From: an uncultured archaeon
GTDB lineage: Archaea > Asgardarchaeota > Thorarchaeia > Thorarchaeales > Thorarchaeaceae
Assembly (NCBI GenBank): GCA_964610875.1
Contig: CAZSWP010000002.1
Location: 1-64,000 of the forward strand
Length of the DNA: 64,000 bases
Direction of reading: 5' to 3'
Shown here piece after piece: positions 1-64,000 of the stretch (positions are counted from its first letter, which is position 1; every line of letters begins with the position of its first letter). The position numbers were made by a program, and so were the translations under genes. A model generated the notes under the pieces. The model made no database searches, was not told where the DNA came from, and was given only the letters and a program-made list of their open reading frames with translations.

Positions 1-172
1 TTTCCATTAACCGATAATCAAACTTTGGATATACTGTTGAGAGGGTTGTTCCTTCACTGAGAGTTGGAGAAACCTCTGCCACTTCACTAGTGTGTATTAA
101 GGTGCACGAAACTATCAAGATTGATATGCACAGGGTAATGTATATTCCAATTTTCTGAATTTTTCCCACCAC
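1..172 (-). CDS. N-terminal part of a probable secreted/membrane protein (truncated by window edge)
   Basis: Open minus-strand frame from GTG 172/169 to the window start: VGKIQKIGIYITLCISILIVSCTLIHTSEVAEVSPTLSEG..., basic N-terminus plus hydrophobic signal-like stretch; not in ORF track. Confidence 0.5.
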   Translation of the reverse strand, partial: MVGKIQKIGIYITLCISILIVSCTLIHTSEVAEVSPTLSEGTTLSTVYPKFDYRLME

Positions 173-278
173 AAGTGGTAAGTGAATTGAAAATAAATAA
201 GGATTGTTGGAAATAAAGAGTACAACACACCTTTACCAAAACGGTGTGTTAAAATCTCACCATGTTTTTCTTAGAACT

Positions 279-1376
279 ATGAAGACTATTGAAATTGGTA
301 CAGCTAAAAGTGAACAAGGTAAATTGAACACCGGTTATATTGATGGAATTGAATTGCCTACTGGAGGAAGTGAGAGAATTCCTGTGATAATTGCACAGGG
401 AAATGAAGAAGGACCAACATTCTTCCTCTCCGCCAATGTTCATGGTAACGAGCTCACAGGTGTTGCGGTTATTCATGAGATAATGCAAGAGAGTTTGATT
501 GAAGACCTAAAGGGAACAGTTGTAGCAATTCCAACATTGAATCCATCAGGTCTGAGGTTAGGAACGAGAGATCCAGAGTTTGACACGAAGGACCCAAATA
601 GACTCTATCCTGAAGGAATGTTCAAGGAAACTGAAACTGATGATGATACAGACCCTCCTGCACCATACGAGTTGATTGCTAAGAAAGTGTTCTCATTTTT
701 TGAGAAATACGCAGACTTTCACATCGACTTTCATAACTATGAGTTCAGGTCGCTTCCATTTTCCATCATTGACAGAATATTCTACCAGGATGATTCTGAA
801 AAGCAAGAAGCGGAGGAACTCAGTCGCAAGCAGATTGAGATGGTGAAGGCATTTGGTGCCACGTATGCGATAGACTTCCCAGCAAAGAAATACATGAAGC
901 TAAAATACCATCGATCAGTTTCAGGCTCGGTACTGAACAATTTGAGAATTCCTGCATTCACAGTGGAGCTAGGTGCCAATACCGTACTCTTACCAGATGT
1001 AGTCGCCGGATCAGCCAAAGGAACAAGAAATGTTCTCAGGTGGGCTCGAATGCTCGGTAACAAGATAGAAGAAGTCACCGAGTTTGCTACACCCCAGCTA
1101 GATTATCGAATGCGCAGGTTTGCTCATCCACGATCAGAACATTCAGGTATAGTAAGATTCCTAGTTGGACCGGGAGATGTTGTCAAAAGAGGACAGGCAG
1201 TAGCCAGTATAACTGACATCTTTGGTAGAGCCATTGGAGATGGTTTCATTAAATCAGAATATGATGGAATGATGATAAATCTCCAGAATAGGATGATTAC
1301 TTACCCACAACAACCTATTGCGGAGATGGGAATAAAGGATGACCATCCAATAGTAGTAAAGAAACCTGAGAAGTGA
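279..1376 (+). CDS. Succinylglutamate desuccinylase/aspartoacylase family (M14-like Zn hydrolase)
   Basis: HGNE, DPNRLYP, DFH, TVELG motifs and C-terminal barrel-sandwich hybrid domain; likely start ATG 279 (MKTIEIG). Confidence 0.85.
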   Translation: MKTIEIGTAKSEQGKLNTGYIDGIELPTGGSERIPVIIAQGNEEGPTFFLSANVHGNELTGVAVIHEIMQESLIEDLKGTVVAIPTLNPSGLRLGTRDPEFDTKDPNRLYPEGMFKETETDDDTDPPAPYELIAKKVFSFFEKYADFHIDFHNYEFRSLPFSIIDRIFYQDDSEKQEAEELSRKQIEMVKAFGATYAIDFPAKKYMKLKYHRSVSGSVLNNLRIPAFTVELGANTVLLPDVVAGSAKGTRNVLRWARMLGNKIEEVTEFATPQLDYRMRRFAHPRSEHSGIVRFLVGPGDVVKRGQAVASITDIFGRAIGDGFIKSEYDGMMINLQNRMITYPQQPIAEMGIKDDHPIVVKKPEK

Positions 1377-1507
1377 AACTAATCGCAAAATGTGGAGTTG
1401 TCTAGAAACAATCCTTTGATGAATAGATTAGTTAGCTAATTTAGTCAACTTCGAAGAGTTTATCTGTTTCGTTTCGCGGGGTCGCTTAAGTACAGGCGGA
1501 TGAAAGT

Positions 1508-2476
1508 ATGTCTGTTGATAAAAAGACCCTCATAGACCTCTACACAAAGACTCTGAAGGTCAGACTTTTTGAGGAGAAGGTATGGGACCTGTTTGGACAG
1601 AACATTGTCCCAGGAACCCTCCATCTCTATCTTGGACAGGAAGCAGTTGCTGCAGGAGTGACAGCAGCTCTCAAGAAGACTGATTGGATACAGAGTACGC
1701 ATCGTGGACATGGTCATGTAATAGCAAAGGGAGCGGACCCCAATGCGGCTCTCGCAGAACTGCTTGGGAAGAAGACTGGTTCTTGCAAAGGAAAAGGAGG
1801 CTCAATGCACATTACTGAATTTGATGCAGGTGTGCTTGGAGCCACTGGTGTGGTAGCATCGGGTCTCCCAATAGCCGTCGGAGCAGCATTATCATGTCAG
1901 ATGCGGAAAACAAAGGATGTCGTAGCCTGCTTCTTTGGTGATGGCGCATCAAATAATGGCACCTTTGGAGAATCACTGAATATGTCTGCAATCTGGAATC
2001 TACCAGTGATTTGGGTTGTAGAGAATAATTTGTATGCGATGGGCACTCCAATCAAACTCACATGCCCCTCAAGCACAATAGCAGAACGTGCATCAGGGTA
2101 TTGTATTCCAAATGAAGTAGTAGATGGAATGAACGCACTGGAAGTGTACAATGCAACAGTAAAAGCTGTAGAACGTGCCCGAAAAGGCGAAGGCCCGACT
2201 CTCATTGAATGCCAGACATATCGAATGAGAGGACATTCTCGTTTTGACCCAGCAAAATATCGCCCAGAAGAAGAAGCGAAAGAGTGGTTGAATAAAGATT
2301 CTGTAGAGATAATCAAGAAGATAGCAATAGATGAAGGTGCACTTACAGAGAAGGATGCTGAAAAGATCAGAAAGAAGCTTCAGAAGGAGATTGACAAAGC
2401 GGGAGAGTTCGCTGTTGAATCAGAATATCCTGACCCTGAAGAAGTTCATGATGATGTCTATGCGGAGGCGATCTAA
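1508..2476 (+). CDS. pdhA: TPP-dependent 2-oxoacid/acetoin dehydrogenase E1 alpha subunit
   Basis: HLYLGQEA, THRGHGH, GKGGSMH, GDGASNNG TPP motif, TYRMRGHS; substrate (pyruvate vs acetoin vs other) not determinable. Confidence 0.9.
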   Translation: MSVDKKTLIDLYTKTLKVRLFEEKVWDLFGQNIVPGTLHLYLGQEAVAAGVTAALKKTDWIQSTHRGHGHVIAKGADPNAALAELLGKKTGSCKGKGGSMHITEFDAGVLGATGVVASGLPIAVGAALSCQMRKTKDVVACFFGDGASNNGTFGESLNMSAIWNLPVIWVVENNLYAMGTPIKLTCPSSTIAERASGYCIPNEVVDGMNALEVYNATVKAVERARKGEGPTLIECQTYRMRGHSRFDPAKYRPEEEAKEWLNKDSVEIIKKIAIDEGALTEKDAEKIRKKLQKEIDKAGEFAVESEYPDPEEVHDDVYAEAI

Positions 2477-3451
2477 ATGGCAGAGATGACATACAGAGAA
2501 GCCCTAAAGCAGGGTCTCCGAGAAGAGATGAAACGAGATGACTCCGTATTTATCATGGGAGAAGATGTTGGTCTAAATTGGGGAGGCGCTTTCAAGGTAA
2601 CAAAGGGTCTTGCTGAAGAATTTGGCGAAGATAGAGTAAGAGACACTCCAATCTCAGAGAACACCATTGCGGGAGCTGCAGTGGGTGCGGCCATCACTGG
2701 AATGCGCCCTGTAGCAGAGATTATGTTTGGAGATCTCATTACACTTGCAATGGACCAAGTCTGTAATCAAGCTGCGAAGATGCGTTACATGTTCGGAGGG
2801 CAGACAGCAGTACCTTTAGTGATCAGAACTGTATTTGGAGGAGGAAAGAACATAGCATCCCATCACTCACAGAGTCTTGAGTCATGGTTCATGCACACAC
2901 CAGGACTAAAAGTAGCTGTTCCCGCTTTTGCTTCTGATGTGAAGGGTATGATCAAGACTGCAATAAGAGACCCAGACCCAATACTCTTTGCTGAACACAA
3001 ACTTGTCTACGATAAGAAAGAAGAAGTCCCAGATGATGATTACACAATACCTTTTGGTGAAGCAAGGATTCATCGAGAAGGTGCGGATGTCACAGTTTGG
3101 GCAACGTTCTTCATGGTGCACAAAGCAATAGAGGTTGCAGAGGATTTGGCAAAAGAAGGAATTAGTGTTGAAGTTATCGACCCCCGGACACTTGTTCCAC
3201 TTGACAAGAAGACACTGATTGATTCAGTTAAGAAGACGGGTAGATTAGTCTGTGTTACTGAAGAAACCCAGACTCTTGCTACGACAGCTGAGATTGCAGC
3301 TGTTGTGCAGGAGGAAGCCTTCGACTGGCTAGACGCACCTATAATCCGAGTCAATGCACCAGACACCCCGGTTCCATTCAGTCCACCACTGGAACAGAAT
3401 TTTATCCCTGACAATAAGAGAATAGCAGAAGCAATCAGAAAGATTGCCTAG
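2477..3451 (+). CDS. pdhB: 2-oxoacid/acetoin dehydrogenase E1 beta subunit
   Basis: GEDVG, DTPISE, AEIMFGD, HHSQSLE, DPRTLVPLD; abuts E1 alpha. Confidence 0.9.
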   Translation: MAEMTYREALKQGLREEMKRDDSVFIMGEDVGLNWGGAFKVTKGLAEEFGEDRVRDTPISENTIAGAAVGAAITGMRPVAEIMFGDLITLAMDQVCNQAAKMRYMFGGQTAVPLVIRTVFGGGKNIASHHSQSLESWFMHTPGLKVAVPAFASDVKGMIKTAIRDPDPILFAEHKLVYDKKEEVPDDDYTIPFGEARIHREGADVTVWATFFMVHKAIEVAEDLAKEGISVEVIDPRTLVPLDKKTLIDSVKKTGRLVCVTEETQTLATTAEIAAVVQEEAFDWLDAPIIRVNAPDTPVPFSPPLEQNFIPDNKRIAEAIRKIA

Positions 3452-3463
3452 AGGTTGGTTTCA

Positions 3464-4696
3464 ATGGTCACGACTATGATAATGCAGAGAATGAGCGTTG
3501 CGATGGAATACGGCGTCATTCTCAAATGGCTCAAAAAGGAAGGAGACAAGGTCAAGAAAGGAGACCCAGTTGTTGAAATATTTGGAGAGAAGAACGAGTT
3601 TGAACTAGAAGCTCCAGAGGACGGCATCCTTCTAAAAATACTATGTGAAGAAAACGATGAAATTCCGATAAGTGAGCCGATTGCAATCATAGGTGAGAAG
3701 GGAGAAGAGATTCCTGATATCACTCCTAAGAAACTGAATGAAGAGACAGCTGTGACAACAGCTCCTGTGACAACAACACCAACTATAGAATCTCCAAAAG
3801 TGGAAAAGAAAACAACTACCTCTTCAAGATTAGAGAGTGGTAGAATCAAAGCATCACCTAGAGCCAAAAAGAAAGCTAAGGAATTAGGAGTAGAACTACA
3901 ATTTGTTACCGGAACTGGCCCAGGTGGACGTATTATCGAAAAGGATGTTATGACTGCTCAAGACGCAGGGCCAATATCAGCACCAGTTTCTATTGGAGAT
4001 GAAAGAGAGGTTCGCAAGGTAGAAACCATGAGTCCATTGCGTAGAACGATCGCACGTAGAATGACTCAGAGTTCTCATAATCCTCACATTACTATGATCA
4101 CTGAGATAGATATGACGGAAGTTGTAGGTCTCAGACGTGAATTGAATGAGGCAATTGAGAATCAATTAAGTATTAGAATATCATTCAATGACATCATTCT
4201 CAAAGCAGTGGCAGACACACTAGAAAAGTTTCCAAAATTCAATGCTACATTGAGTGGAAATGACCTGCATATTTTCGAGGATATACATCTTGGAGTAGCA
4301 ATGGCTACTTATGACGGACTGATTGTTCCTGTAGTACGTGAAGCAAATAAGAAATCAATAACCGAGATTGCGTTGGAAACAAAATCATTTGGTATAAAAG
4401 CAAAAGAAAACAACCTCAGTCCTGAGGAACTAACCGGTAGTACATTCACAGTTTCTAATCTCGGACCATTCAAAGTTGACCTCTTCATTCCTGTCATCAA
4501 CCCTCCTGAAACAGCAATCCTTGCACTTGGCCAGATAAAGAAGAAACCTGTTGTAGTTAATGATATGATAGCTATCAGACACATGATGATGGCAAGCTGT
4601 GCAGTGGATCACCGAATACTTGATGGTGCTCCTGCTGGTCAATTCTTAGAAGCATTGAAAGAAACCTTAGAGAATCCATTCATGCTGAAATACTAA
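3464..4696 (+). CDS. pdhC: Dihydrolipoamide acyltransferase E2
   Basis: Lipoyl domain, Thr/Pro-rich linker, E3-binding domain (ASPRAKK...GTGPGGRI), catalytic DHRILDG. Confidence 0.9.
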   Translation: MVTTMIMQRMSVAMEYGVILKWLKKEGDKVKKGDPVVEIFGEKNEFELEAPEDGILLKILCEENDEIPISEPIAIIGEKGEEIPDITPKKLNEETAVTTAPVTTTPTIESPKVEKKTTTSSRLESGRIKASPRAKKKAKELGVELQFVTGTGPGGRIIEKDVMTAQDAGPISAPVSIGDEREVRKVETMSPLRRTIARRMTQSSHNPHITMITEIDMTEVVGLRRELNEAIENQLSIRISFNDIILKAVADTLEKFPKFNATLSGNDLHIFEDIHLGVAMATYDGLIVPVVREANKKSITEIALETKSFGIKAKENNLSPEELTGSTFTVSNLGPFKVDLFIPVINPPETAILALGQIKKKPVVVNDMIAIRHMMMASCAVDHRILDGAPAGQFLEALKETLENPFMLKY

Positions 4697-5307
4697 CTAG
4701 CATATTCATTTCGTTGGATGTTCTTTAATCAAAATACAATGATAATTGACATGTATACAAAGGTTATGCCAAAACTCACAATTTGCATACTTGTCAATCC
4801 GACAAAAGTCCACAGAATGGTATTTTCAGTGTTTTCTAAGACTATGACCGTTACATTTTTTGATGCACTATACTCATCTGTTTCAACTCTAAGAAGATAA
4901 TTATATGAACCGGGTGGGAAACCATAATATCTATGGAAATAGTTTCATTGCTATCGAGAATACCTTCTTGAACCAACGTTCCATTTCTATAACAAGAATA
5001 ATCCGCAACCACAGTGATTGATATATTCCATTGGATAATATTACCAGTTGTGCCTACTTGATAATCAGTTTTGCTTGGCCCTTCTATTTGAATAGGCTCA
5101 TCTGGTGAAAATTCACTCCTATCATAATAGAAGTAGTCTTCATTGATCGGCAACTCAAATACTTCACCAGCAACATAGTCACTACAGTAGAACGAACCTG
5201 AGGTGATCATCTCACCGGGATTATCCGGGTTTGGATTCCAGAGGTTCCATCCCTCAAGACCAACTTCTTCAAAGACGTGCTTGAGAATAATCGGTTTGTA
5301 TCCATAT
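4693..5307 (-). pseudogene. Remnant of a membrane-anchored surface/solute-binding protein (5'-truncated, 1-nt frameshift, internal stop)
   Basis: Restoring one base at 4925/4926 gives ...ISIDIDGFPPGSYNYLLRVETDEYSASKNVTVIV...TM...F*LKNIQRNEYAS*, matching the Ig-like repeat (IDIDGLRMGLYNFT) of the neighbouring gene; TGA at 4729-4731. Confidence 0.7.
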
Positions 5308-7272
5308 TCAAGTATAATCATAGGTTGAGCGCTTTCTTTTGAATACCATGGCAATGACAACAATCACAACAGCAAGAGAACCCATTGTAACAATAATTCC
5401 AAACATTGCCATCAAGTCATTGGGAATTCCAACATCAACATCATCAGTAGTCGTTGCAGCCAACACAGTTACTGTGACTATATCGTGAGCTTGATTATCT
5501 GAAGCGTCCCAGACGGTGATTGTCACATTATGTACACCAACTGCCAATCCATCTAAATTGAGTGAAATCGTTTCAGCAGTGGAATTCCATTGTCCTGTTC
5601 TTACAATATGACCATCCATACCAATGGCATATTGATTTGGATTATCATCTTCAGGATGCCATTCAATTGATTGTCCTGTTTGACCAACAAGAAAAGACAC
5701 ATCAGAGGGGTGGTCAATGATGGGGTCTGTTTCATCTGTTACAGTCACCATGACTGTGTCTATGGCTACATGTCCGTGGACATCCTCAACAACTAACGTA
5801 TAGTTATACACTCCTAGGGAATGACCATCAACATTCACAGTGATGTTTTCATCGGTTGAATTCCAGAGTCCATTACGAATTGGAGTATTATCCATGTAAA
5901 GGGTGTATGATGATGGATCACTATCTTCAGGATTCCAAATTATAGAATATCCGAATTCTCCCTCAGCGTAAAAGACATTACTCGGGGAGCTCAGGATTGG
6001 CGAATTTTCGAATGCAGAAAGAGGATAATACATAGAAAACTGAATAGCTTGCAAAACTAAACGATCTCCCTGCATATGATAATCATAGTATTCAGTTCTG
6101 TACATTGGTATATAATCACCATAAGGAGAAGCACCAGAAACTATGATGATTCCAGATTCTGCAGCACCAGCATTGATTTCCACCGTCATGGCCACCATAG
6201 GACCAGATTCACTATCTTCGTGAGCCACTGGCATTATTCCATCATGGTCATCGATATAGGATGCAGAACTATAGTAAAGAACAGGGTATATATCACTCAT
6301 GGGCTGGTCTATGAGATTCACAGCACCTGTGCCATCTCCATGTTCACTGCCGTACAAACAAGTTGGACCATGCATCAGAACTCCATTGACACCTTCAACG
6401 ATTGGAGAAATGAATCGAGCATCATCGGTTTCATTAGCTATAACACGGTAATCCGCATTCACGTTAGACTCAGGGTCTTCTATCTGAGTGTTTTCAGGAT
6501 AAACATGAGAGTTTACAGCTTTCAAGATTGCACTCATGTTGTGATTGACATAATGACCTTCATAATCCGCATCACCAGCAACCCATAGAAACTTCTCACC
6601 AGTGCTATACCAATCAGCAATTGCTGTAATTTCCTCTGTTGTATAATTATTCTCCTCCTGATGTATTGCTCCTATAATTAGAGCATCAGCATCAGCAAGA
6701 AGGGTGTCATTGATTCCACCTTTCGCCCAAATAACATCATAACCAAGTGCTGTAAGATTGCTTTCAAAATTTGCATCCTCCACCTCATGCGGACCATCCT
6801 CCTGTCCATGAGAATAATCGAGAATAATTCTCTTCCCGACTTCATCCACCACATAGACCCAGACGGTATCAGATGCTGTATTACTAGTTGAATCCTCCAA
6901 TAATATCGTGAAATTGTATAGACCCATTCTCAGCCCATCAATATCAATGGTAACAACTCCAGAAGTTGTAAAACCATCATCAATTGATTCTCGATTTCGG
7001 AATACCTCATAAGAAATCTCAATACTCGAATTGAAGTGCCATTCTATTGTATTCCCCGTACTTCCAGTATCGTAAGTTAACGTATTAGGCCCGTCAACTT
7101 GAATCACTGCATCATCCGCTTTGACATGTCGAGTGTCTTTATAAAGCATTAATGTACTAGGAATATTCTCCGATTTGCAAGATGTGAATTTGACTATGAG
7201 TCCGTTAGTTGAGATAAGAATTAGGGATATACATAAGAAACAAACCACGAATCTTTTAGGAATAGGGTTCAC
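5308..7272 (-). CDS. Cell-surface protein: signal peptide, three Ig-like repeats around a GATase-like/DUF4350-type domain, C-terminal TM anchor
   Basis: Repeats TGxxIxW...VDGLxxGxYNxT...DxVxVxV; ILDYSHGQ domain start; TM followed by KRKR. Confidence 0.75.
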   Translation of the reverse strand: MNPIPKRFVVCFLCISLILISTNGLIVKFTSCKSENIPSTLMLYKDTRHVKADDAVIQVDGPNTLTYDTGSTGNTIEWHFNSSIEISYEVFRNRESIDDGFTTSGVVTIDIDGLRMGLYNFTILLEDSTSNTASDTVWVYVVDEVGKRIILDYSHGQEDGPHEVEDANFESNLTALGYDVIWAKGGINDTLLADADALIIGAIHQEENNYTTEEITAIADWYSTGEKFLWVAGDADYEGHYVNHNMSAILKAVNSHVYPENTQIEDPESNVNADYRVIANETDDARFISPIVEGVNGVLMHGPTCLYGSEHGDGTGAVNLIDQPMSDIYPVLYYSSASYIDDHDGIMPVAHEDSESGPMVAMTVEINAGAAESGIIIVSGASPYGDYIPMYRTEYYDYHMQGDRLVLQAIQFSMYYPLSAFENSPILSSPSNVFYAEGEFGYSIIWNPEDSDPSSYTLYMDNTPIRNGLWNSTDENITVNVDGHSLGVYNYTLVVEDVHGHVAIDTVMVTVTDETDPIIDHPSDVSFLVGQTGQSIEWHPEDDNPNQYAIGMDGHIVRTGQWNSTAETISLNLDGLAVGVHNVTITVWDASDNQAHDIVTVTVLAATTTDDVDVGIPNDLMAMFGIIVTMGSLAVVIVVIAMVFKRKRSTYDYT

Positions 7273-7369
7273 TCAATCAACCCCCAATGTTATGAGTTGA
7301 TATAGATACGTTTCAACTACTAATAAGACCTCTGCCGAAAGAATGAAACATGTCTTTGTTTAAAGAGAT

Positions 7370-8935
7370 TCAATCTGCTTTCAGTTTGAATTTCTCTTCA
7401 ACATGTTTTCGATGAATGTTATTATAGGTACAAAACGAAATGATTCGTCCATCAGGAGTAGCATAATTAATTGTACAGTGTTGGACTCGTTCAAGATCTA
7501 AATTCCAAGGATCCTGAAAATGCATCATTCCCAACATTATCACTCTACTCATGAATGTACGAAGAGAACTATAACTGCCTGTACGAAGGAAAGATGAGAT
7601 AATTGGTTTCATAAATGATTTTTTCTTTACATGTCGTAGGAAACCCAACAGCTTCAGTTTTGATCTCAATCCTGCAAACCTCTTGCCATCAGCATAGAGA
7701 TTGCATATATCCTCTAGAACTGCAAGTAATCGCTCAATGTCAACTACTTCTGTGATTGGAACATAAGATCCATCATCATCAATGAAGAGGAAGGTTGCCA
7801 TTCCACATGCAAAATGAGCATGAAGCTCAAAAAGGTCGATACCTCGAATCAAGCCGATAGCTCTACCGACGCCCATCATAGAAGAAACAGGGTACCAGTC
7901 TTCGGCTTTGATACCACCGTTAGTTTGCTCTTCAATCAGTCGAATCGCATCTGGTGTTGTTATCCGCATCTTTTCTCGTTCTTCCCTATCGATTCTGCCA
8001 GTGATGCTGACAGGTTGGAAATTGATACAACGGACAATATCACGATTGTCCAGAGCATATTGAACAATATCCCCCAGTTCATTGTCATTTACACCCTTGA
8101 CAACAGTTGGAACCAGTATGACTCCGTCTAGGTCAGCATACCTTGCACTGTCCAATACTTTATCTTTAATATCCCTCATATCACGTCCACGAGCTGCCAA
8201 ATATGGGCCTTCTGTCACGCCATCAAATTGAAGGTAGATTGTCTTCAACCCGTTTGCTACCAATTCTTTTAGATAGTCAGGATTTCTCGCCATCCGAATA
8301 CCATTTGTAGCAATCATGATGTGTCTGAAACCCATTTCTTGCGCCCATTTCACATATTGCGGCATATTGTCACTGACAGTTGGCTCACCACCTGCAAATT
8401 GAACTGCAGGACAAGGAGCGGGAAGATTAGCTCTCAGGTTCTCAAGCATTGCATATACTTGTTCAGGGCTTGGTTCATAATATTCTGATGAGTCTGCTGC
8501 ACTCGCAAAACAGATTGGACATTGCATATTGCAACGGTTTGTGACGTCAATGAGACCTAGACCGGTATGAGCACGATGATTCGGACAGGGGCCACAATCC
8601 TTAGGACATCCATCTTTTACTTCCGTCCGGGGATTATCTATTCCGACTGTTTCATACCAATAATCCATGACTCTATAGAACATAGGAACGTCAGACCAGT
8701 AGAGTTCTTTTACTACTCCGTGAATAGGACAAACTTTTTCCATCATGACACGGTTTTTCTCTTCGAAAACGGTAGCAGGAATTACATTCACATCATCATT
8801 TTCCACGAAACAATGAGGACAGATAGAAGAAGTAGTATACGGTAATGTCTTTGGAGGAATCTTTGTCATCCGATAACGCTCAAGGTCTTCAGAATCAGAG
8901 CGCTTTGGATGGTCAACAATGGTCTTGCCAGTCAT
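7370..8935 (-). CDS. tes: Tetraether lipid synthase (Tes/GDGT-MAS family radical SAM enzyme)
   Basis: CPHC...CPIHG site, CPKDCGPCPNH, CNMQCPIC radical SAM motif, QFAGGEPT, C-terminal MHFQD...CTINYATPDGRIISFCTYN; SD GAGGAG before ATG 8935 (alternative GTG 8962 abuts crtI stop). Confidence 0.85.
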   Translation of the reverse strand: MTGKTIVDHPKRSDSEDLERYRMTKIPPKTLPYTTSSICPHCFVENDDVNVIPATVFEEKNRVMMEKVCPIHGVVKELYWSDVPMFYRVMDYWYETVGIDNPRTEVKDGCPKDCGPCPNHRAHTGLGLIDVTNRCNMQCPICFASAADSSEYYEPSPEQVYAMLENLRANLPAPCPAVQFAGGEPTVSDNMPQYVKWAQEMGFRHIMIATNGIRMARNPDYLKELVANGLKTIYLQFDGVTEGPYLAARGRDMRDIKDKVLDSARYADLDGVILVPTVVKGVNDNELGDIVQYALDNRDIVRCINFQPVSITGRIDREEREKMRITTPDAIRLIEEQTNGGIKAEDWYPVSSMMGVGRAIGLIRGIDLFELHAHFACGMATFLFIDDDGSYVPITEVVDIERLLAVLEDICNLYADGKRFAGLRSKLKLLGFLRHVKKKSFMKPIISSFLRTGSYSSLRTFMSRVIMLGMMHFQDPWNLDLERVQHCTINYATPDGRIISFCTYNNIHRKHVEEKFKLKAD

Positions 8936-8962
8936 TCTGTTCTCCTCGGACGAGTATAACAC

Positions 8963-10498
8963 CTATCCTAGTTTCCCACGTTCCAAGTCTTCAAAGATTA
9001 ATCTAGTGGTGAGGTCTGCGCTCATTATTACGCTTGGTACACCAGCGCCAGGATGGGTTCCAGCACCTACGATGTATAGGCCTTTAATGTCTCTAGAACG
9101 ATTATGAGGTCTGAACCATCCTGATTGCAACAATAATGGTTGCAACTGGAATGCCGCACCTTTGTACGAATTAAATTCAGTTTCATAATCAGCTGGTGTG
9201 AAAACCTTTGTAACCGCAAGATTGTCAGTAAGTCCTGGCAATACCTGTTCATCAAGAGTACTCAAGATATGATCCTTGAATTCCTCCTTCTTCTCTTCCC
9301 AATTTGTTTCTGAGTTGAGATTGCTCACAGGAGTACATGCATACATTGTTTCACATCCCTCAGGTGCAAGATGTGTATCTGTTCTAGTAGGAATATGCAA
9401 ATAGGTTGAAAAATCATCAGGAACAATGTTCTTCTTGAAGATGTCATTTATGAGTCCTTTATACCTTGGACCGAATACGATGCTATGATGAAGCATATCA
9501 TCATACTTCTTTTCCACACCAAAATAGGTCATGAAAAGGCTCATCGAATACTTTGCTCTCTTGTATCTTCCATCGCTATTTCTCCAACTTCGAGGTTTGG
9601 AGCCAATCATTTTCATATATGTTAAGGCAACATCAGCATTTGAAATGACAATATCAGCATCATAAGTAGTACCATTGGTTGTTGTTACACCAGTTGCTCT
9701 CTTAGACTTGTTTACCTCAATCTTATCAACTTCTGAATTGAGTTTAATCTCACCATCAAGTTCCTTAAGTAAACGTTCCATTGCCGCAACAAATTTATGA
9801 GTCCCACCTCGGACCCACCACATTCCATGTTTCTCTTCAATGTAGGTGATTAACGTATAGATTGCAGTTGCAGTAAATGGATTTCCACCAATAAATAGAG
9901 GATTGAATGAAAGGGCCATCCGTAATCTTGGGTCTTTAACATGACTGGCGACCATACCATGGACACTTTTGTATGCTTTATGCCGAATCCCAGCTGGACC
10001 CATCTTAACCATACTCCAGATGGATTTGAAAGGCATAGACCCGAACTTTTCGAAACCAAGTTCATAGATTGGTTTTACAGCTTTCATGAACTTTTTGTAA
10101 CCTTCTATGTCGTTAGGACTAAGACGTTCTACCTCTTTCAGATTGTCTTCGGAACTCCCATAATCCATTTGACTTCCATCTGGAAAATAGAGTCGATATT
10201 TTGGTGATACTTTTAGCAGCTCAACATAGTCTGTGGGATTGCGCCCTGCAAATTCAAAAATCTCATCAACCAGAAAGGGCGGCGTAATGATAGTTGGACC
10301 TGTATCAAATGTGTAACCCTTCTCCTGAAATACTCCAGCTCTGCCACCAAGTTGATGTCGCTTCTCAAGCAATGTTACTGAGTGTCCTTTAGCCTGCATG
10401 CGTATTGCAGCTGCAAGACCCCCAATTCCACCGCCAATTACTACTACCTGTTTACCTTCGTTACTGTCTTCAACTGTCACTGTTAATACCTCCCTCAT
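8963..10498 (-). CDS. crtI: Phytoene desaturase
   Basis: GGGIGG FAD fold, GGRA, FDTGPT, GGNPF, FRPHN, GAGTHPGAGVP. Confidence 0.9.
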   Translation of the reverse strand: MREVLTVTVEDSNEGKQVVVIGGGIGGLAAAIRMQAKGHSVTLLEKRHQLGGRAGVFQEKGYTFDTGPTIITPPFLVDEIFEFAGRNPTDYVELLKVSPKYRLYFPDGSQMDYGSSEDNLKEVERLSPNDIEGYKKFMKAVKPIYELGFEKFGSMPFKSIWSMVKMGPAGIRHKAYKSVHGMVASHVKDPRLRMALSFNPLFIGGNPFTATAIYTLITYIEEKHGMWWVRGGTHKFVAAMERLLKELDGEIKLNSEVDKIEVNKSKRATGVTTTNGTTYDADIVISNADVALTYMKMIGSKPRSWRNSDGRYKRAKYSMSLFMTYFGVEKKYDDMLHHSIVFGPRYKGLINDIFKKNIVPDDFSTYLHIPTRTDTHLAPEGCETMYACTPVSNLNSETNWEEKKEEFKDHILSTLDEQVLPGLTDNLAVTKVFTPADYETEFNSYKGAAFQLQPLLLQSGWFRPHNRSRDIKGLYIVGAGTHPGAGVPSVIMSADLTTRLIFEDLERGKLG

Positions 10499-10513
10499 AT
10501 AATCTATAGAATT

Positions 10514-11509
10514 CTATTTTGTTCTTGACTTCTCCAATTCTTTATACGCTTTGAGCTCTTGCTTATACTCTCTCCTACACTTGTAGGCAATCCATAGCTT
10601 CTTCCACTTTGGAACAACTGCTCGTTTCTTAAACGGATCATAATTCATCTTCTCAATCTCGGTCATTATCTCACCATAGACTCGGCCAGCTACTTTCACT
10701 GTGAAAGCCCCAGCAGGAGGAAGATCATTTAGTCCAACATCAGCTTGTGCATAGAGTGTTCTCGCACGGGCAATCTCGCTCTTCATCATCAGTCTGAAAT
10801 TGGGAGTGACTCTTCTATTTTCAAAATCCTCACGTGTGACTCTAAATCGCTCACGAATTTCTTTAGGTATGTAGATTCTACCATTGTCCCAATCTTCTGC
10901 CACGTCTCTGAGAATATTGGTCAATTGCAATGCATGCCCAAGGTCAGCCGCCCTTGCAAGTGTTTCGGTTTCAATTGCACCCCAGATATGACACATTAGA
11001 ATGCCAACAGTGGAAGCCACATGATAACAATACTTTGCTTCCTCATCTATAGTTTCAACATCCATCAGATTGAGGTCCATTCGAACGCCTTCAATCAGTT
11101 CATGTAAGTATTTTACTGGAATATTGTATCTAACAATGGTATCGCCAAATGCATGAAACAATGGGTGTTGAAACTGCTCTCCAGTCGCCATTCGATTGGC
11201 AAGGTCTTTCAGCACATTCAGCTCTTTCTCAATCTGTTCTCTTGGCAGATCAATCTCATCTGCAAAATCATCTGCCAATCTGCAAAAGCCATAGAGAGCC
11301 GCAAATGCTTTTCTATCATTATCTTCAAAATAGCGAGAAGCAAAGTAAAACGACTTGGCATGTAATTTGAAAAGATTCATGCAGTATTCGTAGCTTTGGT
11401 TGAGGTCCCATTGTCCATCCGCAGTGTCTACTATCGTAAGAATATCCGATGGCAGCACATCAAGATGTGCGGAGTAATCATCTCCTATTTCGCGATTCCC
11501 TTGCCACAT
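10514..11509 (-). CDS. crtB: Phytoene synthase
   Basis: AKSFYFAS, FCRLADDFADE, YCYHVASTVG, QLTNILRDVAED, GRIYIP. Confidence 0.92.
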   Translation of the reverse strand: MWQGNREIGDDYSAHLDVLPSDILTIVDTADGQWDLNQSYEYCMNLFKLHAKSFYFASRYFEDNDRKAFAALYGFCRLADDFADEIDLPREQIEKELNVLKDLANRMATGEQFQHPLFHAFGDTIVRYNIPVKYLHELIEGVRMDLNLMDVETIDEEAKYCYHVASTVGILMCHIWGAIETETLARAADLGHALQLTNILRDVAEDWDNGRIYIPKEIRERFRVTREDFENRRVTPNFRLMMKSEIARARTLYAQADVGLNDLPPAGAFTVKVAGRVYGEIMTEIEKMNYDPFKKRAVVPKWKKLWIAYKCRREYKQELKAYKELEKSRTK

Positions 11510-11754
11510 CTCTGTAATCTCCAGATTGAAGTAGACCAGAAATAGGTCATGGCATGGTTCTACTAATTCCGTCCCTTCTTATTTTGTTAGAAATATGTTG
11601 AGTTTACTATTATTAAATCATTAGCTATAGCTCATTGAACTCTAACGAAATGAACATTAGATATTGCCAACAAAATACAATTTGAAACCATAAATGTTTA
11701 GGGAAGGAATATTAACTGTATGAGAGACCTAGTAATGATATCTGAGGAGATGAG
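11510..11754. promoter_or_regulatory. Divergent promoter region between crtB-crtI-tes and crtD-lyeJ
   Basis: AT-rich spacer with TATA-like ATTATTAAAT (~11609-11618), perfect palindrome AGCTATAGCT 11623-11632, SD GAGGAG before crtD. Confidence 0.5.
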
Positions 11755-13221
11755 ATGAAGATAGCGGTTGTAGGAGCTGGCGTTGGTGGACTTGCAACAG
11801 CGGCCCTATTAGCAAAAGATGGCAATGAAGTATTTGTCATAGAGAAAAATGAGAACATAGGTGGACGAGCACGTGTTTGGAAAGAACAGGGCTTTGTCTT
11901 CGACATGGGTCCATCCTGGTATTTGATGCCTGAAATATTTGAACACTTCTTTGAAGCATTTGATCGGAAAGTCGAAGACTATTACAAATTGATACGTCTT
12001 GATCCTTCTTACAGGATATTCTTCAGTGACAGTACATTGGATATCTCAGCTGAATTAGAGAAGAATATGCAACTTTTCGAGAGCCTCGAAGAGAACGGAG
12101 CAGAGAAGCTGGAGGAATACCTCAAGCAAGCGAAAGACAAGTATGAATATCTGATGGAGGGTTTGATGTATGAAGATCTTGCAGGTATTAAGGATATGCT
12201 CAATCCCAGACTTATGGCGGCAGGATGGAAGCTAAGTATTTTGTCCAATATTGATAAACTCACAAAGAAGTACTTTGATAGTGAAAGAGCTAGGAAAATA
12301 CTGCAATACTCTATTGTTTTCCTTGGAGGAAACCCAAAGAACACACCAGCATTATACTCAATGATATCTCACATCGACTTGAATTTAGGTGTGTGGTATC
12401 CGTATGGTGGACTTGGGAAGATAGTGGAAGCACTAGAATCATTGTGCAATGAATACAATGTAGAAATCAAGACAGATGAGGAAGTCTGTGGCTTCAAGGT
12501 CAAAGACAAAAAAGTCACCTACGTGGAAACTGTACAAACGGAATACAATATTGATGCCGTCGTTGTGAATGCAGACTATCCACATTCTGAAATTGATCTG
12601 GTCGGGAAGGGGTACAAAACCTATCCAGAAAAATACTGGGAAAAGAAGACGATTGCTCCATCAGCTTTCGTTTTGTACCTAGGTTTTGACAAGAAATTTG
12701 ACAGTCTTACCCATCATAATGTAATTTTGGATTATGATTGGGTGAAGCATTTCGAACAAATCTTTGAGAGCCCCACTTGGCCAGATGAGCCAGCGTATTA
12801 TCTTTGTTGCCCATCCAGAATGGACGAAACTGTTGCTCCAGAAGGTCATGAGAATATATTCGTTACAATCCCTATATCCCCAGGAGTTGAAGATACACCT
12901 GAAATTAGAGAGTCTTACTTTGATAAGACATTGATACATATGGAGAAAGTTGTTGGAGAGAACATGAGAGACCATCTTGTTGTGAAGAGAATCTTTTCAT
13001 TAAATGACTTTAAAGAAGACTACAATGCATACAAAGGAACAGCTGTTGGCTTGACTCATACTTTCTCACAATCCGCATTCTTTAGACCAAGACACAAGAG
13101 TAAGAAAGTGGACAACCTTTACTATGCTGGACAATATACTCATCCAGGTATCGGTGTTCCTATGGCAATGATATCAGCAGAGATTGTTGCAGACATAATT
13201 GCAGAAGACTATGAAAAATAG
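11755..13221 (+). CDS. crtD: Carotenoid 3,4-desaturase (CrtD-type, CrtI family)
   Basis: FDMGPSWYLMP signature, FLGGNP, GQYTHPGIGVPM; immediately followed by a LyeJ-like gene as in haloarchaeal C50 clusters. Confidence 0.75.
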   Translation: MKIAVVGAGVGGLATAALLAKDGNEVFVIEKNENIGGRARVWKEQGFVFDMGPSWYLMPEIFEHFFEAFDRKVEDYYKLIRLDPSYRIFFSDSTLDISAELEKNMQLFESLEENGAEKLEEYLKQAKDKYEYLMEGLMYEDLAGIKDMLNPRLMAAGWKLSILSNIDKLTKKYFDSERARKILQYSIVFLGGNPKNTPALYSMISHIDLNLGVWYPYGGLGKIVEALESLCNEYNVEIKTDEEVCGFKVKDKKVTYVETVQTEYNIDAVVVNADYPHSEIDLVGKGYKTYPEKYWEKKTIAPSAFVLYLGFDKKFDSLTHHNVILDYDWVKHFEQIFESPTWPDEPAYYLCCPSRMDETVAPEGHENIFVTIPISPGVEDTPEIRESYFDKTLIHMEKVVGENMRDHLVVKRIFSLNDFKEDYNAYKGTAVGLTHTFSQSAFFRPRHKSKKVDNLYYAGQYTHPGIGVPMAMISAEIVADIIAEDYEK

Positions 13222-13224
13222 AGA

Positions 13225-14103
13225 TTGGACGTTGAACTGGTGACGAATATATTCAAGCTTGCATTCAAAGTTTCTCGAGTGAGGTTTTGGCTATATTTAG
13301 GAGGCACTTACCTGATCGGATACATAATCGGGCTAAACAATATCTTCGCACCAGTCACAGCTTTATTAGATCCATGGTTTCTAGTGCACGTTTTCTTCTT
13401 CATGCTACCTGCAAACATCTTCTTGTATGGAGTAAATGATATCTCGGACAAAGACACAGATATGTTTAATCCGAAGAAAGAGGACAGAGAATACAAAGCA
13501 CTTGAGAAGGACAGACTGAAGCTATATGCATTGGTTAGTACTTCCTTTCTATATGGTATTGTACTCATAATTTTGCAATCTGATTTGATAGCTGCAATTC
13601 TATTCTTTTCATGGATGCTACTATCTGTAGCATATAGTGTGAAACCATTCAGATTCAAGGCAGTCCCAATTCTTGATTTTACTTCTAATTTCCTCTATGT
13701 GATTCCAGCAATGCTTGCGTACTATCAAGTTACTACTATCATCCCTCCTTTTCTTCCATTGTTCGCAGCTTTTCTATGGACATCTGCGATGCAACTCTTC
13801 TCAGCCATTCCAGACATAGAAGCAGACAAAGCGGCTAACGTGAAAACTACCGCAGTGATAGTTGGAGCAAAGGCATCATTGATTCTTTGTTTGATATTTT
13901 GGGGAGTATTCGCTTTCATTCTAGTTGGCCTTGTTCAATGGAATTGGCCGTGGAATCTAATGATGATCGTCTATCCATTGATTCCACTCTATCTACTATT
14001 TAGACCGGAAGCGGACATAGAACGCGTCTATTGGTATTATCCAATTTACACCGGTATCTTTGGGATGGTCCTATTCCTCTCTGTAGGAATCCCATTATTG
14101 TAG
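13225..14103 (+). CDS. lyeJ: Lycopene elongase/hydratase (UbiA prenyltransferase family)
   Basis: SRVRFWLYLGG, PANIFLYGVNDISDKDTD..NPKK, YS..PFRFK, FSAIPDIEADK..KTTA; multiple TM helices. Confidence 0.85.
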   Translation: MDVELVTNIFKLAFKVSRVRFWLYLGGTYLIGYIIGLNNIFAPVTALLDPWFLVHVFFFMLPANIFLYGVNDISDKDTDMFNPKKEDREYKALEKDRLKLYALVSTSFLYGIVLIILQSDLIAAILFFSWMLLSVAYSVKPFRFKAVPILDFTSNFLYVIPAMLAYYQVTTIIPPFLPLFAAFLWTSAMQLFSAIPDIEADKAANVKTTAVIVGAKASLILCLIFWGVFAFILVGLVQWNWPWNLMMIVYPLIPLYLLFRPEADIERVYWYYPIYTGIFGMVLFLSVGIPLL

Positions 14104-14210
14104 TATACTTGGTACGATGTGTTTGATTGTGCATGTCGATATGAAATAATAGTACATATCGTATATAAGTCCATTTGCACATTATATCAAAATAGAGGTG
14201 TAGTGATAGA

Positions 14211-16001
14211 TTGAGTAAGATATTGAGAATAAATATGGATGATCTAAGTCATAAATGGGAGGGCATACCGGCCAAGTATGAACACTATGCTGGTCGTGCT
14301 TTCACAACGGCAGTAGTCAATGATGAGGTGGACCCAACTTGTCATCCTCTTCGTGAGAAGAACAAGTTTGTGATATCACCAGGATTGCTTGCAGGAACTT
14401 TGGCTCCCTCATCCGGACGATTAAGTGTGGGGGCAAAGTCACCTCTCACAGGGGGAATCAAAGAAGCCAATGCTGGTGGTCTTACAGCAACAAGACTTGC
14501 AAAGATTGGTATTAGAGGCGTGATAATAGAGGGGATACCAAAATCCAACAATGATTGGTACAGTATAATCATTGGCAAAGATAAGTGTGAGATTAAGAAG
14601 ACTAATGATTATGCAGGGATAGGACTCTATGACCTAATCACAAAGATTTGGAAAGACTATGACAGTAAACCAGGAATCATCGGAGCAGGTATAGCTGGTC
14701 AAAGACTGCTGAAAGGCGCAGGGGTCTTTGGTAATAATATTGAGAATAGCGACCCGGGAAGATACGCTGGACGTGGTGGCCTTGGAGCAGTTCTCGGCTC
14801 GAAGAGAATTGTTGCAATAATAACTGATGACACAGGTGGAGAACGGCCTGCACCAAAGGACAAAGAACTCTTTGAAGACGGTAGAAAGAAAATGGTCAAA
14901 GCATTGAATGACCATCCTGTCACTGGCAGATTGAACGACGATGAAGGAAATCCATTTGGTGGACTAAAGAACTATGGGACTAACATCCTTCAGAATATCC
15001 TAAATGAGGCAGGAGGACTTCCGACGCGTGGTTTTAGTTCAGGAAGATTCGACCATGCTGCAAAGATTTCAGGTGAGGCGGTTCACGAGTTAGTAGACAA
15101 AACAAAAGAAAAGTTCGGTGACAAAGCAGAAGGTAAGTATGGACATCCTTGTCATCCTGGATGTATCATGGCATGTTCTAACGTTGTACCCTATGAGGAC
15201 ACTGGTAAAGCACAAGTTTCACCACTGGAATATGAATCTGCTTGGGCGTTAGGCACAAATCTTGGTATTGGAAAACTACATGATGTGGCGGAATTGAACC
15301 GTTTGTGTAATGATATTGGACTTGACACTATTGAAGCTGGAAATACAGTTGCCATGCTCATGGAAGGTGGACTTATTGAATATGCTGATGGCGAGGCGGC
15401 AATAAAAGCACTAAAGGAAGCCTACAAAGAAGACTCAGCGATTGGCAAACTGGTATGTGCAGGAACTCAAACAGCAGGCGAAGCTCTTGGAGTCACTCGA
15501 ATCCCAGTTGTCAAAGGACAAGCCCTTCCTGCATACGACCCAAGACCAATTCGAGGGATAGGAGTTACCTATGCAACAACTCCAATGGGTGCAGATCACA
15601 CGGCTGGATATACTATCGCAGCAGAGATTCTAGGAATCAAGGGAGAAGTCACAGATCCAAGAGGATTGGAAAAAGCTGAACTATCAAGGAATTTCCAAGC
15701 TACCACAGCCTATATCGATGCCAGTGGATACTGTCTATTCATTGCTTTTGCCATACTAGATGATGACGATGGATTTCAAGGTATGATGGACACGGTGAAT
15801 GCTTTCCTCGGAGAGAAAATCGACGTTACTGAATACGGACTTGATATCCTCAAGATGGAGCGCGACTTCAATAAGAGAGCTGGCTTTACAAACAAAGACG
15901 ACAGACTTCCAGAGTTCTTCAGTACTGAGCCATTACCTCCTCATAATGTTACATTCAATGTAACTGAGAAGGAACTTGACGATGTGTACGAAGGTATGTA
16001 G
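14211..16001 (+). CDS. aor: Tungsten-dependent aldehyde:ferredoxin oxidoreductase family protein
   Basis: KSPLTGGIKEANAGG, AGRGGLGAVLGSK, CHPGCIMAC, EYES, GLDTIE, YDPR, GADH. Confidence 0.9.
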   Translation: MSKILRINMDDLSHKWEGIPAKYEHYAGRAFTTAVVNDEVDPTCHPLREKNKFVISPGLLAGTLAPSSGRLSVGAKSPLTGGIKEANAGGLTATRLAKIGIRGVIIEGIPKSNNDWYSIIIGKDKCEIKKTNDYAGIGLYDLITKIWKDYDSKPGIIGAGIAGQRLLKGAGVFGNNIENSDPGRYAGRGGLGAVLGSKRIVAIITDDTGGERPAPKDKELFEDGRKKMVKALNDHPVTGRLNDDEGNPFGGLKNYGTNILQNILNEAGGLPTRGFSSGRFDHAAKISGEAVHELVDKTKEKFGDKAEGKYGHPCHPGCIMACSNVVPYEDTGKAQVSPLEYESAWALGTNLGIGKLHDVAELNRLCNDIGLDTIEAGNTVAMLMEGGLIEYADGEAAIKALKEAYKEDSAIGKLVCAGTQTAGEALGVTRIPVVKGQALPAYDPRPIRGIGVTYATTPMGADHTAGYTIAAEILGIKGEVTDPRGLEKAELSRNFQATTAYIDASGYCLFIAFAILDDDDGFQGMMDTVNAFLGEKIDVTEYGLDILKMERDFNKRAGFTNKDDRLPEFFSTEPLPPHNVTFNVTEKELDDVYEGM

Positions 16002-16014
16002 TAAGCACAAAAAG

Positions 16015-16049
16015 ATGGGAACTGATTGTTCCCATTCTCATTCTTTTTT
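16015..16049 (+). terminator. Hairpin plus T-tract after aor
   Basis: ATGGGAAC(16015-22)/GTTCCCAT(16028-35) 8-bp stem followed by TCTCATTCTTTTTT. Confidence 0.6.
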
Positions 16050-16094
16050 GCCATAGCAAACTGCTTATTTATTTCAGAATTAGAGGTATATTGA

Positions 16095-16403
16095 ATGATA
16101 GAAGTTCATCTTTATGGCTGTCTCCGCAAACTAGTTCCAGAAAGCAAAGCCAGTGATGATACTTCACTTCACCTCGAAGCCAAGGATAACGAAACCTTTT
16201 CCCAACTCATATCAAGACTGGGATTGAAAATGAAAGACCTTGGTGATTGTTTTCTCAATGGAACCCTTGTGAAACCGGATGACATCATAATAGATGGTGA
16301 CAGACTAGGGCTCTTTCCATTTAATATGGTACTTCTATGTGGGGGGCAACACCTGAAAGGGCACGGATATACAAAATCAGACGTTGATATGGATTATTAC
16401 TAG
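16095..16403 (+). CDS. MoaD/ThiS-like beta-grasp protein with C-terminal extension
   Basis: IEVHLYGCLR...FLNG...DGDRLGLFP; internal CGG followed by QHLKGHGY... tail. Confidence 0.7.
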   Translation: MIEVHLYGCLRKLVPESKASDDTSLHLEAKDNETFSQLISRLGLKMKDLGDCFLNGTLVKPDDIIIDGDRLGLFPFNMVLLCGGQHLKGHGYTKSDVDMDYY

Positions 16404-16411
16404 GTTGACAA

Positions 16412-16687
16412 ATGATGGAAATTCGAGTCAAACTCTATGCGACCCTAAGGAGATTTGCACCAGAAGGAACGGAGATCGGAGAATCTTTTCCAAAGGAGTT
16501 TGATGGAACTACTATTGCGGACTTGGTAGATTCTTTTGGCATCAAAAAAAAACTCGCTAAGATTATTATGGTTAATGGAATTAGAGTCACATCCCTAGAG
16601 CATACACTAAATAATGGAGATGAGGTGGTCATCTTTCCACCCGTCGGAGGTGGCTCCTGTGACAGAAGGAATGACACTCATACGTAG
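16412..16687 (+). CDS. moaD: MoaD/ThiS/SAMP ubiquitin-like sulfur carrier
   Basis: VKLYATLR...MVNG...GDEVVIFPPVGGG then 10 extra residues; downstream of aor. Confidence 0.8.
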   Translation: MMEIRVKLYATLRRFAPEGTEIGESFPKEFDGTTIADLVDSFGIKKKLAKIIMVNGIRVTSLEHTLNNGDEVVIFPPVGGGSCDRRNDTHT

Positions 16688-17450
16688 CACAAAGAATCTC
16701 TTTCTCACAATGTTCATGTTTGCCTTTTTCTTCTCTAGTTGGCTTGTGGTAAATGTTGCGATAGGAGAGGCAGAAACATGGGTATCAGCCATTTTCATTG
16801 TTATATTGGCAGTTCCTTCATACTACTATATTTACAAATGGGCAGGTCCAAAGAAAGCACTTGTAATCATTCTCATTTTCTCCATTGTCCCCATAGTGGT
16901 TGAATCAATTGGAATTTCTACAGGCTTTCCCTATGGAGGGTTTCACTATACAGACAGGATGGGGTTCAAAATCTTTGGTCTTGTCCCTTGGAGTGTTGCC
17001 TTCGCATTTGCCCCATTGGTACTAGGTAGTCTAACAATTGCATCTAGACTCAGAAAAGCATATGTCGTACTACCATTGGGTGCTCTTATTCTCGTCATTG
17101 TAGACCTTGTCTTAGATCCTGCAGCTGTAGTTCTGAATATTTGGGAATGGGATGTGCCAGGACCCTACTATGGAATACCCATCATAAATTATACTGGATG
17201 GTTCCTCACTGCATTCATCTCAACTTCTTTGATGCATCTTCTGACGATGGACACACTACAAGAAGTACAGACAATCCCATCAGATGTGGCAACGAGCCTC
17301 CTTCTGAGTCTATCATTCTGGACTGGATTCACTTTCTGGATTGGTTTCTTAATACCAACAATAATTGGCACAGCTATGTTAGCAATCTCATACCATCAGA
17401 TAATAATACAACCAACACCGGGAGATACAGTCCAAGACTTTGATATATAG
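16659..17450 (+). CDS. cruF: Bisanhydrobacterioruberin hydratase / carotenoid biosynthesis membrane protein (CruF/DUF422)
   Basis: ESIGISTGFPYGGFHY, GLVPW, DLVLDPAAV, YYGIPIINYTGW; start GTG 16659 (SD GGAGGTG) or ATG 16671. Confidence 0.8.
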   Translation: MTEGMTLIRSTKNLFLTMFMFAFFFSSWLVVNVAIGEAETWVSAIFIVILAVPSYYYIYKWAGPKKALVIILIFSIVPIVVESIGISTGFPYGGFHYTDRMGFKIFGLVPWSVAFAFAPLVLGSLTIASRLRKAYVVLPLGALILVIVDLVLDPAAVVLNIWEWDVPGPYYGIPIINYTGWFLTAFISTSLMHLLTMDTLQEVQTIPSDVATSLLLSLSFWTGFTFWIGFLIPTIIGTAMLAISYHQIIIQPTPGDTVQDFDI

Positions 17451-17461
17451 AAGTCATCCAT

Positions 17462-17614
17462 TCAACATTGATTACCCAATTCTGCGAGCAGGTATACCAT
17501 GTTACAGGCTTTGCATTTGATTGCCGAGTAGACAATTTTCTGACCCATTAGACGTAACTCATAGACGAGCAATTTCCACGATGTGTTACCGCATGATTCG
17601 CATTCAATCACCAT
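17462..17614 (-). CDS. Small zinc-ribbon protein (50 aa), absent from ORF track
   Basis: MVIECESCGNTSWKLLVYELRLMGQKIVYSAIKCKACNMVYLLAELGNQC*; two CxxC knuckles. Confidence 0.65.
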   Translation of the reverse strand: MVIECESCGNTSWKLLVYELRLMGQKIVYSAIKCKACNMVYLLAELGNQC

Positions 17615-17687
17615 ATTTTATCATCAAACAGGTAATTTTACCTCGCAGATTAAGGGGAGCTTATATTATCAACTATGCACATACTGA

Positions 17688-17809
17688 TGACACGGCTTTG
17701 ATATCCGTGTCAAGCCTCGAACTTTGACATCTGCTCCGAGCCTCTTAGGACCTCTCTCCAGAGGCTCCGTCGGTGGTACACCTTCATCTACCACCGGCAC
17801 TATTTTCTT
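17688..17809 (+). ncRNA. Candidate three-hairpin small RNA
   Basis: Perfect 8-bp stems 17688-95/17705-12, 17738-45/17760-67, 17771-78/17789-96; TATA-like TTATATTA ~17661-68 upstream and CTATTTTCTT downstream; strand inferred from these signals. Confidence 0.5.
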
Positions 17810-17930
17810 GATGAATGTATGTTATTTTCGATGAAGCATATTATGTAAGTAATATCCGGATAAGACTATGAGAAAATATTATATGCTATTTAAAGCAATT
17901 ATAACATGCTTGCCGTGCTGGTGGACGACT

Positions 17931-18725
17931 TTGACTTGGCGATTACTTGAGGATGAAGAACATAACCCAAAAAAAAGCCTCGCTCTTGAAGAGGCAATCG
18001 CCAGAACATGTGCTAACTCGGGACCGAAGTGCAACACGCTTCGTTTTTGGACATCAAAACCATCAGTTGTGATAGGGAGATTTCAGTGTGTTCACAAGGA
18101 AGTAAATCTTGAATTTTGTAAGAAGAATGACATAGATATTGTTCGTAGATTTACTGGAGGGGGAGCTGTATATCATGATGAGGGAAATCTAAACTTCACG
18201 TTGTGTTTGGATCAATCAGAATCTTATGTTTCACGAACTCTAAACGAGTTATATTGGAACTTCATTGGGACAATAGCAACAGGTCTCCAAGAGATAGGCA
18301 TACCTGCAAGATTCGATGCATACAGGTCGTGCATTAGGATAAATCAGAAAAAAATTACTGGGACTGCAGGTTGGATCAAGCAAGGAGTGTCCTTTATTCA
18401 TGGTACTCTATTAATAGATGCAGACTTGCAGATGCTAAGGAGGAGTATAACACCACCACCAGACCAACCAGAATATCTGAGGGATAACCGCCGAATTCGT
18501 TGCATTGAAAGCAAAAGGGACATCGTTACGACTATCAATAAGGAAATAGAAAAACCCCCTAGTGTAGAGCAGATCCGTAAGACAATAGTATACACCATGG
18601 AAAGAATCTCTGAGCAAAGAGTAGAACCAGGTGACTTCTTCGAAGAAGAATTAGAGCTTGCAGAGTCCTTATATGAGAACCGCTATAGACAACCTGAGTG
18701 GAACTTGGGTACATTAGCCCAATAG
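17931..18725 (+). CDS. lplA: Lipoate-protein ligase A (catalytic domain only)
   Basis: VVIGRFQ, VRRFTGGGAVYHDEGNLNF, KITGTA, HGTLL; probable TTG start after GGTGG SD. Confidence 0.85.
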   Translation: MTWRLLEDEEHNPKKSLALEEAIARTCANSGPKCNTLRFWTSKPSVVIGRFQCVHKEVNLEFCKKNDIDIVRRFTGGGAVYHDEGNLNFTLCLDQSESYVSRTLNELYWNFIGTIATGLQEIGIPARFDAYRSCIRINQKKITGTAGWIKQGVSFIHGTLLIDADLQMLRRSITPPPDQPEYLRDNRRIRCIESKRDIVTTINKEIEKPPSVEQIRKTIVYTMERISEQRVEPGDFFEEELELAESLYENRYRQPEWNLGTLAQ

Positions 18726-18756
18726 GTTCGTCAATTAATACAGGAAGCATTTACAA

Positions 18757-19107
18757 TTGACTGATGATGTTGAAAAGATATTGAAGAGTTTCATGCGACA
18801 TTTTGGAGCATTGAATAGAGACATACCCGATACACGTAATGCCTTCACAGACCTTCAGAGAACTGTACACAAAGATGGTGCACTTCCAGCAAAATTCAAG
18901 GAGATTATTTGTATCGTTGCGTCAGTTCTTGCACCTTGTGAATCGTGTATGGTATATCATACAAAGCAAGCACTCAAATTAGGAGCATCACGAGAAGAGA
19001 TTATGGAGGCTTGTGGAGTGGCTATAGTAATGGGTGGCGGACCTGCAGCCTCACACATTGCCACCGTGCAAGACGCTCTTGATACATGGGCTCCAAGAAA
19101 GAAATGA
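18757..19107 (+). CDS. Carboxymuconolactone decarboxylase/AhpD family protein
   Basis: GALPAKFKEII...CESCMVYH..ALKLGASREEI..A..MGGGPA. Confidence 0.85.
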   Translation: MTDDVEKILKSFMRHFGALNRDIPDTRNAFTDLQRTVHKDGALPAKFKEIICIVASVLAPCESCMVYHTKQALKLGASREEIMEACGVAIVMGGGPAASHIATVQDALDTWAPRKK

Positions 19108-19131
19108 GATGCGCCTATCTAGCATTTCATT

Positions 19132-20175
19132 CTATTCGAATTTCGTGAAGAGAACCTTGATAGCTTTTTGAGACTCCATTAATTCAAATGCTTTTTCCCA
19201 CTCATCAAGTGATAGCCGATGAGTAATAAGAGGGTTAACATCAATTTGTCCCTTTGCCATCATCCGAAGTGTCAGAACCCAAGTTGATGGAATTGTCCCC
19301 CAGCTACCTATCATAGTGAGCTCTTTCTCAACCATGTGATCTAAGTAAAGAGTTGTATCTGTACCTTGAGTACCCAGAAGTGAAACATGACCTGTCAATT
19401 TTACAAGTTCTAACGACTGTCTTCGAGCAGCAGCAGAACCTGAGCATTCTATGACAACATCTGCACCCAAACCACCAGATAATTCCCTAACTGTGTGAAC
19501 AGGGTCAGGATTTGTTAAGACATCTATAGTATGGTCAGCACCGACACTCCTTGCTATTTTGAAACGCCATTCATCAGAAGTTATTCCCGTGACAATGACT
19601 TGTCCTGCACCCATAGCTTTGGCAACTTGGGTTGCGATTAGACCCATAGTACCGGGACCTTGAACGACAACCACATCCCCCGGAGAGATTGGTGTTCGTT
19701 CTGCAACACAGTGTACAACACAAGCTGCAGGTTCAGCAAGAGCAGCCTCTTCAAGAGATAAGGAATCTGGAATTTTGTGAATAATGAATTCTGGTACAGC
19801 AAGATGTTTGGCAAATGCACCATTGGCCAGAGAAACACCAAGAATGTGCTTATGGTCGTGCGTACAGCGATTTACATGGCCAGTCTTACAGTGATAACAC
19901 TGACCACAAAATGCTGTCGCGGGTGATACAACACGGTCACCTACTTTGATGTTATCTACACCAACTCCAATATCAATGACAATCCCACTATATTCATGCC
20001 CTAGGACTACAGGGGGCGTGTAGAATGAATGATTGGATTTGATATGAACATCAGTTCCACAGAGTCCTGCAGCATGTACTTCAACAAGAACTTCACCTGG
20101 ACCAGCAACTGGCTCATCTATATCACGAAGTTCTATATTTCCCACGCCTCGAGAGACCTTCATTAATGCTTTCAA
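19132..20175 (-). CDS. Zinc-dependent alcohol dehydrogenase (threonine/sorbitol dehydrogenase-like)
   Basis: CGTD, GHEYSG, CGQCYHCKTGHVNRC, GPGTMG. Confidence 0.9.
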   Translation of the reverse strand: MKALMKVSRGVGNIELRDIDEPVAGPGEVLVEVHAAGLCGTDVHIKSNHSFYTPPVVLGHEYSGIVIDIGVGVDNIKVGDRVVSPATAFCGQCYHCKTGHVNRCTHDHKHILGVSLANGAFAKHLAVPEFIIHKIPDSLSLEEAALAEPAACVVHCVAERTPISPGDVVVVQGPGTMGLIATQVAKAMGAGQVIVTGITSDEWRFKIARSVGADHTIDVLTNPDPVHTVRELSGGLGADVVIECSGSAAARRQSLELVKLTGHVSLLGTQGTDTTLYLDHMVEKELTMIGSWGTIPSTWVLTLRMMAKGQIDVNPLITHRLSLDEWEKAFELMESQKAIKVLFTKFE

Positions 20176-20235
20176 AAGTGCGACCTCATATCAACCAATA
20201 ACAACGCATTATAGAATCTTATGGAGTGCACCACA

Positions 20236-20538
20236 TCATAATGACTCAAAGAAACCAGGTGGTTCTTCCCCTTCATCCAATGGTCGCACACGATAATTGT
20301 TGCCATACTCTGACCTTATTCTCTGAGCAGCAGTAGCACCAACAAATCGCATTCGGACATTCGCCTTTTTTCCGGTCCATACATAGATGCTTTTAGTTGA
20401 TTCATCAACTACACAAAAAACACTCTCAGATGATAGGTCATCTTTTCGCAGTTTGACCTCAGCAGATGTGCCATCCTTATTGAGTGCATATGCAACTGAC
20501 ATTTGGGACACTGAAACTCCTTTTGCGCGCGGCTGCAA
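20236..20538 (-). CDS. Single-domain gelsolin-like protein
   Basis: LSSESVFCVVD...IYVWTGKKAN..RF.GA..A..IR...DEGEEPPGF gelsolin-repeat signature; real start probably 20511 or 20502. Confidence 0.8.
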   Translation of the reverse strand: MQPRAKGVSVSQMSVAYALNKDGTSAEVKLRKDDLSSESVFCVVDESTKSIYVWTGKKANVRMRFVGATAAQRIRSEYGNNYRVRPLDEGEEPPGFFESL

Positions 20539-20624
20539 TCTACAAAGAATGAATTACATTACCACTACTTATGTTCATATAATCTTCCAGTAATACACCA
20601 CATAGGTCTATCGGTAGCTGATTA

Positions 20625-21008
20625 TCAAATGCTTTCGAACCGTGCTCGAACAGTTCCACCGCAATAGCCGCATTGTGCTTCAAGTGGGCCAACCCAATCA
20701 ATTGTTTCATGTGATAAGTTTGCTCCACACGATGGGCATTTCTCTGGTACTCTCACAGTTTTGTATTCAGAGCCATCTGTCCGAGTCCGATCCTTATGAG
20801 ATTCGGGAATTGCATAAGATGGAGCTTGAACCTGAAATGTGGATATGGTCTTTGCGCCCGATCTGCAAATAATCACAAAAACAGCAATGAACACCATGAC
20901 AACTATGGCGGCAACAATTGTGAACATAATGGTAAAGAAGTCAAAGAAACCGAATGGATCGAAATCAAAAGGCTCCATAGTTTCAAAGAAAGTAGTGGGT
21001 AGTTGCAA
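20625..21008 (-). CDS. Single-TM protein with C-terminal zinc ribbon
   Basis: N-terminal hydrophobic helix; CPSCGA...CGYCG. Confidence 0.7.
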   Translation of the reverse strand: MQLPTTFFETMEPFDFDPFGFFDFFTIMFTIVAAIVVMVFIAVFVIICRSGAKTISTFQVQAPSYAIPESHKDRTRTDGSEYKTVRVPEKCPSCGANLSHETIDWVGPLEAQCGYCGGTVRARFESI

Positions 21009-21227
21009 ATCTATCTCTCCCTCAATAGTATCTATACTTATTTTATCAGTATAGTGATACCCTATTACATTTGCCGGACAGTTTGGTTTTCTTCATTTGA
21101 GATGGACTGATTGTCTACACTCACAGTGTTTCTTTCCTAAACCAAACAGCATTTTCCTACAGCTCAAAACAAATAAAAGTTCGTCATGAGTGAATCATCT
21201 GAATTACCTCACCGGAGGAAAAGAATA

Positions 21228-21587
21228 ATGCAAATCCCAACATTCCTTCTAAGAAAGTTGTACATAAAGGGTAGTCTTGAGAACCATGATGACGGTTTTA
21301 GTTTCAAAATCAAGAATTCACTATCCCCAGGCACAGCAGTTGGTCTATCACCAATCAAAGTGAATGACACAGAATATGAACTTGATAAGACAATCATCAA
21401 GACTGAAGGTGCTGAAATGAAAGCATCAGAAGTCACCAAGGACAAGGCATTCCCAATAAAGGTCGGAGTTGAGATTGAAATTCACGTTCAGGGAAAGCCT
21501 CTTCCCGAGGGCGAACACAAGATTGACATTTCCATAACAACAAAAGAGGCTGGAACGCTAGCCTTTGATGTAAAAGACGCAATCTAA
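21228..21587 (+). CDS. Small beta-sandwich protein (resembles the N-terminal accessory domain of some HMG-CoA reductases / DUF6379-like)
   Basis: LLRKLYIKGSLEN..GFSFKIKN...LPEGEHKI; SD GGAGG before ATG 21228. Confidence 0.55.
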   Translation: MQIPTFLLRKLYIKGSLENHDDGFSFKIKNSLSPGTAVGLSPIKVNDTEYELDKTIIKTEGAEMKASEVTKDKAFPIKVGVEIEIHVQGKPLPEGEHKIDISITTKEAGTLAFDVKDAI

Positions 21588-21598
21588 TACTCTGACGA

Positions 21599-21624
21599 TG
21601 CAGAGGGTCCAAAGACCCTTTGCA
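21599..21624. terminator. Hairpin between convergent genes
   Basis: TGCAGAGGGTC/GACCCTTTGCA 11-bp stem (one G-T), CAAA loop. Confidence 0.5.
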
Positions 21625-21636
21625 CCACTGTTTATC

Positions 21637-23166
21637 CTATTTCTTCCTTTTGATGACAACAACAAGTATGACAACCACAGCTGCTGCACCAATTATTATT
21701 ACTGGTAGTAGTAAATCAGCACTATCGGTAGTTTCTGTGATTTCAGTTGTCGTTGACCTTGTGGAGAATATATAATGTACATGAGTCCATAGCCCATCCT
21801 TATCTTCTGCATAAACGTCCAACGAGTGTTGACCTGGCTCCTCTGGAATCCCAGTCAATTCAGTCTCATTGAAATCACTATCCCAAGAATAGAAGACAGT
21901 TTCTGGGACACTACTGAAATAGACCTCAGGCATTGTACCTGCACTCTTTGTTGTACCATTAGCAACGACACGAAGGTATACTATTATTGGACCCTCGTAA
22001 GGTAAGGAGAACTCGTCTCTTGTTTCATCATCTGTGTCAATAACGTCAAGATCAACGCCACTTGAATTGACATTTGCAACAACATAATGGTGGTATGCTC
22101 CTCCCCAAGGACTATTATAAAGAGGAGCTCCTGCGCCTCCAGTTATCAAATGTAGTACTCCGTTGACAATCATGCTGTTGTATGCATGATCATGACCACA
22201 TGCAAAAAGGGTGACATCGTGTTCCTCAAACAAGTTCTGTAAAGCTGTTCGCTTTTCAGGATCCACATCCATAGAGCTTCCAATATGTTTGATTGGATAC
22301 AAAGGACGATGGGCAAAAGCGAAAATGATTTCTTTGTCAGTAGAATCAAGGTCATTTTCAAGCCAAGTTAGTTGAGCACCTTGAATCTCGCCCTCGGAAC
22401 CCTGAACTTCAGAATCCAGTACAAGAATATGAATTCCTGAATAGTCATAAGAAAAGTATGTAGTATTGGTTCCGGCATTGATGAAAGAAGCAAGATAGTA
22501 GTCTAGATACATTGTACCTGTAGCAGCACCCGTATCATGATTTCCTAAAACTCCAATAACAGGTGCATAATGACCCATTCGGTCTCGTATTGCATTGAAA
22601 TGCTTCCAGCCTTCAGTAGAAATAGCATCATAACCAGTGATTTTGTACACAAAATCTCCTGTGAGTATTACTATGTGCGGCTCCTCTTCGATAATCATAT
22701 CCGCAATATCAGAGAAGATTTCAGGTTGATTGGGAGCTTCTGTGGAATCAGGACGATTATCACCCGCGATAATAACCTTTACAGCATCTCCTTCCACTGG
22801 TGCTGTTCTGAAGTGATAGATAGGACTCTCATCAGATTCAGAGATAGCTTTGTAATAGTATCGTGTATCTTCTGTAAGACCACTTAACCGTACAAAATGC
22901 GTTGAAGATATTGTAGCGTTACTTACAGAACTACCTAATGATTCTGTTGTACCATATTGCACAGTGGCATCAGAAGTATAGTTGGTTTTCCAAAAAATCG
23001 TAGCAGTCGCATTAGTTACCAGTTCAACAGTTGGACCTCTCAGGAAGGGATCATCGTCTGCTAGTACAACTTCACTATGAGGTGAAGTTGCAGAAGGTAA
23101 AAGAAATCCAACTGCAAGAGGTAAGGTAAGCACGAGCATGAGGAATAGACTATAGTACCGTTTCAT
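21637..23166 (-). CDS. Membrane-anchored extracellular purple acid phosphatase-like metallophosphoesterase
   Basis: Signal peptide, FN3-like domain, GDNR, TGDFV, GNHD, GHDH, TGGAGAP; C-terminal TM followed by KRKK. Confidence 0.85.
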   Translation of the reverse strand: MKRYYSLFLMLVLTLPLAVGFLLPSATSPHSEVVLADDDPFLRGPTVELVTNATATIFWKTNYTSDATVQYGTTESLGSSVSNATISSTHFVRLSGLTEDTRYYYKAISESDESPIYHFRTAPVEGDAVKVIIAGDNRPDSTEAPNQPEIFSDIADMIIEEEPHIVILTGDFVYKITGYDAISTEGWKHFNAIRDRMGHYAPVIGVLGNHDTGAATGTMYLDYYLASFINAGTNTTYFSYDYSGIHILVLDSEVQGSEGEIQGAQLTWLENDLDSTDKEIIFAFAHRPLYPIKHIGSSMDVDPEKRTALQNLFEEHDVTLFACGHDHAYNSMIVNGVLHLITGGAGAPLYNSPWGGAYHHYVVANVNSSGVDLDVIDTDDETRDEFSLPYEGPIIVYLRVVANGTTKSAGTMPEVYFSSVPETVFYSWDSDFNETELTGIPEEPGQHSLDVYAEDKDGLWTHVHYIFSTRSTTTEITETTDSADLLLPVIIIGAAAVVVILVVVIKRKK

Positions 23167-23270
23167 ACCAATCCCATGTCATATTGATTGAAATGACACT
23201 TAAGGACTGGGTTAGAACAACTACGCAATAGTTTTGTGTAAGTGTTTCACTATCTAGACAGTGGTCCACA

Positions 23271-24206
23271 ATGTATGTTAAGATTAGAAATGATGGCGCA
23301 ATTGGGATAGGTCGCGGAACTGAAGGAGATGATGAGATCACCATTGGTTATGGCGAAGCTCACATGATTGCTGCCGCGCTTGAAAAGCTTGCGCAAACTG
23401 CACGCTCGTACAAACAGACCTACAAAAAAACAACTGATGTTGGGGGCGGAAATAAGATAGAGTTTGAACGTTCTGATGAAGGCTCAATTACACTCTCAGG
23501 AGATGGAAATGATTACATCTGTACTGAGAACGAGATTAGAGAGCTAGCTGATATGCTCAAACACTTACCACCAGTTGAAGCAGCTCCAGCATCAGACTAT
23601 GTGAAGAAAATAAAACCTCGAGATGGTCAATGCTTAGTTGTCACCAATGGAGGAAATCAAGTTCCATTCAGACTACCAGAAGCTGCGCTTCTCAAAACTA
23701 CTCTTATTTCATCAATGAATGGTAAATTCTTTCTGGAGAACATCAGGGTTGGCAAACGGTCTTACACTCTGGAGAGAAGTAGTGATTTGAAATGGAAACT
23801 CGTAGCACCTAATGGGGAAGTAAGGTTCACTGCATATGAAGTAGAAGCATGGCGAAATGGACTTCATACAGGGATACTTGATGTTCTGATGGATTTGGTC
23901 AAATCATTTGGAAGTGACAAACTCTCTGATATAAGAGTGAAGAGTCAGATACAACGAATTGACCAAGAAACAGGTATCGTCTTCAAAGATGTGAAGCGAG
24001 GTAGAGACCTCTCGAAATACATCGTGAAAATGTCAAAGAAAATACTTGGTACAGGACAGGATGCTGAAGAAAGAACTGAAGCCTTTATCGAGATGTGCAA
24101 TGGTGTCTATGCTGAAGCTGATCCTGAGAAGATACCCAGACTCTTTGATCTTTTCTCCGAGATTTTCGTGACAGCGCCTGTTGAAACAGCTGCATCTACA
24201 GACTAG
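23271..24206 (+). CDS. Hypothetical protein with four beta-beta-beta-alpha repeats and a helical C-terminal domain
   Basis: Long ORF; repeats ending EAHMIAAALEKL / EIRELADMLKHL / EAALLKTTL / EVEAWRNGL. Confidence 0.7.
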   Translation: MYVKIRNDGAIGIGRGTEGDDEITIGYGEAHMIAAALEKLAQTARSYKQTYKKTTDVGGGNKIEFERSDEGSITLSGDGNDYICTENEIRELADMLKHLPPVEAAPASDYVKKIKPRDGQCLVVTNGGNQVPFRLPEAALLKTTLISSMNGKFFLENIRVGKRSYTLERSSDLKWKLVAPNGEVRFTAYEVEAWRNGLHTGILDVLMDLVKSFGSDKLSDIRVKSQIQRIDQETGIVFKDVKRGRDLSKYIVKMSKKILGTGQDAEERTEAFIEMCNGVYAEADPEKIPRLFDLFSEIFVTAPVETAASTD

Positions 24207-25633
24207 AACAGAGTGTCTGCCTGGGCCACAGCTGTGGACCAGGGATACCTCTCTAGTATTCTCGTCATTAGCCTATTCACTTTGCGTTCTTCAGAGGTCC
24301 CAGCGTAAGCAAGTAGAACAACTAAGCCGCCACGTGTACGTTTGAACTTTTGATACATAGTCTTACTTGTGTTGATACTATCACAGACCACCATGACATT
24401 TGCTTGAGGGATATCGAGGTCTCTCTCCCCCACGGGAGACATTACTAATGCACGAATTTCAGGCCCTTCTTTGAACTGCCTTAATACCTCTCCCTTGTCT
24501 TTGGTCTTTCCAGTAACAGTAAGAGTTGGAAGACCAGACCTCTCAAACAATTGTTGAATCTGAGAAACCATCTCGAGATAGGAGGTCAAAACCAAGGTCT
24601 TCTTGTGTCGTACGGCAATCTCCAGTGCCCGAGCAGTCTTTCCAGATATTTCGGGAAGTACCCTTCTCATATCGCTAACATTGAAGTATCTTCGAACATG
24701 TTTACCATAGAACATCTTCAAGAACTGTTTTGGAGGCATGGCATAGACATACTTGCGTAACATAAGAAAACTGGAGTACTGCCCTTTCAATTCATCAGAA
24801 ACTGGGAGTCGCTCTAGCATTAAGTGAACTCGTCTAGCATCACCCTCAATTAAGTCAACATTATCATCTTCTACAAGTTCAGCATAAATCTCCATTCTGG
24901 ACTGACGAATCAACTCATCCAGCACCTTAGCAATAGACCTTATTCTGGCATCAGTAACTGTGGAAATCGTCAAGAAGGTAGGTTCTAAGAATTCATCCAC
25001 ATCAGTACCATAGAGTTCTTCCATGGATATCAATTCAGAATCCGGTATGTGTTTCTGGAGGGTTTCCAGTTCACTTCGGATCTCCAATTGCTCTTTTGTA
25101 AAGACAGCATGATCATCACGTAGAGTCCCACTCATTCCGATGAGCCATTTGTCATCCATTAGAGGTAGTAGGGTTGGCCATGGAAAAACTAGATTTCTCT
25201 TTCGTCCAGTGCGTCGTACTAACTTGTCAACCTCATTGATAAGCACAATTTCAAAGGGTTCGAATAAAGAAACATCCTTTTTGAATAATGATGCAAACAC
25301 TTGTGGTGTTGTCACAACCACTCGTTTCTCCTTCAGTATATAGGGTCTCATGGGGCTTCGCACTCTAGATGAAACCTCACCTAGTTCATCATCAAGCCCG
25401 CCATATTCGCCCTTCAGGTAATCCATTGTTTCAGCAAGAGATGATGATGAGTGAACTACAATAAGAAACCTCGATTCAGGAAAACGCTCAACCACTAGTT
25501 GATGTAGCAAAAATCTCTTGCCAAGGCCACAATCCAACTCCACAATCGCGTTCGTTCCTTGCATATTTACGAGTCGGTCCAGAATGTAGTTCTGATAACC
25601 TCGTGGCGTATATTTTTTCTTTGACTCGCTCAT
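24203..25633 (-). CDS. SF2 helicase-like protein (Hef/FANCM-like) with degenerate catalytic motifs
   Basis: PRGYQ Q-motif, LDCGLGKR (motif I), TTPQ, INEVD (II), MSGT (III), GERDLDIP (V), QKFKRTRG (VI). Confidence 0.75.
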   Translation of the reverse strand: MSESKKKYTPRGYQNYILDRLVNMQGTNAIVELDCGLGKRFLLHQLVVERFPESRFLIVVHSSSSLAETMDYLKGEYGGLDDELGEVSSRVRSPMRPYILKEKRVVVTTPQVFASLFKKDVSLFEPFEIVLINEVDKLVRRTGRKRNLVFPWPTLLPLMDDKWLIGMSGTLRDDHAVFTKEQLEIRSELETLQKHIPDSELISMEELYGTDVDEFLEPTFLTISTVTDARIRSIAKVLDELIRQSRMEIYAELVEDDNVDLIEGDARRVHLMLERLPVSDELKGQYSSFLMLRKYVYAMPPKQFLKMFYGKHVRRYFNVSDMRRVLPEISGKTARALEIAVRHKKTLVLTSYLEMVSQIQQLFERSGLPTLTVTGKTKDKGEVLRQFKEGPEIRALVMSPVGERDLDIPQANVMVVCDSINTSKTMYQKFKRTRGGLVVLLAYAGTSEERKVNRLMTRILERYPWSTAVAQADTLF

Positions 25634-25671
25634 GCTACTGTTGCATCCTAAGTGTACAATATGAACTCAAC

Positions 25672-26076
25672 CTATAATTGCTTGAATACCTTTGCTAAGG
25701 AAGGACCCTTTACATGCATTTTGAACTCGTTGAACTCTCCAAAGGGAACTTGAGATACCTCAAAATCGCGTTCTAAGAGACGTTTCTCAATATCATTGAT
25801 AATATTTTCAGAGAACTCCTCATCTGCCTTTTTATGACCAAGATGTGCAAAGGAATGAAGTAAAATCCGAGAAACATCGACTTTCTTTGCTAACCACTTG
25901 ATGTTTTTGACAACTTTTCGAAGAATCTTAACTCGGTCTTCAATGTCATGCGGTTCTGATTGTAGCCAGACCAAAAGACATTCGTCAACAGATGTACCCT
26001 TATCTTTTGACGATTCTTCATTCGGTCTATACCAGAAACTGTCTAAATGAAACATCAATAATCTCAATTTTTCCAC
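25672..26076 (-). CDS. Free-standing archaeal threonyl-tRNA synthetase editing domain
   Basis: LRLLMFH, LHSFAHLG, PFGEFNEFKMHVKGPSLAKVF. Confidence 0.8.
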   Translation of the reverse strand: MEKLRLLMFHLDSFWYRPNEESSKDKGTSVDECLLVWLQSEPHDIEDRVKILRKVVKNIKWLAKKVDVSRILLHSFAHLGHKKADEEFSENIINDIEKRLLERDFEVSQVPFGEFNEFKMHVKGPSLAKVFKQL

Positions 26077-26154
26077 ATCGTCTGGACTGAGCTACGACAG
26101 TTCATTGATGTATCTTGGGATTACGAACAATTACTGATTCTCGCTCTGTTTCGT

Positions 26155-27015
26155 CTAATTTTCTTCGCATTCCTCATCAGTGTCTTCTTCATCAGAAGGT
26201 TCATGCGGATACCCAATCATACCAGTTTCGACTTTCTCTTCAGCATCTTTCTTTCTTGGAATAGCTTTCCCACGAATCCAGATTGTATTTGGAGGAATGA
26301 CCTTGTCTTTAGGAACAACAGTGTTCGCACCTATTATGACATTGTCACCTATGTCAGCCCCGGCCAAGACCACTGCATTTGCGCCAATTGTAACACCATT
26401 TCCAAGTTTAACAGTCTTCAAATACAAACGGTCGCCCTCATAGACATGACCTGACACAATAGCATCATAACCAAAGAAGCAATTATCACCAATGATAGTC
26501 CGTTCTGGATTGAACAGACGACCATTTCCTACAACAGTATTCTCTCCAATTTTTGCACCAAAGAGTGTGTGGCGTGGCTTTGTGTCCAAGAACACTGAGA
26601 AGAACCACGCGAAATATGGGAAAAGTACGTAATATATCTCGAAGTATTCATACAGTAACCACTCCTCGGTTTCCATGGGGTAGTATCCATCCTCTAAGAA
26701 GGGAATGCCTCGCCGAGATAGTTTGAACATGCCAATAAGAAAACCAAGGAATATTCCATATGCGATAAACGCTTCTGGAACAATTAGCATGATGAACCAG
26801 AACTTTTCATACATAAATGATGGAAGTATATCACCAAATGTACCTTGTATGAAATTGGGAAACAACGAGAAGGGAAATCCCCAACCAACTATTACAGAAT
26901 CGATGGTTTCATAGCACCAGAAGATTATCAATAGAGCAGGAACAGAAGCAACTGTCAAGCTGATCAATACTGAAAGAATCATGTACACAGAATAAGCGAT
27001 CATCTTTGGTCTCAT
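26155..27015 (-). CDS. Membrane-bound hexapeptide-repeat (LbH) acyltransferase
   Basis: N-terminal TM helices; FGAKIGENT, IGDNCFFG, IGANAVVLAGADIGDNVIIGANTVV. Confidence 0.8.
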   Translation of the reverse strand: MRPKMIAYSVYMILSVLISLTVASVPALLIIFWCYETIDSVIVGWGFPFSLFPNFIQGTFGDILPSFMYEKFWFIMLIVPEAFIAYGIFLGFLIGMFKLSRRGIPFLEDGYYPMETEEWLLYEYFEIYYVLFPYFAWFFSVFLDTKPRHTLFGAKIGENTVVGNGRLFNPERTIIGDNCFFGYDAIVSGHVYEGDRLYLKTVKLGNGVTIGANAVVLAGADIGDNVIIGANTVVPKDKVIPPNTIWIRGKAIPRKKDAEEKVETGMIGYPHEPSDEEDTDEECEEN

Positions 27016-27187
27016 TATTATAACCCTTCATCAGGATGGTTAGTTTAGTATACTAATATGTCCAATTTGAACATTCCCCATTGGACAGAAGAATATGCGG
27101 ATAATTATTTGAATCAAAATGGAGCTAAGGGAAACAGATATAGATAGTAAGAAAACCCTCACCCGTATAGCCTATCGATGAGACCCT

Positions 27188-28435
27188 TTGGATGTAGAAA
27201 AAATGGTTAAAGATGCAGAAGTTGTTATTGCAGGGACTGGTCCTGCTGGATTGATGACCGCAGAGCATTGTGGACGATATGGACTAAACACTGTTGTGCT
27301 TGAGAAAAGAGCCTCAGTCACAGACTCGCTCATGGGAGAACTTGTCACAGATAAAGCTCTCAGATTTCTCAGAGTGAAGCCAGACTCAGAATACATCGGT
27401 AACAAGTATACCGCAATTGTGGGGGAGAGTCTGGATACGGGTGCAAATATTGTAGTTGACAGAACGCTTCTCGGCAATTCATATCTCTTTGATGAAGATA
27501 AATGCCAGGAATTGATGCGAAACAGAGCTACAGAAAGGGGAGTAGAATTCAGGTATAAAGCAAGAGTGAAATCTGTAATCAAAGAGAACAACATGGTAGT
27601 TGGTGTCAACTACAACAAAGGTGAGACTGTTAAGGCAGGTCTTACAGTGGGTGCAGATGGTTCTTTCAGCAGGGTATCCGAAACCGCTGGTTTTGTTCAT
27701 CCAAAATGGCTCCTAAGTTATGGTTATCGGTTCAAACTTGCAGGATGTAAAGATATTGACCCAAATACCGCGTATTTTTATGTCGGCAAAGATGTTGGTC
27801 TTGGATACCTCTGGATGTACCCACGTTCAGAATCAGAGATCAACCTTGGTATAGGGAGAGTCCCTTCTTCAAAAGAGAACTGGTACAAGCTCCCACCTAT
27901 GCGCGATGTCCTTCGAAAATTCATGAAAACCCACGAAGAAACTAGGAATGCCAGAGTGGTCTCAGTAAACGGTGGTGTTGTCCCTTGTGCTGGAATCATT
28001 CCACGTTTTTCTGACGCAGGAGTTGCGCTAGTGGGAAATGCTGCGGGACAAGTAAGCAGTATTGTTGGTGGAGGAGTCACGACATGTTTCCATGCCGGAC
28101 AATTACTTGCTAAACACGCAAAGCGGATGGTGGACGAAGGAAACTTCTCGAAGAAGAGTGTTGAAAAATACGAGGAAGACTACATGCACTCCAAACTAGC
28201 TTATAACATTACTCAAACTGGAAAAGGGATGTGGATGGTATCAAAATACGCTATGCATAACGACCCCATCGAGGCTGCTGAGAGAGTACTTGGTGAACTT
28301 GATGCTAAGACGCTCAATGAGTTAATTCAGGGAACTGCAGGTGTTAGTACATACATGAATCTCTTGAACTTCTTGCCAATGGTAACAAAGATTGGCCTTG
28401 GATTCATGAAGAGTGTAGCAATGAGTGGCCTCTGA
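27188..28435 (+). CDS. Geranylgeranyl reductase family flavoprotein
   Basis: GTGPAG, GADG, GYLWMYP, VGNAAGQVSSIVGGG. Confidence 0.8.
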   Translation: MDVEKMVKDAEVVIAGTGPAGLMTAEHCGRYGLNTVVLEKRASVTDSLMGELVTDKALRFLRVKPDSEYIGNKYTAIVGESLDTGANIVVDRTLLGNSYLFDEDKCQELMRNRATERGVEFRYKARVKSVIKENNMVVGVNYNKGETVKAGLTVGADGSFSRVSETAGFVHPKWLLSYGYRFKLAGCKDIDPNTAYFYVGKDVGLGYLWMYPRSESEINLGIGRVPSSKENWYKLPPMRDVLRKFMKTHEETRNARVVSVNGGVVPCAGIIPRFSDAGVALVGNAAGQVSSIVGGGVTTCFHAGQLLAKHAKRMVDEGNFSKKSVEKYEEDYMHSKLAYNITQTGKGMWMVSKYAMHNDPIEAAERVLGELDAKTLNELIQGTAGVSTYMNLLNFLPMVTKIGLGFMKSVAMSGL

Positions 28436-28567
28436 AAAAAATAGGGGACCGAGCAAGGAGATTCAGAAAAAGGCGAACCAGGGTGCCCCCCTCGCTCCCT
28501 GGTTCTAGTGTCCCTAGCCTCTGCAAACATACCCATCAGGTTTGATTTTTTGATACAAACCCGGATG
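28435..28567. ncRNA. Candidate structured RNA in the spacer before the TrmB quartet
   Basis: Stems GAACCAGGG(28475-83)/CCCTGGTTC(28497-505), TAGGGGAC/GTCCCTA, GGTTTG/CAAACC; GC-rich island in an AT-rich spacer; A7 at 28435-41 would be an oligo-U end on the minus strand. Confidence 0.4.
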
Positions 28568-28637
28568 TGCTAATGCACAATATATAGGACAAGTATTATG
28601 TTAGTCATTTGGGGTATATAATATGTGCGAAAGTAAA

Positions 28638-28855
28638 GTGTAATGAATTTAGTTGTAGGAAATAAACAGGTTTTTTCGAAAAATCGGTGGCATAAAGAGA
28701 AGGTCTCCGCCCCTCCTGCCGGCAAGTTTCTCGGAACATGTTTCAGCGCCTATTTTCTAAGCGCTTTACACATCCTCAACATCTATTTTTTGTGTAACAA
28801 ATACAAATAAATCTAAACATTGTAAAGTACACATAATTTATCAAGTGTAACAAAT
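28638..28855 (+). promoter_or_regulatory. Repeated GTGTAACAAAT boxes (candidate operators)
   Basis: Exact copies at 28792-28802 and 28845-28855 (53 bp apart); degenerate GTGTAATGAAT 28638-48; inverted TTTACACA 28765-72. Confidence 0.5.
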
Positions 28856-28927
28856 TCCAATGTATAATAATAAAAGCTATCTCACAATATATGATAAACG
28901 AATTCAGGGATTTCCCCTATCCCGGAT

Positions 28928-29941
28928 GTGCACAATATGGACTTTGAAGAAACACTGACACAGCTTGGATTCCAAATGGGAGAGGAGAAGCACTCCAGGG
29001 CGATAATGGTCCTTCGCGCAGCACTTAATGCTGCAAATCGATTGAAGGAACCTATTAGTTTTGGAAATATTTATGACCAAGTGCATGAGGAAAATCCTGA
29101 CTTTCAACCAACAAAGACATGGGTGCATCGAATTCTAAAGGGATTAGTTGATGATGACTTTATTCGAGTAGAAGATCCAGATGCTTCAAGAAAACGGTAT
29201 ATCACCAATGTTGGAACTGTAGCCTCAGGTATAGAGCAATTAAAGATGGCTATGGATGAAAGACTCCAACAAGAGAAAGAGAGAATTGATGAGCAACTTG
29301 ATTGGCTTAAAATAATTGATTGTGGAAATCTGGCTGAGAAACTGGTATTTGACCTAACTGGCGAGAAGCAGGTGATGCATTCACGAGTCATCAAAGGTGT
29401 GGAAGAACTTCATAGAGTTCTCCTGAATAATATCCATGGTCATTCTGTGAAAGGAGATACACTGAGAGAAACGATGATGTTTCTTGGACCTTTTGTCTAT
29501 AGCGCCAGCGAGCGTCTTGAGAATGATATTGATGCATCAAAACGAGGTGTTGATGTCAGATGGTTAGTGAGTTTCGATGTCCTTCGAACTTCATTTGACA
29601 TCTATTCAAATCTCCCAATTGAATCTTTTAGACAGATTGTATTTCACTTGAGAGAACTATATGAGGATGATGATATCAAATTTGATGTTCGGTTATACAA
29701 AGGTCCCCAGACATATAATCATGTGGCCTTGAATGATCAAAGAATGACATTGATTATTACTGAAAATCCAATGACAGCAACATATATGATTCGTGATTTC
29801 AACGCAGAATTAATTGATGATGTGATTAAACACTTTGACAAGAATTGGGAAGAAGCAATTTCGCTTTTCGAGCTAAAAGCAACGGACTTAAAGAAACTCA
29901 ATGTGCCCAAAGATAGTATTCTAGGCTTTGTATTAACGTGA
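28928..29941 (+). CDS. TrmB-like transcriptional regulator 1
   Basis: wHTH (PTKTWVHRILKGL), coiled coil, effector domain (KRGVDVRWL...FDKNWEEA). Confidence 0.75.
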   Translation: MHNMDFEETLTQLGFQMGEEKHSRAIMVLRAALNAANRLKEPISFGNIYDQVHEENPDFQPTKTWVHRILKGLVDDDFIRVEDPDASRKRYITNVGTVASGIEQLKMAMDERLQQEKERIDEQLDWLKIIDCGNLAEKLVFDLTGEKQVMHSRVIKGVEELHRVLLNNIHGHSVKGDTLRETMMFLGPFVYSASERLENDIDASKRGVDVRWLVSFDVLRTSFDIYSNLPIESFRQIVFHLRELYEDDDIKFDVRLYKGPQTYNHVALNDQRMTLIITENPMTATYMIRDFNAELIDDVIKHFDKNWEEAISLFELKATDLKKLNVPKDSILGFVLT

Positions 29942-29977
29942 TGAGAACCGCAATAACGAGATGAAAAGCGAACATTA

Positions 29978-31102
29978 ATGAAGCAAAAATCTAAGCAGAA
30001 AGATACATCAGATTCGAAAAGGATTCGAACTGGTGAGAGGGGAAAAAATATCATACTAGATAAAGATAACATAAGAGACCTAGAGCTTCTTGATATACGA
30101 GTTGGCGGAAATAAAGAATCTATTGAATTAAGTCTTTTGCGGGCAATTCTTGAATTACAAAATAAGAATGTAGGATCACCAATCTCATTTACAGAGATCC
30201 ATGAAGGAATTAAGTTTTTGATGCCCGGCAAAACTCCTTCTCGAACCTGGGTTCATAGACATCTGAAAGAACTTGTTGATATGAAGTTCATTAATGTGGA
30301 AGGCACAACTAGAAGAAAATATGGATGTGATCTTCACAGTATTATCAATGGACTTGCTGAATTAAGAGAGAGAAATATCGATGAAATTCAACGAGAAATT
30401 AATGAACTAAAAGGTCGTAAGGAAGAAATGATAGATATCGAGATTCTTCCCCTCGCTGAAAATTTGTTCCAATTTATCACTGGGATAAAGAAGTCTCCAA
30501 CCTCCAGATTTCTAAAAGGTCTTGATGATTTTCACCGAGTCACCAATGATACAATCTATAATATTGCACAAGAAGGAGATATAATTCGAACTGCAATCAT
30601 GAACATTGCACCATATCTTACTGATGATATTGTTAGCCGTATGGTAAGACTATTTGATGTTGCTAAAAGAGGTGTTGAAGTACGTTATATGATTCCTCCA
30701 GAATCACTCACAGCAGACTCATTGTTGAAGGACGGAGTCCCACAACAATGGCTTTTACAGGCAATTAAAGAGATTAAAGAAATCGACTCGTTAAAAGTAC
30801 GGGTTATGACAGGAGAAACAAAATCCTACCCATTTGTAAGCTTGAATGATTCAACAATGTCCTTTTTTGTATCGGATGACCCCATCACTGCCGCTTGGGT
30901 GACGAGGGAATTTAATCCAGTTTTGATCGATGATGCCTTGACCAACTTTGATGAGGAGTGGAATAAAGCAGTAAACCTTCTCGAAATGAGTGAACAGTTC
31001 CTGGAAAGATTTGGCTCATCAACCAAACATTATCTTCCCTCCCTTGTTGAGAAGACCACCACAGAAGAAACGTCAAGCAAGGAAGATGAGGTAGATGTAT
31101 GA
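29978..31102 (+). CDS. TrmB-like transcriptional regulator 2
   Basis: PSRTWVHRHLKEL, coiled coil, KRGVEVRYM...FDEEWNKA. Confidence 0.75.
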   Translation: MKQKSKQKDTSDSKRIRTGERGKNIILDKDNIRDLELLDIRVGGNKESIELSLLRAILELQNKNVGSPISFTEIHEGIKFLMPGKTPSRTWVHRHLKELVDMKFINVEGTTRRKYGCDLHSIINGLAELRERNIDEIQREINELKGRKEEMIDIEILPLAENLFQFITGIKKSPTSRFLKGLDDFHRVTNDTIYNIAQEGDIIRTAIMNIAPYLTDDIVSRMVRLFDVAKRGVEVRYMIPPESLTADSLLKDGVPQQWLLQAIKEIKEIDSLKVRVMTGETKSYPFVSLNDSTMSFFVSDDPITAAWVTREFNPVLIDDALTNFDEEWNKAVNLLEMSEQFLERFGSSTKHYLPSLVEKTTTEETSSKEDEVDV

Positions 31103-32028
31103 AGAGTGAGGGTCCAAAGGATATTCTAGAGCAGTTCGGTTTTGATTTGAATGAGGGGCGCTTTAAAATTCTGGAAGCAATAATGGATACCCAAGCACGT
31201 AAAAAAAAGCCTGTAGAGTTTGACGATATCTATAGTCATCTAAATAACCCTGTTCTGGATAAACGAATGTCAAAGCCGCAAATATACAAATACATAACAG
31301 AGCTTGAAAATGATGGTTTAATTAGAATAAACAGAGCCACTTACAGAAACCAGTATTATACAAATGAAGACACAATATTCGATGCGGTTGAAAGACTTCG
31401 ACTGAGGAAAATTGCAGAAATTCAGACTGAAAAACGCAATCTGGAAGAAACACTTTCGACCCTCAGGAAGATTGTTACAGGCAGACTGGCAAATGATCTT
31501 GTAGAGCACATTGCTGGAAAGAAACGTGTGAGCAAACCAAGGTCAGCTCAAGGGTATGACCAAATCCATCGTCTCATCGATACTGAAATATATGAGAATG
31601 CGGTTGTTGGTGAAACTATAAGACTGACTCTCGATTGGGTAAAGGTGACACCTTCAAAGGAAGACGAACGTGCTGAATTAGTCAAGAGAATATTGAAGCA
31701 AGGATTAGGAGTCCATGTACTCATCAGACGTTCTATTGCAATCAATGGTGGCATTGCAGAAAGACGATTCAAAGAATATATGGAGTGGAAAGAAAAGTAC
31801 TATGTCAAGTTTCGTATATCAAACCGATCTAATAGGTCATACCAAGGAGTTTTCCATAATAAACTTGGAATTGTTCTCGTCATATCAGAGAAGCCATTGA
31901 CTGGGGTATGGGTACCTCTAGATGCTAATGTCCAACTTGTACAGGATGCAGTCACAAAATTTGATGAGGAATTTCAAAACGCAGTAGACATCATAGAGTA
32001 TATCAAACTGCGAGGTGGAGATGCTTGA
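31099..32028 (+). CDS. TrmB-like transcriptional regulator 3
   Basis: SKPQIYKYITELENDGLI, coiled coil, KQGLGVHVL...FDEEFQNA; 4-nt overlap with the previous gene. Confidence 0.72.
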   Translation: MKSEGPKDILEQFGFDLNEGRFKILEAIMDTQARKKKPVEFDDIYSHLNNPVLDKRMSKPQIYKYITELENDGLIRINRATYRNQYYTNEDTIFDAVERLRLRKIAEIQTEKRNLEETLSTLRKIVTGRLANDLVEHIAGKKRVSKPRSAQGYDQIHRLIDTEIYENAVVGETIRLTLDWVKVTPSKEDERAELVKRILKQGLGVHVLIRRSIAINGGIAERRFKEYMEWKEKYYVKFRISNRSNRSYQGVFHNKLGIVLVISEKPLTGVWVPLDANVQLVQDAVTKFDEEFQNAVDIIEYIKLRGGDA

Positions 32029-33002
32029 TTCGTAATAGTGTGGTGGAGCAACTTGAACTAATGGGAGTCACACTAACAGATAGTGAATTCCAAATCATTC
32101 AAGCAATGATTGACCTAGGTTTTCAAGGTCAAAGAGAAGTGACGTATTCCGGGATTAGAAAATACTTGGAGAAACAATTCAAAGATGTGCCCAGCAAACA
32201 ATGGTTATACAAATGCCTCAACAACTTAGTTGAGGCAGACTTCATTGAGATTGAGCCTATACCTAGACCTGCAAAATATAGAACTTCAGTAGATAAGATA
32301 ATGGAGGGACTGGATAAAGCTCGTTTGCTTAGGACTCGCGAGATAGAACAGGAGATTGAAGCACTTGAAAAAGAAATTGCTGCTGTGAGAGATGTAAGCC
32401 TCCACCAGTTAAGTAGATATATTCAGGAGGAACTAGGCGGAAAAGAAACACAGACCTTAGTCACAGTTGTAGAGGGAGTTAGCAACGTCAGGAAGTCATT
32501 CATATCAGAATTATGTACGGATATAAAGGATGAGTCAGTTCTAAGCATATCAAACAATGTGCCCTTGATCGACATAGAGAATATAGAAACTGGAACGATT
32601 GAGAGTGAGTTGTTAGAAGCAGCGAAACAAGGACTAACAATTAGAATTCTTTCATCCGTTGACAGATTAAAGATAATGGGACAATCAGAAGAAACTATGA
32701 ATTTCATCCGAAAAAATCTGAAGGTTGTTCTTACTCTCATGGAAAAAGGCCGTGTTGCCTTAAGGCAAACACATCTACAGCAATCAACATACAGAGTGGC
32801 TTGCTTTAAAGACGGATACGATCCAGACTTAGATAGAATAATGCTCTTTTTGACAGATAACCCCGGGCCTGATACTGTAGCAATAATATATCGGAAAAAG
32901 AATCCCAAACTAATAGAGAATGCATTCGCATCCTTCGAGAAGGCATGGGAAGAATCTCAGGATATAAGTAATCTTGTAAAGAAGATGTGCGAAGACCTTT
33001 AG
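32025..33002 (+). CDS. TrmB-like transcriptional regulator 4
   Basis: PSKQWLYKCLNNL, coiled coil, KQGLTIRIL...FEKAWEES; 4-nt overlap with the previous gene. Confidence 0.72.
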   Translation: MIRNSVVEQLELMGVTLTDSEFQIIQAMIDLGFQGQREVTYSGIRKYLEKQFKDVPSKQWLYKCLNNLVEADFIEIEPIPRPAKYRTSVDKIMEGLDKARLLRTREIEQEIEALEKEIAAVRDVSLHQLSRYIQEELGGKETQTLVTVVEGVSNVRKSFISELCTDIKDESVLSISNNVPLIDIENIETGTIESELLEAAKQGLTIRILSSVDRLKIMGQSEETMNFIRKNLKVVLTLMEKGRVALRQTHLQQSTYRVACFKDGYDPDLDRIMLFLTDNPGPDTVAIIYRKKNPKLIENAFASFEKAWEESQDISNLVKKMCEDL

Positions 33003-34108
33003 ATGACCCAGTCTTTGGTCTTTGATAGTGTCAAGAGAATATCATCACATGTCGCTTGAAAGTCATCATAAAGTCCATACTCTCCACCCGCTGCATATGG
33101 ATGACCACCGCCATTGAAAAGCTTTGCAGCCTCATTACATAGAGCTGATTCATTACCACGCCTAAACCCGAGCATCCCCCCTTGGCCAACTGTTATCAGT
33201 AAATCTGCAACTTTAAGTGAGGTGCCATCGATTACGAGATTCTTGGGGTCTGCAAAAAAGGTTCCAATATCCGTAGTAGTGACACCACCAGGCATTTCCA
33301 CAATACGAACAAGTCTATCGTGTATTATCGAATCACAATGACCTGCAAGAGCTTTGCGCATTTTTCTGTTCTTTTCTTTCTGATAAGCTTCAACTTTTTG
33401 GTGTAACATTGTGTTCTTTAATCTTGCAGAGGACTCATCCCAAACACCAGAAATGCCTTCTTCAGCTAGAGGTTTCATGAGTTGCATAAGACTATCTGTA
33501 ATGTCTTCGCGTTTGTCAAGAGCTCGAAATCTTATGACAGATAAAGCATCAGTCAGTGCATTTGCACTGGGAATCTCTCTAAGATTGAAATCCGTATCAT
33601 GAGCAATTCGAGCAAGTTCCTCACTGATCCCATCACGTGGCATGAGCACTTTGTGCGCAATTTCAGCTGCACAAAAGTCATGATTCACTCTTAGAACGGG
33701 ATTATTACCAAGAGATTTAACAGCTCTGACAGCTCGTTTAGACCATTGGTGATGATCGAGCCAGACAACTCTACACCCCTGTGAAACTGCACGTGAAAGA
33801 TTATCGATCACCCTGTCTAGAACTGTCAAATCCATTCCAAGGTCAGTAATAATGATGAGGGTTGAACGAAGAACTCCAACCTTTGAAAAGACTTGTTCAA
33901 AAGAACCATAATCCGTAAGAATGACGCGATAATCTAGTCCTTTTGTCTTCGCATATCTCCAAACAATAGCAGCTGAGTTTAATCCATCAACATCTTTGTC
34001 GTGTGATATGGAAAAGACTGTATCAATCTTTTTCATCTTTTTATCAGTCTTCGAACTCATCTTCTCGTCGTATATCGGATAGATGCAACCCTTTTCATTT
34101 TTACTCAT
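32999..34108 (-). CDS. DHH/DHHA1 family phosphoesterase
   Basis: HDKDVDG, ITDLG, WLDHH, GGGHPYAAG. Confidence 0.85.
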   Translation of the reverse strand: MSKNEKGCIYPIYDEKMSSKTDKKMKKIDTVFSISHDKDVDGLNSAAIVWRYAKTKGLDYRVILTDYGSFEQVFSKVGVLRSTLIIITDLGMDLTVLDRVIDNLSRAVSQGCRVVWLDHHQWSKRAVRAVKSLGNNPVLRVNHDFCAAEIAHKVLMPRDGISEELARIAHDTDFNLREIPSANALTDALSVIRFRALDKREDITDSLMQLMKPLAEEGISGVWDESSARLKNTMLHQKVEAYQKEKNRKMRKALAGHCDSIIHDRLVRIVEMPGGVTTTDIGTFFADPKNLVIDGTSLKVADLLITVGQGGMLGFRRGNESALCNEAAKLFNGGGHPYAAGGEYGLYDDFQATCDDILLTLSKTKDWVI

Positions 34109-34167
34109 ATGACATGACTCGAAAGGGTTTTCATGTACAAGTAATGCTTAGAAAGTGGATGGTCTGA

Positions 34168-36033
34168 ATGAAAAGGCGAGTTCTTAGCGGGAATGAAGCA
34201 TTTGTCAGAGGTGCGCTCGAAGCAGGGATTGGATTCTGTGCTTCATACCCTGGCACACCTGCAACAGAGATTGCAGCAAATCTCATGGCTGTATCAAAGG
34301 AACATCAGCTATATGTTGAATGGAGTGTGAATGAGAAAGTCGCATTGGAAGCATGCGCTGGTGCAAGCTGGATGGGCGTGCCTGCATTATGTTCGATGAA
34401 ATCACTAGGTCTGAATGTTGCAGCTGATTTCTTACTGAACCTGAACCTGTCAGGAAGTGGTCCAGGAGGGTTGATTCTAATTGTGAGTGATGATCCCCAT
34501 GGACATAGTTCTAGCAATGAACAGGACTCAAGATTCTATGCTAGGGAATCATATCTTCCACTTCTAGAACCATCAGATTTCCAGATGGCAAAGGATATCA
34601 TTCCAATAGCCCTTGAAACCTCACGAAAACATGAGATACCTGTTATAATCAGAAGCACAACTCGATTGAGTCATTCCCGTGGTCTTGTCGAGCTAGGACA
34701 GATTCCAGAGAGGTTTTGGAGTCTTTCCAAGGAATTCCCTGACAATCTGTTCAATATACCTGCACCACATTTGAAGCACAAAGACCTCCTTGATAAACTA
34801 GAGGTGGTTCAAGATCAGTTCATGCATCTGGAACATAATACTCTTCCAGAGAAAAATAAAGATGGACTACTTGTATTGACCACAGGTATTTGTAGTTCAT
34901 ATAGCCGTGAAGCTTTAGATATTATAGGATTTGACAAGAGATTCAATTTTGACCTAATTACAACCAACCCAATCCCAAAACAACTAGTGTCCAAGATGTT
35001 TCAGGATTTTGAAAAAATATTAGTTGTAGAAGAAGTTGACCCATTTGTAGAAGATATCTTACGAGTAATGGCATCACTTTCAGATCAAACTCCCAAAATT
35101 TATGGGAAAAGGACTGGTCACATCCCATCCTATGGGGAATTGAATACGGATATTGTTATCGATGCCCTATCAAAAATTGCTCATGTACAGTATGAGCAAC
35201 GCTCTCACAAACTGCGAAACCCTATAGAATCTGCATCAGATTTACTTGTAGCAAGACCTCTTGCTTTCTGTCCTGGATGTACTCACCGAAATTTCTACTG
35301 GGCTATTCAAAAAGTAAGAAGACGTCTTGGCGGCAAGTTGATAGTTTCTGGAGATATTGGATGTTACTCACTTGGCATATTCTATAACAGGTCAATGAAT
35401 TCAATGCATGCTATGGGCTCAGGGATTGGAGCTGCGAACGGGCTTGGACAGCTACATCGCTGGGGGCAGGATTCAAAAATTGTTGCAGTGGCAGGAGATT
35501 CCACATTCTTTCATGGGTGCTTGCCAGGACTAGTCAATGCCAGACATCACAATACAGACCTGACATTTGTCATATTGGATAACAGAACAACTGCAATGAC
35601 CGGGTTTCAGCCGCATCCAGGTTCATATACTGAAGAAGAAACGAAGAAGGATGTGAGCATAGAAAAGATGGTTGCTGCGGTCGAGCCGGATTTTTTGGAT
35701 CGCATCGACAGTGAAGATATTGACACCCTGATAGATAGATTACATAGTACGGTGAATAAGAAAGGACTCAAAGTGTTAATTGTGGAAAGCGTATGCAGAC
35801 TTGAGGAGAAAAAGAGAACAAAAGGACGGCAAAACTACTCTGTGGTAGAGATTGATTATTCAAAGTGCCTAGGAGAAGATTGCAGAATCTGTGTCCGTGA
35901 TTTTGGATGTACTGCAATGAGCTGGAACAATACAAAACAAGTACCAGAGATAGTAGAGGACATGTGCATAAGATGTGGTTCTTGTATTCCAATCTGCCCT
36001 CATGGTGCAATTGGAGGTGTTGAGAATGACTGA
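34168..36033 (+). CDS. iorA: Indolepyruvate:ferredoxin oxidoreductase alpha subunit
   Basis: SGNEA, YPGTP, VNEKVA, SSNEQDSR, FCPGCTHR, GDIGCY, GDSTFFH, TAMTGFQ, C-terminal ferredoxin. Confidence 0.92.
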   Translation: MKRRVLSGNEAFVRGALEAGIGFCASYPGTPATEIAANLMAVSKEHQLYVEWSVNEKVALEACAGASWMGVPALCSMKSLGLNVAADFLLNLNLSGSGPGGLILIVSDDPHGHSSSNEQDSRFYARESYLPLLEPSDFQMAKDIIPIALETSRKHEIPVIIRSTTRLSHSRGLVELGQIPERFWSLSKEFPDNLFNIPAPHLKHKDLLDKLEVVQDQFMHLEHNTLPEKNKDGLLVLTTGICSSYSREALDIIGFDKRFNFDLITTNPIPKQLVSKMFQDFEKILVVEEVDPFVEDILRVMASLSDQTPKIYGKRTGHIPSYGELNTDIVIDALSKIAHVQYEQRSHKLRNPIESASDLLVARPLAFCPGCTHRNFYWAIQKVRRRLGGKLIVSGDIGCYSLGIFYNRSMNSMHAMGSGIGAANGLGQLHRWGQDSKIVAVAGDSTFFHGCLPGLVNARHHNTDLTFVILDNRTTAMTGFQPHPGSYTEEETKKDVSIEKMVAAVEPDFLDRIDSEDIDTLIDRLHSTVNKKGLKVLIVESVCRLEEKKRTKGRQNYSVVEIDYSKCLGEDCRICVRDFGCTAMSWNNTKQVPEIVEDMCIRCGSCIPICPHGAIGGVEND

Positions 36034-36619
36034 TACATTTAGTATTCTCGTTGCAGGAGTTGGGGGACAAGGTAACCTAGTTGTCGGTCAAGTGTTATCA
36101 GAAGCAGCAGCTACACAGGGATTGCAGCCAGTTGTAGGACAGACATTCGGGGCATCTCGTAGAGGGGGTACGGTATTCACGCACATAAGAATTGCAGACT
36201 ATGTTGTAGGCCCCATGATACCAGTAGGTCACGTTGATTGTGTGATTGGCCTAGAACCGTTAGAAACACTACGAGCAGTCGTTCAATATTGTGGAAAAGA
36301 AACAACTGTAATTATGAGTACTAAGAAGGTAGAAACTATCCTGACCATGGCAGGGGCAGACACCTATCCTGAAATCTCAGCGATATCCAAAAATATAGAG
36401 ATGCTATGCAATAGATTGCTATTACCTGATATCAGTAAACTTGATGATATCTCTGGAGCAAGTAGAATGTTGAACACCTTCATGCTAGGAGTCTTTGCAG
36501 GACTAGAGTTAGGGCATTTTTCAGTCAATTCGATTAGACAAGGAATTATATCAGTTCTGGGAGCTGATGAAACCAATTCAGCAGCATTCAATGCAGGAGT
36601 AGATAGAGTAAGGGATTAG
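36026..36619 (+). CDS. iorB: Indolepyruvate:ferredoxin oxidoreductase beta subunit
   Basis: GVGGQG, FGASRRGG, LEPLE, LNTFMLG; ATG overlaps the iorA end. Confidence 0.88.
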   Translation: MTDTFSILVAGVGGQGNLVVGQVLSEAAATQGLQPVVGQTFGASRRGGTVFTHIRIADYVVGPMIPVGHVDCVIGLEPLETLRAVVQYCGKETTVIMSTKKVETILTMAGADTYPEISAISKNIEMLCNRLLLPDISKLDDISGASRMLNTFMLGVFAGLELGHFSVNSIRQGIISVLGADETNSAAFNAGVDRVRD

Positions 36620-36626
36620 GTTCTTT

Positions 36627-38996
36627 TCACTGGTTCCCCTTTTTCTTGGCTTCGGCTGCTGCCCGAGCATCTCTCCACATCAGGTCGGAAAGAACTGTGA
36701 ACATGTCAGTAACACCTTCACCAGTTTTAGCAGATGATTCCATGTACAGAAATCCATTCTTTTCAGCCCAATCCAATGCTTCTTCAGCTGGAACAGCCCT
36801 GTCTGGCAGGTCTATCTTATTGCCAACACAGATCATGGGAACTCGAGTACCAATTGACTCGTCTGCTTCCTGCACCCATTTCTCTAGTTCTGTGAACGAC
36901 CGACGTCGTGTGACGTCAAAGACAAGGATGACTCCTGCTGCACCACTATAGTACATCTTGCGCACTGCTTGGAATCTTGCTTGGCCTGCAACGTCCCACG
37001 CCTGTAGTTTTATCCCGATTGCATATTCGCTCTCAGTCGGACTGATGTATGTGAGCTTGACGGCGAACTGACTCCCAATCGTTGTTTTATAATCCTGTTC
37101 GAATGCACCGGTTGTATAGCGATTCACAAGCGCTGTTTTTCCAACTGCACCTTCACCGATTATCATGACCTTGAACAGGTAACTATAGGAATCTATATCA
37201 TCACCAGGGCGAGTTGGTTTTCTGGGTCGATTTCGGATCTCAGCGACTTTAGTACTCTCAACTGCTTCTCCCTCAGGAGCCACTTCTGGTTCAGGAGTCA
37301 CAACAGTTTCAGTTGTATCCATTGTTTCACTACTCATCATATCTGCTGGGGAATCCACTAACACCGATTCAGGACCTTCTGATGCTTCTCCGAATAATTG
37401 GTCTAGAAGCGCTTCAGCTGCCTTTAGTGACTCTTCACTCCCGCTTGATGTCTTTATTCTTGGAAGCCCAGCTGTCACTTTATCCTCTTCAGGTATTGAC
37501 CCAAAACCAGTATCAGAAACCGCTTCAAATTTGTCTTCTGCTTCTATTACTACAGGTTCAGCGTGCTTTGTAGGTGTAGTATCCCTGAGTGTGACCGGTG
37601 CACTAGCAGCAGGTGCTGCTTCTGCCATGTCTTGGTCGATCAATAGTGCGGTTTCAGGTGTTGTGACTTGTTTTACCTTCCCTTCTTCATCAGTCCACAT
37701 CAAAACTATTGGCCGGATAATCACCGTGCCCTGTGATTGTGGATTGAGATGCATGTCAATGTAAGCTGTTTCATTGGGTTGTATGTCCAGATTGATCTGA
37801 TTAGGTTCCACTTCGAGATTTGCTTTCGGAAACCAATAGACCTTTCCTTTGATGCCAGAGATAGACATGTCAGTGACATTGTAAACAGTGAGGCGACCCT
37901 TTAGTCCATCACCAGATTCAGAGGGTTTCAGTACTTCGAACTTTGGTATTATCTGGTAGAGCCCCTCAATTATTTTCAAAGGGGCATCAGATATACCGAC
38001 CATTACTTCTTTTCTATCATCCCCAGAAGCATCACCCACACTGATGGAGAGAATCTTCTTACCAATGTCAGCTTCGGCAATCTCATTCAATTCAGCCATG
38101 TATAAGTTGTAGAATCTGATTTTATAGTCTGAAGTGGCTACAACCACTTCATCCATGTGATCAGCGTTTAATTCAACAATTCTGACAGAGAGTGCATTTA
38201 CATTATCTAGTTTGGAGAAGAGGTCCAGTTTGCTCTCCTCATTTCGATATATTCTGATAGAGCCATCATGGGTCACTACACCAAGCTCCATCTTTCTGTC
38301 ACCTAGAATATCACCTGCAGCGATTGAAATCACTGGACTTGGTAGATTGAGCAGCTCGATCTGTTGCAAGGAACTGTTAGTCATTTTGAAAACACGTAAT
38401 GTCTTATCACGATTTCCAGTGACGATCTCATCGATTTCGTCACCAATCACATCACAAGTGCCGATTGCAATTGGCATGTCCTCAAGGATGTGTTTAGCAT
38501 ACTCCCTCAGGTTATTGTCCGGGTCCATTTTGAAAACCCGCAGCGAAGAGTCGCTACCTCCAATCATGATTTCATTCTTTCCGTCTCCAGTGACATCAGT
38601 GACAACTACAGTAGTAATGAATCGGTCTACAGGATACTCTGCAAGAAGTTCCAAGCTCCCACTTGGAGAATAGCGATACACAAGAAGTGTGCCTGCCTCA
38701 CCTACAATCTCACCGGGTCCAACACTGCGTCCTACGACTATCTCCATTTGGCCATCATTATTTGCATCAGCAATCTTGATTGAGAGAATTGCCCCACTCA
38801 CATCTTGTTGAGCCAGAAGACGGATTTCACTCTGGTTAGCATCGTAGAGTCGTATCACACCATCACGACCTCCAGTGCACAATTCTGTCAAAGATGAACC
38901 TGTAACATCACCTACTGCAATGGCGCTGGTGCTCAACTCATCATCGATTTCAAATAACACGCGGGGATTTCTCAATTTATGCAGCTCCCTAATCAA
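36627..38996 (-). CDS. FG-GAP-type 7-bladed beta-propeller + Ig-like domain + acidic linker + C-terminal Rab-like small GTPase fusion
   Basis: Seven xDxxxDxxxE(I/L/V)xxG repeats; G1 GEGAVGKT, G2 TTIG, G3 WDVAGQ, G4 NKID, G5 SAK. Confidence 0.88.
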   Translation of the reverse strand: MIRELHKLRNPRVLFEIDDELSTSAIAVGDVTGSSLTELCTGGRDGVIRLYDANQSEIRLLAQQDVSGAILSIKIADANNDGQMEIVVGRSVGPGEIVGEAGTLLVYRYSPSGSLELLAEYPVDRFITTVVVTDVTGDGKNEIMIGGSDSSLRVFKMDPDNNLREYAKHILEDMPIAIGTCDVIGDEIDEIVTGNRDKTLRVFKMTNSSLQQIELLNLPSPVISIAAGDILGDRKMELGVVTHDGSIRIYRNEESKLDLFSKLDNVNALSVRIVELNADHMDEVVVATSDYKIRFYNLYMAELNEIAEADIGKKILSISVGDASGDDRKEVMVGISDAPLKIIEGLYQIIPKFEVLKPSESGDGLKGRLTVYNVTDMSISGIKGKVYWFPKANLEVEPNQINLDIQPNETAYIDMHLNPQSQGTVIIRPIVLMWTDEEGKVKQVTTPETALLIDQDMAEAAPAASAPVTLRDTTPTKHAEPVVIEAEDKFEAVSDTGFGSIPEEDKVTAGLPRIKTSSGSEESLKAAEALLDQLFGEASEGPESVLVDSPADMMSSETMDTTETVVTPEPEVAPEGEAVESTKVAEIRNRPRKPTRPGDDIDSYSYLFKVMIIGEGAVGKTALVNRYTTGAFEQDYKTTIGSQFAVKLTYISPTESEYAIGIKLQAWDVAGQARFQAVRKMYYSGAAGVILVFDVTRRRSFTELEKWVQEADESIGTRVPMICVGNKIDLPDRAVPAEEALDWAEKNGFLYMESSAKTGEGVTDMFTVLSDLMWRDARAAAEAKKKGNQ

Positions 38997-39155
38997 GATG
39001 TGTCAGACTCTATTCGCCTTATAACTTTGAATACCAAGAGTCTCTACACATAACATATTCGAATTAGTGTAGTGCCTTTTTGTACTTTGCTTGTTCAGCT
39101 AAAACAGATAACAGCAATCCGCCAGATTATTAAACCCAAATCAATCTTGATTCAG

Positions 39156-39977
39156 ATGGTGGTTCGCCTGTCGAAGCTCTCCATCAAGAATATCAGTAAA
39201 TCCTTTCCAAATGGACACGGTGGTAGAGTACATGTCCTAGATGACATTTCATTTGATATAGAAGAATGTGAATTTGTATCATTATTGGGACCATCAGGTT
39301 GCGGAAAAACAACACTGCTCAAGATAATTGCAGGACTTATTCCACCAGATGAAGGAAAAGTTGTCTTAGATGGCGACCTACTAAAAACAGGACATAGCCG
39401 TGTTGGCTACATATTCCAACAAGAGAGTCTTTTTCCATGGTTGACTGTGCGCCAGAATGTAGAATTTGGACTTAAAATAAAAGGTAGATCTAGTGAAGAT
39501 ATCAGGAAAATCAGTGATGAAATGATCTCACTAGTAGGGATGTCTGGTCTTGAGGATAATTATCCCTACGAGATATCTGGGGGTCAATCTCGAAAGATTG
39601 AGATGGCAAGAAGTCTGGTGACAAGTCCAGACATTCTGGTTTCGGATGAAGCTCTATCAAACCTGGACGCACAGACGAGAAATTATCTGCAGGAGGAGAT
39701 TTTACGAATCTGGGAAACCACAGGTTCAACTATTCTTTTTGTCACACACAATGTCGATGAAGCTGTATACACAGCGGACAGGATTATTGTACTGAGTAAC
39801 ATGCCTGCAACAATCATCTCTGAGTTCAAAGTAGAGATTCCAAGACCACGGACTAGAACATCTCAAGAGTGTCTTCAGTACAGACATAAGATTCTCGAGA
39901 TTCTACGTGTTGAGCAAGTGAAAGCTCTAAAGCGTATTGAGGGACTTCCAGATTCATCGACTACAGCTGATGTCTAG
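39156..39977 (+). CDS. NitT/TauT-family ABC transporter ATP-binding protein
   Basis: GPSGCGKT, FQQESLFPWLTV, ISGGQ, DEALSNLDAQTR, VTHNVDEA. Confidence 0.9.
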   Translation: MVVRLSKLSIKNISKSFPNGHGGRVHVLDDISFDIEECEFVSLLGPSGCGKTTLLKIIAGLIPPDEGKVVLDGDLLKTGHSRVGYIFQQESLFPWLTVRQNVEFGLKIKGRSSEDIRKISDEMISLVGMSGLEDNYPYEISGGQSRKIEMARSLVTSPDILVSDEALSNLDAQTRNYLQEEILRIWETTGSTILFVTHNVDEAVYTADRIIVLSNMPATIISEFKVEIPRPRTRTSQECLQYRHKILEILRVEQVKALKRIEGLPDSSTTADV

Positions 39978-40816
39978 ACTGACACGTCCTGTCGCCATTT
40001 CAGTAGGCGTCTTTCTATAAATAAGAACAGATAACTGAGACCGAAACCAATCAAACCAATGACTAGCATCCCACATATCACGGATGCAGTTCGTCCCGAT
40101 AACTGCATTATAAGCACAAGATAACCAAGACCAAGTCCACTACCTATCATCTCAGCGGCAACTAGACACATCCATCCAATTCCAAAAGCAATTCTTAAGC
40201 CAGCAAATATTTCAGGAGATGCACTAGGCACAACTACTTTGGTGATGATGTCAAATTCACTACTGCCAAAGGTTTCAGCTACATCAATGTGCACTGACTC
40301 GGTGCGCTTGACACCAGTAGTGGTATTGATGAGGAGTGGAAAGAATGCTCCAATCCAGATTATATAGATTTGAGAATAGAGCAGTACAGGGGAAAACATC
40401 AGTAAGGCTAGAGGAATCCAAGCGATGGGAGGAATTGGTCTTGTTGCTTCAATCACAGGACCAAGAATATTATCTAGCACTTTGAATCGACCAATAGCAA
40501 TACCCAGAGGAATAGCTGTTACTATTGCTAGTAGAAAACCAAGAAGCACGCGAAACATACTCAAACTGGTATGATAGAACAAACTATAGCCTTCACTATC
40601 GCCTTCTATTGATAGTTCTACAAATGCTATTGCAACATCAATAAGAGAGATTTGACCTTTGCTTGATATGTAAGCTATAACACTCCATATCACCAATAGA
40701 ATCACTATTGGAATCGCTGCCTTTTGTAAAACAATATTGGAACTAAATGAAAACCTATCATCGGGTCGATCGGATTGGTTATCATCTGACCTTGCTACTT
40801 GAGTGTTCATAGTCAC
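39974..40816 (-). CDS. NitT/TauT-family ABC transporter permease
   Basis: RPIPPIAWIPL, GLRIAFGIGWMCLVAAEM, GLGY. Confidence 0.9.
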   Translation of the reverse strand: MTMNTQVARSDDNQSDRPDDRFSFSSNIVLQKAAIPIVILLVIWSVIAYISSKGQISLIDVAIAFVELSIEGDSEGYSLFYHTSLSMFRVLLGFLLAIVTAIPLGIAIGRFKVLDNILGPVIEATRPIPPIAWIPLALLMFSPVLLYSQIYIIWIGAFFPLLINTTTGVKRTESVHIDVAETFGSSEFDIITKVVVPSASPEIFAGLRIAFGIGWMCLVAAEMIGSGLGLGYLVLIMQLSGRTASVICGMLVIGLIGFGLSYLFLFIERRLLKWRQDVSV

Positions 40817-40864
40817 AGAGGAATAGGTTGAGTCCTACTTTTCTTTCTGTCGATTACTCCAGAT

Positions 40865-41845
40865 TCATGTCTCAATATATGTTGTATTGATAAAGTCATC
40901 AAGAAATGATGTCATCTCACTTTTTTCCATCTCAACGATATTCTCATCGATGAGAAAGTTAAGATACAACTCGAGACCCGTTCTATTCACATTGTAGTCA
41001 TAGATGATTCGATTAAACGCATTTTCAACAACAGACTCGTCCATCTCAAGCCAGTCGATAGCAATCTCGATAGCTTCTGTAGGATTGTCAACAATCCATT
41101 CCTCCGCTCTTTTGTGAATTTCTACAATCTTTTGAACAGTTTCGGGGTTATTTGTCAGAAAGTTGTCTGTGGATGCAAGCACACAACATGGATGTCTTGC
41201 CCAAATCTCTCCAGATGTAATCAGTGGGACTGCAGTGTTAGAACCTTCGGCTTTTGCACAGAAAGGTTCCCATGCGATAAAAGCAGGTGCACTCTGCGAG
41301 AGTGAGTCCTGCATATAACTCACCTGAGTTGTTTCGGCGCTGATATCAGTGAAGGACAATCCCGATTGATTAAGGGCTAGCCTGAGGAGGAAAGATTGAA
41401 CGGTAGGAGGACCTGGATAATAAACAGTCTTACCAGAGAGGTCTTCCACAGTCGTTATTCTTCCTGCATCATATTCCTCTTTCAGGACCATTATTGCTGA
41501 ACCTTCAAGATTAACAGCAGCTAGAATAGTTATCTCGGTGCCTTGGTTAATACTCTTTATCATAGCAGGAGCCGCACCCAGGTAGCCCATGTCAATTTGC
41601 CCGGCAAGAAATCCATCCATCTCATATCCCCCATTTTGATATTGAGTGAGCTCGACCACTAATCCCTCTTCTTCAAACCAACCTTTCTCAACGGCAACAC
41701 GCAAAGCTAGTTGATGTAGGTCTTGGGAAAGATAACCAATTCTGACATCGGGCACAGTTATTGGATACCATAACGCAACCAACGCTACTGATGAAACGAT
41801 AACAGCAACCACAATAAGAGCGGCTGCTTGATTCCTCTCGACCAT
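40865..41845 (-). CDS. NitT/TauT-family ABC transporter substrate-binding protein
   Basis: N-terminal TM; RIGYL..LHQL, GYLGAAP, AWEPF, HPCCV. Confidence 0.88.
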   Translation of the reverse strand: MVERNQAAALIVVAVIVSSVALVALWYPITVPDVRIGYLSQDLHQLALRVAVEKGWFEEEGLVVELTQYQNGGYEMDGFLAGQIDMGYLGAAPAMIKSINQGTEITILAAVNLEGSAIMVLKEEYDAGRITTVEDLSGKTVYYPGPPTVQSFLLRLALNQSGLSFTDISAETTQVSYMQDSLSQSAPAFIAWEPFCAKAEGSNTAVPLITSGEIWARHPCCVLASTDNFLTNNPETVQKIVEIHKRAEEWIVDNPTEAIEIAIDWLEMDESVVENAFNRIIYDYNVNRTGLELYLNFLIDENIVEMEKSEMTSFLDDFINTTYIET

Positions 41846-41954
41846 AAAGAAAGACTCCTCTTCTTTGCCAAGTAGATTTACACATAAAATGATTAGGATT
41901 TGTGCCTTTCAGATATAGTCAAGTTCATAGAGGGGATTGTACTCTAGTAAATAC

Positions 41955-42332
41955 ATGTCCCTCCGCGATAAGATACCACAGAAACTGCTATTGGGTGAAG
42001 CAATAGTAAGCATTGCCTTAGAAGAAGACGTCGGCGTTTATGAAACGGAAGATTATGTTCTGATAGAGATTTCTCATAACGCGGGGCGGCTTAATATTCC
42101 AAAAATAGCTCAAACAGTTAGTGACCTAGTAAAAGCAGATAGAAAAATGGTCGCTGTGCGAGGTTTTGGATTCAAAGGAATTGGTCTTGGAGTAAGAATT
42201 GCTCATGAGATAAAAAAGATGGAGAAGCGATTTCTGTACCATATGACCTTCGACACCTTTGATGCTCAGGACCCTAGTAATAACCAATACCTCACAAGTG
42301 TGCAGATTGTGATCATCCCACCAGAGAAATGA
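41955..42332 (+). CDS. Hypothetical protein, probable Alba-fold nucleic-acid-binding domain
   Basis: VAVRGFGFKGIGLGVRIAHEIK...FDTFD...LTSVQIVI pattern matches Alba/Rpp20 topology. Confidence 0.55.
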   Translation: MSLRDKIPQKLLLGEAIVSIALEEDVGVYETEDYVLIEISHNAGRLNIPKIAQTVSDLVKADRKMVAVRGFGFKGIGLGVRIAHEIKKMEKRFLYHMTFDTFDAQDPSNNQYLTSVQIVIIPPEK

Positions 42333-42362
42333 ACTGATTAAATACAGAACTAGTGAGAGAAC

Positions 42363-42968
42363 ATGTCCGCCAAAGACACCTCTGAACCAGTTGTCAAGGC
42401 AACTTTGTCCAAAACCATTTTCCCTGAGATATGTCCGGTATGCGGGGCCGAAGCCGAAGATTTTGTTTCTATAACTTACTATGCTAGTGGAGAGGAAGAT
42501 GATAAGGGTTCCTTGACAATGGAAGAATGGGGTTCTTCAAAGGATAGTATTGGAGCGAAAATGGCAACATCAAGAGGAGCTGTACTTTTCTGGGTACCAA
42601 CCTGTATACATCATGGCAGTAAATCTATGACCACGAGTCGAACAATGATGATTGCCATAATCGGCTTCATGTTATTATTCTATCCACTACTATTCTATGG
42701 TTTAGGAATCCTTTCTGCTATTTACTTCAATCGTCCTATATTTGAGAGTCTTATCCCGGTCCTCATCATTTTAGGAGCACTGATTGCATTATTATTCTAT
42801 GGATTCTATCCTCGATCACTTCAAAGGCAAATTCGTGTTCTTTCAACAAATCCATCCAGTGATGAGGTATATTTGATTTTTAGAAATACGGAATATCAAC
42901 AGAAATTCCTTGAACTAAACATCATGCATGCAGAAGTTGTAGATGCTAGTAAAACAGAAGAGTTTTGA
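42363..42968 (+). CDS. Two-TM membrane protein with putative Zn site
   Basis: FPEICPVCG...VPTCIHH; two hydrophobic helices. Confidence 0.7.
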   Translation: MSAKDTSEPVVKATLSKTIFPEICPVCGAEAEDFVSITYYASGEEDDKGSLTMEEWGSSKDSIGAKMATSRGAVLFWVPTCIHHGSKSMTTSRTMMIAIIGFMLLFYPLLFYGLGILSAIYFNRPIFESLIPVLIILGALIALLFYGFYPRSLQRQIRVLSTNPSSDEVYLIFRNTEYQQKFLELNIMHAEVVDASKTEEF

Positions 42969-43023
42969 TTGAATGGAAAATCTAAAGAGATGATGTTTTT
43001 CTAAGACTATCAATTGACGGTTA

Positions 43024-44208
43024 TTGGAGGGTACCACCATTAAGACAAGAATAGCATTCATGCTTCTAATTCTACCATTACTTCTAGTTACAAGTGTACC
43101 CCATCAAATTCATGCAGCGGAAAATACATCTACAGGGAAACAAACAGCTCAGCAATATACTCCTTTTAGTAGAATTACAATACAGGAGGACTCCCAATTT
43201 AGTAACCTCTTTCCTGGAAATGGTACTGAGAACAACCCATACCTTATCGAACGTCTCAACATAACTAATCCTACATCATCTATACAAATAATGTCAACAC
43301 GAGCACACTTCGTAATCAGGAATTGCTGGTTGACTTCCGAATATGTTACAGTTGGTTTCACTGATGTAAAAAATGGAAGAATCGAGAACTGTAGAATTAT
43401 GGATGCAAACCAGGGCGTTTGGATTACTAATTGCACAGATATAACAATAGAGAACACTTGGATTTCAGGATGTGATGATGGCATTCTGATAAATTGGGGA
43501 GCAGACCTAACGATAGAAAATTGTCGTATTGACCATAATCAGATTGGATTGGAGCAAATTGACACAAACAGAACACTCATTGAAAACAATACCATCTATG
43601 GTAACAGGAATAGAGGGGCTGTCATAGGACTGAATTCACATAACAATTCCATAATAGACAACAGGATAGGCTGGAATGGAGGTCTTCTTGATGCGGTTCC
43701 TGTCGTCAATGGATTTGACAGGGGCATCAACAGTCTTTGGGAGTCTAACAGATGGAGTGATTATGATGGCGTTGGGGTTTATGAGATATCAGGAGGAGCT
43801 AATGCAAATGACAGCTTGGCAAGACCTCTCGTAGACACCATATTACCAGAGTTATCTGACGAAACCGATATTGTCTATATTCGTGGAGAAACAGGTAATG
43901 TTCTATCATGGTCCTGTAGTGATGAATATCCCTTCAGATATGTGATCTATCGAAACTCAGAAACTCATAGAATTCGTAATTGGTATGGAAATGATATTTC
44001 CATCAATGTCGATAATCTCAATTTTGGAGCTTACAATTTCACAATTGTTGTGCGTGATGCTGCAGGAAACGAGGTTTCACATTCTCTATATGTGCACGTT
44101 ACAATGGACATGTTTGGTGGTCAAGCCACAGTCATCATTCTCGGAGGGTCTGTATTGAGTGTGTTTGTGGTGCTTGTCACCATTGTGATCGTGAAAGCAA
44201 GAAAATGA
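43024..44208 (+). CDS. Surface protein with NosD/pectin-lyase-like beta-helix, Ig-like repeat and TM anchor
   Basis: GNGTENNPYLIE, IENCRI/IENNTI repeats, NRWSDY, Ig repeat, TM followed by KARK. Confidence 0.8.
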   Translation: MEGTTIKTRIAFMLLILPLLLVTSVPHQIHAAENTSTGKQTAQQYTPFSRITIQEDSQFSNLFPGNGTENNPYLIERLNITNPTSSIQIMSTRAHFVIRNCWLTSEYVTVGFTDVKNGRIENCRIMDANQGVWITNCTDITIENTWISGCDDGILINWGADLTIENCRIDHNQIGLEQIDTNRTLIENNTIYGNRNRGAVIGLNSHNNSIIDNRIGWNGGLLDAVPVVNGFDRGINSLWESNRWSDYDGVGVYEISGGANANDSLARPLVDTILPELSDETDIVYIRGETGNVLSWSCSDEYPFRYVIYRNSETHRIRNWYGNDISINVDNLNFGAYNFTIVVRDAAGNEVSHSLYVHVTMDMFGGQATVIILGGSVLSVFVVLVTIVIVKARK

Positions 44209-44632
44209 AACTCTCTTACCGTTCATTGTAAATTGTACACACTTGGACACCAGAGTGATGTACCTCCATAAACGGTAATGGATCGTACTCTGTGAGGTTA
44301 TTCTATGTGTCTGGTCAACCTCACAATACTATGATTATCTTTTGCTATACAAAGACCTACAGATGTACATTCTTTATTCAATCATTCACTAAAGAAATGT
44401 CCAACTTTGACCAGATCTCTTGCAACTGTTGGCAACCCGTTGGCGTTTGTGATTTGCACAATCACAATTGATTGGTGTTATTCTAGGAGTAGCAGCAGTT
44501 AATGTGGTACTAGTTGTCCTGATCTAAAAGAAATGAAGCATAGATTTCAAACAGTAAGAGTACATGCCAGTAAATACATAAGAGAACCCCTCTCGAGTCA
44601 GGAATGAAGCTTCTCCCCTAGGTGAGATAATT

Positions 44633-45208
44633 ATGGCGCTTGACTTTGCGAAAGGTATTACTGAATTTCGCTGGCACGGTCGCGGTGGCCAAGGTGTGGT
44701 CACGAGCAACCAGATGCTAGGCAAAGCTGCCCTTGCGGAAGGCAACTATATACAAGCCTTCCCAGAGTTCGGTCCTGAGCGGACCGGAGCTCCCGTAAGG
44801 GCATTTTTGAGAATCAGTAAGGAACCAATTCAGGTCTACGCACAGGTATACAGTCCGGATGTTGTCGTGTGTATAGACCCGACCTTACTAGATGTAGTCA
44901 ACCCAGCCGAGGGACTCAAGAAAGAAGGCACACTTGTTATCAACACAGATAAAGAACCCGCAGACATTAGGAAGAAGTTCGATTTTGAAAGCGGGAAAGT
45001 TGTCACTGTTGATGCTAGCACTATAGCTATGGAAGTGATGGGACGTCCATTTTACAATATGCCAACAATGGCAGCCGCTGTGAAAGCAACGGGTGTTGTA
45101 GATGTAGACACAGTCATCCATGCCGTCCAAGAGAGATACCCCGGTAAAGTTGGCGATTTGAACAAGTCTGCAATTGAACGTGCAGTTTCGGAGGCGAAGA
45201 TCGGATGA
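44633..45208 (+). CDS. porC: Pyruvate/2-ketoisovalerate:ferredoxin oxidoreductase gamma subunit
   Basis: HGRGGQG, FPEFGPERTGAPV, DPTL. Confidence 0.92.
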   Translation: MALDFAKGITEFRWHGRGGQGVVTSNQMLGKAALAEGNYIQAFPEFGPERTGAPVRAFLRISKEPIQVYAQVYSPDVVVCIDPTLLDVVNPAEGLKKEGTLVINTDKEPADIRKKFDFESGKVVTVDASTIAMEVMGRPFYNMPTMAAAVKATGVVDVDTVIHAVQERYPGKVGDLNKSAIERAVSEAKIG

Positions 45209-45501
45209 GTGAAAAATACAATGAGATTCCAATGGCTGGCAATATCATAAAGCCAGGAAATGCCGTGGAGTACAAGACTGGTGGTTGGAGGTCCCAACGT
45301 CCAGTACATAATCCCGATACTTGCTTATGGGTAAAGAATGGTACGTGCGGCAGATGCTGGATATTCTGTCCTGACAATGCAGTTGTATTGAAAGAGCAAG
45401 ACGGAAAATTCAGTTACGAATACGATTTGGATTACTGTAAAGGCTGTGGAATTTGTGCGAACGAATGTCCTACAGACAGTATCACAATGGAGGGCGAATA
45501 G
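45205..45501 (+). CDS. porD: Pyruvate:ferredoxin oxidoreductase delta subunit
   Basis: TGGWRSQRP, C..CGRCWIFCPD, YCKGCGICANECP. Confidence 0.9.
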   Translation: MSEKYNEIPMAGNIIKPGNAVEYKTGGWRSQRPVHNPDTCLWVKNGTCGRCWIFCPDNAVVLKEQDGKFSYEYDLDYCKGCGICANECPTDSITMEGE

Positions 45502-46707
45502 ATGACTTCTGTTGAAAAGATTCCAGACGATAAGATTGAGATTGAAGGTCTCACAGGTGATGCAGCAATTGCCCATGCGATGAAACAGTGTGACATTGAT
45601 GTTGTTGCAGCTTATCCAATCACTCCACAGACAATTATCGTGGAGGATTTCCAGAGATTCGCTGCAGATGGCGAAGTGAAGACGAAGGTCATTCCGGTAG
45701 AGTCTGAACACAGCGCGATGTCAGCCTGTGTAGGTGCTTCTGCTGTAGGAGCTAGAGTAGCTACTGCATCAGCATCAGCAGGACTTGCACTCATGTGGGA
45801 GATTCTGTACTGTGCAGCATCAATGCGGATGCCAATCGTGTTCACAGTGGCGAATCGCGCCCTGTCAGCACCAATCAATATCCACAACGACCACAGCGAT
45901 GGAATGGGTATGCGTGACAGCGGTTTCATCCAACTCTATTGTCAGAGCTGTCAGGAAGCCTATGATACAACCATCATGGCATTCAAGCTTGCTGAAGACC
46001 ACGATGTCCTGCTTCCGGTTATGGTAGGCATTGACGGTTTCATTCTCAGCCACAATGTTGAACGTGTAGAAATGTTACCCACTGAGGCGATTCACAAGTA
46101 CCTCGGTGTCAGAGACCCATTCATCGCACTCGACCCGGACAAACCAATCACTATGGGCCCACTTGCTCTTACTGACTACTACTTTGAATTTAAGGAACAG
46201 CAGGATGAAGCAATGGGTAATGTGATTGAGGCTTATCACAAGGTCGAAGCAGAATGGGAAAAAATGACCGGTCGCAAGTACGGTCTCTTTGAAGAACATA
46301 AGACAGAGGACGCAGACATTATCTTCCTTGCAATGAGCACCATGGGCGGTACGGTAAAAGCAACTGTTGATGTTCTTAGAGAAGAAGGCGAAAAGGTCGG
46401 AGCCATCAGACTCAAGATGTTCAGACCATTCCCAGGTGAACAACTAGCCAAGGCTCTCAAGAAGGCTAAGGCAGTGGTCGTCTTTGAGAAGGCGATGTCC
46501 TTTGGCGCTGCTACAAACCCACTTGCTCTTGAGATACGCAGTTCCCTCTATGATGAAGAAACAAAACCAATGGTCGTCAACTTCGTTGTTGGACTCGGTG
46601 GACGTGATGTGCCACCTACAACATTTGTAGAAGGCTATGAGAAAGCAAAGGAGTACGTCAAGAAAGGCAAGGCTCCAATGTACGAAACACTGGGGGTGCG
46701 TAAGTAA
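45502..46707 (+). CDS. porA: Pyruvate:ferredoxin oxidoreductase alpha subunit
   Basis: AYPITPQT, ESEHSAMS, NRALSAPINIHNDHSD, FRPFP, GLGGRD. Confidence 0.92.
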   Translation: MTSVEKIPDDKIEIEGLTGDAAIAHAMKQCDIDVVAAYPITPQTIIVEDFQRFAADGEVKTKVIPVESEHSAMSACVGASAVGARVATASASAGLALMWEILYCAASMRMPIVFTVANRALSAPINIHNDHSDGMGMRDSGFIQLYCQSCQEAYDTTIMAFKLAEDHDVLLPVMVGIDGFILSHNVERVEMLPTEAIHKYLGVRDPFIALDPDKPITMGPLALTDYYFEFKEQQDEAMGNVIEAYHKVEAEWEKMTGRKYGLFEEHKTEDADIIFLAMSTMGGTVKATVDVLREEGEKVGAIRLKMFRPFPGEQLAKALKKAKAVVVFEKAMSFGAATNPLALEIRSSLYDEETKPMVVNFVVGLGGRDVPPTTFVEGYEKAKEYVKKGKAPMYETLGVRK

Positions 46708-47657
46708 TGGAAGACGCAGCAGTATCAATCAAAGACATGCTCAAGAAAGATAAGATTCTCTCATCAGGTCACAGGATGTGCGCAGGATGCGCTGCCCCGA
46801 CAATTGTGAAATTGATGGGCATGGCACTTCGCGGACCAACTATTGTCTGTGAGGCAACTGGCTGTCTTGAGGTAGCAACAACCATCTATCCCTATACAGC
46901 TTGGGAGATACCCTGGATTCACGTAGCATTTGAGAACGCAGCAGCAGTCGCATCAGGCGTTGCTGAAGCAATCAATGCAATGCGTGATAAAGGACGCTAC
47001 AAGCACGACCACGTTGATGTCATTGCAATCGGTGGAGACGGTGGAACTTTTGACATTGGCTTTGGATCCCTGAGCGGTGCGCTCGAACGAGATCATGACT
47101 TTGTGTACATGGTCTACGACAACGGGGCTTATCAGAACACAGGAATTCAACGTTCAGGTGGTACATTCCCAGGTCAGGAAACCACAACCTCATGGGCTGG
47201 AAAAGTATCCCCAGGTAAGGAACAACGCAAGAAACCCTTGTCGGAGATTGTCGCAGCACACAGAATTCCCTATGTTGCCACAGTTGATCCATACCACTAC
47301 AGGGACTTTGTAACCAAGTTCAGAAAGGGCTTAGAAGTAGAGGGACCTGCATTCATTCACGCATTCTCTCCATGTCCACGTGGTTGGCGATCTGAAACTG
47401 GTAGAAGCATCGAGCTGGCAAAGCTTGCTGTAGAGACCGGACTACATCCACTGTATGAGGTCATTGATGGCAAGGAATGGAAACTGTCAGGCCCGAGTAA
47501 GAGATTAAAAGAGCTGACACCTGTTGATGAATACTTCAAGACACAAGGTCAATTCAAACATCTCTTCAAACCACAATGGGAAGACTTTCGCAAGCAGATT
47601 CAGGAACAGGTCACCGCTGACTGGGAATACCTGAAACAACGTTGTGGGGTCGAATAA
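46707..47657 (+). CDS. porB: Pyruvate:ferredoxin oxidoreductase beta subunit
   Basis: GHRMCAGC, TGCLEV, GGDGGTFDIG, NTGIQRS, PCPRGW. Confidence 0.92.
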   Translation: MEDAAVSIKDMLKKDKILSSGHRMCAGCAAPTIVKLMGMALRGPTIVCEATGCLEVATTIYPYTAWEIPWIHVAFENAAAVASGVAEAINAMRDKGRYKHDHVDVIAIGGDGGTFDIGFGSLSGALERDHDFVYMVYDNGAYQNTGIQRSGGTFPGQETTTSWAGKVSPGKEQRKKPLSEIVAAHRIPYVATVDPYHYRDFVTKFRKGLEVEGPAFIHAFSPCPRGWRSETGRSIELAKLAVETGLHPLYEVIDGKEWKLSGPSKRLKELTPVDEYFKTQGQFKHLFKPQWEDFRKQIQEQVTADWEYLKQRCGVE

Positions 47658-47664
47658 AACTAAA

Positions 47665-47707
47665 TGATAGCTGGAGTAATACACTCCAGCATCAATTCTT
47701 CTTTTTT
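47665..47707 (+). terminator. Hairpin plus T-tract after the por operon
   Basis: GCTGGAGT(47670-77)/ACTCCAGC(47683-90) followed by TTCTTCTTTTTT. Confidence 0.6.
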
Positions 47708-47747
47708 AGAATTGAGATCAACAAAATTGTACCAATTGTGAGTACAT

Positions 47748-48386
47748 TCATAAACTATCTGTACTCACTAGGAATCCAATATCATCGAACAAGAATTCAA
47801 GATATTCATCTTGAATTAGCTTGTACATCTTGAATGCCATTTCTCGTATCTCAAAATCAGCAACATGTTCTGTTCTCAGGGTGAAAAAGTTCCGTAGAGA
47901 ACGCGCATTCACTGTCATCACAAGATCGGTTCTAGTTTCTTGAGGAAGCTTTCTTCTTGCAACATCCACATCATACCCTTTGTCAATCCATTTCTTATAG
48001 ACCAGAATTGCGTGTTCAATATCGCTAATCCATTCATCTCTATCTCTGTCTTTCAAATGAGGGGGGATTACGAAGTGCTCAGGAGAAAGGTCTCTCTTCT
48101 TTCTCAGACTCATTTGTGTATAAGAAGCCATTCTATGACGGACTAGTTGATGTGAAGCAACACGCGAGATACTGACCCAGAACTGAAAAACGATATGTTC
48201 GAGAACACTCTCATGTCCAAGCTCTATCATCTTTTGCAAAAACTGCTTTGCTTTCTCTAATGACAAGTCCTCCACAAATTCAGAATAAGGTTCGTCCTTT
48301 CGAGAAACCATACCTGCAGCTGCAGCATCAATCAAGCTTTGCTGGGAGGGGATTCCTGATTTTGTCCACTCAACGAACACATCCAC
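47748..48386 (-). CDS. thyX: FAD-dependent thymidylate synthase
   Basis: GHESVLEH, SHQLVRHRMASYTQMS (RHRx7S), ARRKLP, NARSLRNFFTLR. Confidence 0.92.
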   Translation of the reverse strand: MDVFVEWTKSGIPSQQSLIDAAAAGMVSRKDEPYSEFVEDLSLEKAKQFLQKMIELGHESVLEHIVFQFWVSISRVASHQLVRHRMASYTQMSLRKKRDLSPEHFVIPPHLKDRDRDEWISDIEHAILVYKKWIDKGYDVDVARRKLPQETRTDLVMTVNARSLRNFFTLRTEHVADFEIREMAFKMYKLIQDEYLEFLFDDIGFLVSTDSL

Positions 48387-48470
48387 GTCATGAACACCTC
48401 AAATCTATGGCACTTCCAACCAAATATGGAATTATAGGTATCGCTTGGAAGACATCTCCGACAAATAGAC

Positions 48471-49010
48471 TCAGAGAATATTTGAGGCCAACTTCTCACC
48501 TTGATCGCCCAGTTCCTTTACGAGGTCTCTAGCCAACTGCATACGACTCTCACGATAAGCACTTGCCCTTGCAGGAGGGAGAAAGTCATCGACATCGGAG
48601 AGGTTGTCCTGAATATCAAGCAATTTGATAATCTTCGCCTCATCAGGACCCTTGAGCAGTTTCTCTCTGTAAAGTTTAAATCGGTCTGGAGTTCCTGCTT
48701 CCGGTTTAGTCAGAGCCTCAACAATTTTAGCGATAGTGGACCCAAACCGCTCTTCAATTTCATCTATAGGGATATCAGAATCCTCTACAACATCATGCAA
48801 TAGAGCAGCCATAATACTCTCAACTCCAAGACCAATATCTGCAGCATGTATTGCAACTCGTAAGGGATGAACAATATAGGGTTCTGTGGTTGAACGTTCA
48901 TGAGTTTGATGCGCATTCAATGCAAAATGGAATGCGTCTGAAATATGCATGAGGTCTTCTTGTGTGAAACTACCTTCTCTCATTGTTGGCACGAAAATTC
49001 CACGTCCCAC
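48471..49010 (-). CDS. Stand-alone RelA/SpoT-type HD hydrolase (Mesh1/small alarmone hydrolase-like)
   Basis: EPYIVHPLRVA, ALLHDVVEDS, IVEALTK, KLLDIQDNL. Confidence 0.82.
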   Translation of the reverse strand: MGRGIFVPTMREGSFTQEDLMHISDAFHFALNAHQTHERSTTEPYIVHPLRVAIHAADIGLGVESIMAALLHDVVEDSDIPIDEIEERFGSTIAKIVEALTKPEAGTPDRFKLYREKLLKGPDEAKIIKLLDIQDNLSDVDDFLPPARASAYRESRMQLARDLVKELGDQGEKLASNIL

Positions 49011-49046
49011 AAGAACTTAAGAAAGATGGTTCTATACATAATCCAA

Positions 49047-49859
49047 ATGTCAGACTCCATTGTATTTACAGAGGGAAGACCTCTGATAATGGGACATCGA
49101 GGAGACCCTGGTGTAGCACCTGAGAATACAATTCAATCCATGAAAAGCGCAGTGGAAGCTGGTGTTGATTTTTTAGAGACAGATGTTCGCATTACTAAAG
49201 ATGACCGACTCGTTCTCTTTCATGATGATGGTCTTCAGAGGACCACTGGCACTGAGGGAATCGTGAGAGAAAAGACATTAGATGAATTACTGAATTTGGA
49301 TATAGGATACGGACTGAGTCCAGACCAAGGAGAGTCATTTCCATTCCGAGGAAAGGAATACAAAATCACTTTACTCGGTGATGCGCTTGAAACCTTTGCA
49401 GATACAGGATTTAATCTGGATATGAAAAGTGAAGAGAAGCATGTACCACAACTATTAGCGGATCTTATCAAAACACATCAGAGAGAGGATTCAGTTATAG
49501 TTGGATCATTTCATGATCAACAGATTCATACCTTCAGAAGACTGATGCCAGAAACAGCAACTGCTGCTTGCCCCGCAGAAGTCACCAAGTTTGTATTTGC
49601 TCTGAAAATGCGTGTAATAGGGCTCTTCTCAAAAAGATGTAAATATGAAGCATTCCAAATCCCACGAAAATATGGAAGAATAAATATTGTGGATGAGAGA
49701 TTCATCAAAGCATCGCATGAGCGTAACATTGCCATTCATGTGTGGACAATCAATGAAAGGGATGAAATGCTGGAACTTATAGAACTCGGCGTTGATGGAA
49801 TCTTTACTGATGACCCAAGTCTGCTTCGGAGTGTTCTGAAAGAACAAGGACTACTCTAA
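49047..49859 (+). CDS. Glycerophosphodiester phosphodiesterase
   Basis: GHRG, PENT, ETDVRITKD..LFHD, VWTINE, GVDGIFTD; start ATG 49047 inferred. Confidence 0.9.
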   Translation: MSDSIVFTEGRPLIMGHRGDPGVAPENTIQSMKSAVEAGVDFLETDVRITKDDRLVLFHDDGLQRTTGTEGIVREKTLDELLNLDIGYGLSPDQGESFPFRGKEYKITLLGDALETFADTGFNLDMKSEEKHVPQLLADLIKTHQREDSVIVGSFHDQQIHTFRRLMPETATAACPAEVTKFVFALKMRVIGLFSKRCKYEAFQIPRKYGRINIVDERFIKASHERNIAIHVWTINERDEMLELIELGVDGIFTDDPSLLRSVLKEQGLL

Positions 49860-49993
49860 ACTATTGTTTGTCATATCTAAGGGCACGCGAAATAGCTTAA
49901 TATGCTACTTTCAAGAAGGCGAATTGTAGAGCCGTTCTTTGCTGATTACGGCAGAAAGAGGCTTGACCGTAGACCAATGTGGAGAAAACAACT

Positions 49994-50131
49994 ATGACAT
50001 GTCCCGAATTCAATGCTGAAGAAAACAAATGCGGTGTTGACGGATTCAAGTTTTACGAGGGTATGAACAAGCCCTGTGATACTCCAGGTATGAACAAGGA
50101 CAAATGTCCTCGTTTTGCCATGAGTGGCTAA
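49994..50131 (+). CDS. Cys-rich microprotein (45 aa), absent from ORF track
   Basis: MTCPEFNAEENKCGVDGFKFYEGMNKPCDTPGMNKDKCPRFAMSG*; SD GTGGAG, upstream BRE/TATA-like CGAAATAGCTTAATA, downstream hairpin. Confidence 0.65.
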   Translation: MTCPEFNAEENKCGVDGFKFYEGMNKPCDTPGMNKDKCPRFAMSG

Positions 50132-50160
50132 AAGCTAGAGTCCCCCGTATTTTATGACCC

Positions 50161-50206
50161 AGTAGACTGAGTAAGACGCGTGTTTTTCCGCGTCTCTCAG
50201 TCAACT
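50161..50206 (+). terminator. Long hairpin 3' of the microprotein gene
   Basis: GACTGAG-ta-AGACGCG / CGCGTCT-CTCAGTC 14-bp stem with a 2-nt bulge. Confidence 0.45.
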
Positions 50207-50411
50207 TATTGTGAAGAGTCATCTACTGAGAATTTTTAGATAATATTCATCATTTACGGTATGTAGTCATGCCTGTAACCTATCCAATTCACTATACCAT
50301 AAGAGATGATTTGAAGAGCATTCAGTGATAAAGAGCCATATTATCAAAAAGCAGTAAGAGTTATCAACACTGACTCATCTGAACGCAAATCATAACTGGT
50401 GGAAATATACA

Positions 50412-50678
50412 ATGGTCAAGGCCTATGTTCTGATCAAGACTGAGAGTGGTAAAGAAGATCACGTACTACGTGAATTACTCGAACTGACAGTTACCGAAGA
50501 AGCCCACAAGGTCTTTGGCCCCTTCGATATAATCGCAGAGGTTAGAGGACGAGACATGGAATCCTTAGTTGAGATAATAACTGGGAAAATACGACGAATT
50601 GAAGGCACCACTGATACACAGTCACTGATGGCAATTGATGTTGAGATTGATATGGTATCTTCTAGTCTCGCTAGCTGA
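50412..50678 (+). CDS. Lrp/AsnC ligand-binding (RAM) domain protein
   Basis: KAYVLI, VFGPFDIIAEV, IRRIEG..DTQSL; no HTH. Confidence 0.85.
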   Translation: MVKAYVLIKTESGKEDHVLRELLELTVTEEAHKVFGPFDIIAEVRGRDMESLVEIITGKIRRIEGTTDTQSLMAIDVEIDMVSSSLAS

Positions 50679-50750
50679 CAAGCAAAAATCGGTCTTACAG
50701 ATATATAGTTCGTCCAAATTACAGTTAATAGGAAGCAGAAAGACTTCCAT

Positions 50751-51611
50751 TTGGAACCAAACCCAAAGGAGGATACCGGGATTCCAGTAAAAACTCTTTC
50801 AAGAAAGCCATTTCTATTAATGCTACAAGACGATTCAGGCGAACTATCTCACGTGAAACTGGATCCAAGTTTGATTAGCAGTGACAATGCTATCATTGTG
50901 CTCGATGAGTATAATGACACAACCTGGGTATGGATAGGGCGCGATGTCAACATGCCCACAAGAATGCATGCCCTGAGAATGGGTAGAAGTGTTCAGAAAT
51001 CAGGATACAAGGTGGGAGTGACAACTATCGGTATGGCACTTGACAATTATGTTGAGATGCTTGAAAAGAACGATAGTGACTCAGATGCCATCGCTCGTTT
51101 CAGAGAGGTGGTCGGTGCAAAATACAAGTTTGATGATGGCGTGCTAGCATATGATGAATCAAAAGCAAAAGAATGGGAGGCTGAAAGCCCTCAGATTGTG
51201 GATTCACGAGACGCAGTTGAACCTTCTTCAACACCGCAACCACCGCCAAGTCCGAAACCTGAAACTCCAAAAACAAAGCCTGTAGAAGTTGTTGCTGAAA
51301 CAGTGGAAACGACTCCTACTCCGGCTGCAAAGCCATCTGCAGTCAGCACCGGGGTTGAACCAGAAATACCTCGTGCAGATAAGAAAACAGCCTACCTGAT
51401 TTATTCAGCTGTCAAAAATGCAGACCTTGTCTATACAGAGCGATTTGAACGCAGTGGAAAATCTGGAGTTAAAATTGAAGCTCCTGGTGTGATGATGATT
51501 GAAGTCATACAGGATGGAGATAATCTCACTATAGAACCACCAGATTTTGGGAACACTGAAACCGCCACAAAGATTCGTAATGAGTACAACTCTTGGATCA
51601 AGAAATTATAA
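50751..51611 (+). CDS. Gelsolin-like domain + Pro-rich linker + C-terminal domain (1DGelX-type)
   Basis: ISSDNAIIVLDE...TWVWIGRDVN..RMHA; PQPPPSPKPETP linker; compact C-terminal domain. Confidence 0.7.
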   Translation: MEPNPKEDTGIPVKTLSRKPFLLMLQDDSGELSHVKLDPSLISSDNAIIVLDEYNDTTWVWIGRDVNMPTRMHALRMGRSVQKSGYKVGVTTIGMALDNYVEMLEKNDSDSDAIARFREVVGAKYKFDDGVLAYDESKAKEWEAESPQIVDSRDAVEPSSTPQPPPSPKPETPKTKPVEVVAETVETTPTPAAKPSAVSTGVEPEIPRADKKTAYLIYSAVKNADLVYTERFERSGKSGVKIEAPGVMMIEVIQDGDNLTIEPPDFGNTETATKIRNEYNSWIKKL

Positions 51612-51646
51612 TCCACGTGATATAGAATACAACCAATACGACTTTA

Positions 51647-51691
51647 GATGGGGTTCTTAGTAGCCCCATCATTAGTCATTTTTCATTCTTT
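51647..51691 (+). terminator. Hairpin plus T-rich tract
   Basis: GATGGGGTT(51647-55)/AGCCCCATC(51662-70) followed by CATTTTTCATTCTTT. Confidence 0.55.
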
Positions 51692-52445
51692 ATTCCAAGT
51701 CACGATACCAGTATTTGTATGCAGTATTGAAGCCCAATTCTTTATACATTGCTATGGCTGCTTCATTGTTCCATGAAACTTGCAAATAGGCAAGCTGGGC
51801 ACCTTGTTCAATGCCCCACCTGAGTAACTCTGCTGTTATTGAAGAACCAAACCCAATTCTCCTATATTCGTGGTCTATATTGATATTGAAAAGACCAACC
51901 CACTTGCCACTTTGGATTGCCTGTCCTACACCAACAATTCTTTCATCTTCTAATCCTGAAACAAACATCTTGTTCAGAGTGGTGCGTGTCATCAGCCCTT
52001 CTCTGATTTTACGCTGATTAGGATTATATCCCGAGCCTCGGAAGAAAGTTTTGAACCACTCATCGTTCGGGGCATGTAATCTTCTTACAGCATTCCCTCT
52101 ATCTGAAAAATCGAAGTTTCCAATCTCCATAATCTGAACAAAGACTTGCAATCCAATCTTATACCCCCTATTTTGAAGCGTTCTATCCAGACCCCTTGGC
52201 ATTGAAGCTTCACTAACTTGAAACTGGGGAGTAATACCAAGTTCTTTGTAAAACTCCTCAGCTTTTCGAATAGCTTCTTTCAGAGAGTAAGGAAATGGCG
52301 AATGTATAGTATGTACACTATTTGCTCTTCTAGTAACCCCATTATCAGCTCGTAGACACCAACCTCCGAGTGGCATCTTAATTGATGCAACCCAGGATTC
52401 ATGTCCCATTTGCTCAAGGGTCTGTATGAGAGAGATATCTGTCAA
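51690..52445 (-). CDS. GNAT family N-acetyltransferase
   Basis: GVTRRANSV, YRRIGFG, YLQV..NEAAIAMYKELGF. Confidence 0.85.
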   Translation of the reverse strand: MTDISLIQTLEQMGHESWVASIKMPLGGWCLRADNGVTRRANSVHTIHSPFPYSLKEAIRKAEEFYKELGITPQFQVSEASMPRGLDRTLQNRGYKIGLQVFVQIMEIGNFDFSDRGNAVRRLHAPNDEWFKTFFRGSGYNPNQRKIREGLMTRTTLNKMFVSGLEDERIVGVGQAIQSGKWVGLFNINIDHEYRRIGFGSSITAELLRWGIEQGAQLAYLQVSWNNEAAIAMYKELGFNTAYKYWYRDLE

Positions 52446-52549
52446 ATCTTATGAGAAGTATAATCGGCATCTAAAAAATAAAGAGCATATGGCAATTACA
52501 TCACCTTAATCAAAGGGAAGCAAGTACCAAAGGCCAAGGTGATAAATCG

Positions 52550-53491
52550 ATGGGAGAACTCAGATGGAATGCAATGATGGGAGAATGGATTATTGTAACT
52601 CCAAAGCGTGCCGATCGACCTTTTCAAGACAGAGAGAGGCTTTGTCCATTTTGTCCAGGGCAGCCAGAAACTGAGGGAGAATGGGATGTCCTGTCTTTGG
52701 ACAACAAGTATGCAGCAGTACAGCCAGAAGAGCATCCCATGGATCTTGAGGAGCCATTGATTGTGGGAGCACCTGGTCATGGGTACTGTAAAGTGATTAT
52801 CCATTCTCGCGACCATGAGATGCAATTTGAGCGGATGCACCCCAACCAAGCAACACTTGTTTTTCAAGAGTATGCCAGAGTGTTTCAAGAATTAGATGAA
52901 AAACAGGGTATCAAATATGTGATGCAGTTCGAAAATAGAGGAAAAGCTATTGGAGTCAGTATAAATCATCCACACAGTCAAGTGTATGCATTACCATTTG
53001 TTCCACCGAGAATTGAGAGGGAGCTTCACCAATTCCAGGATTATTTTAAGAGATTTGATACCTGTCTCGTCTGTGAAACTATAGAGAATGAAAGCAAATC
53101 CAAGGAGAGAATAATCAAGGAGAGTCAAAATTTCATAACTATACTTCCATATGCCGCACGATTGCCATATGAAGTACATATCTACCCCAAGTGCCATGTG
53201 CAGTCTTTACCTCAACTAGGAGAGAAGCTGGAGGAGATGGGAGAAATGGTGATAGATATTACAAAACGCTATGCTGCAGTATTTGATGAGATGGCATACG
53301 TGATGGCATTGCATACACGCCCTTCCAAAGGAAATCATGATTATTGGCATTTCCATGTTGAGTTCTATCCACCCTGGCGAGACAGTTCAAGAAGAAAATA
53401 TCTTGCAGGAATTGAAACAGGTGCTGGTACCTTTACGAACGACTCAACACCTGAAGAAAAAGCGAAGGAGCTAAGGGAGGCTCTTGATTAG
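52550..53491 (+). CDS. galT: Galactose-1-phosphate uridylyltransferase
   Basis: RADRP, CPFCPG, FENRG, HPHSQ catalytic motif. Confidence 0.92.
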   Translation: MGELRWNAMMGEWIIVTPKRADRPFQDRERLCPFCPGQPETEGEWDVLSLDNKYAAVQPEEHPMDLEEPLIVGAPGHGYCKVIIHSRDHEMQFERMHPNQATLVFQEYARVFQELDEKQGIKYVMQFENRGKAIGVSINHPHSQVYALPFVPPRIERELHQFQDYFKRFDTCLVCETIENESKSKERIIKESQNFITILPYAARLPYEVHIYPKCHVQSLPQLGEKLEEMGEMVIDITKRYAAVFDEMAYVMALHTRPSKGNHDYWHFHVEFYPPWRDSSRRKYLAGIETGAGTFTNDSTPEEKAKELREALD

Positions 53492-54654
53492 TGCAGATAC
53501 CAAAAGCATTGGATGAAACATATGAACATCTGAAGAAAACAACAAATGAGTCTATCTTTCTTTCAAGAGCACCAGGACGAGTTGAAATCCTTGGAAATCA
53601 TACGGACTACAATGGAGGATTGGTTCTTGCAACAACTATTGATAGATATGTGTGGACATTAGGTCATCCCTCATCTTATGTCACTCTTTATTCAATGAAT
53701 TACAATAAAGGGGTCAGTTTTCAGCCCAATGTCATAAGTCCCTTTACTTCAATCGATTGGACAGCGTACTTGAGGGGAGTATATTGGGCCTTCAAATCAA
53801 AGGACTATAAGGTAAAAGGAATTACAGGCGCAGTATATGGCGATGTTCCAAGAGGTGGTGGCCTAAGTTCTTCAGCCGCATATGAGGTTTCCCTAGTGAA
53901 TTTGATTGCTGAAATAAGTGAATTAGACCTTCAACCTGAAGAACTAGCTGCTATCGCGTACAAAGCAGAGAGGGAATACTGCGGTGTATCATGTGGGATA
54001 ATGGACCAGTACACTTCTCAGCTAGGAAAACCGGATTCATTATTGATGATAGATTGTGCATCCCTGCGGACGGACTCACACAAGGTCTCCGAAATGAGAA
54101 AATTTGTTATTATCGACTCTAAAATTTCAAGAGCCGCAGGACATGCATTGAATACTCGAAGATCTGAATGTGATAGAGCACTAAAGATACTCAACACGAA
54201 GGGCTGGTCAATCGCCAACCTCAGTGAGATAGAGCTTGACGATTTAGAGAAAATCGAAACGAATCTCAGTAATCCGCTTTCGAAAAGAGTTCGTCATGTG
54301 ATTCAAGAGAATAAGAGAGTCGAAGAAGGAATAATTGCACTAGGACAAAACGATTTTGATTCTTTTGGAGAGATAATGACCCAGTCACATAGAAGTTCAA
54401 GAGACCTCTACGAGGTGTCACATCCCAACTTAGATCTTCTTGTGGACCTCTCCCTTGAAATCCCTGGAGTGAAAGGTGCTAGACTCACAGGAGCAGGTTT
54501 TGGAGGAGCAATAGTTGCATTGGTGGATGTTGAATACATTGAGGAATATGCCACTCAAATTGAGCGGGAGTATTATGAGAGAACAGACTTACACCCGCAG
54601 GTCTACACATTCTCAATACCAGGTGGTGTAAAGGTAGAACAGATTTCTCAATAA
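53491..54654 (+). CDS. galK: Galactokinase (GHMP kinase)
   Basis: GRVEILGNHTDYNGG, PRGGGLSSSAA, GIMDQ, GAGFGG. Confidence 0.88.
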   Translation: MQIPKALDETYEHLKKTTNESIFLSRAPGRVEILGNHTDYNGGLVLATTIDRYVWTLGHPSSYVTLYSMNYNKGVSFQPNVISPFTSIDWTAYLRGVYWAFKSKDYKVKGITGAVYGDVPRGGGLSSSAAYEVSLVNLIAEISELDLQPEELAAIAYKAEREYCGVSCGIMDQYTSQLGKPDSLLMIDCASLRTDSHKVSEMRKFVIIDSKISRAAGHALNTRRSECDRALKILNTKGWSIANLSEIELDDLEKIETNLSNPLSKRVRHVIQENKRVEEGIIALGQNDFDSFGEIMTQSHRSSRDLYEVSHPNLDLLVDLSLEIPGVKGARLTGAGFGGAIVALVDVEYIEEYATQIEREYYERTDLHPQVYTFSIPGGVKVEQISQ

Positions 54655-54721
54655 TCCAATAGAGATTTTATCAGGTAGTACACATCCGATAACTGCATTC
54701 TATGAATAGGAGAGTAATTCC

Positions 54722-57652
54722 ATGTCTGAAAAGAAACCCAAAGGAATCGTGATTAGTGAAACGCACTGGGACCGTGCATGGTACTTGACATTCCAACAAT
54801 TTAGATTGAAATTAGTAAAACTCACAGATAAGCTTCTGAATATTCTAGAGAATGACCCTGCGTTTACGCACTATACATTCGATGGACAGACAGTAGTTCT
54901 TGAGGATTATCTTGAAGTAAAACCAGAGAACGAAGAAAGAATTAGAAAATTAGTAAAAAACTCCAGGATTCACATAGGTCCCTGGTATGTGCTCCCAGAC
55001 GAGTTTCTTGTATCAGGAGAAGCTTTGATCAGAAATCTATTGATAGGACGTGGTATTGCAGAACTGTTCGGAGAATGCATGGATGTCGGATACATTCCAG
55101 ATCCATTTGGTCATGTTAGTCAAATACCACAGATACTCAATCAATTCAATTACGATTCTGTGATTTTTGCAAGAGGTATGGGAGAAGAAGCAGAGGAGTT
55201 GGGGTCTGAGTTCATCTGGAAAGCATCTGATGGCAGTAGCATTTTTGCACATTGGCTACCTCAGTCATATGGTAATATTGCATCACTTCCAGAAGATGTG
55301 GATGATGCGGTTTCCGTAATTGAAGAGATGATAGGTAAGCTTGAACCTTGGTCGAAGACAGATGTTCTCTTGTTAATGAATGGTTCAGATCATCTTGAAC
55401 CTCAGAAACACATTCCAAAGGTAGTGGAAACCTACAATGAACAGCATGAGAGATATATCAAAATAGGAACGCTTCAGGAATTCGTAGAGTATATTCGGAC
55501 AATGAAAGGAGAGCTTAAAGAATACTCTGGAGAGTTTAGAGAACCACGGTTTCAGAATCTTCTATCGGGAGTATATTCAGCAAGAATCTATCTCAAACAG
55601 GCCAATGAATATTCTCAAAGATATCTTGAACGAATGGTAGAACCTTGGTGCACTGCCGCATTGGCATTGGGTGCAGCTTATCCTGCTCATGAATTGCGTA
55701 TGGCTTGGAAATATCTGATAAAGAATCATCCACACGATGATATCTGCGGATGCAGTATTGATCAAGTCCACGATGACATGATGCAGAGATTCAGATGGGT
55801 AGATGAGATTGCTGATGCCTTGTTAGATGAAGCACTGGACTCGGTCCTCTCAGAACTTCAAAACAGTAAACCATCAATTGTAGTATCCAATGCAACACCT
55901 CACACACGTTCAGGAATAGCAGAGATTGAACTAGCTGTTTCAAACATACGTTTTACCAGACTAGGTCAAATTCGTCTCAAAGACCCAGATTATAAAGCAG
56001 ACAATCCATTAGATGCTGCAAGGAATGAAGCACATGTCGCTTACATAAGGACCCACGGATTTGATTTGCCTCCAAATGCGACTAGAGAAATCAAGATGAA
56101 TGGTGAAACGCTCACAGAGTTCGAGTTTGATTTCACAGGACTAGCAATGCTGTTTCCAGAATTAAAGGATTCACTTCGACACCTATCAACGGTGTATAGA
56201 ATCCGAGTAAACTCAAACAATAGAGTAGTAGAGGTATTTGCAAGGAAATATGATGCTTCAGATAAGATGAGAGGCGTTCCAGTCCTATTTGATTCCGAGG
56301 GAAATCAGATTCCAACACAAGTACTAGGATTTTCTGTCATGAAAGATGAGAAGTCACACTTGATCGCAGATCAAGAAGAATTCATCAGGTTGGCAATCAG
56401 TGCGCAAGATGTTCCAGCGCTGGGTATGAAACGTTACAACGTTGATCTCAGAGAACAATCAGATGACGATGTAAATCCAGAAGATGTAGTAAATTGTACT
56501 GAAGAAATCCTGGAAAATGAGTTTGTTATGCTCAGACTTCAAGAAGATAGCAGAATCTCTTTGACCGATAAACGTAATGGAGAGGTCTATAATAACCTGC
56601 TTGAGTTTGAAGATACTGCAGATGTTGGTGATGAGTATGATTATTCACCAGCACATATTCCCGTTGATATAAGATCTGCCGGACAAGAAGTTGCACTGGA
56701 AGTAATTCATGAAGGACCAATTATTGGTTCTTGGTTGCTATCAGGTGCTCTCGAATTACCTATCGCAGCAACAACGGATGATTTGACTAGAGAACAGATG
56801 ACTGAGATTTGTGATTATGTGATGGAAGTCACTCTCATGTCAGGGTCTCCTACTGTCTATGTCACCATTCTGTTTGACAATAGGGCACTTGACCATCGTC
56901 TTAGGGTTTTATGCCCAACTGGTACAAAGACAGAAACTTGTAAAGCAGATAGTACATTTGACATAATCGAGAGGCCTGTACGACCGAAACCTCACGATGA
57001 TTGGGTTCAACCAGTTGTTCCAACATATCCACTCAGAAGCTTTGTCACAGTTCAGGATGAAAAGCGAGGTTTGATGCTTACAACAGAAGGTCTGCTTGAA
57101 TTCGAGATACTCAAAGAACAAGGAAATACTATTGCACTCACATTGCTAAGAGCAGTGGGTTGGTTATCGAAGATTGGATTGAAGACTAGACGGGATGCCG
57201 CAGGACCTGTGTTGGAAACTCCAGGTGCGCAATGCTTAGGCACAAATATCGCGGAATTCGCAATTACACCTTTGGTGGGTGATAGTACACTCGAAGATAC
57301 CTTGAACCACTCAGAAAACTACCTGATCCCATTAGACGGTCACTTTCTACCGGCATCTGATACTAAAGAGGGCGTTTCAGAAATTGGACTAATTGAAATT
57401 ATACCATCACTCATACAATTATCTGCCTTCAAGCAATCAGAAGACGAAAAATGTATCATCCTGCGTTTCTGGAACTCATCACAAGAAACTCAGAAATGTA
57501 AAGTGAAACTGGGATTCTCTGTAAACAAAGTAACATCCTCAAGGATGGATGAAGAAGAGACTGATTGGTACAGTATCAAAAAAGTTGGCGGCAATGAATT
57601 CGAATTCGATATCACAGGTCGCCATGTGGCGACACTCCGATTATACAAGTGA
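54722..57652 (+). CDS. Glycoside hydrolase family 38 alpha-mannosidase (mannosylglycerate hydrolase-like)
   Basis: ETHWDRAWY, DGQT, GPWYVLPDEFL, PDPFGH, NGSDH, HPHDDICGCSID, TLLRAVG. Confidence 0.9.
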   Translation: MSEKKPKGIVISETHWDRAWYLTFQQFRLKLVKLTDKLLNILENDPAFTHYTFDGQTVVLEDYLEVKPENEERIRKLVKNSRIHIGPWYVLPDEFLVSGEALIRNLLIGRGIAELFGECMDVGYIPDPFGHVSQIPQILNQFNYDSVIFARGMGEEAEELGSEFIWKASDGSSIFAHWLPQSYGNIASLPEDVDDAVSVIEEMIGKLEPWSKTDVLLLMNGSDHLEPQKHIPKVVETYNEQHERYIKIGTLQEFVEYIRTMKGELKEYSGEFREPRFQNLLSGVYSARIYLKQANEYSQRYLERMVEPWCTAALALGAAYPAHELRMAWKYLIKNHPHDDICGCSIDQVHDDMMQRFRWVDEIADALLDEALDSVLSELQNSKPSIVVSNATPHTRSGIAEIELAVSNIRFTRLGQIRLKDPDYKADNPLDAARNEAHVAYIRTHGFDLPPNATREIKMNGETLTEFEFDFTGLAMLFPELKDSLRHLSTVYRIRVNSNNRVVEVFARKYDASDKMRGVPVLFDSEGNQIPTQVLGFSVMKDEKSHLIADQEEFIRLAISAQDVPALGMKRYNVDLREQSDDDVNPEDVVNCTEEILENEFVMLRLQEDSRISLTDKRNGEVYNNLLEFEDTADVGDEYDYSPAHIPVDIRSAGQEVALEVIHEGPIIGSWLLSGALELPIAATTDDLTREQMTEICDYVMEVTLMSGSPTVYVTILFDNRALDHRLRVLCPTGTKTETCKADSTFDIIERPVRPKPHDDWVQPVVPTYPLRSFVTVQDEKRGLMLTTEGLLEFEILKEQGNTIALTLLRAVGWLSKIGLKTRRDAAGPVLETPGAQCLGTNIAEFAITPLVGDSTLEDTLNHSENYLIPLDGHFLPASDTKEGVSEIGLIEIIPSLIQLSAFKQSEDEKCIILRFWNSSQETQKCKVKLGFSVNKVTSSRMDEEETDWYSIKKVGGNEFEFDITGRHVATLRLYK

Positions 57653-57664
57653 CTTGGAAGATGC

Positions 57665-58393
57665 GTGATGAATACTGATTCGATTGAACAAATAGTAATT
57701 GATCATGCACCAATTCTACATTTTCATCCAAATGAGGGACAATTCTGCTGCTATCCTAGTGATGCAGAAGAGGTCTTCGATAAATACTCAGAAAGATGGG
57801 AAGAATTCATAATTGATATGACGCCAAATGATCTGAATCCTGATACTCCAGTCTATTATGAATATTGGAATGACCTGGGCTTTCACCAGATACGATATTG
57901 GTTCTGGTATAAATATAACAGATTCCCAGGTGCGAAGTTCGGTCTCGGTGAACATCTAGGAGACTGGGAACATGTTGAAGTCAGGATATTTGAAAAACAT
58001 GAGAAGCAACCCAAGGTTGTTGTCTGGCTTGTTTCAAATCACCTAGAGTTTCGTATTGCATCCTCACCCAATGAGTTCACACTCAAGGACTATGAAACAA
58101 AGAACCCAATTCTGACAGGAACACAACTCAATACTTGGGTAGCACTGGGATCTCACGCGCATTATCTTGCACCAGATGATGAACCATACTGTGTCTTGAA
58201 GATACTGTGTGATCGATTTTCTGATGGTGGAGAGGTATGGAACACCAGAAATTCACTCATTCCTCTCTCATCGACTAACTTCTATAATTACACTGGTCGT
58301 TGGGGAGACAAGAAAGCACCAAGAAGTCCAACTAACGAGTACAACAACAGATGGCGAAATATTCCTGCTCTAGCGGTCAGACAGAGACTCTAG
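57665..58393 (+). CDS. Vps62-like protein
   Basis: APILHFHPNE, YWFWYKYN, GEHLGDWEHV, GSHAHY, YTGRWG. Confidence 0.75.
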   Translation: MMNTDSIEQIVIDHAPILHFHPNEGQFCCYPSDAEEVFDKYSERWEEFIIDMTPNDLNPDTPVYYEYWNDLGFHQIRYWFWYKYNRFPGAKFGLGEHLGDWEHVEVRIFEKHEKQPKVVVWLVSNHLEFRIASSPNEFTLKDYETKNPILTGTQLNTWVALGSHAHYLAPDDEPYCVLKILCDRFSDGGEVWNTRNSLIPLSSTNFYNYTGRWGDKKAPRSPTNEYNNRWRNIPALAVRQRL

Positions 58394-58473
58394 TCAGATA
58401 CTTGATGTACTAGTATGTGCATCTATGTACTATATTGCACAATGTTTATAAAAGACCGTCATTGTTCACGCTC

Positions 58474-58700
58474 AACCACTTCCGAGGAAGATTATACAAG
58501 ACAACAAGTCTGTTACAGTGGATTTGCGTTTCTCTTACCTCATTCAAGCGAAGAAGGAGAGAGGGTACCTGTATAATCACCTATCCTCAGCGAATGTACA
58601 TCTTAGCATGGGATTCTGGCGCGTTTCTGAACCAGTTTTGAAAAAGCAGTGGCTTGCTTTCCAAATCCAGCTTGCCTCGGGAGTGGTTCTATTTTCTTTA
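58474..58700 (+). ncRNA. Structured RNA copy 1 upstream of the his operon
   Basis: TATA TTTATAAAA 58445-53; 14-bp closing stem 58474-87/58675-88; internal 9-bp stem 58490-98/58570-78; T-tract 58689-58700; motifs shared with copy 2. Confidence 0.6.
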
Positions 58701-58756
58701 TCGGGATGTACATATTTGAGCAGTAATGTTTAAATGCGGACGTCAAAGGAACACCT

Positions 58757-58933
58757 TGAGAGGAATAACAGTGAGGTCTTGCGTTCATCCGAGGCGATTG
58801 TCTTCATTGAAGTCCAGAAGGACATAGACACATCGGGAGAAACACAGGCAGAGATTCCTCCGAATTCTGATTTCTTGAATAGGCTTTTCTTTGTTAGAGA
58901 TGACTCCGTTCGAGAAACATATGGTTCCTCTCA
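58757..58933 (+). ncRNA. Structured RNA copy 2 / hisG 5' leader
   Basis: TATA TTTAAAT 58729-35; closing stem TGAGAGGAA 58757-65/TTCCTCTCA 58925-33; alternative partner ATTCCTC 58854-60; motifs shared with copy 1. Confidence 0.6.
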
Positions 58934-58961
58934 GACATTAGTTTTAGAAATGGTGGTTAAT

Positions 58962-59948
58962 TTGACTACAGTGAAATTTGTAATTCCAAAGGGTCACCTC
59001 ACAGAGGAGAGCATTACACTACTGAGAGCCGCAGGCTACACAATACGTGGTGAAGATCGTACATACAAACCTACTATCAATGACCACCATATCGAGCTTA
59101 GGATTCTCAGACCACAAGAGATTCCAATCTTTGTGGAGGAAGGTCTCCAAGATATTGGAATCACAGGTCAAGATTGGATTGAGGAAACCAAAGCTGATGT
59201 TGTTGAACTTGCGAATCTGGGTTTTGGAACAGTCCGGCTTGTAGTGGCTGTACCCAAAGAGTGGGATGAGATCAACTCGCTTGAAGATCTTTTAGAAAAT
59301 AGAATTGCAACCGGAAAGCAACTCAGAGTGTCAACGGAGTATCTCAACATTGCAAAAAATGCTTTACTTTCTAATGAGGTCTATCAAACAAGTTTCCCAG
59401 GTCTGCAGCCACAGATCATCACACCATGGTGGAAATGCGGAAACAATGAACAGGTGGGAGTATATCTTTCATTCGGAGCAACCGAGGCAAAGACTCCACT
59501 CGCTGCCGATGCAATTGTTGAAGTTGTTGATACAGGTACGTCTCTCAAAAGGAATGGTCTGAAAATTATTCATGAAATCATGTCTTCGTCAGCAGTTCTC
59601 ATTTCGAATAGTAGCGTTCTCGAAAACCCTTCTTCAAGAGAAAAGGTCTATGATATCCTTACACTGCTGCGAGGAGTGATTGAGGGGAGAAGAAAGCTCC
59701 ACATTTTTGTAAATGTGCAGAAGAGAAACCTCAATGAACTCTTAGACAGACTTCCTGCACTCAAATGTCCAACAATATCAGAACTCTCAGACAGCGAGTG
59801 GGTGGCAGTCAATACTATCATTGACAGAGATGAGTACCTCATGATGATTCCGGAGTTAAGGAGATTAGCTCAAGGACTTGTTGTCTATGAACCTAGGCAG
59901 GTCCTCCCACTAGAAAAGGATCTTATCGGAGGCGAGTATATTGAGTAA
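58962..59948 (+). CDS. hisG: ATP phosphoribosyltransferase (long form)
   Basis: FVIPKGHL, LRPQEIP, DIGITGQDW, SFGATEAK, DTGTSLKRNGL, C-terminal regulatory domain; TTG start after GGTGGT SD (alternative ATG 58950). Confidence 0.92.
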   Translation: MTTVKFVIPKGHLTEESITLLRAAGYTIRGEDRTYKPTINDHHIELRILRPQEIPIFVEEGLQDIGITGQDWIEETKADVVELANLGFGTVRLVVAVPKEWDEINSLEDLLENRIATGKQLRVSTEYLNIAKNALLSNEVYQTSFPGLQPQIITPWWKCGNNEQVGVYLSFGATEAKTPLAADAIVEVVDTGTSLKRNGLKIIHEIMSSSAVLISNSSVLENPSSREKVYDILTLLRGVIEGRRKLHIFVNVQKRNLNELLDRLPALKCPTISELSDSEWVAVNTIIDRDEYLMMIPELRRLAQGLVVYEPRQVLPLEKDLIGGEYIE

Positions 59949-61248
59949 ATCTGCGGACCTCCATCTTGATATCCAGAGAGGGCTGTCCAAAAAACAGCTA
60001 GACGCTCGTAGAGTATCTACTAAATGGAAGAATGATGAAGAGTTTAAAATTGTTTCAAACATAGTAGAGTCTGTAAAAAGAAATGGGAATGCTTCTCTCT
60101 TTGAATTCACTGAAAAATTCGATGAGTTTCTCCTGGATGAAAAATCATTGAGAATATCGACCGATGAGATAAAGAGAAGTTACGAATATGTGAACAAAGA
60201 TGAGATCGAAGCCATCAAGGAAATAAAAAACAGACTTGAAATTGTATCACGCAAGCTTCTCGAAAGACTCTACATTGAAATCGATTTGGATGGTATCTCA
60301 ATCTCACAACGATATACAGCTCTGGAGAGTGTAGGCTGTTATGTGCCTGGTGGCAGAGCAGTATATCCAAGCTCACTGATTATGAGTGTAACACCAGGCA
60401 AATGTGCAGGTGTTGGCAGAATAGTTGTTTGTACCCCACCATCAGAACAAGGGTTTGTCAATCCTATCACACTTGTTGCAGCAGACATCTGTGAGGTAGA
60501 TGAAATCTATAGAATAGGTGGAGCTCAAGCAATTGCTACACTCGCATACGGTACCGAATCCATAGAACCGGTTGCTAAGATAGTGGGCCCGGGTAACAAA
60601 TACGTAACAGCAGCAAAACGCATTGTTTCACAAGATGTTCCAATAGACATGCCAGCAGGCCCTAGCGAGCTACTCATTCTGGCCGACGAAACCGCTGACG
60701 CAAAACTGGTCTGCTTCGACCTCATTTCACAAGCAGAACATGACCCAGACTCCAAGGTGTTTCTTATCACGGATTCACAGCAGCTAGCAGAGTCCGTTCG
60801 TCAGAATCTGATAGAAGCAGTAAAAGATGTTTCAAAACGGGAGATCATTAAAGCATCATTAGAGAAGCATGCCATTCTTTGTGTAGTAGATGCTATAGAA
60901 AGAGGTGTAGAACTTGCTAATGCAATCGCACCAGAACATTTGCAACTTGTCACCGATGATGATGAGAAATATGTAAGAGATCTTCAGACTTCAGGAATTA
61001 TACTGGTCAGTGATAACACCCCTGTTGCAGCAAGTGATTATAATCTTGGTACAAATCACATATTGCCAACTGACGGCTATGCACGAGTATATTCAGGTCT
61101 CTCAGTCTATGACTTTGTCAGACGCTTTCATACGGTAACATGCACGGATAGAGGTCTCAGGACTGTATCAGAAACAGCCAGACTTCTAGCAATCAAAGAA
61201 GGATTGCCAAACCACGCCCGTGCAATAGAAGGGAGGTTCAAGAAATGA
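59941..61248 (+). CDS. hisD: Histidinol dehydrogenase
   Basis: GCYVPGG, GGAQAIA, GPGNKYV, DMPAGPSE, QAEHD, APEHL, GTNHILPT. Confidence 0.95.
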   Translation: MSKSADLHLDIQRGLSKKQLDARRVSTKWKNDEEFKIVSNIVESVKRNGNASLFEFTEKFDEFLLDEKSLRISTDEIKRSYEYVNKDEIEAIKEIKNRLEIVSRKLLERLYIEIDLDGISISQRYTALESVGCYVPGGRAVYPSSLIMSVTPGKCAGVGRIVVCTPPSEQGFVNPITLVAADICEVDEIYRIGGAQAIATLAYGTESIEPVAKIVGPGNKYVTAAKRIVSQDVPIDMPAGPSELLILADETADAKLVCFDLISQAEHDPDSKVFLITDSQQLAESVRQNLIEAVKDVSKREIIKASLEKHAILCVVDAIERGVELANAIAPEHLQLVTDDDEKYVRDLQTSGIILVSDNTPVAASDYNLGTNHILPTDGYARVYSGLSVYDFVRRFHTVTCTDRGLRTVSETARLLAIKEGLPNHARAIEGRFKK

Positions 61249-62321
61249 TGAAGTCATCAAAGACCATGGATCTCGAGAGAGAAACGGTGGCATCTGTTTC
61301 GAGGGAATATGGTATTCCTATGAACGAGATTCTAAAGTTGGACATGAATGAGAATCTCTTTGTTCACAGAGCATTCCTTCGTCAAATCCTGCAGGATGTA
61401 GTCTTATATTCAGATCCGAGGTTCTATCCTATCAATCAAATCGATGAACTCAGGGTAATCCTTGCTAGTACAATAAATGTGCAAGATGAACAGATTCTGG
61501 TTGGTGCCGGTGGAGACCAGATTATCGACCTCATCTTTCGTGCTTTCAAAAAAGAACGAAGAAAAGTTGTAACTGTTGATCCCACCTTTTCTATGTATAA
61601 GAAATTGTGTGCAGCATCAGAAATAGAGATTTCATTCAGTAGATTGCAGCAGGACTTTTCCTTGAATCTTGATGAAATCCTTGATGATTTTAACTCTCAA
61701 GATTCTATTCTGATGCTCTGTTCACCCAACAATCCCACAGGCAATCAATTTCCACGAGAAACGATTCAAAGACTACTTGATAATTATCAGGGAACATTAG
61801 TCATAGATGAAGCCTATGTAGATTTTGCCAAATTTGACCTCACAAGAAATATCGATGGCAATGAGAAACTCATACTCATTCGCTCATTTTCTAAATCATA
61901 TGGTCTCGCTGGGCTTAGATTGGGATATATGATTTCATCATCAGAAACTATAGGGAGAATACAGAGAACTCTACAGCAACCATACCCCTGCTCAATGATA
62001 TCTATTGAAACGGCCATAAAGGTACTGCAAAAACAACCCTATTTTGATTCCTGCATTAAATACACGATTCAAGAGAGAGACAGGTTGTACAATGAACTGA
62101 ATAAGCTGCAGTCTGTACAACCGTTCGCTTCTGATACTAATTTCATTCTATTCTCAATCGAACAGAATTGGAGAGATGTAAAGAAAGCTCTCATGCAGAG
62201 AGGAATCATCGTAAGAGGCATTGGAGAAGTAGTGGGCTATCCTAATTGTCTACGAGTGACGGTTGGGCCAAGGCCAATGATGTATTTCTTCCTAGACTCT
62301 CTAAAGGAGGTGCTCTCTTGA
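61245..62321 (+). CDS. hisC: Histidinol-phosphate aminotransferase
   Basis: LDMNEN, SPNNPTG, DEAYVDF, RSFSKSYGLAGLRLGY. Confidence 0.93.
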   Translation: MMKSSKTMDLERETVASVSREYGIPMNEILKLDMNENLFVHRAFLRQILQDVVLYSDPRFYPINQIDELRVILASTINVQDEQILVGAGGDQIIDLIFRAFKKERRKVVTVDPTFSMYKKLCAASEIEISFSRLQQDFSLNLDEILDDFNSQDSILMLCSPNNPTGNQFPRETIQRLLDNYQGTLVIDEAYVDFAKFDLTRNIDGNEKLILIRSFSKSYGLAGLRLGYMISSSETIGRIQRTLQQPYPCSMISIETAIKVLQKQPYFDSCIKYTIQERDRLYNELNKLQSVQPFASDTNFILFSIEQNWRDVKKALMQRGIIVRGIGEVVGYPNCLRVTVGPRPMMYFFLDSLKEVLS

Positions 62322-62890
62322 GGACTGCTGAAATCAAACGCACAACCAGAGAAACCCAAGTAGAGGTTTCGGTTTCACTGGACGGGGATAAATCAGCTGA
62401 TATAACCACACCAATCCAGTTTCTCAATCATTTGCTTGAGATTCTGAGTTTCCATGGAGGAATCGGTCTTAGAGTGGAAGCTTCAGGAGACCTCGGTCAT
62501 CATATAATTGAAGATATTGCGTTAGTGTTGGGTGCTGCATTAGACAAGGCGCTTGGCGACCGGAAGGGAATCTATCGCTTCGGTGAAGCATGCGTACCAA
62601 TGGATTGCTCTCTAGCTTCCGTCAATCTTGACCTCGGGGGTAGACCCTATTCTGTTGTAAGATTACAGCTAGAACGCGAGATGATTGAGGATGTGGCATC
62701 TGAGGACATCCAGCATTTCATGGAGTCTTTAGCAACCGCATCGCGTGCCAATCTCCACATCAACGTGCAATATGGCAACAATGATCATCACAAGGTAGAG
62801 GCTGCTTTCAAAGCCCTCAGTCTTGCATTACGTAAGGCTGTTGCTGTAGACGGGAGAAGCAGAACTGCAAGCACAAAAGGAGTGATTTGA
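62318..62890 (+). CDS. hisB: Imidazoleglycerol-phosphate dehydratase
   Basis: RTTRET, HHIIED, PMD, NDHHKVEAAFKA, STKG; TTG start after GGAGGTG. Confidence 0.93.
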   Translation: MRTAEIKRTTRETQVEVSVSLDGDKSADITTPIQFLNHLLEILSFHGGIGLRVEASGDLGHHIIEDIALVLGAALDKALGDRKGIYRFGEACVPMDCSLASVNLDLGGRPYSVVRLQLEREMIEDVASEDIQHFMESLATASRANLHINVQYGNNDHHKVEAAFKALSLALRKAVAVDGRSRTASTKGVI

Positions 62891-62891
62891 G

Positions 62892-63494
62892 GTGAAGAGA
62901 GTAGCGATCATAGATTATGGTTATGGAAACCTGTTTAGTGTGAAGAATGCTCTTTCTTCAGTAAATCTCGAACCATTTGTTACGAACAACTCTAGTGACA
63001 TTACAACCGCCGACGCTGTCGTCATTCCAGGTGTCGGAAACTATAGCTACGCAGTGAAGGAGCTTGGTTCTTTCAGGAGTAGATTAAGAGAATTTGTGGA
63101 AAATGGTGGAACTGTATTTGGTATCTGTCTTGGACTACAACTTCTCTGTAGAGAGAGTGAGGAAGGAGAAGGCAAAGGGCTTTCTTTTCTGGATGCCTCT
63201 GTCAAGAAAATCAGCGCTGACATTGTTCCACACATGGGATGGAATTCATTATCACTTGAAAGCGACTCAGAATTGCTTGGACAAGTGATTGACGAGTCAT
63301 ACGTATACTTTGTGCACTCTTACTGTGTAGAACCAGTTAATTCCTCGATAGTAAGAGCAGTCACTTACTATGGAGAGAAAATAACCGCGGTTGTCGAAGA
63401 TGGCTCTTTACTTGGAACGCAGTTTCATCCAGAGAAATCTGGACCTGTTGGACTCCAGATATTAGACAACTTTGCAGGAATACTGAGGAGATGA
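62892..63494 (+). CDS. hisH: Imidazole glycerol phosphate synthase glutaminase subunit
   Basis: IDYGYGNL, PGVG, GICLGLQ, PHMGWN, YFVHSY, QFHPEKSG. Confidence 0.95.
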   Translation: MKRVAIIDYGYGNLFSVKNALSSVNLEPFVTNNSSDITTADAVVIPGVGNYSYAVKELGSFRSRLREFVENGGTVFGICLGLQLLCRESEEGEGKGLSFLDASVKKISADIVPHMGWNSLSLESDSELLGQVIDESYVYFVHSYCVEPVNSSIVRAVTYYGEKITAVVEDGSLLGTQFHPEKSGPVGLQILDNFAGILRR

Positions 63495-64000
63495 TAGAAG
63501 TGGACTTAATACCAGCTATAGATCTCCTTGATGGCAATGTAGTAAGACTTGTGAACGGGCTTCCAGAATATGCAACAGTCTATTATAAGCAAGACGAAGT
63601 ACAAAAGTGCATCTTTGAATTTGTCAACATGGGAATTGATTGTATCAATATCATAGACCTCAATGCCACATTGGGAACAGGTAGTAATCTTTTCTTAATT
63701 GAGGAGATTCTTCCAAAGCTGTCAGTTCAAGTGAATGTTGGTGGGGGAATCCATGACTATGAGTGTGCTGTGAATATTCTATCAAGTACATGTTCGAATA
63801 TAATAGTGGGTTCAATGGCCTTTGAGTCGCAAGAAGTTCTGGTAGATCTCATCGACGAGTATCAGGAACGAATCATAGTTGCTCTTGACTACAAGGGACA
63901 AGATATACTCACGAGAGGATGGAAACGGAACACGGGAGTGACCATCAAAAAAGCATTTGATATGTTTGAATCCATGGGAGTACAAAGCTTTCTCATAACA
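63491..64000 (+). CDS. hisA: ProFAR isomerase (partial, runs off window)
   Basis: MIEVDLIPAIDLLDGNVVRL...IIDLN...VGGGI...VALD..TRGW; open to the window end. Confidence 0.88.
   Translation, partial: MIEVDLIPAIDLLDGNVVRLVNGLPEYATVYYKQDEVQKCIFEFVNMGIDCINIIDLNATLGTGSNLFLIEEILPKLSVQVNVGGGIHDYECAVNILSSTCSNIIVGSMAFESQEVLVDLIDEYQERIIVALDYKGQDILTRGWKRNTGVTIKKAFDMFESMGVQSFLIT

Follow-up and report, generated by a model that had tools for sequence, protein, structure and literature searches.

Directly behind crtB and crtI, an uncultured archaeon of the Thorarchaeia, presumably from sediment and represented by a metagenome-assembled genome (MAG), carries an additional homologue of the tetraether lipid synthase Tes (GDGT-MAS), here called Tes2. 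We read Tes2 as an accessory tetraether synthase isozyme that is co-expressed with C50-carotenoid genes, and give this reading a probability of roughly 0.58. The locus, part of a window of 64,000 nucleotides (the whole stretch of DNA analysed), defines a clade of accessory Tes paralogues tied to a bacterioruberin-type carotenoid island by gene order and by co-occurrence. A link between Tes and carotenoid genes was not described in the literature that we searched (GDGT-MAS/carotenoid; tetraether/phytoene desaturase/radical SAM/archaea).

Organization of the carotenoid island

ORF and profile searches of the window placed crtB, crtI and Tes2 on the minus strand in one direction, with crtB as the first gene of the unit. 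The putative crtB (10514–11509, minus strand, 331 aa) matches PF00494 (SQS_PSY) with 235 bits and stays below threshold for the NCBIfam equivalogs (161–181 bits for the CrtB models, 214 bits for HpnD). It is predicted to encode a phytoene (or squalene-type) synthase, and we assign it to crtB because of its constant pairing with crtI: the orthologues, at 60–66% identity, always have a crtI partner. The gene for a bacterial-type phytoene desaturase, crtI (8963–10498, minus strand, 511 aa), scored 583 bits with TIGR02734 (cut-off 238), and its product matched Pantoea CrtI (PDB 4DGK) over the full length (457 bits, E 5e-136). One CrtI-family enzyme, the hydroxyarchaeol synthase Has of M. acetivorans, is a hydratase of ether lipids (bioRxiv 2025.10.20.683597). 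The window's crtI differs from Has in being close to a genuine phytoene desaturase and in always having a phytoene-synthase-type partner; a Has-like role is unlikely given the full-length match to 4DGK, the sequence used in this comparison.

Tes2 occupies 7370–8962 on the minus strand (530 aa) when read from GTG 8962, and 7370–8935 when read from ATG 8935. The ATG is the likely start, since a Shine-Dalgarno-like (SD-like) GAGGAG lies ahead of it at SD distance in the crtI-Tes2 junction (8936–8962, minus strand) and the gene caller of P0001 (521 aa) agrees. The spacing is 15 nt between crtB and crtI and, depending on the start, 0 or 27 nt between crtI and Tes2; the three minus-strand ORFs thus bear out the first-pass annotation, which had described co-oriented genes with 15-nt and 0–27-nt gaps. 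A junction of 27 nt is too short for a terminator, and the same junction in three other loci (L075, L076 and L077) has SD-like motifs and gaps of 33–71 nt. From the spacing (15 and 27 nt), the co-orientation and the SD-like motifs we infer that crtB, crtI and Tes2 are co-transcribed. Downstream on the same strand (4851–7272) lie a 170-aa ORF and a gene for a 654-aa PKD-domain protein, which possibly share the transcript with Tes2; both are missing at this position in L075 and L079. The spacer that separates the divergent genes crtB and crtID (11510–11754) presumably holds the promoters of both, and alignment of eight orthologous spacers revealed a conserved TATTATTAAAT box in it.

The remaining carotenoid genes are on the plus strand: crtID, of the bifunctional phytoene desaturase/3,4-desaturase type (11755–13221; NF058655, 678 bits, cut-off 640), a lyeJ-like UbiA prenyltransferase gene of the lycopene elongase type (13225–14103; PF01040; NF009516, 273 bits, cut-off 205) and a cruF-like carotenoid hydratase gene (16614–17450; PF04240, 146 bits). 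Inserted in the cluster are genes for an AFOR and two ubiquitin-like (Ubl) proteins of the ThiS type (14211–16687, plus strand; PF01314/PF02730 and PF02597). As CrtD/CrtID, a LyeJ-type prenyltransferase and CruF are encoded together, the predicted product of the module is a bacterioruberin-type C50 carotenoid. As Yang is said to have described in 2015 for Haloarcula japonica, the bacterioruberin pathway comprises crtB, crtI, crtD/CrtID, lyeJ and cruF. The same enzyme set surrounds Tes2, with crtID, lyeJ and cruF co-oriented and crtB-crtI divergent. Unlike the haloarchaeal pathway, this one belongs to an Asgard host whose pigment is predicted from genes alone, and its cluster includes a Tes paralogue and, in genera g1 and g2 only among the loci examined, the AFOR and Ubl insert.

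The island occupies a conserved slot between the genes for a 2-oxoacid dehydrogenase E2 and a lipoate-protein ligase. Its left flank (E1alpha, E1beta and E2; 1508–4696, plus strand, by Pfam) is syntenic in all relatives examined, and its right flank (lipoate-protein ligase, CMD-family protein and zinc ADH; 17868–20175, by Pfam) is syntenic in relatives as well.

Tes2 keeps the ligands of GDGT-MAS

Tes2 scored 596.4 bits with NF045702 ("tetraether lipid synthase Tes") over profile positions 2–484 of 486, above the equivalog cut-off of 450, and its residues 43–527 aligned with the solved GDGT-MAS 7TOL (E 1e-144), indicating full-length homology. We mapped the ligand roles given for the Mj enzyme by Lloyd 2022 (PMC9433317) onto Tes2. 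The N terminus carries a zinc ribbon (PF23545, 53 bits); the rubredoxin-type CX2C...CX2H residues are C48, C51, C78 and H81 (Mj C9, C12, C33 and H36), and [4Fe-4S]N is matched by C119, C123, C126 and H129 (Mj C73, C77, C80 and the conserved His). The radical-SAM CX3CX2C motif (C144, C148 and C151) is invariant across Tes1, Tes2 and the outgroups. For [4Fe-4S]C, C386, C496 and C511 are invariant, these three Cys being assigned via conservation and not coordinates, while Met480 (the M of MHF) corresponds to the labile Mj M439 and Tyr500 to the strictly conserved Mj Y459. Ligands, Met480 and Tyr500 are 100% conserved throughout the Tes2 clade. Hence the metal-binding, M-H-F..D and Tyr motifs that had been noticed at first sight do align with the GDGT-MAS ligands, and Tes2 is predicted to be a catalytically intact tetraether lipid synthase. 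It resembles the known Tes enzymes (MJ0619, 7TOL/7TOM; MA_1486; Saci_0703) in four-cofactor architecture, ligands, labile Met and Tyr; it differs in being an extra gene, the third of a crtB-crtI unit in its derived clade, and in being known from sequence alone.

The Tes2 translation contains the motifs HAHFACG, CTINYA, MMHFQD and FCTYN, the first two of which had been flagged as small deviations from the family consensus. The deviations are real relative to other archaea but are not specific to this paralogue: Tes1 of the same genome and all Thorarchaeial Tes1 carry equivalent ones (STHFACG; HCDVNYS), which on this alignment makes them a lineage trait. Because these proteins have HFACG and C-x-I-N-Y in common, we discarded both motifs as evidence of a new function. 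Of the family-conserved columns only two are altered in Tes2, and neither substitution has gone to fixation: P364G occurs in 71% of the Tes2 sequences, Y486W in 64%.

Tes1 and Tes2 in the Thorarchaeia

The other Tes of this genome (Tes1, on a different contig, C1:128716–130170) is 56% identical to Tes2 and out-scored it on the family model in a whole-genome profile search (635 versus 596 bits), so Tes2 is indeed a paralogue, as the first reading had supposed. In our tree, with which the characterised Tes enzymes were compared through the PDB match and NCBIfam controls and not as named rows, Tes2 is sister to Thorarchaeial Tes1 (support 100), both being nested among archaeal Tes representatives. 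Tes1 is the near-universal core copy in Thorarchaeia and Tes2 is accessory: some Tes match was found in 77 of 87 species genomes, Tes2 in 14, and Tes1 accompanied Tes2 in 13 of those 14. Across the same genome pairs identity is 79–83% for Tes1 and 68–72% for Tes2, and by this measure Tes2 is evolving faster, under looser constraint. Conserved sites are likewise unequal, with 34 conserved solely in Tes1 and 3 solely in Tes2, suggesting that the divergence reflects relaxed rather than new constraint. The 24 clade-fixed differences between the two are mostly conservative, the non-conservative ones including L263R, S381H, G441F and D453P. To our knowledge there is no rule that relates residues to products in Tes.

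Association of Tes2 with carotenoid genes

A Tes phylogeny combined with crt synteny, the check that the first-pass annotation had proposed, gave Tes2 its own clade and recovered the crtB-crtI-Tes2 layout in no fewer than five lineages, represented by genera g1, g3 and g8 and by two metagenome contigs. The layout is identical to that of the window in G051 (g8), G089 (g3), L075 and the P0007 contig, which overturns the idea that crt adjacency is private to this genome. Every crt-adjacent Tes2 falls in one derived clade (100/99), and on the Tes2 tree the adjacency goes back to a single relocation. A bacterioruberin-type cluster was found in 12 of the 14 genomes with Tes2 versus 8 of the 73 without (both/Tes2 only/crt only/neither, 12/2/8/65), and the counts for genomes at least 90% complete were 9/0/4/28; all of these come from related genomes and hence are not independent.

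It is possible, if unlikely, that this association is an accident of position, Tes2 being a redundant or back-up synthase in a recombination-prone slot for accessory genes, with no shared regulation or purpose. The slot, from E2 to the lipoate-protein ligase gene, does take four states: empty (G010, G014, G004, G019 and G011), crt alone (G006, G016, G001, G012 and G098), Tes2 alone (G060 and L059) or both (the window genome, G051 and L075). In g2 and g7, Tes2 lies beside the housekeeping genes for ThrRS and saccharopine dehydrogenase. The relaxed constraint on Tes2 would fit too, as would the loss of crt or of Tes2 on its own. What argues against an accident is that Tes2 and crt are both present even where they are unlinked, on separate contigs or 21–54 kb apart (g2, g7, g9, G047 and G098), and that all nine Tes2 genomes at least 90% complete have crt. 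Moreover, Tes2 landed co-oriented, 27–71 nt from crtI, and of the roughly 6 sub-lineages that descend from this event 4 have retained the adjacency. Since some eight genomes have Tes2 at a distance from crt, and since Tes2 and crt each persist alone (Tes2 without crt in G060 and Freyarchaeum, crt without Tes2 in G012, G099, G050 and G065), any coupling would be facultative.

The first-pass annotation had weighed two readings, co-regulation of two membrane-spanning lipid systems and a Tes that couples or modifies carotenoid or polyprenyl ends. Paralogy, a separate clade, conserved adjacency and co-occurrence together favour the former, that is, common control of two isoprenoid membrane systems. 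In the latter, the terminal sp3 methyl carbons that Tes2 couples or cross-links would not be those of two archaeol tails. They could belong to C50 carotenoids with their saturated hydroxy-isopentyl ends, to a carotenoid and an ether lipid that become joined, or to some other polyprenyl chain. If Tes2 of the derived clade had been recruited to cross-link saturated C50 end groups mutually or to an ether-lipid tail, the product would be a pigment lipid that spans the membrane, either dimeric or anchored covalently, of a kind undescribed so far. The conserved operon layout, the genome-wide association with the carotenoid cluster and the status of Tes2 as an extra copy beside Tes1 would all fit. 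So would the Tes homologues of bacterioruberin-making Halobacteria, which lack GDGT (Zeng 2022, PMC8941075), and the action of the CrtI-family enzyme Has on archaeol, where the two enzyme worlds cross over (bioRxiv 2025.10.20.683597). Nevertheless we find such chemistry, and the recruitment it implies, improbable, and a carotenoid substrate is unsupported by the sequences. The active site is not re-tooled: the GDGT-MAS ligands and the counterpart of Tyr459 are kept, Tes1 has the motif deviations as well, and constraint is relaxed with few newly conserved sites. GDGT-MAS itself takes fully saturated and not unsaturated chains (Lloyd 2022, PMC9433317). Tes2 also occurs where crt was not detected: the complete Freyarchaeum genome has a Tes2-type gene and gave no SQS_PSY, crtI or cruF match, and in G060, where Tes2 lies in the slot, crtB and crtI were not found. 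In eight genomes, moreover, Tes2 and crt are not linked. Finally, the single haloarchaeon-like, acidic Tes homologue that we checked (P0234) neighbours a methyltransferase and a bacteriorhodopsin gene and no crt genes.

We likewise give little credence to a carotenoid-independent isozyme specialised for one product (such as macrocyclic archaeol or GTGT), head group or chain modification while Tes1 makes bulk GDGT: MjGDGT-MAS yields both macrocyclic archaeol and GDGT (Lloyd 2022, PMC9433317), the second M. acetivorans copy MA_1114 yields only the former, and the clade-fixed differences could serve such a role, but the crt association is left unexplained.

Proposed role of Tes2

In the favoured reading of a co-expressed isozyme, the radical-SAM chemistry of Tes2 would link the saturated phytanyl chains of archaeol-type lipids at their terminal sp3 carbons, the product being GDGT, GTGT or macrocyclic archaeol as with characterised Tes/GDGT-MAS. 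One ancestral event would have placed Tes2 right after crtB-crtI within the island. There the crtB promoter most likely drives Tes2, which begins 27 nt after crtI and has a ribosome-binding site of its own. Extra tetraether and carotenoid synthesis would then be induced jointly as one membrane-remodelling response. Gene order suggests that the two membrane-lipid pathways are probably induced together; that the substrate is an ether lipid, and what purpose the arrangement serves in the cell, are what we infer, and in a generally syntenic region adjacency can also last through inertia. If Tes2 is merely a co-regulated isozyme, tetraether content and carotenoids would be tuned jointly, and if its product differs, a new lipid would be added. 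In both cases, the number of Tes copies in a thorarchaeial genome is unfit as a single GDGT marker.

Second homologues of uncertain role also occur in methanogens, with two Tes copies in 22 of 322 genomes; MA_1114 gave macrocyclic archaeol only, and in trace (Zeng 2022, PMC8941075), so a second Tes may be poor at making GDGT. Unlike for Tes2, carotenoid linkage of MA_1114 is not reported in the literature searched. As Tes2 is sister to Asgard Tes1, its duplication was independent of the one that gave MA_1114.

The crtB-crtI-Tes2 array

Three minus-strand ORFs confirm the first-pass annotation, which had described crtB, crtI and a tetraether synthase (Tes) homologue as co-oriented with gaps of 15 nt and of 0-27 nt: crtB (10514-11509, 331 aa; SQS_PSY, PF00494, 235 bits), a crtI-family gene (8963-10498, 511 aa; TIGR02734, 583 bits) and Tes2 (7370-8962, 530 aa), which matches NF045702 'tetraether lipid synthase Tes' with 596 bits (curated cut-off 450 bits). 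Over its full length, the crtI product is close to 4DGK, the solved phytoene desaturase from Pantoea (457 bits). While crtB and crtI are 15 nt apart, the gap from crtI to Tes2 is 0 nt from a GTG at 8962 or 27 nt from an ATG at 8935; the ATG is the likelier start, since GAGGAG precedes it at Shine-Dalgarno (SD) distance and the 521-aa product on record agrees with it. Divergent from crtB run crtID (678 bits to NF058655, exceeding the cut-off), a gene for a lyeJ-type UbiA prenyltransferase, an aldehyde:ferredoxin oxidoreductase (AFOR) gene, two ThiS-like ubiquitin-like (Ubl) genes and cruF (PF04240). By its predicted products, the gene set around Tes2 is of the bacterioruberin type.

Three smaller features accompany the array. 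The AFOR and Ubl genes (14211-16687) stand between lyeJ and cruF, an insert that, among the compared loci, is common only to the window and genus g2 (L061, L062); elsewhere lyeJ adjoins cruF. The divergent crtB/crtID spacer contains a TATTATTAAAT(C) box (about 11640-11665), kept in most orthologous loci, which is probably a TATA element of either the crtB or the crtID promoter. Finally, a 170-aa ORF at 4851-5363 shows 35-40% identity to part of the ~700-aa SBP_bac_5-type proteins that adjoin Tes2 in g7 and g12 (L028, L032, L078, L082), and may be a gene fragment travelling with Tes2 or merely a shared domain.

Tes2 retains the residues of a tetraether synthase

Tes2 residues 43-527 align with the solved M. 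jannaschii (Mj) GDGT-MAS 7TOL (E 1e-144). When ligands were mapped with a 77-sequence alignment and the cofactors as described by Lloyd et al. 2022 (PMC9433317), all were present in Tes2 and invariant across its clade: the rubredoxin site (C48, C51, C78, H81), [4Fe-4S]N (C119, C123, C126, H129), the radical-SAM cluster (C144, C148, C151), the C-terminal cluster (C386, C496, C511, with Met480, Mj Met439) and Tyr500 (Mj Tyr459). The metal-binding and Tyr motifs reported from the sequence alone thus hold throughout. The motif deviations reported with them, HFACG for the HPxCG type and Asn for His before Tyr, are real relative to other archaea but not specific to Tes2: the host's second copy, Tes1, reads STHFACG and HCDVNYS, and all Thorarchaeial Tes1 proteins share these deviations, which are therefore a lineage trait and no mark of the Tes2 paralogue. 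The substrate of the solved GDGT-MAS is fully saturated phytanyl termini, with head groups bound non-specifically (PMC9433317). Judged by these residues, Tes2 most likely has the function of Tes, with machinery that would not depart from the solved enzyme.

Tes2 is the faster-evolving of two sister paralogues

The host MAG (3.75 Mb, 95% complete, 5.8% contamination), assigned to the Thorarchaeota/Thorarchaeia of the Asgard archaea from the names of its closest database proteins, does carry a second tes, the presence of which had been proposed as a check: Tes1, on contig C1 (128716-130170, 635 bits), is 56% identical to Tes2. In a family tree that took in 27 representatives of the wider Tes family, Tes1 and Tes2 formed sister clades (support 100), with one copy from Freyarchaeum, a complete comparison genome, at the base of Tes2 and its second copy outside both; clustering at 50% identity grouped Tes2 under a Tes1-type representative. 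Between the host and five other genomes Tes1 is 79-83% identical and Tes2 68-72%, so that Tes2 evolves faster than Tes1. At 34 alignment positions Tes1 is conserved while Tes2 varies, and at 3 the reverse holds; the 24 fixed Tes1/Tes2 differences are mostly conservative, and only two family-wide conserved columns are changed in Tes2, neither change being fixed. This pattern fits relaxed constraint on an accessory copy, unlike a newly constrained active site.

Rooted on Tes1, the Tes2 tree places Freyarchaeum basally, followed by genera g12, g9, g7 and g2, where Tes2 lies elsewhere in the genome, and then by one derived clade (100/99). The latter unites all five crt-adjacent cases, two in which Tes2 occupies the E2-LplA gap without crt, G047 (54 kb between Tes2 and crt) and two of unknown context. 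The simplest history is a single relocation of Tes2 behind crtI, after which Tes2 moved again once and the crt genes were lost once. The tree disagrees with the genus codes, a hint that this gap may have been exchanged by recombination through its conserved flanks.

Synteny and co-occurrence with carotenoid genes

The gap, or slot, has conserved flanks, E1alpha-E1beta-E2 on one side and LplA-CMD-ADH on the other, and is polymorphic in Thorarchaeia (window 4697-17867; L060-L064, L075, L076, L079, L081, L083-L087). It is empty in G010, G014, G004, G019 and G011, holds only the crt cluster in G006, G016, G001, G012 and G098 and only Tes2 in G060 (GCA_004524565) and L059, and holds Tes2-crtI-crtB divergent from crtID-lyeJ-cruF in the window (g1), G051 (g8) and L075. 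The same crtI-Tes2 junction recurs in G089 (g3, a short contig) and on the contig of P0007; junction gaps span 27-71 nt, with SD-like motifs. The adjacency that the first-pass annotation had wished to see traced is thus conserved, in five cases within one derived Tes2 clade. Within 8 kb of six Tes2 orthologues from g2, g7 and g9 there are no crt genes; ThrRS and saccharopine dehydrogenase are among the neighbours instead. In the G060 slot, a 37-aa 2-oxoacid_dh fragment (L074 9584-9697) immediately upstream of Tes2 may be the scar of a rearrangement that took out the crt genes. In G047 (CP070761, a complete Thorarchaeial genome), a co-oriented Tocopherol_cycl gene (PF14249; L054 11732-12730) follows Tes2, and the crtI match covers query residues 5-318 only, possibly indicating truncation.

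Among 87 Thorarchaeia species genomes, 14 carry a Tes2-type gene (identity of 66% or more) and 19 a crtI orthologue, or 20 counting G021 (crtID and cruF at a contig end). Both are present in 12 genomes, Tes2 alone in 2, crt alone in 8 and neither in 65 (Fisher p = 5e-8); for genomes at least 90% complete the counts are 9, 0, 4 and 28 (p = 2e-6), both p-values overstating the association because the genomes are kin. Joint gain or loss is trivial where Tes2 adjoins crt; in eight genomes (g2, g7, g9, G047, G098) both occur though unlinked or 21-54 kb apart. Four high-quality genomes carry crt without Tes2, the complete genome of Freyarchaeum encodes both types of Tes but gives no SQS_PSY, crtI or cruF match, and in G060 Tes2 sits in a fully assembled slot with crtB and crtI found nowhere in the genome. 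A positional accident, against which the unlinked pairs count, is a rather unlikely explanation for Tes2 lying beside crt.

Tes2 as a probable accessory isozyme

That Tes2 has kept its place behind crtB-crtI, and that it is associated with the carotenoid island, points to co-expression of the extra synthase with the genes for C50 carotenoids, and we give this reading, an accessory tetraether synthase isozyme, a probability of about 0.58. From gene order we infer that Tes2 would be co-transcribed with crtB-crtI; the pairing may serve a physiological purpose. Tetraethers and C50 carotenoids alike are isoprenoids that span the membrane and make it stiffer or protect it.

That Tes2 chemistry is instead directed at a carotenoid or polyprenyl appears improbable. 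Three points lend this reading some weight: Tes2 is an extra copy beside Tes1 in 13 of 14 genomes, Halobacteria with Tes homologues make no GDGT (Zeng 2022, PMC8941075), and CrtI-family enzymes are known to act on ether lipids as well (Has; bioRxiv 2025.10.20.683597). The single haloarchaeon-like Tes homologue examined (P0234, 634 aa, very acidic; L088 7317-11905) has no crt genes nearby. A bacteriorhodopsin gene lies ~2 kb from it and a methyltransferase gene adjoins it. A product-specialised isozyme with no tie to carotenoids is similarly doubtful, set beside the co-occurrence of Tes2 and crt.

Two Tes copies per genome are already known in methanogens (Zeng 2022, PMC8941075), and a survey of tes across Asgard lineages exists (PMC12042123); our literature search found no description of an Asgard Tes paralogue clade or of any Tes-crt linkage. 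The enzyme family itself is known; what is new here is an accessory paralogue whose carotenoid neighbourhood is conserved. Short Tes-like fragments in other Thorarchaeia genomes (G008:C1:305603-306838 and G007:C112:38644-39049), with C-terminal pieces 64-65% and internal pieces 37-52% identical, suggest decayed Tes copies.

Follow-up and report, generated by a model that had tools for sequence, protein, structure and literature searches.

A candidate histidine sensor based on double +1 frameshifting in a hisG leader family of Thorarchaeota and Bathyarchaeia

Introduction

T-box riboswitches lie upstream of amino-acid genes, including his genes in Firmicutes. The archaeal hisG leader described here shares with them its position upstream of amino-acid genes and the presence of a codon for the cognate amino acid, but it lacks a detectable Stem I, specifier loop and T-box sequence as well as a conserved fold. 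It also resembles the enterobacterial hisL attenuator (RF00514), in that a short translated leader appears to precede hisG and its decoding would depend on charged tRNA-His. Where hisL has seven His codons, the leader described here has one in frame; RF00514 goes unmatched in it; conserved terminator and antiterminator hairpins are lacking; and a switch of reading frame appears to serve as its readout.

Frameshifting as a readout has been described in two other settings. In prfB, the gene for bacterial release factor 2, the zero frame ends soon, and the rate of shifting reflects how much of the factor decoding the A-site codon is available (PMC5009743). In the hisG leader, as in prfB, an SD-like element is followed after 3 nt by an XUU codon for the P site, which may be prone to shifting, and then by an A-site codon that would be decoded slowly. 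The slow codon is UGA in prfB, whereas in the hisG leader it would be a sense codon for histidine, so that His-tRNA would be sensed. Further, the hisG leader has two cassettes, one after the other (0 to +1 to +2), its shifted frame is a non-conserved spacer that would lead to another gene instead of forming the body of the regulated protein (the two being fused in the source genome), and, unlike prfB, which is bacterial, it is found in an archaeon. In eukaryotic antizyme, a +1 frameshift serves as the metabolite sensor of a biosynthetic feedback loop (PMC5009743). The likeness here lies in the frameshift itself acting as sensor. In antizyme, however, the frame is shifted once, at a stop codon, polyamines are sensed by way of mRNA elements and the nascent peptide, and shifting rises with the metabolite, whereas in the hisG leader it would rise with scarcity.

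For archaea, a 2021 review counts one programmed frameshift, a -1 event in one gene (PMC8211752). Our literature searches returned no description of an archaeal his leader or of amino-acid sensing of this kind in archaea. To our knowledge, experiments have yet to demonstrate an amino-acid-sensing leader in any archaeon, and we know of no demonstration there that an SD-like element stimulates events during elongation. Here, we describe a family of hisG leaders whose best-supported mechanism is a histidine sensor mediated by the ribosome and probably based on frameshifting.

Results

The window, by which we mean the whole stretch of 64,000 nt that was analysed, carries a his operon in the order hisG-D-C-B-H-A on its forward strand. 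The first gene, hisG (58962-59948), starts with TTG and encodes the long form, in which a HisG domain is joined by a HisG_C domain. Between the stop of the preceding ORF (57665-58393) and this TTG at 58962 lies a gap of 568 nt, in agreement with the ~560 nt given in a preliminary description of the locus, and its GC content (0.40-0.445) is the same as that of the flanking genes. At its downstream end, an SD-like GGTGGT (58952-57) and the TTG start form a translation initiation region (58952-58969) in which the MFE fold allows a local hairpin between 58953-59 and 58963-69. The leader region is single-copy in the assembly (3.75 Mb; a MAG from which a 16S gene is absent), which rules out a MITE or other dispersed repeat.

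The preliminary description read this gap as two diverged, homologous copies of one unit, each consisting of a promoter and a structured RNA. Here, these are called copy 1 (58424-58700) and copy 2 (58706-58961). Every motif that it listed is present where it had been placed (copy 1/copy 2: GAGGAA at 58484/58760, ACAGTG at 58515/58768, TTGCGTT at 58524/58779, TCATT[C/G]AAG...AGAAGGA at 58540/58804 and TCCTC..GAAT near 58583/58854), but the two copies proved to be unequal, and the observation is confirmed only in part. A repeat search returned two pairs of segments, namely, 58441-61 with 58725-45 (21 nt, 71%) and 58540-63 with 58804-27 (24 nt, 75%). When 58394-58705 was aligned against 58706-58961, with shuffles as the control, strict local scoring aligned the promoter part only (score of 22 versus 18.4 +/- 2.3 for shuffles, 44 of 500 of which reached 22). 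A permissive colinear alignment scored 35.3 versus 23.5 +/- 3.5 for shuffles (1 of 300 shuffles was as good). As evidence for two copies of one unit, these statistics are modest.

The two copies also differ in what they match elsewhere. A profile built from 12 other Thorarchaeota leaders matched copy 2 (E = 7.5e-23) and had that one match in the whole assembly; copy 1 was left unmatched even at E <= 10, and no relative of it was found among 40 related genomes. The claim of two homologous units is not supported by this result, and copy 1 was rejected as a member of the family. Its weak alignment, the missing profile match and the lack of a relative in the 40 genomes point to a decayed duplicate that is private to this genome.

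Around copy 2, a BLAST search of the gap against relatives recovered a stretch of 35-40 nt (58768-58811) with 85-89% identity across genera, and all 13 of the other genomes of the family with the same type of hisG carry this core upstream of hisG. We defined the leader family by the core TGAGG-N7-TTCA-N(1 or 4)-WGGCGRTYGYNTTCA, which must share its strand with hisG and precede this gene by 107-181 nt. A scan for the core pattern, with each GTDB species represented by one genome, returned at least 118 stretches, and among the matches listed nearly all are from Bathyarchaeia, with Thorarchaeota making up the remainder. In all, 14 Thorarchaeota-family genomes and at least 70 Bathyarchaeia carry the leader ahead of hisG. 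The gene lies 107-181 nt downstream on the same strand in 78 of 80 fetched loci, the other two loci being truncated. In a set of 400 Asgard genomes, the motif is confined to the source genome's family, where it occurs once per genome, and its carriers are exactly the 14 genomes with this hisG type, whereas a reversed control pattern had zero matches in the same 400. A loose pattern for a single cassette gave only scattered matches genome-wide; these were scored without a control and were read as chance.

The core of copy 2 (58772-58806) lies 155 nt before hisG, within the range of the definition. Judged from this comparison of sequences, copy 2 belongs to a family common to Thorarchaeota-family and Bathyarchaeia genomes and is probably the regulated leader of the his operon. 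The statistics on frames and cassettes given below were computed over 83 non-redundant leaders, a set that, beyond the 13 Thorarchaeota loci, was gathered with the motif itself, such that the invariance of TGAGG, TTCA and GGCG is partly by construction.

The structured-RNA reading of the locus takes the gap to be a riboswitch or T-box-like RNA for His, tRNA-His, PRPP or ZMP, arranged as two tandem structured units. The Rfam search does not bear this out: cmscan of 58200-59200 at E <= 10 returned only JPX_2 and sR35, both at chance level. The T-box model RF00230 was among those unmatched, so that membership in this class is not supported, and Rfam as a whole offers no matching family. A leader that is long (~190 nt), with a GC content equal to that of coding DNA and with CAY in both units, is what a structured RNA could look like; RNAalifold on 13 Thorarchaeota leaders, however, gave a negligible consensus fold of 9 weak pairs (-3.9 kcal/mol) without convincing covariation, as two pairs showed a double change, each in one sequence. 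These values argue against an RNA structured for binding a ligand or tRNA.

Of the alternative pairings that had suggested a switch, the distal ones do exist in both copies. In copy 2, TGAGAGGAA (58757-65) pairs with TTCCTCTCA (58925-33) over 9 bp in the MFE fold. The body of copy 1 (58474-58688), whose fold has z = -2.1, is closed by an inverted repeat of 14 nt (58474-87 with 58675-88; 93%) and is followed by a T-rich tract (58687-58701) that could be an archaeal terminator. The long-range helix is not conserved, however: the 5'/3' closing helix has a mean z of -0.4 over the 83 leaders, against -2.35 for the leader of the source genome. In addition, leaders differ in both sequence and length 3' of the core, yet one frame stays open through this region, and copy 1, with its 14-bp closing helix, is outside the family. 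We regard the riboswitch reading as highly improbable. Of the preliminary interpretation, then, the part that stands is that of a new cis-regulatory leader family, which is strictly linked to hisG, single-copy and not in Rfam; the riboswitch part does not.

Several related candidates were tried and rejected. Membership in His_leader (RF00514) was set aside given the lack of an Rfam match, the single in-frame His codon and the absence of conserved hairpins; membership in the T-box family (RF00230), given that its covariance model was unmatched at E <= 10; a generic riboswitch, given the lack of a covariation-supported fold and the mean z of the long-range helix; and a conserved long-range 5'/3' helix, given that same mean over the 83 leaders. 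Complementarity to or mimicry of tRNA-His, assessed by eye against the tRNA-His gene of the genome, was rejected because there is no extended codon-anticodon context and no UGGG for the CCCA end. The likeness of GAUUGUG to the anticodon loop of tRNA-His was dismissed because most relatives have GCG there. Finally, the core does not appear to be an anti-SD for the hisG SD, as it is unchanged where that SD is GGAG instead of GGTG.

What is conserved in copy 2 begins with its promoter. Promoter 2 (58706-58736, + strand) consists of a ATGTACAT box (58706-13) and AATGTTTAAATG (58725-36). Its TATA-like hexamer starts 42 nt before the start of a short upstream ORF (uORF), and 80 of the 83 leaders have such a hexamer 41-45 nt upstream of the uORF start. 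The mRNA from promoter 2 should have a 5' UTR of ~15 nt that carries the SD-like element. This element (58757-58765), which is also the 5' arm of the helix with 58925-33, ends 5 nt before the uORF start, and an SD-like 4-mer is found at -16..-4 of the uORF start in 83/83 leaders. The uORF (58771-58827, frame 0) comprises GTG, 17 further codons and TAG at 58825-27, with the peptide MRSCVHPRRLSSLKSRRT. Across the family, uORFs are 15-24 codons long, have the conserved beginning M-R-x-C-V-H-x-R-R-L-x-S and start with ATG (64 leaders), GTG (12) or TTG (7), and never with CTG (0).

The invariant family core of 35 nt (58772-58806) is a direct repeat with two units of SD-like AGGNGAU, 3 nt, NUU and the His codon CAY. 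Cassette 1 (58773-58788) reads GAGGTCT, TGC, GTT (P site) and CAT, with its His codon (58786-88) in frame 0. Cassette 2 (58792-58807) reads AGGCGAT, TGT, CTT (P site) and CAT, with its His codon (58805-07) in the +1 frame, where the stop TGA (58808-58810) follows directly. In the family, unit 1 has the form GAGG(G/T/A)NN, 3 nt, then NTT, and unit 2 has AGGCGAT, 3 nt and NTT in 83/83 leaders. Translated in the +1 frame, the second repeat would give D-C-V-H. The P-site codon is NTT at both sites, with all four first bases occurring (GTT, ATT, CTT and TTT). The base after TTCA, which the search pattern left free, is a pyrimidine in 166/166 cases, giving His and never Gln. Third codon positions are invariant while the amino acid varies, which indicates selection on nucleotides, and the bases of the second repeat lie in a different phase of the uORF. 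The conserved features are translational, comprising the start codon, the SD-like element, the His codons and the stop pattern in three frames. For this reason, the "attenuator" half of the earlier reading is closer to the truth than its "riboswitch" half.

A different explanation for the same core is a protein-binding operator, in which the direct repeats bind a histidine-responsive protein, either on the RNA or on the DNA shortly past the transcription start, and thereby block translation or transcription, with the long frame separately initiated and coupled to hisG. The core is indeed a linear, sequence-conserved direct repeat without an internal fold, and it is near the predicted transcription start, close to which archaeal repressors often act. 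The core is conserved across two phyla, however, while the promoter-proximal boxes differ, and no regulator gene is conserved beside the locus in the Thorarchaeota relatives inspected. An operator would also reduce the start-codon signature, the Y-only position, the NUU codons and the three-frame stop pattern to coincidences, and we consider it unlikely.

The two units stand in a fixed relation of reading frames. The spacer between them measures 4 nt in 81 leaders and 1 nt in 2; lengths of 2 or 3 nt, though the pattern permitted both, do not occur, such that all 83 leaders have their second His codon in the +1 frame. That frame is closed upstream by an invariant TGA within xTGAGG; 68/83 leaders lack a start codon in it ahead of the second His codon, and in 78/83 it reaches a stop 0-2 codons past this codon. 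From the second His codon to hisG, the mean number of stops is 4.55 in frame 0, 4.25 in the +1 frame and 0.17 in the +2 frame (n = 83), and the path to hisG is stop-free in 0/83, 0/83 and 71/83 leaders, respectively. In the remaining 12 leaders, the +2 frame meets a stop no more than 41 nt short of hisG. For a single sequence, P(open) from dinucleotide shuffles is ~0.05, and at least 9 spacer clusters can be distinguished, with over 20 different lengths among them. Counted from the hisG start, the end of the +2 frame lies at +10 in 43 leaders, +5 in 18, +11 in 4, +1 in 2 and +4 in 1, and in 2 leaders, including that of the source genome, the frame is fused to hisG. There, the +2-frame spacer (58806-58961) runs from ATT 58806 through 52 stop-free codons in frame with hisG, while the other two frames contain 4 and 6 stops; the fused frame forms a 404-codon ORF (58734-59948).

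An open frame that ends at or fuses with hisG in this way might be a genuine small protein or an N-terminal extension of HisG, with the core as its conserved N-terminus. A slight excess of third-position change fits such a protein (19% synonymous codon differences in the +2 peptide versus 15-16% in the other two frames), but the peptide, 34-60 codons in length, is almost unconserved, and Pfam gave no match for the 71-aa ORF, the 74-aa ORF or the hisG extension. The nucleotide-level constraint on the core does not track the +2 frame, either. Further, a +2-frame start codon (ATG, GTG or TTG) ahead of the second His codon is missing from 7/83 leaders, 2 of which contain a +2-frame TAG inside unit 1. 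We give the small-protein explanation very little credence. As the +2 peptide is barely conserved, the open path suggests selection on the passage of ribosomes and not on the peptide that they would make.

In many Bathyarchaeia leaders, an in-frame GTG occurs in the +2 frame at -10, and in most leaders a TTG occurs inside unit 1 (+8); in those leaders, the long frame could be initiated independently. This bears on a further alternative, a leader peptide that works by stalling only. In that scheme, a pause at the single in-frame His codon (58786-88) would alter folding or the coupling to the polymerase without any change of frame, and the long frame would be translated from a start of its own, for which GTG(-10) or TTG(+8) is available in most +2 frames. 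The uORF, the SD-like element, the start codon and the conserved His codon are all well supported and are shared by this scheme. T-rich tracts are present as well: TTTTCTTTGTT (58885-58895) is a possible site of premature termination, with similar tracts in relatives. Likewise, folds of Bathyarchaeia subgroups hint at local pairings, some near the SD (GATTGC/GCAATC, GGGATTGCG/CGCAAYCC and TTAGA/TCTAA near the SD), which differ between subgroups, and no conserved alternative hairpins were found. Stalling alone, however, leaves unexplained the second, out-of-frame cassette with its fixed +1 phase and the immediate stops of the +1 frame; it would rely on one His codon, which makes a weak sensor, and it would have to accommodate the 7 leaders without any +2-frame start. 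We consider it unlikely.

Discussion

Given the cassettes and their frames, we slightly favor a prfB-like sensor for histidine in copy 2 that works by double +1 frameshifting. Ribosomes would start at GTG 58771. When charged tRNA-His is plentiful, the first His codon would be read, and translation would stop at TAG 58825. Under a shortage of charged tRNA-His, the A site would stand empty, the His codon presumably being slow under starvation, and the P-site tRNA on GUU or CUU could re-pair one base forward on UUC. G34 would thereby exchange its G-U wobble for a G-C pair, and the upstream SD-like element would aid the slip, as in prfB. In the +1 frame, cassette 2 would repeat the test: if His is decoded, the ribosome would stop immediately at TGA 58808, whereas a second +1 slip would bring it into the only frame that is open across the leader (+2). 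Entry into the +2 frame would hence require two failures to find His-tRNA.

What follows would depend on how the +2 frame meets hisG. In most relatives, it ends no more than 12 nt past the hisG start, which would fit termination-reinitiation, while in the source genome it runs into hisG and would yield an N-terminally extended HisG. In addition, a ribosome translating the leader would stay behind the polymerase past the T-rich tract at 58885-95. With respect to the slip itself, an NUU codon followed by C would allow 2/3 pairs afterward (3/3 for CUU or UUU). Points against frameshifting include the potential independent starts of the long frame, the mismatch that a GUU-to-UUC slip leaves at the first anticodon position and the multiplying efficiencies of two successive slips.

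Although it is outside the family, copy 1 has an open frame of its own. By sequence, copy 1 is best described as a diverged local duplicate of the promoter and leader from which the cassettes have been lost: it contains no TTCAY cassettes and no His sensor. The aligned stretches TCATTCAAG...AGAAGGA and TCATTGAAG...AGAAGGA have the same codon phase in both copies, and BLASTP of the copy 1 frame against the extension in copy 2 found no similarity. The open frame (58452-58733, + strand, hisG phase) is stop-free for 93 codons (58452-58730), with P(open) = 0.006 in the hisG phase and 0.02 for any frame. It spans the 279 nt between two TAA codons that lie within the two TATA boxes, the first (58449-51) in promoter 1 and the second at 58731-33. 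Its first canonical start is GTG 58518 (71 codons), without a nearby SD-like element, and its terminal TAA adjoins ATG 58734 directly. This arrangement of promoter 1, the 93-codon open frame and TAA directly before ATG 58734 could provide an entry without a sensor. The frame may be a residue, or it may be such a sensor-less route from promoter 1 into the hisG frame.

The broadest form of our proposal, to which we assign even chances, is that archaea of two phyla sense histidine via +1/+1 frameshifting at hungry His codons, with the twice-shifted frame reaching hisG, and that in the source genome an extended enzyme would be made under starvation, with copy 1 as a possible second, histidine-independent entry. 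If this is true, a frame change and not a hairpin would report the charging of tRNA-His, providing a new coupling between translation and biosynthesis, and the leader would represent the first regulatory +1 frameshift in archaea. It would also explain gene calls of an "N-terminally extended" hisG, such as the 404-codon ORF. The leader shared by Bathyarchaeia and Thorarchaeota marks a transfer of the his operon between them.

The promoters of the two copies differ in their resemblance to those of relatives, as promoter 1 (AATGTTTATAAAAG, 58441-58454) is nearer to the family consensus CAATGYTTATAT than is promoter 2. Upstream of promoter 1, two ATGTAC boxes (58405-10 and 58425-30, + strand) are candidate transcription-factor sites. 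Of the 49 matches to ATGTAC in the whole 64,000 nt, 6 fall within 58405-58713, where ~0.24 would be expected, and in Thorarchaeota relatives the box recurs, preceding the TATA box by ~20 nt.

Distribution of the leader and hisG

The hisG type encoded in the window was found in 14 of the 61 sampled genomes of its family, each time accompanied by the leader, the candidate histidine-sensing element that directly precedes the gene. The same type also occurs in many Bathyarchaeia, with HisG identities of 50-60%. This patchy distribution of hisG and leader suggests that the operon, together with its leader, was either transferred between the two phyla or repeatedly lost. Upstream (54722-58393) lie the gene for a 976-aa GH38 alpha-mannosidase and an ORF of 242 aa that matches nothing in Pfam; both are unrelated to histidine metabolism, and neither is kept beside the leader in relatives. 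Among the loci retrieved from other genomes by the leader core motif, four (L041, L091, L106, and L109) carry a typical Bathyarchaeia-type leader and hisG on contigs labelled Acidoferrum, Limnocylindrales, or Nanoarchaeia; these contigs were probably mis-binned into the corresponding MAGs.

Promoter-proximal elements

ATGTAC(A) boxes cluster within ~310 nt of the window (58405-58713), which holds 6 of all 49 matches in the window, including two copies of the palindromic ATGTAC-type box ATGTACAT, at 58594-601 and 58706-13. In Thorarchaeota relatives, the box lies ~20 nt 5' of the TATA box and is at times doubled, with a 10-nt spacing. The ATGTAC(A) box is similar to the TGTACA boxes that TrpY binds in methanogens; it is a candidate transcription-factor site working beside the leader.

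The Bathyarchaeia loci (L031-L109) have promoter features of their own, placed ~20-45 nt upstream of the uORF, the short frame-0 reading frame inside the leader. A second conserved box, GACAGTTAAATATTAG, lies ~20 nt 5' of the TTTATTAG box, and an inverted repeat that follows the TATA box and precedes the uORF varies in sequence while retaining its palindromy (GGAAGACA..TGTCTTCC, AAACGC..GCGTTT, and GCGC..GCGC). Thorarchaeota promoters have neither the GACAGTTAAATATTAG box nor this inverted repeat.

Reading frame and start of hisG

Two TAA codons, one inside each of the two TATA-like boxes (58449-58736), are the only breaks in the hisG-phase reading frame from 58449 to the end of hisG. The ATG at 58734, which opens the 404-codon frame, directly abuts the second of them (58731-33). 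At the hisG start itself, the SD-like element GGTGGT can form a 7-bp hairpin with the first hisG codons (TTGACTAC, 58953-58969), which, together with the weak TTG start, may keep independent hisG initiation low in the window's genome.
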